64,000 bases of DNA from Rhodosorus marinus CCMP1338 (lineage: Eukaryota > Plantae > Rhodophyta). A program made the translations under genes and the position numbers. The DNA lies in NCBI GenBank assembly GCA_029953675.1, contig JAMWBK010000012.1:62001-126000 (forward strand). The letters run 5' to 3'. The notes below the pieces were generated by a model that did not search any database, had not been told where the DNA came from, and was given only the letters and a program-made list of their open reading frames with translations. Numbering within the stretch: position 1 is the first letter of the stretch; each line of letters starts with the position of its first letter. Of the stretch, positions 1 to 64,000 are shown piece by piece.

Positions 1-71
1 GGTTGGGTCGCATACCAGCGACTCATTTCGGAAAAATCGATGGAGTTCGGGTTGGGGGCAAACCCACCCAA

Positions 72-893
72 TCAATCTCCCTCCTTGGAAACGGCGATCA
101 TCACTGGCGGATCAATAATACGGAAATAAATCAGGAAAATTGAAAGCAAGTCCATCCCGCTCCACTGGAACCGGAATTTGAAGTGCATGAAGTTGATCTG
201 AGCTCCTGGGAACACTTCTTCCACAAACGGCTCGATCTCTTTTCGGGCGATCCCCCACGGCATCGGTGGAAAGGTGTAGTTCTTGTTTTTCCACAATCCT
301 CTCACGGTCATATCCGAGAACCACCTCGGAATCACATCGAAAACTAGAGTGGCGTTTGGGTATTTGGCCAAGATCGTTGGAAATAGTTGCCTGACGTCCT
401 CTTCGCGGAAGTACATTAGCAATCCTTGCATGCTAATAAATGCCTTGCCGTCCTTCCCATCTGGGACGTCGTCGAGCCATGTGCAGTCCAGCGCGCTTTT
501 CCCTATGTTTACAAGCCTTTCGTGCGCCGGAATATATTTTTCTCTGAAGGCTATAGCTTCCGGAAGATCGACGGCATACCAGCGGGTTCGGTCATCTGGT
601 ATCCTGTAAAACTGTGTCTCCAGGCCAGCTCCAAGCTCTATAACAATTCCCCCATCGTTTCGGTCGATCCATTCCCTCAACCGCTCGTCCACCCGACTTG
701 ATCTCCATCCGTGCGTAGAATTAGGCTGTCCAAAGTTTCTAACGTAGTCATAACTAATCGACTCATAAATACTCACACACATATCATCCTTTACGAACCC
801 ATCAGTCCTCCGAGCTTCGGCAGCTCGATTATGAAGCGTCCACAGCATCGTCTCAGGAACCCCCGTCAGCTTCACCAAACCCTTTTCCGCCAT
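72..893 (-). CDS. Class I SAM-dependent O-methyltransferase (leucine carboxyl methyltransferase / TcmP-like family)
   Basis: Open, intronless frame. N-terminal LTGVPETMLWTL, SAM-binding VIELGAGLETQF, then WYAVDLPE, SALD and QGLLMYF are typical of this family. First ATG in context is at 893; the ORF track start at 941 is a non-ATG codon. Confidence 0.85.
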   Translation of the reverse strand: MAEKGLVKLTGVPETMLWTLHNRAAEARRTDGFVKDDMCVSIYESISYDYVRNFGQPNSTHGWRSSRVDERLREWIDRNDGGIVIELGAGLETQFYRIPDDRTRWYAVDLPEAIAFREKYIPAHERLVNIGKSALDCTWLDDVPDGKDGKAFISMQGLLMYFREEDVRQLFPTILAKYPNATLVFDVIPRWFSDMTVRGLWKNKNYTFPPMPWGIARKEIEPFVEEVFPGAQINFMHFKFRFQWSGMDLLSIFLIYFRIIDPPVMIAVSKEGD

Positions 894-1699
894 CCCTACT
901 AAAAAAAACAAATCAACCATCAGACTTACTGTAAAATTCACCGTCAGATTTTCAAGTTCAAAGAATTCCTCGGCCCTGATTATCTAGTATTTTAACCAGC
1001 TTCGTACCTACAGACTCCCGATCCCCTTCCCATCCTCCCTCTCCCTCGGGTTCTTCTTCCATGCTCCCGTCACGAACCCATCCGATACCTCTACCGTAAA
1101 TATACTCATTTCAGACGACACGTGCGATATTGACTGATTCTCTTCGCAGCTCTTGCTGGTTCGTACGGATTCGTCGGAATGGTTTTTAGAACGCGGAATT
1201 CGATTACCGTTTAGTACCCATATAAACACTATTTTGTTCTATATAAAACAATCGTTTTTTTAAAGTCCTTTTTTTGTTTGCTTAATTACCACAATTGCAG
1301 CTACGCTCATTGTCTATTTTTAGGTTTAATACCTCCAAATTGATATTTTACACTTGTTGTAATAGCTGTCCTTGACCTTATGGCGTTCCAACGCGGCTTT
1401 ATTGTTCGACGCGCGTCATCAGCGTCTTGTTTCTCGCTTCTCAGGGTAGTTAGGCTCTGAGAAACAGATGATGATGTGATAATAAGGTTCTTTCTCATCT
1501 ACAACTATATAAATACCGAACCTCAAGTATTTTTGGATCCGCATCCACCAGCTTTTCTTTATTAGTGGACTTCTCTGGGTGGATCCGCATCCAATAGCTT
1601 TGCTCTATTTCTAGGCCTCTCCGCGTGTTGCCAGGGCCCCAATAAAATTCGTAAGTTGTACGACTATGAAATGTGAATGACTGGTTTCTTCGTAGACTG

Positions 1700-1868
1700 C
1701 TAAAAGAACCCACCACCCCGAGGGCAAAAAAAGGACGAATGAGGGCGAAGATCATGCGCCTCCAATATCAACGCCCTGCGGGGGAAACTTAGAACGGGTA
1801 AACGAGGAGAGCAGGTCTGAGCGCTCTCGGAATTCGTAAAGCCACGGGAACCGGCAGAATCCAAAGGC
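1700..1868 (-). mobile_element. Degenerate 3' fragment of family B RLE retroelement
   Basis: Patchy similarity to the family B 3' end (ccccgaggg, gcgcctccaa-atcaa, ggaaactt, cgggtaaac). Confidence 0.55.
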
Positions 1869-2389
1869 CAAGACGAACGAATGGTTTAATCACAGTGAAT
1901 CAAAGTAGAAATTATTCTAAAAACAATCTGCCTGACTGCTGGCCGATACAAGGTCCCCGTCGTTGATTGAGGAATTTAGGACGTCAATCTTTCGTGATCG
2001 AACAGTTCTCCGGTATTGGAAGACATATGTTTTTCTATTTATAATTCTGGACTGATAAACTTATATCGGGGCGAGGCCAGAAGCCAAGCTTATTTATTAT
2101 TATGTCGAAACATGGGCTCAATTAACTATATCAGACCGTCTGATAAACATAGGGCGGAGGACTTTTTTTGGTTTGGCCGAAGTGAAAACTCTATCTACGT
2201 CTGTATTCGAATGAACGTGTTTTCCGAGTCTAAAATCAAAACCGGGGGGACCGAAAAGTCCTTTGAGAGGGCGACGAGAAAAATTGCTGATGCGATAGTG
2301 TTAGTAGCTAAACCCGATCTCCTCTGGCAAAGAGCACAAATGGAGTTCGTACATGGGTTTACGTCTACCTCGCGCCGCATTTGAACGGC

Positions 2390-2836
2390 CTCGCCGTCAC
2401 CTGTGACGATAGCCGCCGTACGACGTACGGTGATCTTGCTGTTCCTAATCCTCAGGCAAGTCGTTATTTGGAGGCCGCGGGAGAGCGCCGTGGATTTGTC
2501 GCTGCCAGTATGAGAGCCAGTATGAGATGTCGCGCAAAGAGTTGAAATATGCAGGGGCTTTGTCATCCGCAGGCGTTCGTGCTTCGGCTCTAGCCCATCC
2601 GCTTGGTACCACTGGTCATTGAGTGCTTTGGGTTAAATATGGATTCTGTTGGTTCTCGGTGGCTTTGGGAATTGTTCCGCGAACGCTTGACCGTCTGTCC
2701 TCGTTGTTTACCCGTTAAGTTTCTTACTGGGCGTTTGAACGCTGCTTTGATGTTGGAGGCGCGCGATCTTCGCCGCGCTTAGTCCTTTTTTTCCCCTCCG
2801 ATTTTTGTTCTTTCAGTTTCCGATTGAACAAATTCA
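2390..2836 (+). mobile_element. Family B RLE retroelement, 5'-truncated 3' end
   Basis: Encodes VTCDDSRRTTYGDLAVPNPQASRY and a decayed RLE C-terminus; carries the family B 3'UTR (cagtttccgattgaacaaattc). Confidence 0.85.
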
Positions 2837-4218
2837 CTTGAGATACAAGAGAGTAGACCCGATCAGGACGGTCCACGGCCCACGTCCACGGTCCGGTGCA
2901 TACCCAAAAATAGATGTGAACCAATCTATTTTTAGTGTTAGTAAGTCGCAAACGAGATAGATGTTTTTGGGTGGGTCAAATGCGGTGCGTTCCACGGGAA
3001 AAGAGAAAACAGGAGCTTTCTTGTTGGAACTGGAAAACCTCCGCATTCGGTTCTTCGGTACATGCAGCTAGACGAAGTCCTCCTTTGACAAGAACTTCCT
3101 CAAACCATTAACCTTCTTAGTTCACGGAGCTCCCAGACGGTGAGCTGGGCTCATAACCTGTTGGAACTGGAAGTTTTTACTTGAGCTATAGAGACCCATG
3201 AAGGCGCGTACACAGTCGCCTTTTACTCGAGCAACCCCTCTGATCACGGAGAGAGTGGCTAGAATATTATGTACCGTACATTCGTGCTAGGTATAGGAGT
3301 CGCTGGTTCTAATTTAAGTCATTAGCCCGATGTTGTTGTATGAACGAGAACGAATGGGGTATTGGGAGGGACCAGAGTGAGGGATGATGAATGAACTTCG
3401 AAACAAATAACTTCGAAACAAATACCTGCGTTTTAGTGCAGCGAGTTATCTCCATCGCCTTATTCGCTCATATTTTGCGTGCTTCTTTAAGATCATTTGC
3501 CCGATTGGGTATTTAGATATTTTCCGATATGAAGACCGAGAAAACATTTACGGAGAACTCCATGAATTATATACACATAGAAATTTCAACCATTATTATC
3601 GTTTATTCAATAGCATCAGACGACGACTCAGTATACCAAAAAAAATAACTGGCTGCGAAAATCCGCCAAAGTGCATGTTCTTAAAACATTATATAAAAAG
3701 GCGCATTTTTTGCCTGTGAAATTTATCTTCGAATTTTCATGTCAAGCATAGAAAGACATTTCAAAACATGAGGAATAGGAACACTATCATTTTCTTTTAG
3801 ATGTTGAGAGGAAAGTGGAAACCGCGGAGGGTCAGAGGAGTGAGTGTACGGGGGAAGTCTGAGGGGTCTTTGGGGGAGTGGGTGGGGGTCCGGGGAGTGT
3901 CAACCAGTATCTCAGCCGGCGGAGTGGCGGGCCGTCGTGTTGGGGATCTGTTGCGTTGGTTGAGAGGGCGTTGAAGGTGAGTGAATTCTTTAGATCGTGC
4001 TTTGGGTAGATTCGGGAGCGGCGGTGGAGTGCGGTCGTATAAATGGCTTTCTTTCAGTGGGCTTTGTGAAGTGGCGGAGGGAGGAGATATTCTAGAGTCA
4101 GGGATATATAACGTGACTTGGTTGCAAGGGGAAGACGAGTGTTTTGGGATGATGGAGCAAGGAGTGATAGTCCTTCGAGGAAGGCCTGCGGAGTGGGTGA
4201 AGTTGTTTTTTTTTGAGG

Positions 4219-4884
4219 ATGAAGAAGACTGTTGGATATGGCTTGTTCTATTTGGGTGGTTCGCCGCACTGGGCCCGGGAGAGGCCTTTGAGGGAAAGCC
4301 AAACGTGATTCTGATAGTGCTTGACGATCTTGGTTATCATGACCTCGGCATCCAAGGGAGTGAGGACGTCAAGTCCCCCAACATTGACAAACTGGCGACA
4401 GATGGGGTTAGATTCACCGATGGATTCGCTCCCAATCATTTTTGTGGACCTTCGCGGTCTGGTCTCTTCTCGGGTACTTATCCCTTCAGGATCGGCGCCG
4501 CATTCAATACACCGAAGGACTACTGCGACAAAACAGTTGGACTACCGGTGGACGTGGAGATATTACCAAAGACGATGAAGAAGGCAGGCTACAGGACTTA
4601 CTGCGTCGGAAAGTGGCATTTGGGCCATACGACAGATCATCACCCGAAAAACCGTGGATTCGACGGGTTCTTCGGGTTTCTCGGCGACAGTTGGAACTAT
4701 ACGCTCTCTGAGATGTACGACGAGGAGCTTGACGATTTGACATGTACAGGGGATTCCAGCGAGTTGCAGGCACTACCTACGCCACCGATGATTTTACGGA
4801 CGCCGCTATCTCGTATATATCGAAATCGAGGAGGCTTGAGGAACCTTTCTTCCTTTACCTAGCGTATAACGCTTCGCATACTCC
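4219..4884 (+). pseudogene. Truncated, frameshifted duplicate of the sulfatase at 32413-34095
   Basis: Near-identical N-terminal half (KPNVILIVLDDLG, CGPSRSGLFSG, GKWHLG). ATG at 4219 is out of frame by one missing T; a second deletion frameshift lies near 4737; the copy is cut off by a retroelement at about 4890. Confidence 0.9.
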
Positions 4885-4889
4885 TAGAT

Positions 4890-7551
4890 ACGAAGCGCGG
4901 TTGCCCAGGAGGCGACAGTCGCAGGCGAGCATACAAGCCGACGGTCCGCGACGCCAAATCCCCCTAAGCGCAACGGTAGGACGATCTGGGCACGAATTAA
5001 GTCCCTGTCTGGAGCAGATTCAAGATCCAGGGGTTCATCCAAGACCGTTCCCCGGTGTTTCAGCATCATATCGTCGGCCTTAGGGCGAACCAGTAGTTGA
5101 GCCGGGGACCGGCGCACAAGCGGGAAAGCAAGCATGCAGATTGCAGCATGCTGTCTGGTAGGCGTTCAATGGCGTCAGTAAGCTGTTTTTTCGTTGCGAA
5201 GACCCGTTCGCAAGAGTCTTGAACAAAATTGGCACTCCCCAAACCGATGCCATGGTGCTGGAGCCCGTCACGTATGCCGAAGGGTCGGAGACTAGAGGGC
5301 AATGAGTCCATCGCAACTTCGCTCGGGGCGAGAAAACGGCACTTCGTAGGTTCGACGATCAGACCTACTTCACGGGCAATCGCTTATTTTGGTCAATCGC
5401 CGAGCCAGGGTCTCAGGTGTGCCCAACAATGTTACGTCCTCGTGGTAGGCGCAGATACAAAGATCCAGCACCTCGGTCGCAAGACGCAGGAGAAAAAGCT
5501 GAAAGGCACAGGCGTGAAGGATAGGCCCGCAAGGATCGCCTTGTTGCACTCCAGCATGCGCTTCAAAAACAGTGCCCTTTGTTGTCCAGTAGGGGAGGCC
5601 CCCCCCTCCGTAAATACCAAATAGGAAAGGCAAAGCCTCCGGGAATACCCTTCGAATCACCTCTAGAGCATACGTCGGCGAAACGCTGTTGAGTGCATTG
5701 CGGAAATGCACCACCAAAACTCCTTAGTCCACCCGCTGGCTCGCTCCAGCCGGATCGCATGGGTGATCAATTCGCAACCCCCGGAAAATCCCACCCCTAC
5801 TTGCAACGGCGTTAAAAGCTGTGACCCGCTGGCGGAGGCGCTGGCATATCCACCTCCCGGCTAACTTCCTGAGGCTCTCGAACATACCGATCGGCCGGGG
5901 ACTCGGGTGTGCCGGCTGGTGGTCGGGTTTCGTTAGCAAGCAAAGCTGTGCCGGCCGGAGGCATCCCACGAACCCAGCTGCTGTAGTTTTGCCTTGTAAC
6001 GCGACGCCGGCACAAGCCGCCTTTCCCTATCGAAGAAGTTGGCGGCCGCGTGCAGGTGACGTATGCCTGACCGGAAGCGCTCCAACAAGATCCTCTCAAT
6101 GCGCTGAATGCGCAGCCGATGGATGGCTGCCACCTTTGCGCGCCAAGCTCAGGAAGATGAGGTCGAGAATGGCCCCAGCCATTGAGAGTTCTCCTCGAGG
6201 TAGTACGAGAAGAGGGATCCTGCCCCGGAGGGGTAGGGAGCCGCCTTCCTAAGAATTCCATCGTCCGAGCCAACTCCGAAAACGCGTCCTCCATATGCCC
6301 CAGTCTCCGCCCTCTTTCAGGACGTAGGCATGCAGGTCCATTGGCTGCGATCTCGCAGCCAAACAAGAGGAATTAATCGTCTTTCTCCCTCTTAGACCCG
6401 GGGGATTCGGTCCTAACGCGCTGGCTGCATGGCTGCCCTAAAGTTGTCAGACGTCCACTCCGCGAGGATCGCAGTGAGTTGCCTTCGGGATTCGACGAAT
6501 CGATTGGGATTCTCTCGAGGGACATGCCTTCCAGCGCTCCAGTCTCGCCACTCTCATTGGAACTGGTACTAGGGGCAGATCCCTCCAACGCCCCCAGCCG
6601 CTGTAGCTCTACCTTGTGGCTCGAGGACACCACAAGACGCCTCTCCGGATCAAAGAAGGTGGAAACTGCTGTGCGCAGGTGATGCGTACCTGACCTAAAA
6701 CGTTCCAACAAAATTCTCTCTATGCGATGAATGCGCAGCCAATGGATGACTGCCGCCTTCACGTTGCTCTCCGGCTCCGAGAGCCCTCCAGTCTCCCCCG
6801 GGGACAGAAATTGCCCCGAGAAACGGTCGAACGCGAAATGCAGGCCGCCCTGGGGGTGAGAATGTAACCACCGGGCGCTCTCAGGCCACTGTTCGGTGTC
6901 TTGGCCAGTAAGGCCTGGAGGTACGTGGCCGCGTTCGCTGTGACCAGGAAAAGAACGTCCCGACCCTCGTAGTTGGCAAAGATAAAGTCTTCCCGATTAC
7001 AGCCCAAGTATTCCGCAAAAACGTTAAAACGTTGCGGAAATCGCGCATGTTCGGCACCTCACCCGGGTTGTCCGCGGCGGAACGTTCCGCACCCGGACAT
7101 ATTGCAAAGTAGTTTCCGTGGTTCCAACCTTAGGCTCGCTATGATGGAAATACCGTATCATTGCCGCCATACGGGCGGCAGTGGTACCTCTCCACAGCGC
7201 CGAAATGTATGATGGCCCCGCCTTGGGGCGATCACTTACGCCAGCCTGGGCCCGAGGTTGTTGACCCGCGGGGGCCTGCCGAGGACCCGGAAGTCCGCTC
7301 CAGATGAGGGGGGTGCTAAGCCTGGAGGCACCGCTTCATTCGCCGCCAAACCGGTTGCCTCACAATCACCACCGCCTTTGCGTCCAGTCCCCGAGCGCTG
7401 AACTCGTTTTAGCCCCGCATTCCACTCCCCAACGCCGCACTGTCCCACACAGGGCCCGCCGCCCTCGCCTGTCCCGGGACAGGTTCATCTCGACTGACCG
7501 ACAGATTTTGACTGCCTTCAGAGACAGTTGCCACTCTGGGATTCAAACTGG
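4890..7551 (-). mobile_element. Older family A subfamily copy (A'), 3' segment: ORF1 C-half and ORF2 RT region, degenerate
   Basis: Fragments homologous to family A ORF1 (KAAVIHWLRIHR) and RT (FRNALNSVS, QQGDPCGP, CAYHED); multiple frameshifts; RLE end missing. Confidence 0.9.
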
Positions 7552-7627
7552 GCTTTACTGGGCTTTGCTGGGCTTTAATGGACTTTACTAGCATAGCCTG
7601 AAGCGCTACGCAAGGCGTGAAGATGAA

Positions 7628-10600
7628 CTAATAACTAGGGAGGGAAGCATGCAACCCCAGGCGCCGATGGCGCGCCTCGGAAAGCATGTGGCTGGAATAT
7701 CGCCAAAGGGAGACACTTAAACGCCTCAAGAGCGCCAAATATTCAGTAGCATGCTCAGCAAAACATTTCCGCAACCACTCTAAACCCGACTTATCCACGT
7801 GACCAAAGCTTTCCACAATGAATGGCTGGAACCGGTGAGAGCGACCCTCAGCGCAAGGCAGACTGGCCATGCTCTCAGCATACCGTCGTTCCTTAACTCT
7901 TCGAAGGGCTGAAGCCGCGGCCCCCCGGCGGCGGGCGGCTGCGGTGAGGTGGGCGCTGGCCACGGGGCAGGTAATCGCAAGGTCCACATATGTTGAGCGT
8001 CTGGCAGCAGCGTCAGAGACGAGGAGATCGGCTATACAACGGGGCGGTGCAGAGTCCGAGATTGATCTGGGCACTTCCGACTCAACCTCAACCGTATGCC
8101 CTATCCGAGTCAAAACTTCGCTGAGGATGTACTTGAGGCGAGTGTGACGCCTCGTACGGAGACCTCGCAACATTCCGCAGGAACCCAGGAAGTGGTAGCC
8201 ACAAGCGTCAATCCGGCTCTCACATCCCTGACAGAAAGACGGCCGATTAGAGTGCCACGGAGCCTGTGGCAAACCGAGATAGATCCGTGCGGCAGAACGG
8301 AACTGGAAAGCATCGAGACGATGACTCAATGACGACGGTAGAGTGGTTAACCACAAGTGCGAGAGGTGGCCTCCCATGCCGCGGAGACGAGCGGCAGTGG
8401 TAGGCGGCGTGAGAGGAGAATTGAGCATGACTGTGTGAGCGGCACTGTGTTGGCCCCAGGTGAGGCTATGTTGAATCACATCAGTGCGGGAGCTCCACAA
8501 TCGGCTCAAACCCGGATAGTCTGCAACAGGGGACCCGGGGCTAGCCTCTCCGTCATCGGCAAGAACTCGGTCGAGGGGAGAATCCTCAATCGCTTCAGCT
8601 CGTCCCCATAACAGCTCCCTCCAGGAACGAAAGTGGGACCGATTTGCGTCCGGCACGGCGTTGCACCTCCTGAACGCGTGTTGAAGACCATCATAAATTG
8701 TCAAAAGCGGGGGCGGCAGGCTCACTGGATCCTCGTCGGTCAAAGCTCGAGCCAAGAGGCAGGCACTTCGCATCCGGAAGGTCACCAACGTTCGCAGCGC
8801 GGTAGCCCAGGAGGCAACCGCCGCTGGCGAGCATACCAGCCCACGGTCTGCGACGCCGAATCCCCCTAATCGCAACGGTAGAGCGATCTGTGCACGAATA
8901 AAGTCCCTGTCGGGAGCAGCTTCAAGATCGAGGGGCTCATCCAAGAGCGTTCCCCAGTGTTGCAGGGTCATCTCGTCGGCTTTAGCCGCGATCCACGAGC
9001 CCCAAGCTGGAAGCAGGCTGCGCAACCAGTAGTTGAGTCTGGGACCGGCACAAAAGCGGGAAAGCAAGCAGGCCGATTGCAGCATGCTGTCGGGTAGGTG
9101 CTCAATGGCGTCGGTGAGTTGCTTGTGCCGTGCCAAAACTCGCTCGCAGGATGCTTGGACAAAGTTGTCAGTCCCCAATCCGACGCCGTGGTGTTCGAAC
9201 CCTTCACGTTCGCTGATTAGTCGCAGAGTGGGTGGCAGAGAGTTCAGCGACACGTCCCTCGGGGGGGGAGAAAGCGACATTTTTCTGTTTCCACAGTCAA
9301 ACCGACGCGACGTGCAATCGCTTCGATCGCGGTCAGTCCCCTAGCCAGGGTGTCAGGGGTGCCCAGCAATGTTACGTCATCGTGGTACGCGCAGATTCGA
9401 AGATCCGAGACCTCAGTCGAAAGACGCGTAAGTACGAGCTGTAGGGCACAGGCATGAAGAAGAGGTCCGCAAGGGTCGCCTTGTTGGACGCCAGTATGTG
9501 CTTGAAAAACAGTGCCCTCCGTTGTCAAGTAGGGGAGGCTCTCCCCTCCGTAAATACCCGATAGAAACGGCCACGCCTCCGGAAACACACGTCGGAGCAC
9601 CTCTAGCGCATGCGTCCGCGACACGCTGTTGAATGCGTTCCGGAAATCAACCACCAAGACTCCCCACTCCGGCCTACTGGCGCGTTCTAGCTCGATCCCA
9701 TGGGTGATCAGTTCGCAACCCCCAGAAAATCCCACCCCTACTTGCAAGGGCGCCATAAAAGCTGTGACGCGCTGGCGAAGGCGCTGGCATAGCCACCTCC
9801 CGGCTAACTTCCGTAGGCTCTCCACCATCCCGATCGGCCGGAGACGCGGGTGGGCCGGCTGGTGGTCAGGTTTCGTGAGCAAGCAAAGCTGTGCCTGCCG
9901 GAGATGTTCCCATGGCGCGGACGCACCCGATACGCCCTGGAACAACTTTTTAAGGATCCTCAGAAGCGCGCTCTGGCCAGGCTGGCTCAGGGCCTGCAAT
10001 AGCTCTGTTCTTAGTCCGGAGGGTCCAGGACAGCGTCCCCGACGCGAGGTACGAAGCAAATCCTCCAGGTCAGACTCACTGAGCGTCAGATCGATGCGAA
10101 ACCTGGCCAATTCCGGACGGTCCAAGAATACCTCGAATTCAGGGGACAAATCCACGTCGGACTCAGGGAACAAAGACGACACCGTCTGGGCGAGACTATC
10201 ATCGTAGGGGAGGACAGGCGCCTGGCCCTCCAAAACCCGCGCCGCTCGACTTAAATCGCCCACTGCTACCAATTTCTGTACTCGAGCTGGCACGGGCGAC
10301 ACTGTGCCATGCCGAGTCCGACGGGCGGATGGTGCTGACGACGCCAAATAGCTGCGCTGTAGTACTTCGAAGTCTCCCTTCAAGAACAGGGCCAGTCGGT
10401 CTCGTACTCGCCATCTGCGCTCCGATGTGTGAATGGGGGCCAGAATCAGGCGCGGCATGACCCCCAGAAAAACCCAAATGACTGTGTCCCGAATGTTGCG
10501 AGCCAGGCTCGTGAAGATGAAATCGAGAATGGTTCCAGCTACTAGAAGGTCTCCACGAGGAAGGACGACTGGGGGAATGCCCCCACGGAGGGGAAGCGAG

Positions 10601-10701
10601 CCTCCTTCCAAAGAAATCCACCGCCGGAGCCAACTCCGAAAACGCGTACGCCAAATGCCCCAGTCTCCGCCCTCCTTCAGGACATAAGACTGTAGATCCA
10701 T
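7628..10701 (-). pseudogene. Family A ORF2 (RT, CCHC-type motif, PD-(D/E)xK endonuclease), one frameshift near 9265
   Basis: DFRNAFN, QQGDPCGP, YHDD; CQGC..DACGYHFLGSC, RTRRH, ADL..VDLAIT..KE, FQPFIVESFG. The break is in a G homopolymer. Confidence 0.9.
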
Positions 10702-10732
10702 AGGCTGCGACCTCGCAGCCGTGCCTGGAGCG

Positions 10733-12140
10733 CTAATCGTGCTTCTCCCCTTAGACCCGGGGAGTCGGTCCTCGCTCTCTTACCTCCTATCCGCACCAAA
10801 GTCGTGAGCCTCCCACTCCGCGAGGCTCGCGGAACGGATCCCGCGGGCTTCAGCAAAGTAACCTGGGCGTCCTCCACCGCCATGCCCTCAGTCTGCTCCC
10901 CTGCCTCACCACTCTCGCTGGAAGTAGTGCTGGAAGCGGAGCCCTCCAAAATCCCCACCCGCTGCAGCTCTGTCTTGTAGCGCGAAGTCAGCACAAGTCG
11001 CCTCTCCAGATCGAAGAAACTGGAAACCGCCATGCGCAGGTGACGAGGGCCCGACCGGAACCGCGCCAACAAGATCCTCTCAAGGCGCTGAATCCGTAGC
11101 CAATGGATCGCTGCCGCCTTCACGCTGCTCTCATGCTCAGAGAGCCCTGCCGTTTCTCCCGGAGACAGGAAATTGCCCGAGAAACGGTCAAAATCGAAGT
11201 GCAAAACCACCTGCGGGTTGCAGCGCAGCCACCGGGCGCTCTCAGGCCACTGCTCGGTAGGCTTCGCCAGCAAGGCCTCCAGGTACTTGGCGGCGGTTGC
11301 GGAGACCAAAAACAGCACATCGCGGCCCTCATAGTTTGCGAAGAAGAAATCACCCCGGCTGCACCCTAACGATTCCGCAAAAGTGTCCCGGAAGTCTCGC
11401 ATAGACGGAACCTGTCCTCGTGTAGTCTGGGGCCGGACATTTCGCACCCACAGAAATTGGAGAGTGGTCTCCACAGGTCCATCCTGAGGCTCGCGAGATT
11501 GTATGAAACGGAGCATAGCCGCCGTACGTGTGGCAGTGGTGCCCTTCCGCAAGACTGATGCGTACGAAGCGCCCCCCTTGCGGCCACCACGTGCCCCCGA
11601 AGTAGCCGGGAGCTGGTGACGACCTGAGGGCTGGTCCAAGAGAGGGAAGTCCACAGCTGCAGTCTCCTCCACACCGGTTGCCGCACATTCACCACCACCA
11701 TTGCCTCGAGTCCCCGAGCGCTGAAGCGCGTTTTGGCCCGGCCTGCCGCTCCCCAACGTCGTACTGTCCCGCGCAGAAGCAACAGCCCTCGCCTGTCCCG
11801 GGACAGGTTCATGTTGATTGATCGGATGTTGACTGCCTTCAGCCAACGCTGCCACTCTGGGGCAATTCAAATTCTCGTCCGAATTTGAATTTGACCTGGC
11901 CAGCAATCCCGATTCCAGCCCACCTAGCTTCTGGGTGAGCTGAGGGAGCACTCCACGATCACTCGCAGCCGTGATCAGGCTGGTGACAGCGGAGATAAGT
12001 GAACGCGCCTGGGTGCCAGAAGCGCCTTCCAAGTCAACCTCGGAAGAAAACGTGCCGCAGCTGAGGCGAACACGGAGTCCCCCACCTGGCAGTGCCTCCT
12101 TGGGAGGAGGCTCCGTCGAGTGCGGAGATATCCCTACCAT
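10733..12140 (-). CDS. Family A ORF1 protein (C-terminal 1-nt deletion causes read-through to 10677)
   Basis: Colinear with the intact ORF1 at 42035-43444; conserved ATG in MVGISP. Confidence 0.75.
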
Positions 12141-12369
12141 CCTGAGGGAATCCGCCAAGGAAACGTTGCACCACCAATATGAAACCGCACCGAGAGAATA
12201 ATCGACCAAACCCAACCCAAATAGGAAAGGCCCCGCAACTCACCCACCCGGAAGACAGAAGTAGTTGCAAATGCAAACGACGCCCCGCGGAAAATCGAGG
12301 GGAAGGCGTACCAGAGGAAGCGCTTCCCGTAAACGAACACGCTCGCGACCGAAAAAGAAACGCTTTAAT

Positions 12370-13030
12370 AGCATAGCCTGAAGCGCTACGCAGGGCGTCA
12401 AAAGAAACTAAGAACTAGGGAGGGAAGCGTGCAAACCCAGGCGCCGATGGCGCGTCTCGGCAAGCATGCTGCTAGAATACCGCCACAGGGCAGCACTCAA
12501 ACGCCGTAAAAGCGCCAAGTACTCAGTAGGATGCTCAGCGAAACATTTTTTTCCGCAACCACTCTAAACCCGATTTATTCACATCACCAAAGCTTTCCAC
12601 AATGAAGGGCTGGAACCGGTGGGAGAGACCCTCGGCGTAGGGCTTACTGGCCATGCTCTCAGCATACCGTCGTTCCTTCACTCGTCGAAGAGCCGAAGCG
12701 GCTGCCCCTCGGCGGCGGGCGGCAGCCGTGAGATGGGCGCTGGTCACAGGGCATGTAATCGCGAGGTCAACATATGCTGAGCGTCGGGCGGCAGGGTCTG
12801 ATACAAGAAGACCTGCGATACAGCGGGGCGGCGCCGTGTCCGAGACCGGTCTGGGTAGTTCCGATTCCACCTCAACCGTATGCCCTACCCGAGTTAAACA
12901 AAAGGCAGAAATAAAGTAGTGCGTGTGGGGTTCGAACCCACGCGGACTACTTTATTCCAAAGGAGTGGTAGCCACAAGCGTCAATCCGTTCTCTCACATC
13001 CCTGACAGAAAGACGGCCGATTAGAGCCTA
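12370..13030 (-). mobile_element. 5'-truncated family A variant (A''), RLE 3' end; the rest of its tail lies at 7552-7579
   Basis: Homologous to the ORF2 C-terminus and 3'UTR. Its tail ATTAAAGCCC-AGCAAAGCCC-AGTAAAGCCC is split by the 7580-12361 copy. Confidence 0.85.
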
Positions 13031-13535
13031 CTACCCGGGTTTGAATTTCCCCGCGAAACCAGTCCCGATTCCAGCGAACCGAGTCGCTGGGTTAGCTGGG
13101 GTAGCACGCCTCGATCACCCGCAGCAGTGATCAGGCTGGTGACAGCTGAAATAAGTGCACGCACCTGGGTGCCAGAAGCACCACCAAGCCAACCTCTGAA
13201 GAGAAGGTGCCGCAGCTGAGGCGAACAACTGAGTCCACCACCTGTCCGTGCCTCCTTGTTATGAGGCTCCGTCAAGCTCGGAGATACCCCTACCATCCTG
13301 AGAGGATGTTCAAAGGAAACGTTGCACTACCAAAATAAAACCTCACCGAGAGAAGAGTTGACCACACCCAACCCAAAAAGGGAAAGCCCCTCAACACACC
13401 CCCACGAGAGAGAGAAAAATTTTGCAGTTGCAAGCGACACACCCCGGAAAAGCGGAGGAAGGACTACCAGAGGAAGAGCTTCCCAAAAACACGCACGCTC
13501 ACGACCGAAAAAGATTCAAAACCCCACCTCTCAAC
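13030..13535 (-). mobile_element. A' copy, 5' segment (5'UTR and ORF1 N-terminus); continues at 7551
   Basis: MVGVSP...GASGTQVRALISAVTSLITAA...LESGL is colinear with ORF1; joining the flanks restores the family A spacing. Confidence 0.85.
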
Positions 13536-14112
13536 GCACAATATCTCCCTCAACCTTCCACCTAACGTTTGTAAATGCGAAATATTGCGCACCTGTATCC
13601 CCGGCACGGTGTGGGCGCCCCGGCAGGTTCCTCTCGTTGCTAAGCCGTTCGTGCTCAAACCCACCTTGGAAAAAGTCTGTCCACGATGTATAGACCAACA
13701 CGAATGTATTTATACCTGACGTCTGCGTGGGATGTCGACGGGGAGCAGAACTAAATTCTGCAATTAAACATGATGCGTTCGAATCCAACTCCACCCCAAC
13801 TCACACCAGACGTTTCTAATATTTCCGAAAGCTGGCGTTCGATTCAGGTGATCGATTTCAAAGTATTTTTTTACTAAATCAAAACTCCTCATAAGAGCCA
13901 AGCGACAGTGCGATGGTCAGGAGTTGGAGACAGATGCAGACAGAGAGAGAGAAGCGAATAGCTCTTCACCGAAAATTTACACCACTCTCAAAAGAAGCAA
14001 CATCCTGGCTCCCCAGAACAGCCATAACAGATAGTTCCGTTCCTAACTGAAAGTTCTGCTGCGCTGTGGAGCTTCCGTTGAGCAGTTTCCGCCTCGCGGG
14101 TTCAAATCTGCC

Positions 14113-15207
14113 CTAAGAGATCGAAAGGCAGTTCAGGCAGGCCATGGCGACGCCGGAATCTTGGACTGAGTCTAGGTTATAGACGGCCTGAGACTTCTGA
14201 CGGGGGCATCCGGATCCATTCTTGAGGGTGAACCTTGTCATCGACATGTTGGACCTGATAAACAGGTAGCCGTTGATGACGATGGGCTGGGTGCCTGGGG
14301 ACATCTCGATTCGGACATCGCTGCAGAACTTATTGGCCGGGTAAATGGTCTGGTCGAAGCTTCGCATTCTTCCCGCTTTCTTCGCTGAGCCGTGGATGTA
14401 CATGTAGAAACTCTTCTGGTCGGGAGTCATGGTCATCCGGAGAAAGTCGAAGCCCTTGGGGGTTTTCCGGTTGACTTCCTCCAGAGTGTTTGGGTTCAAC
14501 TGGAGGAGGTAGGATGGACCGTTGCCTGTCGCCGTCAGGAAGAGATCGCTGCTTCCGGCGATCAGGAGGTGAGAGTACTGTCCACGAACTATGGAGAAAT
14601 TGACGACCTCCCACGTGTTCCGGCTGTACTGGACCAGCAACCCCTTGCTGAAATCGTGATCAAGCTGCGGGCTGATGACGTAGGCGACGTAGAGGTACCT
14701 GGCGGTCATCGCAGACTCTGCGATATCCTTGATGAAGATGTCCTTGATAACGGGTTTCGAAATTGCCTTGATCAGTTTCAGCGTCGCAGGATTCACCACC
14801 ATGACCGATTCTGTCTCCAGGCACGTCAGAGCCAGCACCGTCTGGTCGCTGTAATCGTAGCTTGCTGTCAACGCGATCGGCTGGATGCACTGAGTTCCGA
14901 ACGATTTCGATTGCACAAACTCAAGCTTGTTCGTTCTGGACTGAATTTCATACATCCGAAGCTCGGCATGTAACTCTTCGTCGTTATTCACGGACGTCAC
15001 GTAGATATATCTCCCCAGCGAAATGAGCTGGAATAGCCTATTTCCACTCTTGTCCTCAATAATATGGACCGTCTCCAACGTCTCCGCATCATTGAGCTGG
15101 ATTAGGTTCTGACGCTTCCCAGTGATGGCCACCACATTCGCATTCAAAGCGACGCACACATGCAGTGCCACCATCAAAACGCATCCAAACAGTATTGTTT
15201 TCTCCAT
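14113..15207 (-). CDS. Secreted beta-propeller-like protein, 364 aa, unknown function
   Basis: Hydrophobic signal peptide, beta-strand-rich repeats, intronless; clear paralog of 20837-21910. The fold is inferred. Confidence 0.75.
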   Translation of the reverse strand: MEKTILFGCVLMVALHVCVALNANVVAITGKRQNLIQLNDAETLETVHIIEDKSGNRLFQLISLGRYIYVTSVNNDEELHAELRMYEIQSRTNKLEFVQSKSFGTQCIQPIALTASYDYSDQTVLALTCLETESVMVVNPATLKLIKAISKPVIKDIFIKDIAESAMTARYLYVAYVISPQLDHDFSKGLLVQYSRNTWEVVNFSIVRGQYSHLLIAGSSDLFLTATGNGPSYLLQLNPNTLEEVNRKTPKGFDFLRMTMTPDQKSFYMYIHGSAKKAGRMRSFDQTIYPANKFCSDVRIEMSPGTQPIVINGYLFIRSNMSMTRFTLKNGSGCPRQKSQAVYNLDSVQDSGVAMACLNCLSIS

Positions 15208-15270
15208 TTTCGGTTTCTTTTTCTTTGTTCTTATTTATCCTCTACTTGGACTTTACTAGCATCCTCTACT

Positions 15271-17638
15271 GGACTGGACTTTACTAGCATAGCCTGAAGC
15301 GCTACGCAAGGCGTGAAGACTAACTAATAACTAGGGAGGGAAGCATGCAACCCCAGGCGCCGATGGCGCGCCTCGGAAAGCATGTCGCTGGAATATCGCC
15401 AAAGGGAGACACTTAAACGCCTCAAGAGCGCCAAATATTCAGTAGCATGCTCAGCAAAACATTTCCGCAACCACTCTAAACCCGACTTATCCACGTGACC
15501 AAAGCTTTCCACAATGAATGGCTGGAACCGGTGAGAGCGACCCTCAGCGCAAGGCAGACTGGCCATGCTCTCAGCATACCGTCGTTCCTTAACTCTTCGA
15601 AGGGCTGAAGCCGCGGCCCCCCGGCGGCGGGCGGCTGCGGTGAGGTGGGCGCTGGCCACGGGGCAGGTAATCGCAAGGTCCACATATGTTGAGCGTCTGG
15701 CAGCAGCGTCGGAGACGAGGAGATCGGCTATACAACGGGGCGGTACAGAGTCCGAGATTGATCTGGGCAGTTCCGACTCAACCTCAACCGTATGCCCTAT
15801 CCGAGTCAAAAATTCGCTGAGGATGTACTTGAGGCGAGTGTGACGCCTCGTACGGAGACCTCGCAACATTCCGCAGGAACCCAGGAAGTGGTAGCCACAA
15901 GCGTCAATCCGGCTCTCACATCCCTGACAGAAAGACGGCCGATTAGAGTGCCACGGAGCCTGTGGCAAACCGAGATAGATCCGTGCGGCAGAACGGAACT
16001 GGAAAGCATCGAGACGATGACTCAATGACGACGGTAGAGTGGTTAACCACAAGTGCGAGAGGTGGCCTCCCGTGCCGCGGAGACGAGCGGCAGTGGTAGG
16101 CGGCGTGAGAGGAGAATTGAGCATGACTGTGTGAGCGGCACTGTGTTGGCCCCAGGCGAGGCTCTGTTGAATCACATCAGTGCGGGAGCTCCACAATCGG
16201 CTCAAACCCGGATAGTCTGCAACAGGTGACCCGGGGCTAGCCTCTCCGTCATCGGCAAGAACTCGGTCGAGGGGAGAATCCTCAATCGCTTCAGTTCGTC
16301 CCCATAACAGCTCCCTCCAGGAACGAAAGCGGGACCGATTTGCGTCCGGCACGGCGTTGCACCTCCTGAACGCGTGTTGAAGACCATCATAAATTGTCAA
16401 AAGCGGGGGCGGCAGGCTCACTGGATCCTCGTTGGTCAAAGCTCGAGCCAAGAGGCAGGCACTTCGCATCTGGAAGGTCACCAACATTCGCAGCGCGGTA
16501 GCCCACGAGGCAACCACCGCTGGCGAGCATACCAGCCCACGGTCTGCGACGCCGAATCCCCCTAATCGCAACGGTAGAGCGATCTGTCTACGAATCAAGT
16601 CCCTGTCGGGAGCAGCTTCAAGATCGAGGGGCTCATCCAAGAGCGTTCCCCAGTGTTGCAGGGTCATCTCGTCGGCTTTAGCCGCGATCCACGAGCCCCA
16701 AGCTGGAAGCAGGCTGCGCAACCAGTAGTTGAGTCTGGGACCGGCACAAAAGCGGGAAAGCAAGCAGGTCGATTGCAGCATGCTGTCGGGTAGGTGCTCA
16801 ATGGCGTCGGTGAGTTGCTTGTGCCGTGCCAAAACTCGCTCGCAGGATGCTTGGACAAAGTTGTCAGTCCCCAATCCGACGCCGTGGTGTTCGAACCCTG
16901 CACGTTCGCTGATTAGTCGCAGAGTGGGTGGCAGAGAGGCCAGCGACACGTCCCTCGGGGGGAGAAAGCGACATTTTTCTGTTTCCACAGTCAAACCGAC
17001 GCGACGTGCAATCGCTTCGATCTCGGTCAGCCCCCTGGCCAGGGTGTCAGGGGTGCCCAGCAATGTTACGTCATCGTGGTACGCGCAGATTCGAAGACCC
17101 GAGACCTCAGTCGAAAGACGTAAAAGGACGAGCTGTAGGGCACAGGCATGAAAAAGAGGTCCGCAAGGGTCGCCTTGTTGGACGCCAGTATGTGCTTGAA
17201 AAACAGTGCCCTCCGTTGTCAAGTAGGGGAGGCTCTCCCCTCCGTAAATACCCGATAGAAACGGCCACGCCTCCGGAAACACACGTCGGAGCACCTCTAG
17301 CGCATGCGTCCGCGACACGCTGTTGAATGCGTTCCGGAAATCAACCACCAAGACTCCCCACTCCGGCCTACTGGCGCGTTCTAGCTCGATCCCATGGGTG
17401 AACAGTTCGCAACCCCCAGAAAATCCCACCCCTACTTGCAAGGGCGCCATGAAAGCTGTGACTCGCTAGCGAAGGCGCTGGCATAGCCATCTCCCGGCTA
17501 ACTTCCGTAGGCTCTCCACCATCCCGATCGGCCGGAGACGCGGGTGGGCCGGCTGGTGGTCAGGTTTCGTGAGCAAGCAAAGCTGTGCCTGCCGGAGATG
17601 TTCCCATGGCGCAGACGCACCCGATACGCCCTGGAACA
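15271..17638 (-). mobile_element. Family A, 5'-truncated young copy (RT to RLE open from 17450 to 15324)
   Basis: Near-identical to the other young copies; tail GGACTGGACTTTACTAG at the left end. Confidence 0.95.
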
Positions 17639-17649
17639 ACTAGCATAGC

Positions 17650-17730
17650 ACTGGGAAGCGCTTTATCAGCATAAGCCTAAAGCGCAACGCAAACCGTGAA
17701 AAGGAACTAAGAACTAGGTAGGGAAGCCCG
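17650..17730 (-). mobile_element. Family A variant 3'UTR remnant
   Basis: Minus strand reads CCTAGTTCTTAGTTCCTTTTCACGGTTTGCG...GCTGATAAAG. Confidence 0.7.
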
Positions 17731-19866
17731 TTTAGCTTGCAGACCTTACCATTGTCTTGTGTGCCCGGGGGTCTCTCCATGTACATCTCCTCATCGAGTT
17801 TGCCATTGAGGTAGGCCGTCGATACGTCCATTTCCTGCACGTCGTAGATACTTTGTGTTGCCGATGATAGCAGCACTCTGATGATGTCGAAACTGACCGT
17901 CGGTGAGTAAACTTCTGCAAATTCTTGCTGCTGGAAACCAGCTGGAAACCTCTTGCGACCAGCCGTGCTTTGAATTTCAGCGGCTCCCCGCTCTTGTTCC
18001 GTTTCAGTTTGAAAACGAACTTGTTGCTTAACAGTTGCTTATTCTTTGGTCCGTCCAACAGTGACCAGGTCTGGCACGTGCTCAGATTTTCGAGCTCGTC
18101 CGCAATTGCTTCCTCCGAATACTTCCCGTTGGGTCCAGCAAGGGCTTCCCCGATCGTTTGAGGTTCCGATTATCGTTAAGCTGTTCAACTTGGATTTCGC
18201 TATTGCGCCTGCCCTTACTTGTCGTGTGGGATTATTAGCTCTCAGTGGCTCATGACCGTACCAGCCTTTCCGCCACTCACACTGTCGGATTTCGAAGTGC
18301 GTACTTCACTGCGCTTATACCTCGGCTTACATCAGCCCCCTTGGCCGTACGAGATGGGTTCGTCGTGCCCTCTCTGCTCTCAGACTGAAGACAACGCAGA
18401 TTTTGGCGCCCACCTGCTCGCTAGTTGCCCGGCGGTGAAAGGTGCTCGAACCCGCCGCCATACACGGATCTTGAACCTGTTATACCGGGAACTTCGGCCT
18501 GTAGTCCGGCAAGCCGGTCTGGAAATCGAACGTGAGAAACCTTTACCCGTCGCGGACTTTCAAAATGATGAACGCCGTGTAGCCGACCTGGTGATCACCT
18601 GTGATGACATCCGCCGTACCACATACGTTGATCTTGCTGTTCCTAACCCTCAAGCAAGCGTTATCTCCCGGCTGCGGGGGAGCGCCGTGGATCTGCCGCC
18701 GCCAGCATGAGACGCCGCAAAGAGATCAAATACGCGGGGGCTTTGTCTTCCCCTGGTGTTCGTGCTTCGGCACTAGCACATCGCTTGGTACCCCTGATCA
18801 TTGAGTGCTTTGGGTTCATGGACTCTGTTGGTTCTCGCTGGCTTCGGGAGTTGTTCCGCGAACGCCCTGACCGTCTTCAATCGTTGTTTACCCGCTTAAG
18901 TTTCCTGCTGTGGCGCATGAATGCCGCTTTGATGTTGGAGGCGCGAGTTCTTCGCCGCGCTTAGTCTTTTTTTCCCCTCGGGGTTTTTTCTTTCAGCCTC
19001 CGATTAAACCATTCGTTCGTACTTGTCGCGGTAATTTTGTGACTTCTTTGACTTCTTTCGCTGTTAGCTCGTTATTTTCACGTTCTTCGGTGCTGTTGTC
19101 AGGTTTCACATCCTCAGTATGGGATCTGTGGTGGGTTTTGTGAACTGGTGTTTCCAGTTCGTCTTCGAGGCTCGATGGGGCCTGATTCCGACTGATGTAG
19201 TCTTTCGCTTTGGCGTAGTCGATGGCTTTTTGAATGTCCGGTGTAAGTGCGGCTTAGGGTTTCTTCAGAGGGAACGAAAAGCCACTACGATGGCTTTTCG
19301 TCCATCTTTTGCGACCATCTCCGAGTTGGATCATGTGTTGCCGCTTCGCTCACAGCGGAGTATATTCCCGCACGTCGTTGGTACGTCGAGCGTGTCGCGT
19401 CGTATGGTACCATCTTCCTTTGGTGCGTGGGCGATCGCTAGGGAGCCGAACTGGGACATTTTTTTTGAAGTCGTCTTGCTTGCCTGTGAGTATTTCCCAG
19501 GGGCTTTTGTTGTTGCTTCGTCTGGGCCTTCCGTTCAGTATCCTTTCGATAATTTGTAGGGTCTCCGTCCAGGGGCTTTATTCTATGCCTGACTGGTACA
19601 AGGATACCCGCATTAGCATTAGGATGCTCCGATTGGCTCGCTCCGAGATCTCGTTCGTTTCCGCGCTGTATGGGGGCGTCGTGTCCAGCGTGATCCCTAG
19701 CTTCTTGAGTTTCCCTTGCACGCCAACGTGTTCGCCTCCTCCGTCGGAATGGTTTGTAATTATTCTTTGACCCGATAAACGCTCGAAATACGCCACATAG
19801 TCATCGAATATCTAAGAGACATCGTTTTTTCTTTGTATCGAGTGTATATCTGTAAATCTCGATACT
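17730..19866 (-). mobile_element. Ty1/Copia LTR-retrotransposon remnant (integrase then RT), interrupted by family B at 18225-19019
   Basis: Integrase HSDGGGE..TPPYSAETNEISERANR; RT KFVFKLK..KFKARLVARGF and QEMDVSTAYLNGKLDEEMYM. Integrase-before-RT order is Copia-type. Confidence 0.9.
18225..19019 (+). mobile_element. Family B, 5'-truncated copy with 9-bp TSD
   Basis: CPLC..HLLASC, RTRRH, VADLVIT..YVDLAVP, IECFG; tail ATTCGTTCG; TSD TACTTGTCG at 18216-18224 and 19020-19028. Confidence 0.9.
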
Positions 19867-19873
19867 GATAAAA

Positions 19874-20270
19874 CGAACGAACGAATGGTTTAATCGGAGG
19901 CTGAAAAAAAAACCCCGAGGGGAAAAAAAGACTAAGCGCGGCGAAGTACTCGCGCCTCCAACATCAAAGCGGCATTCATGCGCCACAGCAGGAAACTTAA
20001 GCGGGTAAACAACGATTGAAGACGGTCAGGGCGTTCGCGGAACAACTCCCGAAGCCAGCGAGAACCAACAGAGTCCATGAACCCAAAGCACTCAATGATC
20101 AGGGGTACCAAGCGATGTGCTAGTGCCGAAGCACGAACACCAGGGGAAGACAAAGCCCCCGCGTATTTGATCTCTTTGCGGCGTCTCATGCTGGCGGCGG
20201 CAGACCCACGGCGCTCCCCCGCAGCCGGGAGATAACGCTTGCTTGAGGGTTAGGAACAGCAAGATCAACG
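19874..20270 (-). mobile_element. Family B, short 3' copy
   Basis: Near-identical to 18630-19019; probable TSD GATAAAA (19867-19873 and 20271-20277). Confidence 0.9.
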
Positions 20271-20547
20271 GATAAAAAGGGTAAGAAGTCTAAAAAGTCT
20301 AAAAAGGATAGAAAGCGTAAAAAGGGTAGAAAGCGTAAAAAGCGTAATAACGTAGAAAGCGTAAAAAGGTTAAAAACGTTAAAAATTGTAAAAAGGGTAA
20401 AAAGTGGAAAAAGTGGAAAAAGTGGAAAAAGTGTAGAAAGCGTAAAAAGAAGAAAAAGCACAAAAAGCGTAAAAAGCGTGAAAAGGGTAGAAAGCGTAAA
20501 AAGGATAAAAAGGGTACAAAGCGTAAAAAGGGTAAAAGGGGTAAAAT
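20271..20547. repeat. Degenerate 9-bp tandem array, consensus GTAAAAAG(C/G), about 30 units
   Basis: Direct reading of the sequence. Confidence 0.9.
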
Positions 20548-20836
20548 AGCAACTTGATGCAGAGGAGATTCTACCAAGGAGAGTTCTTGTGAGACCGCCG
20601 GAAAAGCAGCAGACAAACATGCGCGAGTATCTCTAGACGCGGCCTTGTTGTCTGTAAAAGCTGTAGATGGATTTATTATCGCTGCCTCGGAATACTACAA
20701 TATAAAATTACTACTGTACTCACATCTTTGTCACCACCGCTTAGCACGCCGTGCAAAAAGCAAAAGTGTTTTAGAGTTAGGTCGTGGCTTGTCTCATGGC
20801 AAGGGCTTCCTGCTGTCCTACCCAATTTTTTCGCAG

Positions 20837-21910
20837 TCAGGACATTGGTGGAGGACATTCGGAGCACATTGAGGTGATGACGTTGGTCCCGACTTGACTT
20901 GCAACGACGCTTATCGCAGAAGACCGAAGCGGACATTTGTTACCATAGTTCAGCTCGAACTTGGTGACGGAGTTGTTGGTGAGAACGTAGACGCTGCCAG
21001 ACATGACGACGGAGGCATTCGCGGGCAAGGCCTGAACAGGGGCGTCCTTGCACAGCTGCTGCACCGGCGAGCTTGTAAGGTCAAAACTCCTGATTCCACC
21101 CGTTGTCCCGTTCTTCGTCCCGAAAGATACATACAGAGTTTTCTGGTCTGGTGTAATCGACATATACGTAAAAAATGTCCTACTGCCCCTCAACGTGGTC
21201 TCTGTCGTCATTGTTTTGAGATCCATTTGAACAACTTGGCTCTTTCCAAATCCAGAGGTCGTCATGAATAGCCCCCGCTTTGGCGAAGCAAGAAGGTGGA
21301 TGGATGGCCCCGTGACCGTTGTATGTCCCATCATCTCAAAACTCATGATATTATACTGTACCAGCAATCCCTTGCTCTTTGTCGGCTTGTTGTACTTGGT
21401 CTCGTACGCTACGTACATAAACTCACCGGCAGCGGCGACGCTCACTGGCTTCACAATCGTGAGGCCACTGATCACAGGTTTGGGCACCGACTTGACGAGC
21501 TCCAAGCTCACGGGGTCGACGACGAGAGTATTGCTTGCTCCAGCGCAGGTCATCATGATGCGCGGAGTAGAAATCTCGTCGAAGGTTGCGCTGAGGTCAG
21601 TCGGATCGGTGCATACATCATAGGCCACGGAAGGCCCCCAACCAACATCATCGAAAAGCACGTCATATGCCGAGATTTCACCAACTGTCGAATCACCGAA
21701 CTGATACGACGCTGCGTATATCGTGTTGTTAAACGTGAGTAAGCTCAAAATCTGACTCCCCTCCTCCACGAATGAAATCGTTTTGAGCGTAGTTCCATCC
21801 AAGCCAATGATAGTCTCTTGACCGGTGCCACCCACGATGGCGATGTTGCCTTCAGCGGCTGCCATGCCGCTCAAAGCCAACAAAAAGCTCGAAACGATCA
21901 AGAAACGCAT
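20837..21910 (-). CDS. Secreted beta-propeller-like protein, 357 aa, unknown function
   Basis: Signal peptide MRFLIVSSFLLALSGMAAA; shares SKGLLVQY, KPVI, TPDQK, RSFD and a terminal CxxC with 14113-15207. Confidence 0.75.
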   Translation of the reverse strand: MRFLIVSSFLLALSGMAAAEGNIAIVGGTGQETIIGLDGTTLKTISFVEEGSQILSLLTFNNTIYAASYQFGDSTVGEISAYDVLFDDVGWGPSVAYDVCTDPTDLSATFDEISTPRIMMTCAGASNTLVVDPVSLELVKSVPKPVISGLTIVKPVSVAAAGEFMYVAYETKYNKPTKSKGLLVQYNIMSFEMMGHTTVTGPSIHLLASPKRGLFMTTSGFGKSQVVQMDLKTMTTETTLRGSRTFFTYMSITPDQKTLYVSFGTKNGTTGGIRSFDLTSSPVQQLCKDAPVQALPANASVVMSGSVYVLTNNSVTKFELNYGNKCPLRSSAISVVASQVGTNVITSMCSECPPPMS

Positions 21911-22156
21911 CGTGACGATCTGCTCTACACCTCACTATTCCTCCCAAAAAAGTTTTATTCGTCTCAATTTGTTTATTCCCGAGAAACTTCAGTTGGCCGT
22001 TTTGCCGATCAGACTTATCCGCAATGTGCTCCCCACTTCTGGTCGATTAAGAACTGAGCTTCTGTCAACCTTATATATGCCCCGAGTTGATTCAACAAAG
22101 TTGATCGTGCCACGGCCACAGCTCCTTCAGGAATTCCCGAAAAGCGGCTACCAGTA

Positions 22157-22425
22157 GAACTCGCCACGAACAGATGTCGGTTGGATGCTTGTCAGGGGGT
22201 GAATCCCAATATGACGCTGAGGGCTAGACCCTGAACAATGAGTTCAGTCAATGAACGAAATGAGAGGCCGAAAAAAAGGGTACTTCGCGAAGTCCCAAAA
22301 AGCGCTTACAGTTGAGACTCGCTGCGAACAGATGTCAGTTGGATGCCTTGTGTCAGGAGGCGCATCCCAATGCAACCCCGAGGGCTAGATCCTGAATGAT
22401 GACTTCATTCCATGAATGAAACGAA
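22157..22425 (+). repeat. Diverged direct duplication, period about 158 bp
   Basis: cgaacagatgtc(g/a)gttggatgc...atcccaat...gagggctaga(c/t)cctgaa occurs twice. Confidence 0.8.
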
Positions 22426-23094
22426 TGAGTTTATTCGGTAGTAAAGTCCAGTCCACTTTATTCGGAGACTGAAAAAAAAAAACCCAACCCCAGAAAAAAA
22501 ATACTCGTTCAACAAACGCTAACTGCCAGCTGATTCCTTCAACACCGCCCACCCCTCCAAAGCCGCTCTTCTCTTCTCAAAGGTATTTTGATTGAGTATA
22601 TTTATTTGGAGGGGCTGAAAAAAGAAAAACGGACAATACGAGAAAGACCATTGGATTTCCTCATTTGGGCTTATTCAACTCATCTTAGTTCCTGCTAAAT
22701 AATTTTTAGGCTATACGCTATTTCTTCTTTTTTTTAGCCCTAAGTCCACCCGGTACGTAATATAGGGTTTTTGCCGACTGGGTCGGGTTTATCCTTATTT
22801 ACCCCTATAAACCCACCCTGTTTTCACAGGTTTAAGCACTTCTGGGTCGTAAACGGTGAAAAACCCAACTCACTTGGGACAACCCTAATAATACCATCCA
22901 AGTGGCGCGTGAATGGGAGGGGTGGTAAAGCGTGATTGTTTGTTTACTTTATTAGGGTCTGGTTGTTTTCTATTTTTGGCAATGAATCAGGAGCGTTCGG
23001 AGGCTGGGAGGCCAAACGATGAACTCTATTGGCCGGTATTATTGGTCATGTATTTCAGCAATTCCCAAAAAGGGGATTGAGCTATTGCTCAAAA

Positions 23095-23835
23095 TTGAAT
23101 GAACTTGTTTAGTCAGAGACTGAAGGAAAAAAACCCCGAGGGGAGAACAAAGACTAAGCGCGACGAAGATATCGCGCCTCCAACATCAAAGCAGCGTTCA
23201 TACGCCACAGCAAGAAACTTAAACGGGTAAACAACGAGGACAGACAGTCAGGGCGTTCGCGGAACAATTCCCGAAGCCAACGAGAATCCACGGAATCCAT
23301 AAACCCAAAGCACTCAATGACCAGAGGTGCCAGGCGATGAGCTAGAGCCGAAGCACGAATCCCTGCGGAAGATAAAGCCCCCACATATTGCAACTCTTTG
23401 CGACGTCTCATACTGGCAGCGCAGAATCCACGTTGCTCTCGCCACAAGCTCAAATTACTGCCGACTTCTTAGCTTGACCTGCCGTCCCAAGTTTGAGTGG
23501 ACGAAGTGAGTAATGGGAATACTAAATCGGGTAAACTGAATGACTGAATTTGTCTAACTGGAGACTGAAAAAAGAAATCCCGAGGGGACTCGCGCGGCGG
23601 GATCGCCGCCTCCAACATCAAAGCTGCGTTCATACGCCACAGCGAGAAACTTAAGCGGGTAAACACGAAGACAGACGGTCAGGGCGTTCGCGGAACAACC
23701 TCCGAAGGCAACGAGAACCAACGGTATCCATAAACCGAAAGCACTCAATGACCAGAGGTACGTACCAGGCGATGAGCTAAGGCCGAAGCACGAATTTCTG
23801 GGAAGACAAGGCCCCTGCATATTTCACCTCCTTGC
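23095..23835 (-). mobile_element. Two tandem family B 3' fragments (about 23095-23480 and 23537-23835)
   Basis: Each has the B tail, the 3'UTR and LWRMNAALMLEA. Confidence 0.85.
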
Positions 23836-23959
23836 GACGTCTCATATACTGACAGTCGCGTAAAGTAAGGTTGTCACTTCCGTCCGGTTGCGTACGATTA
23901 GTAATCGAAGAGTCCGATAAACGTTTACCGAACCTGCATTTCTTAACAATAGAGTGCAT

Positions 23960-24540
23960 TTGCCGGGGACACTACCGTAACTATATAAATGGGCAAGGAC
24001 CAGAAATAGGAGGGAACGCGGTGGGCAAATATCTGTGAGTAGCATTGTGAAAGTATGAACTATACCGCAAAGGAACTTGAACCGAGGGATTGCAAAGCGC
24101 TGCCACGTTCTTGGATGGGTGTCCAACAGGCCCGGCCTCAGGTTGTAGTTCTCGAAGTAATCTGTTGGTTCCTGTTCCACCGCGCTATCTCTGTGTGTAT
24201 CGCATCGTGTCCCCTTTGCCACAGCCCCGTCGATGTCTGACAATGGTGCAGTCTTTGTACACCGTTCGTACGGTATGTACTTTTGTACGTACTACACCTC
24301 TCCGTCGTCCGCAATCCCAGAATCGGCAGCCCCAACAGCTGTCGGATATTTTTGGCTGCATTCCCGGTCCGCTCAGTTTTCCGGGTCCAAATCGTGGCGA
24401 ATTGCGTAGCCAGACGCTTGAACCAGCTCGTGTAGCGCACAGCATTCCGGCTCGACGTTCCGGGTCAACCGTAGAATCTGTCAAGAGCCTCATGAAACTT
24501 GTTTGGTGTGCCTCTCGTGAGAGCGTCTGGTGTAGAGAAC
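23960..24540 (-). mobile_element. Degenerate relative of family C (D), zinc-knuckle region
   Basis: LTDSTVDPERRAGMLCATRAGSSVWL and HCQTSTGLWQRGHD align to family C LTGDSTLDDLDRARIRSASGTGCGVWL and HCRTSSGMRTKRHD. Confidence 0.65.
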
Positions 24541-24546
24541 CAAGCT

Positions 24547-27500
24547 AACCCCGTAGCCTTTATTGGGCAACTACCTAATGTAGCGCATCACACGATCACT
24601 ACGTACGCACTAACCAAACCTGGACTCCCTGTCCAGGAGTCTCATCTAAATTCTACTTAGGGGAAATATCGGTCTATCTGCGCGATCTTTCTCGATCGCG
24701 TGCTCAACTAGCGCAGCATTGTGCTGCCACAAAATACGGTTTAGTTGACCCCTCACCGACGATAGATGGGAGTCACGATCATGCAGGTGCGCGCTCGCCG
24801 TTCGAAGAAATTCAAGGCTTGCCTGGCCCATTCGACCAAAAGTCTCAAAAATGAACGGCACAAGAACCACATCTCGGTTTTGCCGCCTCAGCACTTCCTT
24901 ATAATGCAACGCCTTCGCTTGTTCGGCCTGTTTCGCAGCATACCCGCAGTTCCAGCTCGTATGTCTCAACTGATGCCTTTGAAGTGGCGATGTCACCATC
25001 ACATCCACCACGTACACGCATCCGCTCGTCGGGTGTCGTGCAACGATGTCTGGGCGAATTCCAGACCCAGCAAAGAACCCCTCAGGCTCTACTTGTATCT
25101 CCGTGAAACTCCATAGGTGTAACCATCGACTCAGTTCCACCTTTAGCTCGTCGTGTCTCTTGGTTCGCATCCCTGATGAGGTCCTGCAGTGGGGCAGCCG
25201 CCGGATCCCACGCACATCGTGTGGTTGCTCGCAGACTGTGCACGTGTGTGACCGCCCTAGTCCTTGTAGTGGTAGCCCTAGTAGCATCCGCATGCTCCAC
25301 AACATCTCATTTCGCGTCAACTGCCGCGGCCCTGTACTAGGACAGTCGCGTAGCCAGACCCCGCACCCCGTTCCAGATGCCGATCGGATCCTCGCCCGGT
25401 CTAGGTCGTCCAGTGTTGAATCTCCAGTAAGCTCCTCAAAGGCTTGTCGGTGACACTCTCGAGAGAGCGTTTTTTGGATCGGACCGTCAAACCTTTGGGT
25501 ACCTGCTGTGTCTTCCGCTGTGCCTTCCGCAGAGTCCTCCAGCGGTTGCCAATCGGCCAGCCTCTGGATCCGTGCACTGGTCGTCGCTGGCAAACGTCGT
25601 CTAATTGCGCGACTTGCCTCCACCAGTTGCCAAGCAAGTCCATCGGTTGTTCATCCAAGTCGCACCCGTGGCAGCGATTCTCCTTGTGCTGCCGCAATAC
25701 ACTCCTGGGAAAGCCGTTCGAGGTAGCGTGATTCAGTGGTGTTCTCTTGCAGGCTGTGTTTCCATCCTGCATGGAAGGCAACTGGTTGAATTCTCGTGCG
25801 CGTGGCAAAGCCAAGTCCTCCCCATCGACACGGGAGTCGAATCTGTTTCTCAACCGCTGCAGCCTCACGTGCGGTGATATCCTGGTGTTGACATAGGCCT
25901 CCACACAAGCCTTCAAGCTCCGAGAGGGTGATCGCGTCCGCCTCGCGGGCAACGGTACGTCCAAGGGGGTACGCCAGCCCACGTGTATGATAATCGAGCC
26001 TTGTACCTGCGCAGTACCGAAAGAGGGCCAGCTTGACTTGGAGTTCAGCATCGGGGAGTCCCTGAATCGATTTTACCAGGTTCGCATGTCGCGTTTGAAT
26101 AGCTCGACATTGTTCTTCCGCAAACACCCGAGTGCCAATTGGTATGGAGTACAACGTAGTCCGGGTGCGAGTCACTTGAATCTCAGGGATATCTAGTTTA
26201 ATCACCCTCGGCGTGTCCAGTCGTGGTGCGTATAGAATGCACTTCGATCACTGTAGTTTGGCTCCAATTCCTGGCAGAGCTTCCTGGCTCCACGTCAATG
26301 CGCATTTCAGGATCTCGAGGTCCCCTACTAGGGAGATGTCGTCGTGTACCGCGGCGAGGGTAAGTGTTGGAAACCTTCGCCGCAGACCACGCAGGAATGG
26401 GGCTAGAGCAAGGGCATGTAGCACTGGCCCTAAAGGGTCTCCTTGTTGGACTCCAGTGCGTGCTTCCAGGGAGAACCGATCCGTAATACGGTGCTCCTGA
26501 GCATCGATGTTTGCCCATCCAAACTGCACAGGACATTCCTCTGCAGACTCCCCATAGGCGAGCTTAAAAATCGGCATTAACTCTGGGAAGCAAACCTCCG
26601 CGACCGATGCTGAAATCTGCCGGTCGATTCTGTTGAATGCATTTTCCAGATCCAGTTTGAGCAACGCGTGTTGCGGTTGATAGTAGAGATGAGCTTGAAC
26701 CGCGTGTAACGCCTGCTCACATTCGCTGCGTACGCAAATCCCCAGTTGCTCCGGGGCGAGAAATGTTTTCAGGCGACGTGAGACTCCCTGAAGCACCCAT
26801 TGGGCGACCACCTTCCGGAGAACTTCGGGAACCGCAATCGGCCGCACGCGAACTCGTCGAGACCCTTCCATTTCAGAGCCATCTTTCTTTTCGGCCTTGA
26901 TGAAGGGCAGCAATCGGCTGCTGCTCAGGGCCTGCCGTAGCATACGTGGAAATATGGAGGGGTTCTGCACCAGACTGCGCAGGAATCGAACCAGAAGAGG
27001 CCTGTTCGATGGAATCACCGCCTGGAGATGCTCCGCGCGAAGATCACTCGGTCCAGGGCCTGTTTTCGGCGGATGTCGGTTGATCAGTCCAAGGAGAGAT
27101 TCATCACTCGCATCAGCTGGGTTCCATTGGCGGGGAGGGTGCTCCAGGGCGGTTTCGAGTAGTCGGTGCATCTCTGTCGCAACATCCGGATGTAAAGGTT
27201 CCATTGAGGCATCTGGAAATAGTTCACACAAAGCATTCCATGTCGAGGACGTCTGCGATGCGAGCTCCGTGGCCTCCAAGCGCTGGGCAGCTGCAGAGAG
27301 GCGCCCACAGTGAGCCAGTTTCACCACCTGTCGATTCCGCCTGCTTTCTCTTTGGCTATCCGCTCTCCGCTCACGGGGTGATGGCTGGGTAGCGGCCGCT
27401 AAATTCAGCGCCTGTCATACCACTGAGAATTCACCCTCTAACAGATGCCCCATTTGTACTCCGATCGGAAGGGCACAGATCCCTAGCGACAGGCCAGGGA

Positions 27501-28140
27501 GTGCCATTAAGGATAGGCGTAAGAGTGGATCCGCGGTCGTGTCCACTGCGAGGCTCAGAGCACGCTGGAGTAGTAGGTTCCAATGCTTGACTTGCGCATT
27601 AGGGACATGCTCTCGAGTGCGTACTGGGCTGTTGGTGACCATCCACCAGTGCCGTCCGGAGTCTGTTGCGGTGTCCAGGAACGTGTGGAGTTTTGCCTGC
27701 CATGCTTCAGGGTCGGTGGTGATCAGCACCCCAGGAGTAGGTCGTTGTCGGTGAGCGCTTGCTCTGCGAGGTGCGCGAGAGGGGCTCGGTGTGTAGTCGT
27801 CGCGCGGGCGTTTAGTACTCGTGGGGCGTCTCGGCATTACTGGGGAGTATTGTCTTGGCCGTCCTGGGTGTCCATCTCCATGCTCTCATCTGCGACTGCC
27901 GTAGCGTCCACGCGCGTGCGCTTCTGCTTAGGAGGCTCCTGGATGTTGCACTGGAGCTCCGCGTGCGGGTTGTCGTCAGCATCTTCCTCCTGTCCATGCT
28001 CGAATTCCATCGAGGCTGACTGGTCGATGGCGTTCATAGTGCTCTCGCACGGTGGTGCTGTGTCCAGGTTAATGGGCAACTCTGCATGAGGATTTTCGTC
28101 CTCTCCAGTGGTGGTTTCCCCTTCGTTCGCAGCCATGGAG
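24547..28140 (-). mobile_element. Family C RLE non-LTR retrotransposon, apparently one ORF broken by several frameshifts
   Basis: ORF pieces 28136-27837, 27837-27415, 27327-26248 (KLDLENAFN, QQGDPLGP, VHDD), 26205-25651 and 25623-24646 (CTVC..HC, RPDIV..VDVMV..K, VPFIFETFG). The 5'UTR may extend to about 28330. Confidence 0.9.
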
Positions 28141-28642
28141 GCCTCGGCGTTGGCGGAGTCGAGGCTAACTCCAGACTGCTACGTCGCAAAGTATCTTTCC
28201 GGTGACGACGTTAACGTTGATAAACCTCTACTCGACCAACTGCGATAAAAACAGCGTTGCGCTACAGTAGGGAGCTACCCGTTAACACCCGTTAACGATT
28301 ACTGCTACGTTCGTCTATAGTGTAGTATGTAGGAAATTGTAAGAAATACAACCTAAATATCTAAGAGCTTGATGGAATCCTTCAGCCAATATCTGATGAA
28401 AAATTTGCGTTCCAAAGTCGCCGCTTACAAAGAGGATTCGACTCGAACAATTCCGCTTTCGTGAAACTCCTTCACGGTAACCGTTCTATGCGACCCGATG
28501 GTGGAGCTCACACCACTACGCAATAGAGACAATCCACTTAAGAACTCACACATCCAAAAATTTCAACTTTTTCCTTTCTGCAAAATCTCTCTTCCAGATT
28601 CTTCCCTACTCCGATTAAACACATTCATTGGCTTGGCTTTTA

Positions 28643-28760
28643 TGAGCAGCATGCTTGCCGAGGCGCGCCATCGGCGCCTGGGTTTGCACGCTTCCCTACC
28701 TAGTTCTTAGTTCCTTTTAACGGTTTGCATAGCGCTGTAGGCTATACGCTAATAAAGCCA
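28643..28760 (+). mobile_element. Family A variant 3' fragment
   Basis: MLAEARHRRLGLHASLPS* followed by the 3'UTR and GCTAATAAAGCC. Confidence 0.85.
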
Positions 28761-28770
28761 CATTCATTCA

Positions 28771-29058
28771 ATGTGCGGGGGTTTTGTCTTCCCCAGGCAT
28801 TCGTGCTTCGGCTCTTCCCCTATACCTCTGGTCATTGAGTGCTTTGGGTTTATGGATTCCGATGGTTCTCGTTGGCTTCGGGAATTGCTCCGCGAACCCC
28901 CTGACCGTGTGTCCTCGTTGTTTACCTGTTCAAGGTTGTTGCTGCGGCGTATGAATCCTGTTTTGATGTTGGAGGCGCACGATCTTCGCCGCGGATAGTC
29001 TTTTTTTTACCCTCGGGTTTTTTTCTTTCAGTCTCCGATTGAACAAATTCATTCATTC
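28771..29058 (+). mobile_element. Family B 3' fragment
   Basis: PLVIECFGFMDS; (ATTC)n tail. Confidence 0.85.
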
Positions 29059-29105
29059 AATACCCGCCATCACCTCTCGGACTTAATAGGATATTATACA
29101 GAGTC

Positions 29106-29209
29106 CTCTTGTCGCTAATCCCGGGTGCTAACGTTCATCGAAAATCATTAAATCGACTCTTGTCGCTAATCCCGGGTGCTAACGTTCGTCGAAAATCATT
29201 AAATCGACT
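29106..29209. repeat. 51-bp tandem duplication (2 copies, 1 mismatch)
   Basis: ctcttgtcgctaatcccgggtgctaacgttc(a/g)tcgaaaatcattaaatcga repeated. Confidence 0.95.
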
Positions 29210-29491
29210 GTTTGCCCTAGTCCGTCAAACTCAGAAATGCTCACTAATCAATGTTGCAGAGCATAATTTCAACAGTCAACACAAAGCCATACTATTGATG
29301 ATAAAATACAGATCCCTCCACCTCCTTAACCTACCGCTATTGGCTGAGCTATTGATTGATAGTCGGAAACCAAACAACGGTCAGCGTAAGAAGGAAATAT
29401 CCTTCATAGTGCTATTCACACATATCCTCTTCAGCGAATAGAAAATTCTGATCAAGCTTGCATCCCTTGGTGCGATTGGCCGGGCTGTCCT

Positions 29492-30032
29492 GGTTTTTAT
29501 TAGCAGAGCCTAAAAAAAAGCGCTGCGCAAAGCGTAAAAAGGAATTAAGAACTAGATAGAGAAGCGTGTAAACCCAGGCGCCGATGGGGCGCCTCGGCAA
29601 GCATGCTGCTAGAATATCGCCACAGAGAGACATTTAAACGGCGTAAGAGTTCCAAGTATTCGGTAGCATGCTCGGCGAAACATTTCCGCATCCACTCCAA
29701 ACCCAAAGCTTTCCACAATGAAAGGCTGGAACCGGTGGGCGCGACCCTCTGCGCAAGGCAGACTGGCCATACTCTCAGCATACCGTCGTTCCGTCACTCG
29801 ACGAAGGGACGAAGCGGCTGCCCCCAGGCGGCGTGCGGCAGCAGTGAGATGGACGCTTGCCACAGGGCATGCAATCGCGAGGTCCACATATGCTGAGCGT
29901 CTGGCGGCAGCGTCTGAGACGAGGAGATCTGCGATACAACGGGGTGGCGCCGTGTCCGAGGCCGATCTGGGCAGTTCCGATTCCACCTCAACCGTGTGCC
30001 CTACCCGAGTCAAACATTCGCTGAGGGTGTAC
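29492..30032 (-). mobile_element. Family A variant 3' fragment, followed by a family B tail on the + strand (about 30033-30087)
   Basis: RCIADLLVSDAAARRSAYVDLAIAC and the 3'UTR. Confidence 0.85.
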
Positions 30033-30656
30033 TTTTCTTCCCCTTGGGGTGTTTCTCAGTCTCCGATTAAACTAATTCATTCATTCCAATCCTACTCAGG
30101 CTTGATCCCAAATACTCTTGTAGCCAACAAACCACGGACCACGCTGACGAGTACAGTGGCTCCAACATTCGGTTGCCCGAATAAACGGGTCACGGCTCTG
30201 CGTTAATCTGGGGTTACTCAGAGCCTAACTATCCCTGTCCGGTGCCAAAAATTTGACTGCCGCAGAACCCCCGTATCTAAGAATTCAGTGAATATAGGGA
30301 TCTTGATTGGTTACTGGACACGTTCGATTGACCTATGGGAGCCCCAGATCTGGCCCCCTCTGAACACAGAAGGCAGTCTCGTGGAGCTTCAGGGGAGCAT
30401 TCGATTAGATGCAGAGGCAGTCGTAAACCTGCTGGCATTTATGGGCACCAAAGCTGGCTAAACGATAAATCCCGCTAAACCCTCCAAATTCATTCAGCAT
30501 TACGTAATTTCCGGTCCTCCAATAATTTTATCGGACCATCTGATATTTTATCTGACACCATGGCACAGCCCAGCTCAACCAGAAAGAGAGTGATCACTTC
30601 CCCCCCCTTTTTACAGCAGAGAAAAAGAAATTCACAAGACGTGATTTGAAAAACAA

Positions 30657-30724
30657 TGCATCGCTTGCATCGTTTGCATCGCTCGCATCGTTTGCATCGC
30701 TCGCATCGTTTGCATCGTTTGCAT
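30657..30724. repeat. 9-bp tandem array (T/C)GCATCG(C/T)T, about 7.5 units
   Basis: Direct reading of the sequence. Confidence 0.9.
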
Positions 30725-30974
30725 TTTTTGCGGCATGCGGCCAAAACGCGCATTTGCATTTTCTTAAAAGACTGCGTGAAATTTTTTTTGCCTATTTTTG
30801 CGCACTTACGTTTCTCGAGACGACACGATTTCTGTTCAGATATTTATTGGCCGGTACGACTTTGCGCTGTTTGCGTAGTTGGAAGGACCGGCAGAATAGC
30901 GTAGCTAGAGTCGTATATCCGGTGCATAGATAGTATACTGTAGATTGTAAGTAGAATCATTTACGGCGTCAAAG

Positions 30975-31345
30975 TGAATGAATGGTTTAATCGGAGGCTG
31001 AAAAAAAAACCCCCGAGGGGAAAAAAAGACTAAGCGCGGCGAAGTACTCGCGCCGCCAACATCAAAGCGGCATTCATGCGCCACAGCAGGAAACTTAAGC
31101 GGGTAAACAACGATTGAAGACGGTCAGGGCGTTCGCGGAACAACTCCCGAAGCCAGCGAGAACCAACAGAGTCCATGAACCCAAAGCACTATCAGGGGTA
31201 CCAAGCGATGTGCTAGTGCCGAAGCACGAACACCAGGGGAAGACAAAGCCCCCGCGTATTTGATCTCTTTGCGGCGTCTCATGCTGGCGGCGGCAGATCC
31301 ACGGCGCTCCCCCGCAGCCGCGAGATAACGACTAGCTTGAGGGTT
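30975..31345 (-). mobile_element. Family B short 3' copy
   Basis: Near-identical to 19874-20270. Confidence 0.9.
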
Positions 31346-32412
31346 TGGCCCTAAGGATGATTACTTAGGGCCAAATTGTCGGCTTTCGAGACTCGGAATT
31401 AGAAAAAGAAGGCACCAAAGTTTGGAGAACTAAGACGGAGGTCAAGTATTTCTGCCATGGTTTCCTCACTTGCTGCGATTTCGAAAAAGGAGATGAGTCC
31501 AGAGTGGGCGGGCTAAGCGACGGTATGGCCAGAAATATTAAACAGTGGAAAAACTTTCTTATTTTCAGTACGGGATGGGGGGGTGGGTCAGAGTGAGGGA
31601 TTATGACCTTCGAAATAAATACCTTCTTCTTAGTACAGCGAGTTTTCACTATCGCAATATTCAATCAATTTGCTCGCTTCTCTGGGATCATTTGGCCGAT
31701 TGAATATTTATATATTTTCCGATATGAAGACCCGGAAAACACTTACGGAAATTTCCATGAATTATAAATATATAGAAATTTCCCTTATTGTTATCGTTTA
31801 TTCAATAGCGCCAGACGTCGACTCAATACACCAAAAAAAATAATTTGCTGCTAAATCGGCCAAAGTGAATGCTCTTAAAACATGATATAAAAAGTCACAT
31901 TTTTTGTTTGTGAAATTTATCTTCGAATTTTCATGTCAAGCATAGAAAGATATCGAAAACGAACCATAAGGAATAGGAACACTATCATTTTCTTTTAGAT
32001 GCTAAGGGGAAAGTGGAAACCGCGCGTGTCCGGGGAGGGAGTGTCCGGGGAAACTCTGGGGGGTCTTTTGGGGGGTTGTCCGGAGAGTGTCAATCAATAT
32101 CTCAGCCAGAGTAGTAGCGGGAGGTCGTGTTGGGGATCTGTTGCGTTGATTAAGACTGAGTTGAAGGGTGAGTGACTTTTCAGGATCGCGCTTTGGGTAG
32201 ATTCGGGAACGGCGGTTGAGTGCGGTCGTGTAAATGGCTTTCTTTCAGGCGGCTTTGTGAAGTGGCGGAGGGAGGAGATATTCTAGCGTCAGGGATATAT
32301 AGGTGACTTGGTTGCAAGGGGAAGGAGGGTTTTGGGGTGATGGATTGGAGCAAGTAGTGACAGTCCTTCGAGGAAAAGCTGGAGAGTGGGTGAAGTTGGT
32401 TTTTTTTTGAGG

Positions 32413-34095
32413 ATGAAGAGGACTTTTTGGATATGGCTTGTTTTATTTGGGTGGTTCACCGCACTGGGCCCGGGAGAGGCCTTTGAGGGAAAGCCAAACG
32501 TGATTCTGATAGTGCTTGACGATCTTGGTTATCATGACCTAGGCATCCAAGGGAGTGAGGACGTCAAGTCCCCCAACATTGACAAGCTGGCGACAGATGG
32601 GGTTAGATTCACCGATGGATACGCTCCCCATCATTTTTGTGGACCTTCGCGGTCTGGTCTCTTCTCGGGTACTTATCCCTTCAGGATTGGCGCCGCATTC
32701 AATGCACCGAAGGACTACTGGGACAAAACAGTTGGACTGCCATTGGACGTGGAGATACTACCACAGACGATGAAGAAGGCAGGCTACAGGACTTACTGCG
32801 TCGGAAAGTGGCATTTGGGCCATACTGCAGATCATCACCCAAAAAACCGTGGATTCGACGGGTTCTTCGGGTTTCTCGGGGGCAGTTGGAACTATACGCT
32901 CTCTGAAATCTACGACGAGGAGCTTGACGATTTTGACTATATGTACAGGGGATTCCAGCGAGTTGAAGGCATTACCTACGCCACCGACGATTTTACGGAC
33001 GCCGCTATCTCGTATATATCGAAATCGAGGAGGCTTGAGGAACCTTTCTTTCTTTACCTAGCGTATAACGCTCCGCATGCTCCGTTTACTGCCAAAATCA
33101 GCGATCTCGACCTGAGCATTCCAGAAGACCGCATACAGCACGTAGGAATGATCACTGCAGTGGACAGGGGAGTTCGGAGAATTCGTGCCTACCTCGAGCA
33201 GATAGGACTTACTGAAGAAACCCTCATCATCTTCTCCAACGACAACGGTGGCCATGCCGACGGAGCAAACAACGAACCACTGAAGAGCTTCAAAAGCTCC
33301 TACAGAGATGGTGGATTGAGAGTTCCTTGGTTCCTAACTTGGCCGGGTGTTATCGATAGAGAGCAGACGTTTAGCTGTGCAGTCACGCACCTAGACATTT
33401 ACCCGACACTTCAAAATTTGGCTCAAGTTCCTCTCGACGACCGGAATCCCGCGCTTGTAGGTGTTGACCTGATGCCTTTCATCAAAAAGGTTGGTGAAGA
33501 CGACCCGGTGAATAGTGGACATCCTCACTCTTTTATTGCTTTTGGAGGTCCAGATGATGAAGGAATATCTCGCGGTGTGCTTCGCGAAGGCCCTTGGAAA
33601 CTCCTAGTCTCAAGGGATGGAGTCACGCCGCCAAAACTCTACAACTTGGTGGCAGATATTGGCGAGAAGACGAATCTCGCAGGGGTATACCCAATTAAGA
33701 CGGCAAGGATGCTCAACGACTGGAGAGAATGGAACAGGGATAACATTCCACCAGTTTACGCAAGAGAGCGAGCCCCAAATCCCCTACGACTAGAACTTTC
33801 TGTAGTAGAGAACAAGTTGACAACGACCCCGGGCTTCCCGATCTCATTTCAGGCTACAGGGTCGAGCACTGAAGGCGAAAGCGTTGATTATTATTGGGAA
33901 ACTTTCGTTCCGTCCCGTATTTACGCAGCGAATTTTCGGGATGTATGGACAAAGGGCGTGACTAGTACTGGACGACGACAGAGCTCCATAGCCATAACCT
34001 ACCCTTTCGCTGGTGACTACATTGTTCGCGTCAACATTGAAACCGAGCGATGGGTATTGTGGAAGGACGTCCAGATTGAAGTCACGTCGGACTAG
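32413..34095 (+). CDS. Secreted Cys-type (formylglycine-dependent) sulfatase, arylsulfatase-like, with a C-terminal PKD/Ig-like extension
   Basis: Signal peptide, PNVILIVLDDLG, CGPSR (CxPSR), GKWHLG, AYNAPH, FSNDNG, WKL, LYNLVADIGE; intronless; ATG at 32413. Confidence 0.92.
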   Translation: MKRTFWIWLVLFGWFTALGPGEAFEGKPNVILIVLDDLGYHDLGIQGSEDVKSPNIDKLATDGVRFTDGYAPHHFCGPSRSGLFSGTYPFRIGAAFNAPKDYWDKTVGLPLDVEILPQTMKKAGYRTYCVGKWHLGHTADHHPKNRGFDGFFGFLGGSWNYTLSEIYDEELDDFDYMYRGFQRVEGITYATDDFTDAAISYISKSRRLEEPFFLYLAYNAPHAPFTAKISDLDLSIPEDRIQHVGMITAVDRGVRRIRAYLEQIGLTEETLIIFSNDNGGHADGANNEPLKSFKSSYRDGGLRVPWFLTWPGVIDREQTFSCAVTHLDIYPTLQNLAQVPLDDRNPALVGVDLMPFIKKVGEDDPVNSGHPHSFIAFGGPDDEGISRGVLREGPWKLLVSRDGVTPPKLYNLVADIGEKTNLAGVYPIKTARMLNDWREWNRDNIPPVYARERAPNPLRLELSVVENKLTTTPGFPISFQATGSSTEGESVDYYWETFVPSRIYAANFRDVWTKGVTSTGRRQSSIAITYPFAGDYIVRVNIETERWVLWKDVQIEVTSD

Positions 34096-34404
34096 GTCTG
34101 CACAGAACCTTTGGGTGTAATTTTAGGGGGGGAGAAGGAATTTCTCCCTGTTCCCTAGCTTAATCGTAAACTTTACAATGCGTGCTTGCTGAAGCGTAAC
34201 AATCGCTGAGAGCCACCAACTAGCAACCGGAACCCGGTTTACTGGCATGCGTGATCGAAACCGTAGGGGTGGCACTTCCACCCGGAGGAGTACCACTTAA
34301 AAACATAGCAAGCATAAGAAGTGTAAAAGAGTAACATTGTAGACTGTTTTGAGGAAAAGCGCAGAGAAACCACTGCATGTAAAGCATTGAGAACTGAGAA
34401 AATT

Positions 34405-34885
34405 TTTTAATCGGAGACTGAAAAAAAAATCCCAGAGGGGAAAAAAGAGACTAAGCGCGTCGAAGGTCGCGCGCCTCCAGCATCGAACGAATGGTTTAAT
34501 CGGAGGCTGAAAAAAAAACCCCGAGGGGAAAAAAAGACTAAGCGCGGCGAAGTACTCGCGCCTCCAACATCAAAGCGGCATTCATGCGCCACAGCAGGAA
34601 ACTTAAGCGGGTAAACAACGATTGAAGACGGTCAGGGCGTTCGCGGAACAACTCCCGAAGCCAGCGAGAACCAACAGAGTCCATGAACCCAAAGCAGCAT
34701 CAAAGCAGCGTTCAAACGCCACAGCAAGAAAATTAAACGAGCAAACAACGAAGTCAGACGGTCGGGGCGTTCGCGGAATAATTGCGGAAGCCACGAGAAC
34801 CAACGGAATCCAGAAACCTAAAGCACTAGATGCTTTAGGTTTCTGGATTCCGTTGTCCAGAGGTACGAGGCGATGAGCTAGAGAA
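34405..34885 (-). mobile_element. Older family B copy with a young B copy (34485-34694) nested in it
   Basis: TSD CAGCATC at 34478-34484 and 34695-34701. Confidence 0.85.
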
Positions 34886-34924
34886 CGGGCGAGTTGATAA
34901 AGGAAACTAACCACAAGGTAGGTT

Positions 34925-36560
34925 GAGGGGGTTTGAGATTTTTTTTCGGTTGCGTCTTGAGTCGTACTCGGGTTTGAGAGTGCTCTTCGTAGGAAGCGCT
35001 TCCTCTGGTAGCCCCCGGCATTTTCTGGTTTCGTGGTTTGTTGCCCGGGCACTCTACCTTCTGGGTGGGTTCGCCCTAAGGAGTTGTCTGTCCTGTGGCG
35101 TTGGGTTGCGGGTTTTTTTTGGTCGGGGTTCGGTGGTGAAAATCCTGTTCAGCACATCCTCTCCTGATGGCCGGGGTCTCTCCGCGCCCCGCACCCTCGG
35201 GAGCGGAGCTCCCCGGTGACGAGGTGTCCATTGGGGCCGGACACGGCGTTTGCCTCAGCTCGGGCCCTTTCTCCACGCAGGTGTAGTTGAAGAGGCTTCT
35301 GGTACGCAAGTGCATGCCCTTCTCTCCGCGGTTACAAGCTTGATCACCGCCGCGGTTGACCGAGGTGTCCTACCCCAGCTAACCCAGCGACTCGGTTGCT
35401 GGAATCGGGGCTAATGTCGGGGAGGGGAGAGCGGGTCCAAAACGAGCCTCCGCGCTCGGTACTGGAGGAAAACGTTGTTGTCAATCTGAGGGAATCGGTT
35501 TGGAGGCGCGTGAATCCGTTTCGCCATCCTTAGCAGTCCAATCCTCCACCGCGGACTTTCCGTTCCTGGGCAAGCCCTCCAGGGGTCAACAGCTCCCGGC
35601 CCAGGCTGGTGCGAGTGGTCGACCCAACGCGGGGCCTTCTTACATCCAGGTACTGCGGAAGGGCACCACTGCCGCCCGTACGGCCGCTATGGTACTTTTC
35701 TTACCACCGCAAGAGCCTCAGCGTGGTCCTACCGAAACGGCTTTGGAATTTGTACAGGTGCGGAACGTTCGGCCGCAAGCAACCCGTGGCCAGGTTCCGA
35801 ACACGCGCGATTTCCTGAACGTCTTTGCGGAGTCCTTGGGCTGTATTCGAGACGAATTTAGTTTTGCCAACTACGAGGGTCGGGACGTCCTTTTCCTCTT
35901 TCCAGCGAACGCGGCAACCTACCTCCAGGCCTTGCTGGGCAAACCCACCAAATAGTGGGCCTGAGAGCGCCCGCTGGCTGCATTCGCACCCACAGGTCGC
36001 CAAGCATTTCGCGTTTGACCGTTTCTCGGGGCAATTTCTGTCCCCGGAGCAGACTGACGGGCTCTCCGAACAGGAGAGCAGCGTGAAGGAGGCAGCCATC
36101 CATTGGCTTCGCATTCACCGCATCGAGTGGATTTTGTTGGAGCGGTTCCGGTCAGGCCCGCGTCACCTGCGTACGGCCGTCTCCACCTTCTTTGATCAGG
36201 AGAGGCGCCTCGTGCTAGCTTCACATTACAATGCAGAGCTAAAGCGGCTTGGGGTTTTGGAGGGCTCTGCCCGTAGTACCAGGTCCCGTGAGAGTGGCGA
36301 CACTGTAGCGGCGGAGGACATGTCTCTTGAAAGAGTCCCGATGGATTTGTCGAATCTCGACGTCAACATACCGCGAGTCTTGCGGAGCGGGCGTGTGACA
36401 CCTTTAGGGCGGCCATACAGCACTCGCGTTAGGGCAGACTCCCCAGGGTCAAAGAGGGAGCAAGACGATTAGTTCCTCTGGTTTGGCTGCGAGTTCGGAG
36501 CCAATGGACCTGCAGGCTTTCGTTCAGAAAGAGGGTGTAGACTGGGGTATCTGGCGGACG
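34925..36560 (+). mobile_element. Older family A subfamily copy: 5'UTR, decayed ORF1, inter-ORF hairpin, start of ORF2
   Basis: QVRNVRPQATRGQVP, FANYEGRDVLF, AAIHWLRIHR; ATG GAC CTG CAG start of ORF2. Confidence 0.85.
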
Positions 36561-37245
36561 CGTTTTCCCTCGCCAGGAGACCCGATTCCAGCCCCCCTAG
36601 CTTCTGGGTGAGCTGAGGAATGACACCACGTTCGCCCGCGGCCGTAATCAGGCTTGTTACAGCAGAGAGCAGGGCACGCACTTGCGTACCAGAGGCGCCC
36701 TGTAACTCCACCTGCGTGGAGAAAGGGCCCGCACGAAGAGACACTCTGTGTCCACCCTCAGTAGACACCTCCGCCCGCGGGGTCTCCGGATCCTAGGAGT
36801 GGAGCGCGGAGGAACCCCGGCCATCACGGAAGAGTATGTTGAACAGGAGTTTCACGAAGGAACCCGACCCAAATATCCCGCACAATCCAGCGCCGCAGAC
36901 CGAAAACTCTGGATCGAACACACCCAAAGGGGGAGAATCCCCGATAACCAACCACGAAACCCCCAAAAGCGGGGGAAAAGACAGCGAGAGGATGCCCCTG
37001 CAACGAGGAACACTCTCGGACCGCAACACGACTCCAATCGCAATCCGGAAACCAACTCAAATCCCCCTAATAACAAGCATTACCAGCATATCCTGAAGCG
37101 CTACGCAAGGCGTGAAAAGGAACTAAGAACTAGGAAGGGAAGCGTGCAAACCCAGGCGCCGATCACGCGCCTCGGCAAGTATGCTGCTAGAATATCGCCA
37201 CAGGGCGGCACTCAAACGCCGTAAAAGCGCCAAAGTAGTATACGG
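36560..37245 (-). mobile_element. Family A variant 5' fragment (36560-37035) preceded tail-to-head by a 3' fragment (37040-37245)
   Basis: GASGTQVRALLSAVTSLITAA; 3'UTR ctgaagcgctacgcaaggcgtgaaaagg. Confidence 0.8.
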
Positions 37246-37249
37246 GTAG

Positions 37250-38590
37250 CTTGAAGTAAAGGCGACGAAGACCCAAGGCTATCCAGGAAGACATCGGTCT
37301 AAGCTTTGCGGTGAGCAAGACAACAATTGGGTTATAAGTTGCGATATACAGGGTACGAGACGGTCGCTTAGTTGCACAAGAGACTTCTGATGGGCGCATC
37401 AGAATTCAGGATGTGCCAGGAAACGTTACCGCTATGTCCCAACTTACGATGCCAACTCATCAGCGTGTTGTCTATCTCCTCAGTTTTGGCTACATAGCCG
37501 TTATCGCTTCCTGACACATCCTGAATTCTGGTGCGCCCGTCAGAAGTCCCTTGTGCCACTAGGCGACCCTCTCATACCCTGTATATCGCAACTTTCGTGT
37601 TGAAGCGAACCTCATAACCCTTCTTTGTCAGTACTCTTACTGACAAGATGTTGCCCGTCGCCAATGGTGCATAGAGTACGTTCCGGATTTCATACTCCAC
37701 TCCCATCATTTTCACACAAACTGAGCCCGCCTCCTTTGCTTGTGCATTCAGCACCACTTGCTGTGCGGATTCTAAGCGGGTCAATCTTATTCAACTCCAC
37801 GAAATAATTCCTTTCGGGAGTCATGTGCTGACTCGCCCTGGAGTCCACCAACCAGCTCGACGTCTCACCCGGGTTGCAGTGTGATTCACTGACTTCGGCG
37901 GTCACCAATTCTCTTTGACCCCCTCTCTCCTCATTGTCTCGGAGTCTCCTCCTGCATTCTTTCTTCCAATGCCCTGCATTTCCGCAGTAATGGCATTCGC
38001 CGAATTTCTTGGTGATCTTTTACGCTGCCATTGCCGTTACTTCGGGCCTTTTTTCCACTTATCTTTTTCGACGTGCCCTGCCTCACAGAAGCTCCGCGCG
38101 GAGCTTCTCTGTGACCTCAGCGAGTGTTGGAACATCGCTCTGATTTCGTTGGATTTCGGCGAAGGTTTCGCAGTCTCTCGGAAGACTTTTCAACAAACGA
38201 TACGTTGCCTATGTGTTGCTGACGTCTTCCCCAAGCAGCTCCAACTCGATCCTGATACGGTTAAACTTCTTCACGTTTTCTCTCACCCCGACCTCGGAAT
38301 CCATGTCGAAAGAATGAAAGGAACCGATAAGGCGGAACTTGTTCTCAATCCTAGTGGATCTGAAAGCCTTTTCCAATTCCGTCCACAATTTCCCTGCGTG
38401 GTCGCTACACCTCATCGCGTAGTCAATGTACTCTGTCCCCATCGACTCGACCATCAAACTCAATGCCGCATCACTAGCATCCGTTCCAACGCCATGCTTT
38501 TCTCCTTCTGTTAGAGCCTCCAGGACAGCCGCACCTCGCTTCTTCGCAGCCCTCTTTATCCGGAAAGCCCATTCCGGATAGTTTACTTCG
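37250..38590 (-). mobile_element. Ty1/Copia remnant: gag, zinc knuckle, protease, gag-pre-integrase
   Basis: KLWTELEKAF; CHYCGNAGHWKKEC (CX2CX4HX4C); WLVDSRASQHMT; NVLYAP..GNILSV; WHRKLGH. Confidence 0.9.
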
Positions 38591-38639
38591 CTCAGTTATG
38601 GAATCAACTGCCTTTCCTCAGAAATTATCTTTGTGCCCA

Positions 38640-38825
38640 GGTCTTGAACCCTGGGCTCATAACTCACCGCAACTCCCACAGGAATTGCTTCGATCTGAGT
38701 CAACCCCCGAGCAAAGGTCTCAGGGGAAGGCAGCGAGAGGATGCGCCTGCAACGAGGGAACACTCTCGGACCCGAACACGACTCCAACCGCAACCGAAAA
38801 CCAACTCAAACCCCAAAAGAAAACC
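38640..38825 (-). mobile_element. Internally deleted family A variant (5'UTR fused to an RT fragment)
   Basis: 5'UTR similar to 36950-37035, joined to PETFARGLTQIEAI. Confidence 0.65.
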
Positions 38826-38932
38826 TTGCTGTACTGCTTTTTACTGGCTTTACTCGCCTACGCTGCTTTTTACTGGACTTCACTGGACTTTACTAGCATA
38901 GCCTGAAGCGCTACGCAAGGCGTGAAGATGAA

Positions 38933-41900
38933 CTAATAACTAGGGAGGGAAGTATGCAACCCCAGGCGCCGATGGCGCGCCTCGGACAGCATGTCGCTGG
39001 AATATCGCCAAAGGGAGACACTTAAACGCCTCAAGAGCGCCAAATATTCAGTAGGATGCTCAGCAAAACATTTCCGCAACCACTCTAAACCCGACTTATC
39101 CACGTGACCAAAGCTTTCCACAATGAATGGCTGGAACCGGTGAGAGCGACCCTCAGCGCAAGGCAGACTGGCCATGCTCTCAGCATACCGTCGTTCCTTA
39201 ACTCTTCGAAGGGCTGAAGCCGCGGCCCCCCGGCGGCGGGCGGCTGCGGTGAGGTGGGCGCTGGCCACGGGGCAGGTAATCGCAAGGTCCACATATGTTG
39301 AGCGTCTGGCAGCAGCGTCAGAGACGAGGAGATCGGCTATACAACGGGGCGGTGCAGAGTCCGAGATGGATCTGGGCAGTTCCGACTCAACCTCAACCGT
39401 ATGCCCTATTCGAGTCAAAAATTCGCTGAGGATGTACTTGAGGCGAGTGTGACGCCTCGTACGGAGACCTCGCAACAGTCCGCAGGAACCCAGGAAGTGG
39501 TAGCCACAAGCGTCAATCCGGCTCTCACATCCCTGACAGAAAGACGGCCGATTAGAGTGCCACGGAGCCTGTGGCAAACCGAGATAGATCCGTGCGGCAG
39601 AACGGAACTGGAAAGCATCGAGACGATGACTCAATGACGACGGTAGAGTGGTTAACCACAAGTGCGAGAGGTGGCCTCCCATGCCGCGGAGACGAGCGGC
39701 AGTGGTAGGCGGCGTGAGAGGAGAATTGAGCATGACTGTGTGAGCGGCACTGTGTTGGCCCCAGGTGAGGCTATGTTGAATCACATCAGTGCGGGAGCTC
39801 CACAATCGGCTCAAACCCGGGTAGTCTGCAACAGGGGACCCGGGGCTAGCCTCTCCGTCATCGGCAAGAACTCGGTCGAGGGGAGAATCCTCAATCGCTT
39901 CAGCTCGTCCCCATAACAGCTCCCTCCAGGAACGAAAGCGGGACCGATTTGCGTCCGGCACGGCGTTGCACCTCCTGAACGCGTGTTGAAGACCATCATA
40001 AATTGTCAAAAGCGGGGGCGGCAGGGTCACTGGATCCTCGTTGGTCAAAGCTCGAGCCAAGAGGCAGGCACTTCGCATCTGGAAGGTCACCAACGTTCGC
40101 AGCGCGGTAGCCCAGGAGGCAACCGCCGCTGGCGAGCATACCAGCCCACGGTCTGCGACGCCGAATCCCCCTAATCGCAACGGTAGAGCGATCTGTGCAC
40201 GAATAAAGTCCCTGTCGGGAGCAGCTTCAAGATCGAGGGGCTCATCCAAGAGCGTTCCCCAGTGTTGCAGGGTCATTTCGTCGGCTTTAGCCGCGATCCA
40301 CGAGCCCCAAGCTGGAGGCAGGCTGCGCAACCAGTAGTTGAGTCTGGGACCGGCACAAAAGCGGGAAAGCAAGCAGGCCGATTGCAGCATGCTGTCGGGT
40401 AGGTGCTCAATGGCGTCGGTGAGTTGCTTGTGCCGTGCCAAAACTCGCTCGCAGGATGCTTGGACAAAGTTGTCAGTCCCCAATCCGACGCCGTGGTGTT
40501 CGAACCCTTCACGTTCGCTGATTAGTCGCAGAGTGGGTGGCAGAGAGTTCAGCGACACGTCCCTCGTGGGGAGAAAGCGACATTTTTCTGTTTCCACAGT
40601 CAAACCGACGCGACGTGCAATCGCTTCGATCGCGGTCAGTCCCCTAGCCAGGGTGTCAGGGGTGCCCAGCAATGTTACGTCATCGTGGTACGCGCAGATT
40701 CGAAGATCCGAGACCTCAGTCGAAAGACGTAAAAGTACGAGCTGTAGGGCACAGGCATGAAGAAGAGGTCCGCAAGGGTCGCCTTGTTGGACGCCAGTAT
40801 GTGCTTGAAAAACAGTGCCCTCCGTTGTCAAGTAGGGGAGGCTCTCCCCTCCGTAAATACCCGATAGAAACGGCCACGCCTCCGGAAACACACGTCGGAG
40901 CACCTCTAGCGCATGCGTCCGCGACACGCTGTTGAATGCGTTCCGGAAATCAACCACCAAGACTCCCCACTCCGGCCTACTGGCGCGTTCTAGCTCGATC
41001 CCATGGGTGATCAGTTCGCAACCCCCAGAAAATCCCACCCCTACTTGCAAGGGCGCCATAAAAGCTGTGACGCGCTGGCGAAGGCGCTGGCATAGCCACC
41101 TCCCGGCTAACTTCCGTAGGCTCTCCACCATCCCGATCGGCCGGAGACGCGGGTGGGCCGGCTGGTGGTCAGGTTTCGTGAGCAAGCAAAGCTGTGCCTG
41201 CCGGAGATGTTCCCATGGCGCGGACGCACCCGATACGCCCTGGAACAACTTGTTAAGGATCCTCAGAAGCGCGCTCTGGCCAGGCTGGCTCAGGGCCTGC
41301 AATAGCTCTGTTCTTAGTCCGGAGGGTCCGGGACAGCGTCCCCGACGCGAGGTACGAAGCAAATCCTCCAGGTCAGACTCACTGAGCGTCAGATCGATGC
41401 GAAACCTGGCCAACTCCGGACGGTCCAAGAATACCTCGAATTCAGGGGACAAATCCACGTCGGACTCAGGGAACAAAGACGACACCGTCTGGGCGAGACT
41501 ATCATCGTAGGGGAGGACAGGCGCCTGGCCCTCCAAACCCGCGCCGCTCGACTTAAATCGCCCACTGCTACCAATTTCTGTACTCGAGCTGGCACGGGCG
41601 ACACTGTGCCATGCCGAGTCCGACGGGCGGATGGTGCTGACGACGCCAAATAGCTGCGCTGTAGTACTTCGAAGTCTCCCTTCAAGAACAGGGCCAGTCG
41701 GTCTCGTACTCGCCATCTGCGCTCCGATGTGTGAATGGGGGCCAGAATCAGGCGCGGCATGACCCCCAGAAAAACCCAAATGACTGTGTCCCGAATGTTG
41801 CGAGCCAGGCTCGTGAAGATGAAATCGAGAATGGTTCCAGCTACTAGAAGGTCTCCACGAGGAAGGACGACTGGGGGAATGCCCCCACGGAGGGGAAGCG

Positions 41901-42003
41901 AGCCTCCTTCCAAAGAAATCCACCGCCGGAGCCAACTCCGAAAACGCGTACGCCAAATGCCCCAGTCTCCGCCCTCCTTCAGGACATAAGACTGTAGATC
42001 CAT
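38933..42003 (-). pseudogene. Family A ORF2 (about 1023 aa if repaired), single 1-nt deletion near 41537
   Basis: ccctccaaacccgc here versus ccctccaaaacccgc in the other copies. Confidence 0.9.
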
Positions 42004-42034
42004 AGGCTGCGACCTCGCAGCCGTGCCTGGAGCG

Positions 42035-43444
42035 CTAATCGTGCTTCTCCCCCTTAGACCCGGGGGAGTCGGTCCTCGCTCTCTTACCTCCTATCCGCAC
42101 CAAAGTCGTGAGCCTCCCACTCCGCGAGGCTCGCGGAACGGATCCCGCGGGCTTCAGCAAAGTAACCTGGGCGTCCTCCACCGCCATGCCCTCAGTCTGC
42201 TCCCCTGCCTCACCACTCTCGCTGGAAGTAGTGCTGGAAGCAGAGCCCTCCAAAATCCCCACCCGCTGCAGCTCTGTCTTGTAGCGCGAAGTCAGCACAA
42301 GTCGCCTCTCCAGATCGAAGAAACTGGAAACCGCCATGCGCAGGTGACGAGGGCCCGACCGGAACCGCTCCAACAAGATCCTCTCAAGGCGCTGAATCCG
42401 TAGCCAATGGATCGCTGCCGCCTTCACGCTGCTCTCATGCTCAGAGAGCCCTGCCGTTTCTCCCGGAGACAGGAAATTGCCCGAGAAACGGTCAAAATCC
42501 AAGTGCAAAACCACCTGCGGGTTGCAGCGCAGCCACCGGGCGCTCTCAGGCCACTGCTCGGTAGGCTTCGCCAGCAAGGCCTCCAGGTACTTGGCGGCGG
42601 TTGCGGAGACCAAAAACAGCACATCGCGGCCCTCATAGTTTGCGAAGAAGAAATCACCCCGGCTGCACCCTAACGATTCCGCAAAAGTGTCCCGGAAGTC
42701 TCGCATAGACGGAACCTGTCCTCGTGTAGTCTGGGGCCGGACATTTCGCACCCACAGAAATTGGAGAGTGGTCTCCACAGGTCCATCCTGAGGCTCGCGA
42801 GATGGTATGAAACGGAGCATAGCCGCCGTACGTGTGGCAGTGGTGCCCTTCCGCAAGACTGATGCGTACGAAGCGCCCCCCTTGCGGCCACCACGTGCCC
42901 CCGAAGTAGCCGGGAGCTGGTGACGACCTGAGGGCTGGTCCAAGAGAGGGAAGTCCACAGCTGCAGTCTCCTCCACACCGGTTGCCGCACAGTCACCACC
43001 ACCATTGCCTCGAGTCCCCGAGCGCTGAAGCGCGTTTTGGCCCGGCCTGCCGCTCCCCAACGTCGTACTGTCCCGCGCAGAAGCAACAGCCCTCGCCTGT
43101 CCCGGGACAGGTTCATGTTGATTGACCGGATGTTGACTGCCTTCAGCCAACGCTGCCACTCTGGGGCAATTCAAATTCTCGTCCGAATTTGAATTTGACC
43201 TGGCCAGCAATCCCGATTCCAGCCCACCTAGCTTCTGGGTGAGCTGAGGGAGCACTCCACGATCACTCGCAGCCGTGATCAGGCTGGTGACAGCGGAGAT
43301 AAGTGAACGCGCCTGGGTGCCAGAAGCGCCTTCCAAGTCAACCTCGGAAGAAAAGGTGCCGCAGCTGAGGCGAACACGGAGTCCCCCACCTGGCAGTGCC
43401 TCCTTGGGAAAAGGCTCCGTCGAGTGCGGAGATATCCCTACCAT
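42035..43444 (-). CDS. Family A ORF1 protein, intact, 469 aa
   Basis: Open frame from the ATG conserved across subfamilies (M[VA]G[IV]) to GSKGEKHD*. Confidence 0.85.
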   Translation of the reverse strand: MVGISPHSTEPFPKEALPGGGLRVRLSCGTFSSEVDLEGASGTQARSLISAVTSLITAASDRGVLPQLTQKLGGLESGLLARSNSNSDENLNCPRVAALAEGSQHPVNQHEPVPGQARAVASARDSTTLGSGRPGQNALQRSGTRGNGGGDCAATGVEETAAVDFPLLDQPSGRHQLPATSGARGGRKGGASYASVLRKGTTATRTAAMLRFIPSREPQDGPVETTLQFLWVRNVRPQTTRGQVPSMRDFRDTFAESLGCSRGDFFFANYEGRDVLFLVSATAAKYLEALLAKPTEQWPESARWLRCNPQVVLHLDFDRFSGNFLSPGETAGLSEHESSVKAAAIHWLRIQRLERILLERFRSGPRHLRMAVSSFFDLERRLVLTSRYKTELQRVGILEGSASSTTSSESGEAGEQTEGMAVEDAQVTLLKPAGSVPRASRSGRLTTLVRIGGKRARTDSPGSKGEKHD

Positions 43445-43585
43445 CCTGAGGGAATCCGCCAAGGAAACGTTGCACCACCAATATGAAACCGCACCGAGAG
43501 AATAATCGACCAAACCCAACCCAAATAGGAAAGGCCCCGCAACTCACCCACCCGGAAGACAGAAGTAGTTGCAAATGCAAACGAC

Positions 43586-44280
43586 TTCACTAGCATAGCC
43601 TGAAGCGCTACGCAAGGCGTGAAGATGAACTAATAACTAGGGAGGGAAGTATGCAACCCCAGGCGCCGATGGCGCGCCTCGGAAAGCATGTCGCTGGAAT
43701 ATCGCCAAAGGGAGACACTTAAACGCCTCAAGAGCGCCAAATATTCAGTAGGATGCTCAGCAAAACATTTCCGCAACCACTCTAAACCCGACTTATCCAC
43801 GTGACCAAAGCTTTCCACAATGAATGGCTGGAACCGGTGAGAGCGACCCTCAGCGCAAGGCAGACTGGCCATGCTCTCAGCATACCGTCGTTCCTTAACT
43901 CTTCGAAGGGCTGAAGCCGCGGCCCCCCGGCGGCGGGCGGCTGCGGTGAGGTGGGCGCTTTTTACTGGCATAGCCTGAAGCGCTACGCAAAGCGTGGATT
44001 GAAACTAAGAACTCAGGAGAGAAACATGCAAACCTAAGCGCCGATGGCGCGCCTCGGCAAGCATGCCGCTAGAATATCGCCACAGGGCGACACGGAAACG
44101 GCGTAAGAGTTCCAAGTATTCCATAGGATGCTCAGCAACATAGACTGATGCACTACGCAAGACTTACATAAGGAAATTAAGGACCAGAGAGAAGAGCATC
44201 CAAGCCTAGGCGGCAGTGGCGCGCCTCGGTGAGCATGTTGCTAGAAGACCGCCAGAGAGCGACAATACGGCGGAGGAGCA
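43586..44280 (-). mobile_element. Chain of three family A 3'-end fragments (43586-43956, 43967-44137, 44140-44280)
   Basis: Each repeats the 3'UTR and ARHRRLG coding end; divergence increases rightward. Confidence 0.85.
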
Positions 44281-46037
44281 CTAGATGTATTCACGATGTT
44301 TGGTGAACTATTTTCGCAGCCCCTTTATTACTTGTCTCGGAGTATCCCTCGCTAGCATGCCAACAAGTTTGGCTCGTATAGATCTCGCATGGTTTCATCC
44401 AACTCTTCTAAGTCAACGCAGACTCTATGCGCATGTCTCCCTTCAACATGTCTGTTTCTACCAGGATCTGAACGTTAATAGTTCCATCAACACGTTTCAG
44501 GGACATGTGCTACTATTCAACCCACCCTCACCAGAGGAGCTGAGCTGCTTCTGCTCCTCGACGACTCCTCCGTTTCCATCCTCGCAGGCCGGCTAAAATT
44601 TGCCAGACAGTGTTTTTCACGGAAGGGGATTCAATTCAGCATGAAATAGGTTTTTAGCTACAGGCGTTGCTCTCCGACGCTTTGACAATGACTCATAACC
44701 GCGGGGGATCCCTATATATAGGATCCACGTCCACTTCGGAACATCCAAATTCCTAATTGTGTTTATTTCTGTTAGTATAGATTGCATTGTTTATATTTAT
44801 AGCCATATTACAGGAACATGGATATTTTCTACGATATCAAAAATAATGATATTCGTTAAAACAAATTAATGAAGGGCACCATCGCCGTTTATCATCTTCA
44901 TTGGAAACAACGATAAACTTTTTAGTATAATTATATTGTTCTTCGAATGTATCCATCGTCAGATTTAGACTGTATACAATACAAAATATAGTAAAAACTA
45001 TATTATGCTCATTAAAATAAATATTTTACTAGCCGGGTACGTAAAAATTGGATTCCATCAGATCGTAATTTTGTCGGTCAAAGAATTTCATCGGCAGTTA
45101 AGCCTTTGTATCAAATACAATTATGTAATTCAACATATTTCTGAAGTTTTGTACTAATATCGTACTGGTAGTACAGGACAATGGTGTCCTTGGTAATCGG
45201 TTAACGTTGTAGTGATCCTCAGGGAGCGAGGAGGCAGTGGTATGTTGCTTTAGATAAGATCTGAAAGACACAGTTGACGACCTTTGTCTCTAAAATCCTC
45301 TCAAAACATAAAAATATCTTCGAAGGACCCCGCAGAGTTTGGGGTTTTGCCTCATGCGATAACTTTCGAACGCTTTTTTAAGGTACTGAGGAAGCGCGTG
45401 CGGGTGCCTGAGATTCAAAGCGGAGATGGGTTCTCCGGTTAGAGGCTTCACGCATGGTTATCCGTTCACCGTGGTGGTTTACACCACGGTGACCCAGGAG
45501 GTGATCCTCACTTACCAAAACATCGGTTCTAGGTAGTAATTGAGCTCTCCTGCTCGAACAAGTTTACTACATCACCGACACTGTAGTAATCCACAAGCAA
45601 TCAAAATCAAACTTGCCGGGTGTGATGATGGATCTCGAGGGGACTGGAAAGGTGCAGCGGGCTTCCTGCAAAGGTCCGTTTTCATCTCTCACCGCGGGCA
45701 AGGCGAGGATGGTGAGATCCTCTATGGTGTCTGTCGTCCTCACTCGTTCTCGATCTTTTAGACAAGTGGATTGCTCAGTTTGAACGGAAAATCTGTGTCT
45801 GGGGTAGCATTTTTGGACAATCACGTTTTGTGGTACATGTATACTGAATGAATCCGCAAAGAAGAGAGCAAAGAGAACATGTTATACAAAGCCGAAGCTA
45901 CAAGAGGCTATGCTAGTAAAGTCCAGTCCACAAAAGGCGGTCTGCTAAAGTGGCAGAGAGAGGATAACATGCTCAAATGCCTCGGAGATGTGTGAGGATT
46001 CCTTCCCACCAGGAAGGGAGAGGTTCCCGTTGGAGAC

Positions 46038-46763
46038 TTATGCGGTCTCGTCAACCATGTCCTCGTCCATGTCTGGCTCTTCCGGCCCCTCCGGCGCGGG
46101 CAACTCCGGCTCAGGCAGTTCAATGTGATCCTTGCAGATCAAAGGCACGGAGCACCTGGTGAACCAGTCGTAATCGTTCTTGCTGCACCCGTAGCCGGAG
46201 GTCGGCGGGGTGGCATAGATCTTCTTGGGCGCCCAGTCGCACTTGTTTTCGTACGCGCAGTACCACTTCTTGGCGATGACTTTGATGAACAGGCAGATGT
46301 CAGAGTTGCAGCAGCCTTCCAAATTCTCTCCTGGGTAGGCGTAGAACTCATTGAGGCAAACGTAGAGAGTGTGTGCCTTGAACAGACCGTAAGCCTTGGC
46401 CTGGAACGGATTCTTGATGTCCTTGTATGCACAGTTGGCGTCAGCTCCGGCCTTGATGGCGGAGAACTTGTAGCCGTCAGCGGCGTAGAAGTAGAACTTG
46501 ATGCACTTCTTGCCGTGGTAGTCGACGACGCTGGTGCAAACGAATCCGACCTTGCCCCATGCGCCGCCGATGAGGAGCGGGTAGCACTTCTTGTTCTCGT
46601 AGTCGTAGATCTTCACGTGGTCGTACTGATCAGCATAGTAGATGCACTTTTTCTCATGGAAGTAAGGCTTCCATGGATGGTACTCGGGTTCGTGATGGGG
46701 CTTAGCACTCGCCATACCCATCAGGGCAAATGCGGCAATCAGTAAAATCACTGCGGTCTTCAT
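46038..46763 (-). CDS. Secreted Cys/Tyr/Lys-rich protein with acidic Pro/Glu tail, unknown family
   Basis: Signal peptide MKTAVILLIAAFALMGMASA; strong GC3 codon bias; paralog of 52225-52923. Confidence 0.85.
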   Translation of the reverse strand: MKTAVILLIAAFALMGMASAKPHHEPEYHPWKPYFHEKKCIYYADQYDHVKIYDYENKKCYPLLIGGAWGKVGFVCTSVVDYHGKKCIKFYFYAADGYKFSAIKAGADANCAYKDIKNPFQAKAYGLFKAHTLYVCLNEFYAYPGENLEGCCNSDICLFIKVIAKKWYCAYENKCDWAPKKIYATPPTSGYGCSKNDYDWFTRCSVPLICKDHIELPEPELPAPEGPEEPDMDEDMVDETA

Positions 46764-46855
46764 TCTTCTCTTTTCTTCAGGATCTCTCTCTATACTGCTT
46801 AGTTTGATGATCTGAAGCTTGAACCATTCTCGCTCTGAGCCGCAAACCTCATCCC

Positions 46856-46869
46856 TTATATAGCCTTCG
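46856..46869 (-). promoter_or_regulatory. TATA-containing core promoter CGAAGGCTATATAA
   Basis: 93 bp upstream of the ATG; an identical 14-mer lies upstream of the paralog. Confidence 0.7.
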
Positions 46870-49291
46870 TCGTCGTGGAGAACCCAGCATTCCCTCCTTG
46901 TCATCCCCAATGGACTCTGTCAAATTCTCAAAGCTCCTTATTTCGTAGGGGCCTCTGATCTTAGTAGCTTGAGCGCCATCAGACGTTGATACAATACGTA
47001 GAGAACTCGATCTGACACCCTGAAGTTCTTTTCTCATCGTTCTGGAAGAGAAAAAGAAAGAATCCATCCTCATCGTTTTCCTCGACAGCAAAGTGGACCA
47101 CGAGGCTAGCGTCAGGGTACGTGAAGTGCTTGTGTCGAGAACCACCAACTATTTCTCCTAAAGGTTGGATGACAACTCGGAGAGAAAGCAGAGCGCGGCG
47201 GATGTCTAGTGAACGGACTCCATCTCCGGATCGTTTTCTGAGTCAGTAATCGGGGCATCCAGGTTGCACTGCTTCTCATCTCAGATCGAATTGAGTGAAA
47301 CTCCAGCCTTACAAAATGGCCTTTGCCATGTTCGCATTCTTCATCCTGGTGTTGAGTACGTAGAGACCGCATAGTTGGAGAGCAGTGGCGAGGTGGAGGT
47401 GTGCCCAAGCACACCGCGGCAGTTCGCCTGACATTCTCGAGTCAGTAGCGCTTAAGGAAAGAATTTGTTGTGGGTCAGCCGGGCACTTTTTCACTCCGCC
47501 GCCTCGGGCGCTCTGATGGGTGTTGTAAAACCTTACAAATCGTGTGTTTCATCCTCGTTGCGTCTCTCTTTCCAGTAAATCTGTCACCTTCGGCTACGTT
47601 AATGCAGGTAGGAACAGAAAGCGTGTTGCTTGTGAGACTGTCATGGAACAGAAAGAATCCCCATGACCTTCTAGCCGAAAGTCTAGCCTACTAGACCACA
47701 ATCTCCGATCGGTGCACTTTCTGTAAGGGGGGATTAACAGGTCTCGTTCTCTGAGCACGCACCGATACGAGGTGAGAAGGAGGGAATTTGGTTTTACTTT
47801 GGACAAAAATAAGAAACGGTGCAGGGTCGGTCTGTCTAAACCAGCCGCGTCCTTCGGTACCCTTCCCTTCTCAATGTCTCTTCCTCTCTCGACGCGATCC
47901 ATCGACCTCTATTGCACATTCACGTCTGGAAGGTCTAGCGAACAAGTACGTACAACTACGTAAGAGGACCCTCGTGCTTCGGGAGAGTTAAGTATGTTGG
48001 AGCTCTATATGTGATCTAGCCCCTCAGTCTAGTCTAGGGCTATTGACTTAGATTAGGACCGAATACGTATATATCTAGCGACAATGTAGGGTATATATCA
48101 TATATATTATATAATATAATATATGAGGCACCCTGAGGGGTTGCTTCAGAAAAAGGTAACCGTGTATGCGCATGTTGTTGGGCCTCCACGGCTCTTTAGC
48201 GCTCTGTTAGAACTTCCAGTTCCAACAACATAAAGGCATTCCATTTTCACGCAGGGAAGCCGCGAGGAGCTTGATTTGCGTCCCAGCACCTAAGAAAGGT
48301 TTTTTTTTTGTCGAACTATTTGGTATGTGAAGGACGTCCCACTTGTCGACACGGTCGAGCAAGAGTTGGCGGTTCTGCTCAAACCACAGAAGAGCTTTCT
48401 TTGGCAATGAAAAGCCTTGGTTCCTTTTCGCTCAAAAAGCATTTGAAAGCTTAAATAATTCTAGACGAAAGTCTATCCAACCAGCCCACAATCTCCGATC
48501 AGTGCGCTTTATGAATGAATTTGTTTAATCGGAGAAACCGTACTTATGAAAGTTTCTCGCGCTTTATGGAGTTGGGGGGGGCAACAATGCTTGTTCTCTG
48601 AGCCCCCACCGAAAAGCACTGATACGAAATAAATCGGGTTTGATGGGAATTGTTGCTCAGCAGACGTGTCATTACGAGATCAGGTGATCACAGACTTCAT
48701 GCATTTGTCGGCTCGCATGCCTGAACTCGTGGAGCTAATGAGCCCAAAAAAAAGATTTCAAGTTTTGAATTCGCGCTGCCGTTTCTGTAAGCGATACCTG
48801 CTATCTTTTCTTGCTGGTTGACGGCCCACTGAGATGGTAAGGCGAAGGGGGGGAAACAGGGCTCAATGTCTTTGTAAGGCAATTGTCGTTTGCTTGCCAC
48901 AAAGACGATGATCTTGCTTCGAAAACTCGTGTACTAAGTTCCAGAAAAGTTTAAAATTTCCCTGGAGAAGAGGTGCAAAGTCGCTTCGTGGCGGTTAAAA
49001 ATCTGTTCCCCCTTCACAGAAGCCTAACACTTTCGCAGCTTTTAGTTCGTTGCTTTCTCCGCTCCTCCAGCTGGCGTAGTTACCATCCTCCCTCTCAACA
49101 CGTCCTCTTCTTGCCCTTCTCGTCGCGAACACTTTTCGGGACAGTGCCTTGGCGCTCAAAAATTCAAGGTCAGGTCCATGGAAACGAGTTTCCCCAATAC
49201 GATCCACCTAGTTTCAGTTTCAATTCATTTTTGCAGGTGCTAGGCATGTAGCGGTACCCCCAACCCCCCCTTCAGCCCCTTTCTTTCCTAA

Positions 49292-49385
49292 CGAACGAAT
49301 GGTTTAATCGGAGGCTGAAAAAAAAACCCCGAGGGGAAAAAAAGACTAAGCGCGGCGAAGTACTCGCGCCTCCAACATCAAAGCT
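49292..49385 (-). mobile_element. Family B very short 3' copy
   Basis: Essentially identical to the 3' ends at 19874, 30975 and 34485. Confidence 0.9.
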
Positions 49386-52109
49386 AAAGCGCAGTATTTA
49401 TCAGACTTTGCGTGGGGTCTCCTCCGTGTCAAGGCATCACCTCGTGGAGAATTTCCAGGTCAAATTCTTTCTCGCCATACAAAAAACTAAGCAACTCGAC
49501 AATCATCTAGACTGCCAGAGGGATAAGGGGGGGGGGAGGCGGAGCAGAGAGAATTGCTCACGTCGTGAATCTGAGATGAAGAAACGTTCACGATGGCCCG
49601 GTTGATAGAGTTGACCTCCACCATCCCACCGTGGAGATCTAACAATTGACATTAAGCTGATTGGTGACAACCATTCAGCAGGAGGATGGATTCTTCCCTT
49701 GTCTTGTATTGGAAATAAAATTTCATTATTCCACGTTTCCTCAACCATTCTCCAATTGATCAGTATATCATACACATAAAGCGCTCCTAAAACTACCTTA
49801 TTTTAAATTTTGGATCCTTTTTTATGGCACTCATACGATGGACGCTAGTCGACCACGACATCCTTCTATATATTTTTCTATTTCCAGATAATCATTGACC
49901 AGTACTATTGGTCTGACTCCACGTAATAGCCAATGAAAGTAATATCATCGGATTCATTGGAAAGCAAAGATACAGGATTACAGTACGTACCCAATGGATA
50001 TGAGATGGGGATAGTAATCGATTTAATTATTTTAGTTTTTCTTATATGAGGTGAACTGTAAGATGGAGAAAGGCAACGAGAGCTGTGAGCTCGAAGGTGG
50101 CACTGTGACGGTGGGGGTGAAGGGTTTCGAGTTGATGGATACTAGGCTAGAAAAATGTGCTCAGTAAAAGAAGGCGATGATGCGGATTTGGATTTGGATT
50201 ATGAACGTGTCTGCGCTTCTTCTCTTTTTTTGTGGAATTTGGAGAGTTTTCGGGTGATGCTGATTGGCGGGCGAAAAGGTATATAGGTTGCGGAACTAAG
50301 CGACGGAAAGAGAGAGAGAGAGAACTGAGGTTGGAAGGGGAGGTCCCTTCTTCCTTCCATGCGGGAAAGATATATGTGAGCGGGAGCAAGGTTTATCTTT
50401 TGGCCCCTTTTTGGTGTTTTTTCATCCGCTGTGCGTGGCGATGGTAGTTCATGGAACGGAGCTCAAACACCTACCCACGTCCAATACCTCTTCATGATCT
50501 TTATGGCTTATAATGGTTTGGTTTATATAATGCGAAGCCGGTCCGGCTCTGAATCTGGCTAAGCCCAGTTTCTTCAATGAAACGAATACTAAACGAAAAT
50601 CAGTATACTAAGCGAAAGTGTCTCGAATTTGGTGATCTAACTGGCTTTATTGGCTTGCTTTATTAGCATAACCTGGTGATCTAACTAGCGCACTTGGCTC
50701 TTGGGCCTGACAAACTGAGGTACATGCATAGGAAAGTTTATAATCACACGTTTCTAAAGATATGAAATATTGTTTTCCGGATTCAGTTGCTTCTCTTTTG
50801 AGAAGGAGGGCTAGTCCCGATATTTGAGGTTGCATTGATTCATTCCTCTATATCTGGATTCATTAAAGCGTATCGAAGAACCTCCCCCCGGGGAAGCTCT
50901 AGATGTATATAGAGCTGATACCTGGCGTGTCTGAATTTTTGAAATATCTGCGGTGATTAATAGATGGAGACGGTAGCCTGTTAACGGTATGGGAAGTCAT
51001 GGGGTGGACAGGGTTTATGCTGCTGGGCAGAATGTTTCTATCTCCGGTGGTTACCCACGTATGTTTCACCCCAAGTCACTCAATCGATCGAAAAACAAGA
51101 CAATAAGAGAGAAAACGGCTTTCAATTGGTCACGATGACGTTTACCGGCGGAGCGGCGTTCTTGGCTTTTGAAAAGGGCTGCTTGGGTACCGATCACTTT
51201 CCACCGAGCACCACGAGCCCATTCAAGATTGAAGAGGTCTCTGCACTTTTTTAGTAAGCGTTGGCTATGGGGCTTCTCTCTAACATTCATTCACGCCTTT
51301 TCCCAGCAGCGCAAACGTTAGTTACTCATCAAGAAAGTTCACCAAAATAAAGACAAATCCAGTGCCTCAAGAAGACAAACTTCACACGCCAAGACTGTGC
51401 ATATGAGTTCGAACCAGTGCGCACGATCCCTTGTACCCTTGTATAGAAGTGACGAAAACTGTTTCGTCATCAGACAGGGGTTTGTTTGCCGATGGTATTC
51501 GAACAGGTAATGGGGGTGCTGTGTAAATTCCCAAAAGAAACGTACAGGGGGTGAAGCATTAGCAGCGCAGAAACATCTCCCCTCAACGCCCGGCCCGGGT
51601 TGATGGCTACGCATTCCCTTTTCTGAATTGGAAACAACACCACGATAAACACGGGTTTTGGGGCTGCGAATCCAACTAACCCCCCCTGACCGGGCATATC
51701 CAAGGCTATGAACTGGCTTTGAACTAGACCGTCCCAATCCCCCGGACAAACGTGCACATCTCAGAGAGATCTTTGAAGCGAGCTGGAGGGGTGGATAAGA
51801 GGGCGGAGGAGTGCGAGTGTAGTGATCAAACCCACTAACGTCAACCCCCTCCTACGTCTGTTTATTTTTTTTGAAAGTGTTCTCCTGATTTCAAGGATTT
51901 GGAAGACGAAACCTCTTTGACTTTTGATAAATACATTCTCCTCCATCCAATCCACTCCTACCGTGCTCTATGATGCCTTCTAACAGTCCAGAGGGAGACA
52001 AATATGTTCGCCAGTCGGATTTCGCTTCGTGGGGCTGAACTGTAGTCTACCGATATGTTCTCTGAGAGGTTTTGTGAGATTCATAGAGCTTTCATCATCT
52101 CCATCAGCT

Positions 52110-52123
52110 CGAAGGCTATATAA
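52110..52123 (+). promoter_or_regulatory. TATA-containing core promoter CGAAGGCTATATAA
   Basis: 102 bp upstream of the ATG at 52225. Confidence 0.7.
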
Positions 52124-52224
52124 ACACCTCTCTATCGCGGTAGATGGATGTGAAGGGAGAGTTGCAAGGCAGAGGGCCTATTGAGAGGAACAGGGCTGAA
52201 GTTTAAAAGTTGAGAGGTTCCATC

Positions 52225-52923
52225 ATGAAGACGTTTGCGATCGTTGCGATGTTGGCGTTTCTGGGCATGGCGGCTGCCCAGAATGAGAGCATAGAGGAGA
52301 ACGTCACGGCGCGTTTGAACTACCGCCCACCACCTATTAAGAAGCATTACTGCTCGTACTATGCGGACAAGTACGATGTCGTTAAGCTGTGGGGCCTCAA
52401 CAAGAAGTGCTACATTATCTATGATAGTGGAAAGTACGCCAAGCTCGGTTACGTGTGTGTCTCCATCGTGACCTACCACGGCAAGACATGTATCGCGTTC
52501 AAATTCTACGCTGCCAAGGACTACAAGTTCACTGGACTCTACGCTGGTGCTAGCGCCAACTGCAACATCCCGACGAATAACCCGTACTACGTCAAGGCCA
52601 GCCACTACTACCCCGGAAAGACTCTCTACGTCTGTTTGGATACTTTCTACGCCTATGGCCCGACCGGATGCTGCAACACCAATATCTGCCTTTACTTCAA
52701 GGTTACGGCGAAGAAGTACGTATGCAAGTACTACTACGGAAAGTTCTCCAGGCAGATCTCCAGTAGACTCAGCGGGGGACACCGCAAGCATTACAAATGC
52801 TACTACGAGCACAAGACCTATTGGGGATTCCCGTCCTACGGCATTTGCCCGAAGCAGAGCTTCTACAGCTCCTGCTCAGCGCCGCTCAAGTGCTACAACG
52901 CACCGGGACACCCGCGCTACTAG
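52225..52923 (+). CDS. Secreted Cys/Tyr/Lys-rich protein, unknown family
   Basis: Signal peptide MKTFAIVAMLAFLGMAAA; YYAD.YD.VK, KKCY, G.VC.S.V.YHGK.CI.F.FYAA, LYVCL and CCN..ICL are shared with 46038-46763. Confidence 0.85.
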   Translation: MKTFAIVAMLAFLGMAAAQNESIEENVTARLNYRPPPIKKHYCSYYADKYDVVKLWGLNKKCYIIYDSGKYAKLGYVCVSIVTYHGKTCIAFKFYAAKDYKFTGLYAGASANCNIPTNNPYYVKASHYYPGKTLYVCLDTFYAYGPTGCCNTNICLYFKVTAKKYVCKYYYGKFSRQISSRLSGGHRKHYKCYYEHKTYWGFPSYGICPKQSFYSSCSAPLKCYNAPGHPRY

Positions 52924-53219
52924 GGGCAACCTCTCCCTCCAGACGGCGTCCCTCGAGAGGGCGAATGCACGTGGAGTTCGGGGCTCACGATTGCTAGTGG
53001 TGTGCGCCGTACGCAAAAAAATTTCCTTGACAGGTTTACTTCAAGAAAGTAAAACCAAATTCAAGAAACTTACTGCCCACGAAATGAACCGCCGTCTTCT
53101 CCATCCATCCACTCACAGGGTCCTGTACCCAAGCTTCCAGTACAACATAAATCAGTTCAATGTGAGCAAATTGTTCGAAGCCCAGTGGCGTCTGACTTTG
53201 AACACAACTTTCGGCCCAA

Positions 53220-53690
53220 TGATGAATTTGTTTAATCGGAGACTGCAAGGAAAAACTCCGAAAAAAAGATTACGTGCGCCGAAGATCGCGCGCCTCCAAC
53301 ATCAAAGCAGCGTTCATACGCCACAGCAAACTTAAGCGTGCAAACAACGTGGACAGACAGTCAGGGCGTTCGCGGAACAATTCCCGATGCCAACGAGAAC
53401 CATCGGAATCCATAAAACCCAAAGCACTCCATGACCAGAGGTACCAGGCGATGAGCTAGAGCGGAAGCACAAATGGGGAAAACAAGGTCCCCGCATATTT
53501 CAGCTCTTTGCGACATCTCATACTGGCAGCGGTATTTCCACGGCGCTCTCCCGCAGCTGGCGAAAAACGACCAGCCTGAGGATTAGGTACAGTAGATCAA
53601 TGTAGGTCGTACGGCGGCTATCGTCACAGGTGACCACGAGTTCGTTCCAATACGCTTTAACAACCGGCTGGCTTTACCGGACTTACTAGA
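53220..53690 (-). mobile_element. Older family B 3' fragment
   Basis: B tail, 3'UTR and TCDDSRRTTY homology. Confidence 0.8.
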
Positions 53691-54009
53691 TCGTGGGCGT
53701 GCGAAAATCATTTTCTCATTGCTTCCCACCCAGGATTCACTCGTTATGTTCGCATCCTACTCAGAATCCGCTTCAACTGATGTGATTTCACGACAGCCTG
53801 AGACCTCAAGGCACTCCAGCTCTGATTTGACTGACCTTACTTACGGCTGTCACCGGGCCAGGAAGCGTTGGAAACACAGCTTTTTCTATTAATTCTTCTT
53901 ACGGCTTAGTACGTCAGATTCCCTGCTTTTCGGATCAAACCTAAACGGAAGCAAAAATGTGAATATCCACGAGAACACTCAAACGAAAATAGTAACGACA
54001 ATAGTAGTG

Positions 54010-57000
54010 CCTTGCAGCTCGCTCCGTTGCAATTCGCGACCGAGATCGAGGACTTACGTATCTGTGCATATCATGACGATGTGACGTTGATGGATAGCCC
54101 TTCGGACTTAGATCGGGGGTTGACCAGGATCCAAGCCCTTGTAAGCGAGGTGGGGTTGATAGTCGAACCGGAGGAGTGTTGTTTTCTCCCACCCAGACAA
54201 GCCCCCCGGGCAATCTGCCCGACGCTCTCAGGCACCTTTGCCAACCTGACGGGCTGATGCATCATGGTATTGGGCTGGGGAGTGATAGCTTCGTGCAAAC
54301 CTCCTTCGACCGAGTTTTAACGCGGCACAGGCAGCTCAGATGCCATTGAGCGCTTCCTGATGGTATGCTGTGATCGGCGTGATTGATTTCCCGCTTTCGT
54401 GGGCGTCCCCGGCTCAACTATTGGCTGCAAAGTCTTCCACCGCAATGGGGAGCGTGGATTGCTGCTAGGTGGACGAGGCGACGCAAACGCATTGGGGCAC
54501 ACTCCTAGACGCACCACTTGCTCCGGCATTGGCACCTGACATGGAACTGATACGGGCTCAGATGGCTCTACCCTTGCGCCTGGGAGGCTTTGGAGTGGAT
54601 GACCGGCTTCTTGTCTGCTCGACTGCGACAGTAGCAACCTGGGCCACCGCTCTTCATACCCTTGTGGGACTTAGGTTCCGCAGTGCCTGTCTTTTAAGTG
54701 GACTTTACTAGCATAGCCTGAAGCGCTACGCAAGGCGTGAAGATGAACTAATAACTAGGGAGGCAAGCATGCAACCCCAGGCGCCGATGGCGCGCCTCGG
54801 AAAGCATGTCGCTGGAATATCGCCAAAGGGAGACACTTAAACGCCTCAAGAGCGCCAAATATTCAGTAGGATGCTCAGCAAAACATTTCCGCAACCACTC
54901 TAAACCCGACTTATCCACGTGACCAAAGCTTTCCACAATGAATGGCTGGAACCGGTGAGAGCGACCCTCAGCGCAAGGCAGACTGGCCATGCTCTCAGCA
55001 TACCGTCGTTCCTTAACTCTTCGAAGGGCTGAAGCCGCGGCCCCCCGGCGGCGGGCGGCTGCGGTGAGGTGGGCGCTGGCCACGGGGCAGGTAATCGCAA
55101 GGTCCACATATGTTGAGCGTCTGGCAGCAGCGTCGGAGACGAGGAGATCGGCTATACAACGGGGCGGTGCAGAGTCCGAGATGGATCTGGGCAGTTCCGA
55201 CTCAACCTCAACCGTATGCCCTATCCGAGTCAAAGATTCGCTGAGGATGTACTTGAGGCGAGTGTGACGCCTCGTACGGAGACCTCGCAACAGTCCGCAG
55301 GAACCCAGGAAGTGGTAGCCACAAGCGTCAATCCGGCTCTCACATCCCTGACAGAAAGACGGCCGATTAGAGTGCCACGGAGCCTGTGGCAAACCGAGAT
55401 AGATCCGTGCGGCAGAACGGAAATGGAAAGCATCGAGACGATGACTCAATGACGACGGTAGAGTGGTTAACCACAAGTGCGAGAGGTGGCCTCCCATGCC
55501 GCGGAGACGAGCGGCAGTGGTAGGCGGCGTGAGAGGAGAATTGAGCATGACTGTGTGAGCGGCACTGTGTTGGCCCCAGGTGAGGCTATGTTGAATCACA
55601 TCAGTGCGGGAGCTCCACAATCGGCTCAAACCCGGGTAGTCTGCAACAGGGGACCCGGGGCTAGCCTCTCCGTCATCGGCAAGAACTCGGTCGAGGGGAG
55701 AATCCTCAATCGCTTCAGCTCGTCCCCATAACAGCTCCCCCCAGGAACGAAAGCGGGACCGATTTGCGTCCGGCACGGCGTTGCACCTCCTGAACGCGTG
55801 TTGAAGACCATCATAAATTGTCAAAAGCGGGGGCGGCAGGGTCACTGGATCCTCGTTGGTCAAAGCTCGAGCCAAGAGGCAGGCACTTCGCATCCGGAAG
55901 GTCACCAACGTTCGCAGCGCGGTAGCCCAGGAGGCAACCGCCGCTGGCGAGCATACCAGCCCACGGTCTGCGACGCCGAATCCCCCTAATCGCAACGGTA
56001 GAGCGATCTGTGCACGAATAAAGTCCCTGTCGGGAGCAGCTTCAAGATCGAGGGGCTTTTAAGTTGGGCGATGACGAACGATTACCCAGTCAACCTTCCG
56101 CCGCCGGTACTGCGCATCTATGACGGCCTGCTACAGTCGTTTCGTCGGTCAATGCCGTGCCGGAAGAGAATCGATCTAATTTCAGTTCCTGGAAGGAGAT
56201 GCTATGGGGACGCAATGAATCTGTAGTGGAATCTTCGGTTAATCGCGTACTGGCCGACGATGGAGAAGCCAGCCGACAGTCACCCGCGGCCGATTACCCC
56301 GGTATGAGCAGATCGTGGAGCTCCCGCACTGATGTGACCCAACATAGCCTCACTTGGGGCCAATACAGTGCTGCCACGCAATCGTGCTCAACTCACCACT
56401 TACTCCGCCTACCACTGCGGCTCGTCTACGGAGCATGGGGGGCCATCTATCCCACCTATGGCTAACCACTCTGCCCTCGTCACCGGGCCAACGACTGGAC
56501 ACCTTCCAGTTCCGGACTGCGGCACGCATCTACTCGGATTTGCCACGGGCCCCCGCGCATTCTAATCGCCCTTCCTTCTGCCAAGGATGTGCGAGCCGTA
56601 TCGACGGATGTGGGTACCATTTCCTGGGCTCCTGCGGACCACTGCGAGGTAATCGCACGAAGAGACACATGCGCCTGAAATACATCCTGACCGAATATTT
56701 GACAAGAGTTGGCTACACAGTCGAGGTGGAATCGGCACTGCTAGTACACCCTCCGCAACCACCTCTACTCGTCGCATCGCAGATCTCCTGCTCTCGGACG
56801 CAACCGCCATATGCTCAGCATATGTGGACCTCGCTGTCGCTTGCTCCGTGTCCTGTAGATATCTGATGTGATTCAACATAGCCTCACCTGGGGCCAAAAC
56901 AGTGCCGCTCACGCAATCTTGCTCAACTCTCCACTCACACCGCCTACCACCGCCGCTCGCCTCCGCGGCATGGGAGGCCATCTATCACATTTGTGGTTAA

Positions 57001-57617
57001 CGACCCTGCCGTCAGCTCTGGGTCACCGTCTGGATGCCTTCCAGTTTCGCTCTGCCGCACGGATTTACCTGGGTTTGCCACAAGCTCCGTGGCACTCTAA
57101 TTGGCCGTCTTTCTGTCAGGGATGTGAGAGTCGGATCGATGCTTGTGGTTACCATTTCTTAGGTTCATGCGGACTGTTGAGAGGTCTTCGTACGAGGCGT
57201 CACACTCGCTTCAAGTACATCCTCAGCGAATGTTTGACTCGGGTAGGGCATACGGTTGAGGTGGAATCGGAACTGCCAAGATCCGTCTCGGATGGGGCAC
57301 CGCCCCGCTGTATCGCAGATCTCCTCGTCTCCGATGCTGCCGCCAGACGCTCAGCATATGTTGATCTCGCGATTACATGCCCTGTGGCAAGCGCCCATCT
57401 CACGGCTGCCGCCCGCCGCCGGCGAGCAGATGTTTCGGCTCTTCGCCGCGTGAAGGAACGACGGTATGCTGAGAGTATGGCCAGCCTGGCTCGCGCTGAG
57501 GGTCGCTCCCACCGGTTCCAGCCTTTCATTGTGGAAAGCTTTGGTCACGTGGAGAAGCCGGGTTTGGAGTGGTTGCGGAAATGTTTCACTGAGCATCCTG
57601 TTGAATACTGGACTGGA
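54010..57617 (+). mobile_element. Older family A subfamily sequence (54010-54699, 56056-56850, second copy 56866-57617; final piece 62440-62610)
   Basis: YHDD RT region and RLE region; reading frames rejoin across the two antisense insertions. Confidence 0.85.
54700..56055 (-). mobile_element. Family A 5'-truncated young copy, 1356 bp
   Basis: TSD CTTTTAAGT at 54691-54699 and 56056-56064. Confidence 0.95.
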
Positions 57618-60600
57618 CTTTACTAGCATAGCCTGAAGCGCTACGCAAGGCGTGAAGATTAACTAATAACTAGGGAGGGAAGTATGCAACCCCAGGCGCC
57701 GATGGCGCGCCTCGGAAAGCATGTCGCTGGAATATCGCCAAAGGGAGACACTTAAACGCCTCAAGTGCGCCAAATATTCAGTAGGGTGCTCAGCAAAACA
57801 TTTCCGCAACCACTCTAAACCCGACTTATCCACGTGACCAAAGCTTTCCACAATGAATGGCTGGAACCGGTGAGAGCGACCCTCAGCGCAAGGCAGACTG
57901 GCCATGCTCTCAGCATACCGTCGTTCCTTAACTCTTCGAAGGGCTGAAGCCGCGGCCCCCCGGCGGCGGGCGGCTGCGGTGAGGTGGGCGCTGGCCACGG
58001 GGCAGGTAATCGCAAGGTCCACATATGTTGAGCGTCTGGCAGCAGCGTCGGAGACGAGGAGATCGGCTATACAACGGGGCGGTGCAGAGTCCGAGATGGA
58101 TCTGGGCAGTTCCGACTCAACCTCAACCGTCTGCCCTATCCGAGTCAAAAATTCGCTGAGGATGTACTTGAGGCGAGTGTGACGCCTCGTACGGAGACCT
58201 CTCAACAGTCCGCAGGAACCCAGGAAGTGGTAGCCACAAGCGTCAATCCGGCTCTCACATCCCTGACAGAAAGACGGCCGATTAGAGTGCCACGGAGCCT
58301 GTGGCAAACCGAGATAGATCCGTGCGGCAGAACGGAAATGGAAAGCATCGAGACGATGAATCAATGACGACGGTAGAGTGGTTAACCACAAGTGCGAGAG
58401 GTGGCCTCCCATGCCGCGGAGACGAGCGGCAGTGGTAGGCGGCGTGAGAGGAGAATTGAGCATGACTGTGTGAGCGGCACTGTGTTGGCCCCAGGTGAGG
58501 CTATGTTGAATCACATCAGTGCGGGAGCTCCACAATCGGCTCAAACCCGGGTAGTCTGCAACAGGTGACCCGGGGGCTAGCCTCTCCGTCATCGGCAAGA
58601 ACTCGGTCGAGGGGAGAATCCTCAATCGCTTCAGCTCGTCCCCATAACAGCTCCCCCCAGGAACGAAAGCGGGACCGATTTGCGTCCGGCACGGCGTTGC
58701 ACCTCCTGAACGCGTTTTGAAGACCATCATAAATTGTCAAAAGCGGGGGCGGCAGGGTCACTGGATCCTCGTTGGTCAAAGCTCGAGCCAAGAGGCAGGC
58801 ACTTCGCATCTGGAAGGTCACCAACGTTCGCAGCGCGGTAGCCCAGGAGGCAACCGCCGCTGGCGAGCATACCAGCCCACGGTATGCGACGCCGAATCCC
58901 CCTAATCGCAACGGTAGAGCGATCTGTTCACGAATCAAGTCCCTGTCGGGAGCAGCTTCAAGATCGAGGGGCTCATCCAAGAGCGTTCCCCAGTGTTGCA
59001 GGGTCATCTCGTCGGCTTTAGCCGCGATCCACGAACGCCAAGCTGGAGGCAGGCTGCGCAACCAGTAGTTGAGTCTGGGACCGGCACAAAAGCGGGAAAG
59101 CAAGCAGGCCGATTGCAGCATGCTGTCGGGTAGGTGCTCAATGGCGTCGGTGAGTTGCTTGTGCCGTGCCAAAACTCGCTCGCAGGATGCTTGGACAAAG
59201 TTGTCAGTCCCCAATCCGACGCCGTGGTGTTCGAACCCTTCACGTTCGCTGATTAGTCGCAGAGTGGGTGGCAGAGAGGCCAGCGACACGTCCCTCGGGA
59301 GGAGAAAGCGACATTTTTCTGTTTCCACAGTCAAACCGACGCGACGTGCAATCGCTTCGATCTCGGTCAGCCCCCTAGCCAGGGTCTCAGGGGTGCCCAG
59401 CAATGTTACGTCATCGTGGTACGCGCAGATTCGAAGATCCGAGACCTCAGTCGAAAGACGTAAAAGTACGAGCTGTAGGGCACAGGCATGAAGAAGAGGT
59501 CCGCAAGGGTCGCCTTGTTGGACGCCAGTATGTGCTTGAAAAACAGTGCCCTCCGTTGTCAAGTAGGGGAGGCTCTCCCCTCCGTAAATACCCGATAGAA
59601 ACGGCCACGCCTCCGGAAACACCCGTCGGAGCACCTCTAGCGCATGCGTCCGCGACACGCTGTTGAATGCGTTCCGGAAATCAACCACCAAGACTTCCCA
59701 CTCCGGCCTACTGGCGCGTTCTAGCTCGATCCCATGGGTTATCAGTTCACAACCCCCAGAAACTCCCACCCCTACTTGCAAGGGCGCCATAAAAGCTGTG
59801 ACGCGCTGGCGAAGGCGCTGGCATAGCCACCTCCCGGCTAACTTCCGTAGGCTCTCCACCATCCCGATCGGCCGGAGATGCGGGTGGGCCGGCTGGTGGT
59901 CAGGTTTCGTGAGCAAGCAAAGCTGTGCCTGCCGGAGATGTTCCCATGGCGCAGACGCACCCGATACGCCCTGGAACAACTTGTTAAGGATCCTCAGAAG
60001 CGCGCTCTGGCCAGGCTGGCTCAGGGCCTGCAATAGCTCTGTTCTTAGTCCGGAGGGTCCGGGACAGCGTCCCCGACGCGAGGTACGAAGCAAATCCTCC
60101 AGGTCAGACTCACTGAGCGTCAGATCGATGCGAAACCTGGCCAACTCCGGACGGTCCAAGAATACCTCGAATTCAGGGGACAAGTCCACGTCGGACTCAG
60201 GGAACAAAGACGACACCGTCTGGGCGAGACTATCATCGTAGGGGAGGACAGGCGCCTGGCCCTCCAAAACCCGCGCCGCTCGACTTAAATCGCCCACTGC
60301 TACCAATTTCTGTACTCGAGCCGGCACGGGCGACACTGTGCCATGCCGAGTCCGACGGGCGGATGGTGCTGCCGACGCCAAATAGCTGCGCTGTAGTACT
60401 TCGAAGTCTCCCTTCAAGAACAGGACCAGTCGGTCTCGTACTCGCCATCTGCGCTCCGATGTGTGAATGGGGGCCAGAATCAGGCGCGGCATGACCCCCA
60501 GGAAAACCCAAATGACTGTGTCCCGAATGTTGCGAGCCAGGCTCGTGAAGATGAAATCGAGAATGGTTCCAGCTACTAGAAGGTCTCCACGAGGGAGGAC

Positions 60601-62435
60601 GACTGGGGGAATGCCCCCACGGAGGGGAAGCGAGCCTCGTTCCAAAGAGATCCACCGCCGGAGCCAACTCCGAAAATGCGTACGCCAAATGCCCCAGTCT
60701 CCGCCCTCCTTCAGGACATAGGACTTTAGATCCATAGGCTGCGACCGCGCAGCCGTGCCTGGAGCGCTAATCGTGCTTCTCCCCCTTAGACCCGGGGGAG
60801 TCGGTCCTCGCTCTCTTACCTCCTATCCGCACCAAAGTCGTGAGCCGCCCGTTCCGCGAGGCTCGCGGAACGGATCCCGCGGGCTTCAGCAAAGTAACCT
60901 GGGCGTCCTCCACCGCCATGCCCTCAGTCTGCTCCCCTGCCTCACCATTCTCGCTGGAAGTGGTGCTGGAAGCAGAGCCCTCCAAAAGCTCCAACCGCTG
61001 CAGCTCTGTCTTGTAGCGCGAAGTTAGCACAAGTCGCCTCTCCAGATCGAAGAAGCTGGACACCGCCATGCGCAGGTGACGAGGGCCCGACCGGAACCGC
61101 TCCAACAAGATCCTCTCAAGGCGCTGAATCCGTAGCCAATGGATCGCTGCCGCCTTCACGCTGCTCTCATGCTCAGAGAGCCCTGCCGTTTCTCCCGGAG
61201 ACAGGAAATTGCCCGAGAAACGGTCAAAATCGAAATGCAAAACCACCTGCGGGTTGCAGCGCAGCCACCGGGCGCTCTCAAGCCACTGCTCGGTAGGCTT
61301 CGCCAGCAAGGCCTCCGGGTACTTGGCGGCGGTTGCGGAGACCAAAAACAGCACATCGCGGCCCTCATAGTTTGCGAAGAAGAAATCACCCCGGCTGCAC
61401 CCTAACGATTCCGCAAAAGTGTCCCGGAAGTCTCGCATAGACGGAACCTGGCCTCGTGTAGTCTGGGGCCGGACATTTCGCACCCACAGAAATTGGAGAG
61501 TGGTCTCCACAGGCCATCCTAAGGCTCGCGAGATGGTAGGAAACGGAGCATAGCCGCCGTACGTGTGGCAATGGTGCCCTTCCGCAAGACTGAGGCGTAC
61601 GAAGCCCCCCCCTTGCGGCCACCACGTGCCCCCGCAGTAGCCGGGAGCTGGTGACCACCTGAGGGCTGGTCCAAGAGAGGGAAGTCCACAGCTGCAGTTT
61701 CCTCCACACCGGTTTCCGCACAGTCACCACCACCATTGCCTCGAGTCCCCGAGCGCTGAGGCGCGTTTTGGCCCGGCCTGTCGCCCCCAACGTCGTACTG
61801 TCCCGCGCAGAAGCAACCGCCCTCGCCTGTCCCGGGACAGGTTCATGTTGATTGACCTGATGTTGACTGCCTTCAGCCAACGCTGCCACTCTGGTGCAAT
61901 TCAAATTCTCGTCCGAATTTGAATTTGACCTGGCCAGCAATCCCGATTCCAGCCCACCTAGCTTCTGGGTGAGCTGAGGGAGCACTCCACGATCACTCGC
62001 AGCCGTGATCAGGCTGGTGACAGCGGAGATAAGTGCACGCGCCTGGGTGCCAGAAGCGCCTTCCAAGTCAACTTCGGAAGAAAACGTGCCGCAGCTGAGG
62101 CGAACACGGAGTCCCCCACCTGGCAGTGCCTCCTTGGGAGGAGGCTCCGTCGAGCGCGGACATATCCCTACCATCCTGAGGGAATGCGCAAAGGAAACGT
62201 TGCACCACCAATATGAAACCGCACGGAGAGAATAATCGACCAAACCCAACCCAAATAGGAAAGGCCCCGCAACACACCCACCCGGAAGACAGAAGTAGTT
62301 GCAAATGCAAACGACGCCCCGCGGAAAATCGAGGGGAAGGCGTACCAGAGGAAGCGCTTCCCGTAAATGAACACGCTCGCGACCGAAAGAGAAACAAAAC
62401 CCCAATCCTCAGCCAAACAAATTCCTGCAAACTTC
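57618..62435 (-). mobile_element. Family A full-length young copy (longest 5' end); ORF1 60767-62174, ORF2 57663-60735, with 1-nt indels
   Basis: Complete colinearity with the other copies; extra G near 58572; two ORF1 deletions near 61513 and 61787. Confidence 0.95.
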
Positions 62436-62764
62436 ACAACATCTTGGAACTTTTGCGGCGCTTAAGTGTCTCTCTGTGGCGATATTCGAGCAGCATGCTT
62501 GCCGAGGCGCGCCATCGGCGCCTGGGTTTGCACGCTTCTCTACCTAGTTCTTAGTTCCTTTTCACGGTTTGCGTAGCGCTGTAGGCTATGCTAATAAAGC
62601 CAGCCAGTAAAACCATCACTACAGTAAACGGAGACGGGTTTAGTATTCGTGAGGGTGTCCGGTGCTAGTTTCCGGTAGTTTTGCGTGGCAAGTGGGTTCT
62701 TCGGTGGGAGGCGCTTCTCTCTGCTGCCTTTCCCCCCGTTTTGGGGTTACGTTAGTCTGGGGTA

Positions 62765-63212
62765 CATCGCCACTTCAAAGGCATCAGTTGAGACATACGA
62801 GCTGGAACTGCGGGTATGCTGCGAAACAAGCCGAACATGCGAAGGCGTTGCGTTATAAGGAAGTGCTGAGGGGGCAAAACCGAGATGTGGTTCTTGTGCC
62901 GTTCATGTTTGAGACTTTTGGTCGAATGGGCCAGGCAAGCCTTGAATTTCTTCGAAGGGCGATCGCGCACCTGCATGATCGTGACTCCCATCTATTGTCG
63001 GTGAGGGGTCAACTAAACCGCATTTTGTGGCAGCACAATGCTGCGCTAGTTGAGCACGCGATCGAGAAAGATCGCGCAGATAGACCGATATTTCCCCTAA
63101 GTAGAATTTGGATGAGACTCCTGGACAGGGAGTCCAGGTTAGGTTAGTGCGTACGTAGTGATCGTGTGATGCGCTACACTAGGTAGCTGCCCAATAAAGG
63201 CTACGGGGTTAC
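62765..63212 (+). mobile_element. Family C 3' fragment
   Basis: Near-identical to 24547-24995, including the 3'UTR ending GGCTACGGGGTTA. Confidence 0.9.
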
Positions 63213-64000
63213 GAAGCCTGGCCATTAGCCTGCCCACCCGCGCCTACGGCCGATCGGTATGGTCGAGAGCCTACGGAAGCTAGCTGGAAGGTGGCTATGC
63301 CAGCGCCTTCGCTAACGGGTCACGGTTTTCATGGCGCCCTTGCAAGTGGGGGTGGTATTTTCGGGGGGTTGCGAATTGATCACCCATGGGATTGAGCTGG
63401 AGCGTGCCTGTAGGCCGGACTGGGGAGTCTTGGTGGTTGATTTTCGGAATGCATTCAACAGCGTCTCGCGGATGCATGCGTTGGAGGTGATCCGACGGGT
63501 TTTTCCGGAGGCGTGGCCCTTCCTCTCCGGTCTTTACGGAAGGGGGATCCTCCCCCACTGCACCAGGGAGGGCACTGTTTTCTAAGCACATACTGGAGTC
63601 CAACAAGCGGATCCTTGTGGGCCTCTACTTCATGCCTGTGCCTTGCACCTCGTTCTCCTGCGTCTAGCGACTGAGGTACCGGCTCTTCGTATCTACGCCT
63701 ATCACGACGACGTGACCTTGCTGGGCGCCCTTGAAACCCTGGCTCGGGGGTTGACCCAGATCGAAGCGATTGCACGTGGAGTAGGTCTGACGGTGGAACC
63801 CGAAAAGTGTAGTTTTCTCACTCCAAGTGAAGTTTCGGTGCCCTCTCTGCCATCTAATCTACGAACCATTGGCGAACGTGAAGGGTTAGAGCACCACGGC
63901 GTCGGTTTCGGGAACAATAACTTCGCCCAAGCCTCTTGCGGACGAGTTTTGACTCGGCACAAGCAGTTCACTGACGCCATTGAGCGCCTTCCAGACAGCA
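63213..64000 (+). mobile_element. Older family A subfamily RT region (runs off the window)
   Basis: MAPLQVGV..GGCELITHG, DFRNAFN, YHDD; contains stops. Confidence 0.9.

Follow-up and report, generated by a model that had tools for sequence, protein, structure and literature searches.

The 64,000-nucleotide stretch of Rhodosorus marinus analysed here (the window) holds copies of a retrotransposon family, designated Y, which probably uses target-primed integration with a restriction-like endonuclease (RLE) and favours the boundary between body and tail of resident copies through a match to its own tail. In the four tail insertions of the window, the first-strand nick maps exactly to GCTATGCY|A(N)T, where the body of the resident copy passes into its tail; three of them have duplications of 8-10 bp and the fourth has no verifiable duplication.

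Coding content and classification

The element is a 4.8-kb non-LTR retrotransposon with two ORFs, a reverse transcriptase and a C-terminal RLE. An RVT_1 domain was detected, the family profile matches the R2 reverse transcriptase (4.7e-27), and the C-terminal CCHC and PD-(D/E)xK endonuclease yielded a profile match to the R2 endonuclease region (E=3e-09), with an alignment that covers the CCHC, RH, E, PD, DV and K columns. The RVT_1 domain and the endonuclease match support the preliminary description, which had named the element an RLE retrotransposon. No match to an AP endonuclease was obtained at E up to 1, a search for an N-terminal zinc finger or Myb motif found none, and the 3' RNA has no conserved structure and no Rfam match. 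The affinity to the CRE clade put forward in the preliminary description is conjectural, with no N-terminal zinc finger detected.

ORF1 of copy A (10677-12215, minus strand) comprises 512 codons from the listed TTG start, contains no Pfam domain and overlaps the start of ORF2 by 25 nt. A C run near 9265 has gained two bases, which breaks ORF2 (7628-10701, minus strand) into the pieces 9244-10701 (N-terminus and reverse transcriptase) and 7628-9280 (linker, CCHC and RLE). Both ORFs are open in the majority consensus of the Y copies, where ORF2 is a single frame of 1023 codons; no intact Y copy was observed among the copies examined. The copies differ by 0.4-3%, with most indels in homopolymer runs, and from its sequences the family appears to have been recently active in R. 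marinus. All members of the wider superfamily containing Y end in ...GCGCTTCAGGCTATGCT, followed by units A(A/G/T)TAAA(G/A)(C/T)C.

Insertions into resident tails

Copy A (7580-12361, minus strand, 4782 bp) is a young Y copy with 97.7-99.4% identity to the other long copies. Its 5' end, GTTTCTTTTTCGG, is at 12361, and its 3' terminus consists of GCTATGCT and one tail unit, AGTAAAGTCC, at 7580-7589. An 8-bp target-site duplication, GCTTTAAT, abuts it on both sides (7572-7579 and 12362-12369); in element sense (minus strand) this reads ATTAAAGC, which occurs on that strand at these two flanks and nowhere else in the window. The downstream duplication is the first unit of the tail of A2, the older relative that hosts the insertion (12370-13514, minus strand, 81% identity to Y, with an internal deletion), and the upstream duplication directly follows the A2 body end GCTATGCT. 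The three-unit decamer tail of A2 (ATTAAAGCCC AGCAAAGCCC AGTAAAGCCC; 7547-7579, minus strand) is cut off from its body by copy A. The claim that copy A is flanked by a duplication taken from the decamer tail of an older relative is thus confirmed by GCTTTAAT on both sides. Its designation as full-length needs correcting: ORF2 is split by indels, and the leader is absent. Copy J and one copy upstream of the window do have such a 5' leader, with a length of 15 nt or more that reaches about 48 nt in J.

The A2 tail adjoins the 5' side of X (4891-7546, minus strand), an older relative of 72-79% identity that is truncated at both ends and has a truncated sulfatase paralogue on its 3' side; X and the paralogue are both broken at 4884/4891. 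The proposal that the arrays spare host genes found no support here; at one array, the truncation of the sulfatase paralogue falls precisely on the array edge. All elements flagged in the preliminary description lie on the minus strand, which is added here.

What had been described as one insertion at 38877-43956 has a real duplication at 38865-38874 and 43957-43966 (GCTTTTTACT / AGTAAAAAGC), but consists of two nested events, F in the tail of G and then the 4.7-kb copy E in the tail of F. Copy F (43583-43956, minus strand), a 5'-truncated 3' fragment from the Y family (about 374 bp), entered the older copy G at the point where the G body meets the tail; the extra GG once counted beside the F duplication is coincidental, belonging to a tail unit on one side and to the body end on the other. 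G (43967-44138, 82% identity) and the older copy H (44139-44264, 73%) are joined head to tail on the minus strand (43967-44264), and the remainder of the G tail is found at 38826-38874. Copy E (38885-43585, minus strand, Y family, 5'-truncated by 80 nt) sits in the single tail unit of F, with a 9-bp duplication, AGTGAAGTC, at 38876-38884 and 43583-43591 and nowhere else in the window on that strand. Copy B (15276-17641, minus strand), a 5'-truncated member of the Y family whose tail, AGTAAAGTCC AGTCC, has 1.5 units, begins after the GCTATGCT(AG) of an 18-nt fragment (17642-17659), which in turn comes after the tail GATAAAGC of a fragment of about 75 nt (17660-17735); no verifiable duplication was found in the flanks of B.

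Junctions of this kind might also arise in single events, if the reverse transcriptase, on coming to the 5' end of a first RNA, which is often truncated, jumped to the 3' end of a second, giving tandem co-insertion with no tail targeted. End-to-end template jumping by the R2 reverse transcriptase is established in vitro, and such jumps could explain some junctions: the three Y copies of array L125 (113, 1354 and 3445 bp) share a single duplication of 12 bp, AGTAAAACCATC, which flanks the whole set, and have identical 2-unit tails, with a difference of 0.4% between the copies c2 and c3. This trio fits one event with template jumps as well as serial insertion. As the general origin of the junctions, template jumping is improbable: each of A, F and E is bordered by a separate duplication, consisting of a rare tail variant found on the two sides of that copy and of no other; neighbouring copies are not mutually identical; and the inserts share 98-99% identity among themselves, against 73-82% for the relatives upstream of them (A2, G and H), which are degenerate and internally deleted.

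Insertions at other sites and array structure

Copy I (54700-56055, minus strand, Y family, 5'-truncated) was inserted into an older relative of opposite orientation, within the body, and has the duplication ACTTAAAAG at 54691-54699 and 56056-56064. Copy J (57615-62443, minus strand), a full-length Y copy with a 48-nt 5' leader ending in GAGGATTGGGGTTTT and a duplication of at most 2 bp, interrupts the body of R, an older copy in the opposite orientation, at CCA|AGTATTC; one part of R remains at 56863-57607, and its 3' part and tail (AATAAAGCC AGCC AGTAAAACC ...), followed by 5'-end-like sequence, at 62444-62630 (plus strand). An abortive copy of 13-14 nt (GCT AGTAAAGTCC A; 15247-15260, minus strand) has a 10-bp duplication, AGTAGAGGAT, on its two sides (15237-15246 and 15261-15270); on their strand, AGTAGAGGAT and ACTTAAAAG are present only at the respective two flanks. 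A tail-only abortive insertion (T AGTAAAGTCC AGTCC; 22439-22454, plus strand) at a non-tail site lies between the copies of A(G/C)TTTATTCGG, a duplication of 11 bp whose two copies differ at one position, and a 24-nt abortive insertion (GGCTATGCT AGTAAAGTCC AGTCC; 45906-45929, plus strand) in otherwise unique DNA has the short duplication ACAA.

The tail-to-head junctions reported near 37035, 38825 and 62610 are all present; the stretch 37040-37234 (minus strand) holds the 3' end of the older copy D (37085-37234) with its tail, which meets the next copy near 37035-37040. An older, 5'-truncated Y-like copy (63212-64000, plus strand, 82.6% identity) begins at the base that follows a copy of T, a different RLE family (62764-63211; 3' end ...AATAAAGGCTACGGGGTTA), and a second, independent cross-family junction of T with a Y-like copy was found at about L123 5040. 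Inverted S-family fragments, 99% identical, flank 19035-19868. Arrays built in the same way were also found on a different contig and at a distance of 10-13 kb upstream of the window.

Target preference

All four tail insertions in the window are in the first unit, though A2 and G offered 3-5 units; tails of relatives are thus hit as had been proposed, but only at the body/tail boundary and not anywhere in the tail. Tail insertions are all co-oriented with the resident copy (0.5^15 = 3e-5). A nick at the boundary with the first tail unit places successive copies about one unit apart; across about 15 junctions, the tail remnant from one copy to the next mostly measures 7-10 nt. Target evidence was drawn from the duplications and junctions of A, F, E, I, J, the mini-copies and copies of L122 and L125. 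On the sense strand, an A(G/T/C)T triplet immediately follows the position of the first-strand nick, and the second nick is made 7-12 nt downstream, which gives rise to the duplications; 11 of 12 mapped targets start with A-N-T, the exception being the mini-copy at 45906-45929 (ACAA). Non-tail sites have only A-N-T and an A-rich downstream stretch in common, and no upstream likeness to GCTATGCT.

Among nine young insertions in the window, four are in tails and five at non-tail sites (one in unique DNA; three are abortive copies of 13-26 nt), so tail targeting is a preference and not a rule. Tails make up 0.57% of window bases and 2.1% of AGT sites. The comparison of tail hits with AGT-site abundance suggested in the preliminary description covered about 130 kb of the 31-Mb genome, selected for repeat richness; with tails counted after the insertions, and in a window itself chosen for its tail-insertion feature, tails were hit far more often than expected (P=7e-6 for 4/7, the events known at test time in the window; 4e-8 for 6/11 with the extra loci; P=3.8e-8 for four young insertions within 0.57% of the window). 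The chance of an exact 8-10-bp match at fixed flanks is 1.5e-5 to 1e-6 per event. Measured against AGTAAAG-like sites there is no excess in tails (P=0.83), and a 6-7-nt tail-like motif therefore fully accounts for it.

Arrays are also remodelled by tandem duplication and deletion; in L123 the copies #1-#3 (450, 81 and 31 bp) are repeated as a block, #4-#6, which is plainly a tandem duplication. This block, the inverted S-family fragments, the breaks at 4884/4891 and the reported growth and shrinkage of Cnl1 arrays by recombination (bioRxiv 10.1101/2021.08.11.455996) would agree with arrays built by unequal crossing-over, segmental duplication or gene conversion among dispersed copies, the tail preference then reflecting survival in junk DNA. 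Such an origin is very unlikely: survival cannot account for nucleotide-precise placement at GCTATGCY|A(N)T, for strict co-orientation, or for junctions that each differ in 5' truncation point and have individual duplications, and tails are 1.2% of the element-derived DNA of the window yet received 4/6 of the young insertions landing there (P=3e-7).

Proposed mechanism

Y would integrate by target-primed reverse transcription (TPRT) with its C-terminal RLE. The nicked bottom strand (...CTTTACT-3') may anneal to the AGUAAAGUCC repeat at the 3' end of the RNA, and a better match would make priming likelier to succeed and to be completed. Resident tails, as the best genomic matches, would then be hit repeatedly, while poorly matching AGT sites would be nicked too, often leaving only the 13-26-nt abortive copies. 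The 1.5-unit tail AGTAAAGTCC+AGTCC, seen in four copies, is what would be expected if slippage occurred from one of the unit's two AGT triplets to the other.

A somewhat unlikely alternative is that the endonuclease or another DNA-binding part reads the 3'-end DNA of the element itself (GCTATGCT + AnTAAAG), as R2 reads 28S rDNA, with pairing of the RNA tail having no role in site choice. The restriction of the tail insertions to the first unit after GCTATGCY would agree with this, as would the sequence specificity of most RLE elements (PMC4640811). The non-tail sites argue against it, since they have nothing like GCTATGCT upstream and share just the A-N-T and A-rich part that would pair with the RNA tail; in addition, AGTCC as a product of slippage speaks for realignment on AGU, and old Y-like copies begin directly after the unrelated family T 3' end GGGGTTA at two independent loci. 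Protein recognition of the body end GCTATGCT in DNA would give the same boundary nick, and the data fit both it and RNA-tail pairing.

Comparison with known elements

Head-to-tail stacking by tail insertion is known behaviour (Cnl1, Zepp). Cnl1, a non-LTR retrotransposon of Cryptococcus neoformans / C. deneoformans, has copies of 25 bp to full length with duplications of 1-12 bp or none, also enters genes, and forms arrays that change by recombination (bioRxiv 10.1101/2021.08.11.455996); judged by described behaviour, all of these traits are seen in Y too. Cnl1 arrays are subtelomeric, on nearly every chromosome, and the element favours G+C-rich targets, whereas Y uses the boundary of decamer tails at A-N-T, one of its arrays (L125) is found 1.03 Mb into a contig of 3.8 Mb, and its host is a red alga. 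No description of the Y family, or of a red-alga lineage with such behaviour, was found in the literature searched.

Zepp, an L1-type LINE of Chlorella vulgaris and Coccomyxa subellipsoidea, forms clusters of nested, 5'-truncated copies (PMC3446292), as does Y. It has an AP endonuclease, a poly(A) tail and one cluster per chromosome, whereas Y has an RLE and a tail of 10-nt units without poly(A). Higashiyama and colleagues are said to have described, in 1997, the entry of new Zepp copies into the tail of earlier ones. MoTeR1/2 of Magnaporthe oryzae have an RLE domain, their own copy of the target repeat and multi-copy arrays (bioRxiv 10.1101/845669; PMC1635262), like Y; their telomere-like repeats are at the 5' end and they target telomere repeats made by telomerase, whereas the target of Y is made only by elements and lies at the 3' end. 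R2, a 28S rDNA-specific RLE element, is the best solved-structure match to Y for the reverse transcriptase and the CCHC/PD-(D/E)xK endonuclease, and resembles it in TPRT, precise 3' junctions and variable 5' ends. R2 has one ORF, in contrast to the two of Y with no N-terminal motif of either type; unlike for R2, no rRNA and so no rDNA target was found in the window.

Most RLE elements integrate into repeats, including microsatellites and other transposons (PMC4640811). In the repeat-targeting RLE elements R4/Dong, HERO, Togen and Utopia (NeSL clade) the tail repeat resembles the target, which is the same logic as in Y; their targets exist independently of the element, whereas that of Y is created by its own family, so that the number of targets rises with copy number. 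The earlier suggestion that each insertion deposits a new landing pad agrees with this, as every insertion adds a new tail and arrays can therefore self-propagate; with each one a further body/tail boundary is added, and landing sites increase with the array.

Element structure and classification

On its sequence features, the young 4.8-kb family with two ORFs (Y) is classified as a restriction-like-endonuclease (RLE) non-LTR retrotransposon; the RVT_1 match, the R2-like reverse transcriptase and endonuclease profile matches and the lack of an AP endonuclease agree with the preliminary description on this point. ORF2 matched Pfam RVT_1 at 1.8e-15 and 2.6e-16. In a single-sequence search of solved structures, R2 proteins were the best matches, and a second, weak alignment covered the CCHC motif and the nuclease. 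A profile of 11 family members matched the R2 reverse transcriptase at 4.7e-27 and the R2 endonuclease region 989-1152 at 3e-09; its match to LINE-1 ORF2 was restricted to the reverse transcriptase. C-terminal of the reverse transcriptase, the window copy carries a CCHC motif (CQGCESRIDACGYHFLGSC) followed by RRH...E...ADLLV...VDLAI...K. The C, D, H, H, E, D, D and K columns are at least 90% invariant across 11 relatives, and these near-invariant C/H and E, D, D, K columns are the residues expected of a PD-(D/E)xK nuclease. Even with E values up to 1, neither ORF1 nor the N-terminus of ORF2 matched an Exo_endo_phos family; C2H2 patterns were absent from both ORFs in a motif scan, and ORF1 has no recognisable domain. 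The ends are of the RLE type, with no terminal repeats, one fixed 3' end common to copies from 13 nt to 4.8 kb, variable 5' truncation and target-site duplications of 4-12 bp (at most 2 bp in copy J). The ORF2 stop codon lies only about 40 nt before the end of the element body. A conserved 3' RNA structure was rejected (RNAalifold consensus of -4.4 kcal/mol, 6 pairs, zero compensatory changes), and neither a 5' ribozyme nor any other Rfam family was found anywhere in the window (gathering score or E up to 1).

Divergence among twelve Y copies (window plus three other loci) is 0.4-3%. Both ORFs are open in their majority consensus, ORF2 over 1023 codons; none of the sampled copies was itself intact. 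Of the indels, 8/11 are in homopolymer runs and may be long-read errors. A 5' leader ending GAGGATTGGGGTTTT is common to copy J (62396-62443) and the full-length copy of a locus just upstream of the window (L123, 3351-3376) and is missing from copy A, so that the true 5' end of Y is uncertain; the L123 leader can fold into a short hairpin (CCAATCC...GGATTGG).

Single-sequence and profile searches returned only unnamed proteins, and the names of the homologues gave no clade. These homologues, with identities to Y of 38% or less, include red algae, metagenomes and one spinach record. The last, P0148, which was among the better profile hits, is a Spinacia oleracea 'uncharacterized protein' on a 189-Mb record and may be contamination; an RLE-type LINE would be unusual in a flowering plant. 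The Y ORFs are absent from the protein database, and the window ORFs 14113-15207 and 7628-9280 have no exact protein record. The RLE group comprises CRE, R2, R4, NeSL and HERO. Members of the CRE clade (CRE1/2, SLACS and CZAR, with MoTeR and Cnl1 usually placed near) have one ORF, bearing one or more C2H2 zinc fingers at its N-terminus, and insert in spliced-leader genes, whereas Y has two ORFs and no C2H2 pattern, and its targets are element tails and A-N-T sites. The R2 clade is characterized by a fixed 28S rDNA site and an N-terminal zinc finger and Myb; in contrast, the window contains no rRNA gene and the N-terminus of Y has no zinc-finger motif.

Regarding more distant relatives, a metagenome contig (L001) carries one with 34% identity and a 3' UTR of about 39 nt (4638-4676) that ends AATAAACCACC at the contig end. 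Another (L127, 12446-12700) has a long (TGTAT)n-like tail and is on a contig that carries immunoglobulin-domain genes and presumably comes from an animal. The L127 copy and that of a further locus (L126) are solitary. Tail targeting as a clade-wide trait is unsupported by these loci, given that the L001 contig stops at its 3' end and the other two copies are solitary. A metagenome search with the 17-mer GCGCTTCAGGCTATGCT gave at least 120 matching stretches on contigs with environmental-type names; they were read as chance matches, the pattern being too short.

Insertion sites of young copies

Junctions were mapped for every Y-type 3' end in the window and in extra genomic loci reached through neighbouring sulfatase genes. 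All well-preserved repeat copies in the window, among them copy A (7580-12361), are on the minus strand. In element sense copy A starts with GTTTCTTTTTCGG (window 12361) and ends with ...GCGTAGCGCTTCAGGCTATGCT AGTAAAGTCC (window 7580); its ORF1 (10677-12215) overlaps ORF2 (9244-10701 and 7628-9280), the frame of which is broken. The 8-base word GCTTTAAT flanks copy A on both sides (7572-7579 and 12362-12369) and reads ATTAAAGC in sense, with no other occurrence on that strand within the window. When copy A and one copy of this word are taken out, the older relative A2 is restored, with a body from 12370 that is 81% identical, an internal deletion and a 3' end reading GCTATGCT ATTAAAGCCC AGCAAAGCCC AGTAAAGCCC. 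The duplication on both sides and the restoration of A2 on excision therefore bear out the first observation of the preliminary description, that copy A entered the tail of an older relative.

A second insertion had been described at 38877-43956. Its flanking duplication was correctly placed (the 10-bp GCTTTTTACT at 38865-38874 and 43957-43966), but two elements rather than one lie between the flanks. The first, F (43583-43956), is about 374 bp from the 3' part of the element; it entered the tail of the older copy G, whose body begins at 43967, and duplicated AGTAAAAAGC. The second, E (38885-43585, 5' end short by 80 nt), entered the single tail unit of F and duplicated AGTGAAGTC. The tail unit of F holds a G base absent from every other tail of the family, and the only occurrences of the E duplication word are its two flanks, which argues for F and then E as separate serial insertions and not one composite event.

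Copy B completes the tail insertions of the window. Its 5' end is preceded by the GCTATGCT(AG) of an 18-nt fragment, and this fragment in turn comes after the tail of a 75-nt fragment; no duplication was found for B or for the whole chain, which is flanked by a copia fragment upstream and a gene leader downstream. The former is a Ty1/copia-type reverse transcriptase fragment (17771-18094, minus strand; Pfam RVT_2, 4.1e-08) interrupted by the chain leading into B. Directly downstream, the chain ends about 40 nt before the ATG of an intact 364-codon ORF (14113-15207, minus strand) that has no match in Pfam and whose start resembles a signal peptide. Copies I and J interrupt the bodies of older relatives that run in the opposite direction, at the targets ACTTAAAAG and AGTATTC, respectively. 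Three abortive copies of 13-26 nt are at 15247-15260, 22439-22454 and 45906-45929; the DNA around the third is otherwise unique.

Of the loci beyond the window, L122 holds a solitary copy with a 12-bp duplication (AGTTGTGCTCAT) and L123 a chain of nine head-to-tail copies. At L125, on another contig, three consecutive Y copies are enclosed together by AGTAAAACCATC; serial insertion and one event with template jumping account for this trio equally well. A (in A2), F (in G) and E (in F) are cases of self-targeting, every one of them with a duplication of its own, and about 20 of 30 mapped 3' ends are followed by a co-oriented copy within 22 nt. As regards a chromosome landmark such as a subtelomere or centromere, the window, placed by means of a neighbouring locus, occupies about 62-126 kb of the 1.16-Mb contig JAMWBK010000012.1, counted from one end, and L122 is 39-60 kb from the opposite end; unlike these two, the L125 array is 1.03 Mb inside a 3.8-Mb contig.

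Target preference

Tails, generously drawn, amount to 368 bp, i.e. 0.57% of the window, 1.2% of its element-derived DNA and 2.1% of its AGT sites. For the seven young events known when the window tests were made, a small sample from a region chosen for its tail-insertion feature and with tails counted after insertion, four hits in tails had P=3.8e-8 under uniform placement and P=7e-6 with AGT sites as the reference; among the six events in element DNA, the same four gave 3e-7 against the tail share of that DNA. Two non-tail mini-copies recognised later change the comparison with AGT sites to 4/9 and about 3e-5 (rough hand arithmetic), and with the extra loci added and the L125 trio counted as one non-tail event the result was 6/11 and 4e-8. 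The claim that tails are hit more often than the abundance of AGT sites predicts thus survives. The excess was weaker against A(G/T/C)T(A/G)AA sites (6.5e-3) and absent against AGTAAAG sites (0.83), because two thirds of the AGTAAAG sites are tails. Preference for a tail-like motif of 6-7 nt can describe the choice of tails in full.

Body/tail boundary and priming

The downstream duplication of A, F, E and B starts exactly after the end of the resident body (GCTATGCT or GCTATGCC), which places the first-strand nick of target-primed reverse transcription (TPRT) at the same point. At about 15 junctions, of young and old copies, mostly 7-10 nt of tail separate a body from the copy that follows; this is one unit, which is also the duplication length. 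All tail insertions are co-oriented with the resident, and the two body insertions have the opposite orientation. Targets start with A-G-T, A-T-T or A-C-T in 11 of 12 mapped cases, the exception being the mini-copy at 45906-45929 (ACAA). Four copies have a 1.5-unit tail, AGTAAAGTCC AGTCC. The decamer carries AGT at positions 1-3 and 6-8, and a nascent ...ACT-3' end realigning from the second AGT to the first would yield exactly this tail. The nicked bottom strand (...CTTTACT-3') would pair with the repeated RNA tail and so help to set where priming succeeds. The boundary nick, the length of the leftover unit, the co-orientation, the A-N-T targets and the AGTCC slip point to such pairing, from which we infer that it is a determinant of the priming site.

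A stronger version, in which the RNA and not the protein chooses the site, the transcript end pairing with resident DNA and thereby placing the nick at the boundary, is considered unlikely. The pairing part would be the body end with the decamer tail, and the transcript might also extend into the following tail. If it were true, Y would be a LINE that homes to its own copies under natural RNA guidance and that a change of tail could redirect, and the co-clustered three RLE families, by using the 3' ends of one another, would form a dedicated chromosomal compartment in this alga.

The first six bases of the tail units are AATAAA, AGTAAA or ATTAAA (e.g. 7547-7589 and 62593-62601), and no copy has a poly(A) tract. 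These hexamers are the commonest animal polyadenylation signals; the tail unit may conceivably serve in 3'-end processing as well.

Companion families and rearrangements

A second RLE family (S), with 31-43% amino-acid identity to Y over aligned ORF2 stretches, is present in the window at 2376-2839, 18584-19034, 19869-20273, 23092-23440, 23537-23846, 28770-29059, 30961-31348, 34482-34828 and 53217-53654, and as a full-length copy at about 4628-8719 of L122. Most S copies are 3' fragments of about 300-450 bp ending ...CCGATTAAACAAATTCATTCATTCA with an (ATTC)n-like tail. One begins 19 nt past a Y-like body end (28751-28769), and another comes after the tail-like units AGTAAGTCC GGTAAAGCC AGCC (53655-53690). 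Two S 3' fragments, 18623-19020 (plus strand) and 19877-20273 (minus strand), are 99% identical and inverted around 834 bp of unique DNA (19035-19868); the pair looks like an inverted duplication and not two insertions. The 5'-truncated end of an S fragment adjoins a minisatellite of about 30 nine-base units GTAAAAAGN (plus strand, 20273-20546) that resembles the older tail unit of G (AGTAAAAAGC). This array was rejected as an expanded tail, being on the strand opposite to nearby elements and attached to no element body. T, the third family of RLE type, shares about 27% identity with Y and is at 24546-~27500 (minus strand), 62764-63211 (plus strand) and about 5040-5130 of L123, with a 3' end reading ...GCCCAATAAAGGCTACGGGGTTA. 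At two independent loci a 5'-truncated old Y-like copy starts directly after the GGGGTTA end of T.

Processes other than insertion have contributed to the arrays: the L123 block of copies #1-#3 recurs as #4-#6, a case of tandem duplication. Regarding host genes, a sulfatase gene of the window is 100% identical to a recorded protein, and the paralogues of this gene are Rhodosorus marinus proteins (NDN08_ tags). The paralogue at 3411-4884 is 88.7% identical to 31608-33083 (intact gene 32386-34095), and both it and the older relative X break at 4884/4891; with this paralogue cut at the array edge, at least one gene copy was therefore lost. The cut paralogue and the abortive copy in unique DNA leave the proposal that the arrays spare host genes unsupported. 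RLE-element fragments start about 20-850 bp past the stop codon of a sulfatase paralogue in 5/5 loci examined.

Comparison with known systems and significance

Most RLE elements target repeated sequences, including other transposons and microsatellites (PMC4640811). Cnl1 has copies from 25 bp to full length, duplications of 1-12 bp, occasional gene insertions and arrays altered by recombination (bioRxiv 10.1101/2021.08.11.455996), the Zepp copies of Coccomyxa and Chlorella are nested and clustered (PMC3446292), and MoTeR carries its own target repeat on the element (bioRxiv 10.1101/845669). Y behaves like all three, and self-targeting nested arrays as a general behaviour are already known from Cnl1 and Zepp. 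Y differs in its red-algal host, its tail of 10-nt units without poly(A), its two-ORF layout, the nucleotide-precise use of the body/tail boundary and its junctions with two other RLE families. The main reading of the preliminary description, insertion into the tails of relatives, was right; its details are corrected in that the second case is two elements and the preference is explained by a motif.

The R. marinus genome (31.2 Mb, 17 contigs, 15% repeats; assembly GCA_029953675.1) was published without a description of LINE families, the word retrotransposon being absent from the main text (PMC10250338). RLE elements are under development for site-specific gene insertion (PMC11371274), and a target defined by a 10-nt tail would suit asking what share of specificity is due to RNA-DNA pairing. 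The copies constitute a natural record in which nick position, duplication length, AGT microhomology, tail slippage and abortive products of 13-26 nt are readable from sequence. Y and its two companion families are a new record of RLE retrotransposons in a red-algal lineage, and their arrays mark regions of rearrangement in the alga, as in the broken sulfatase paralogue.
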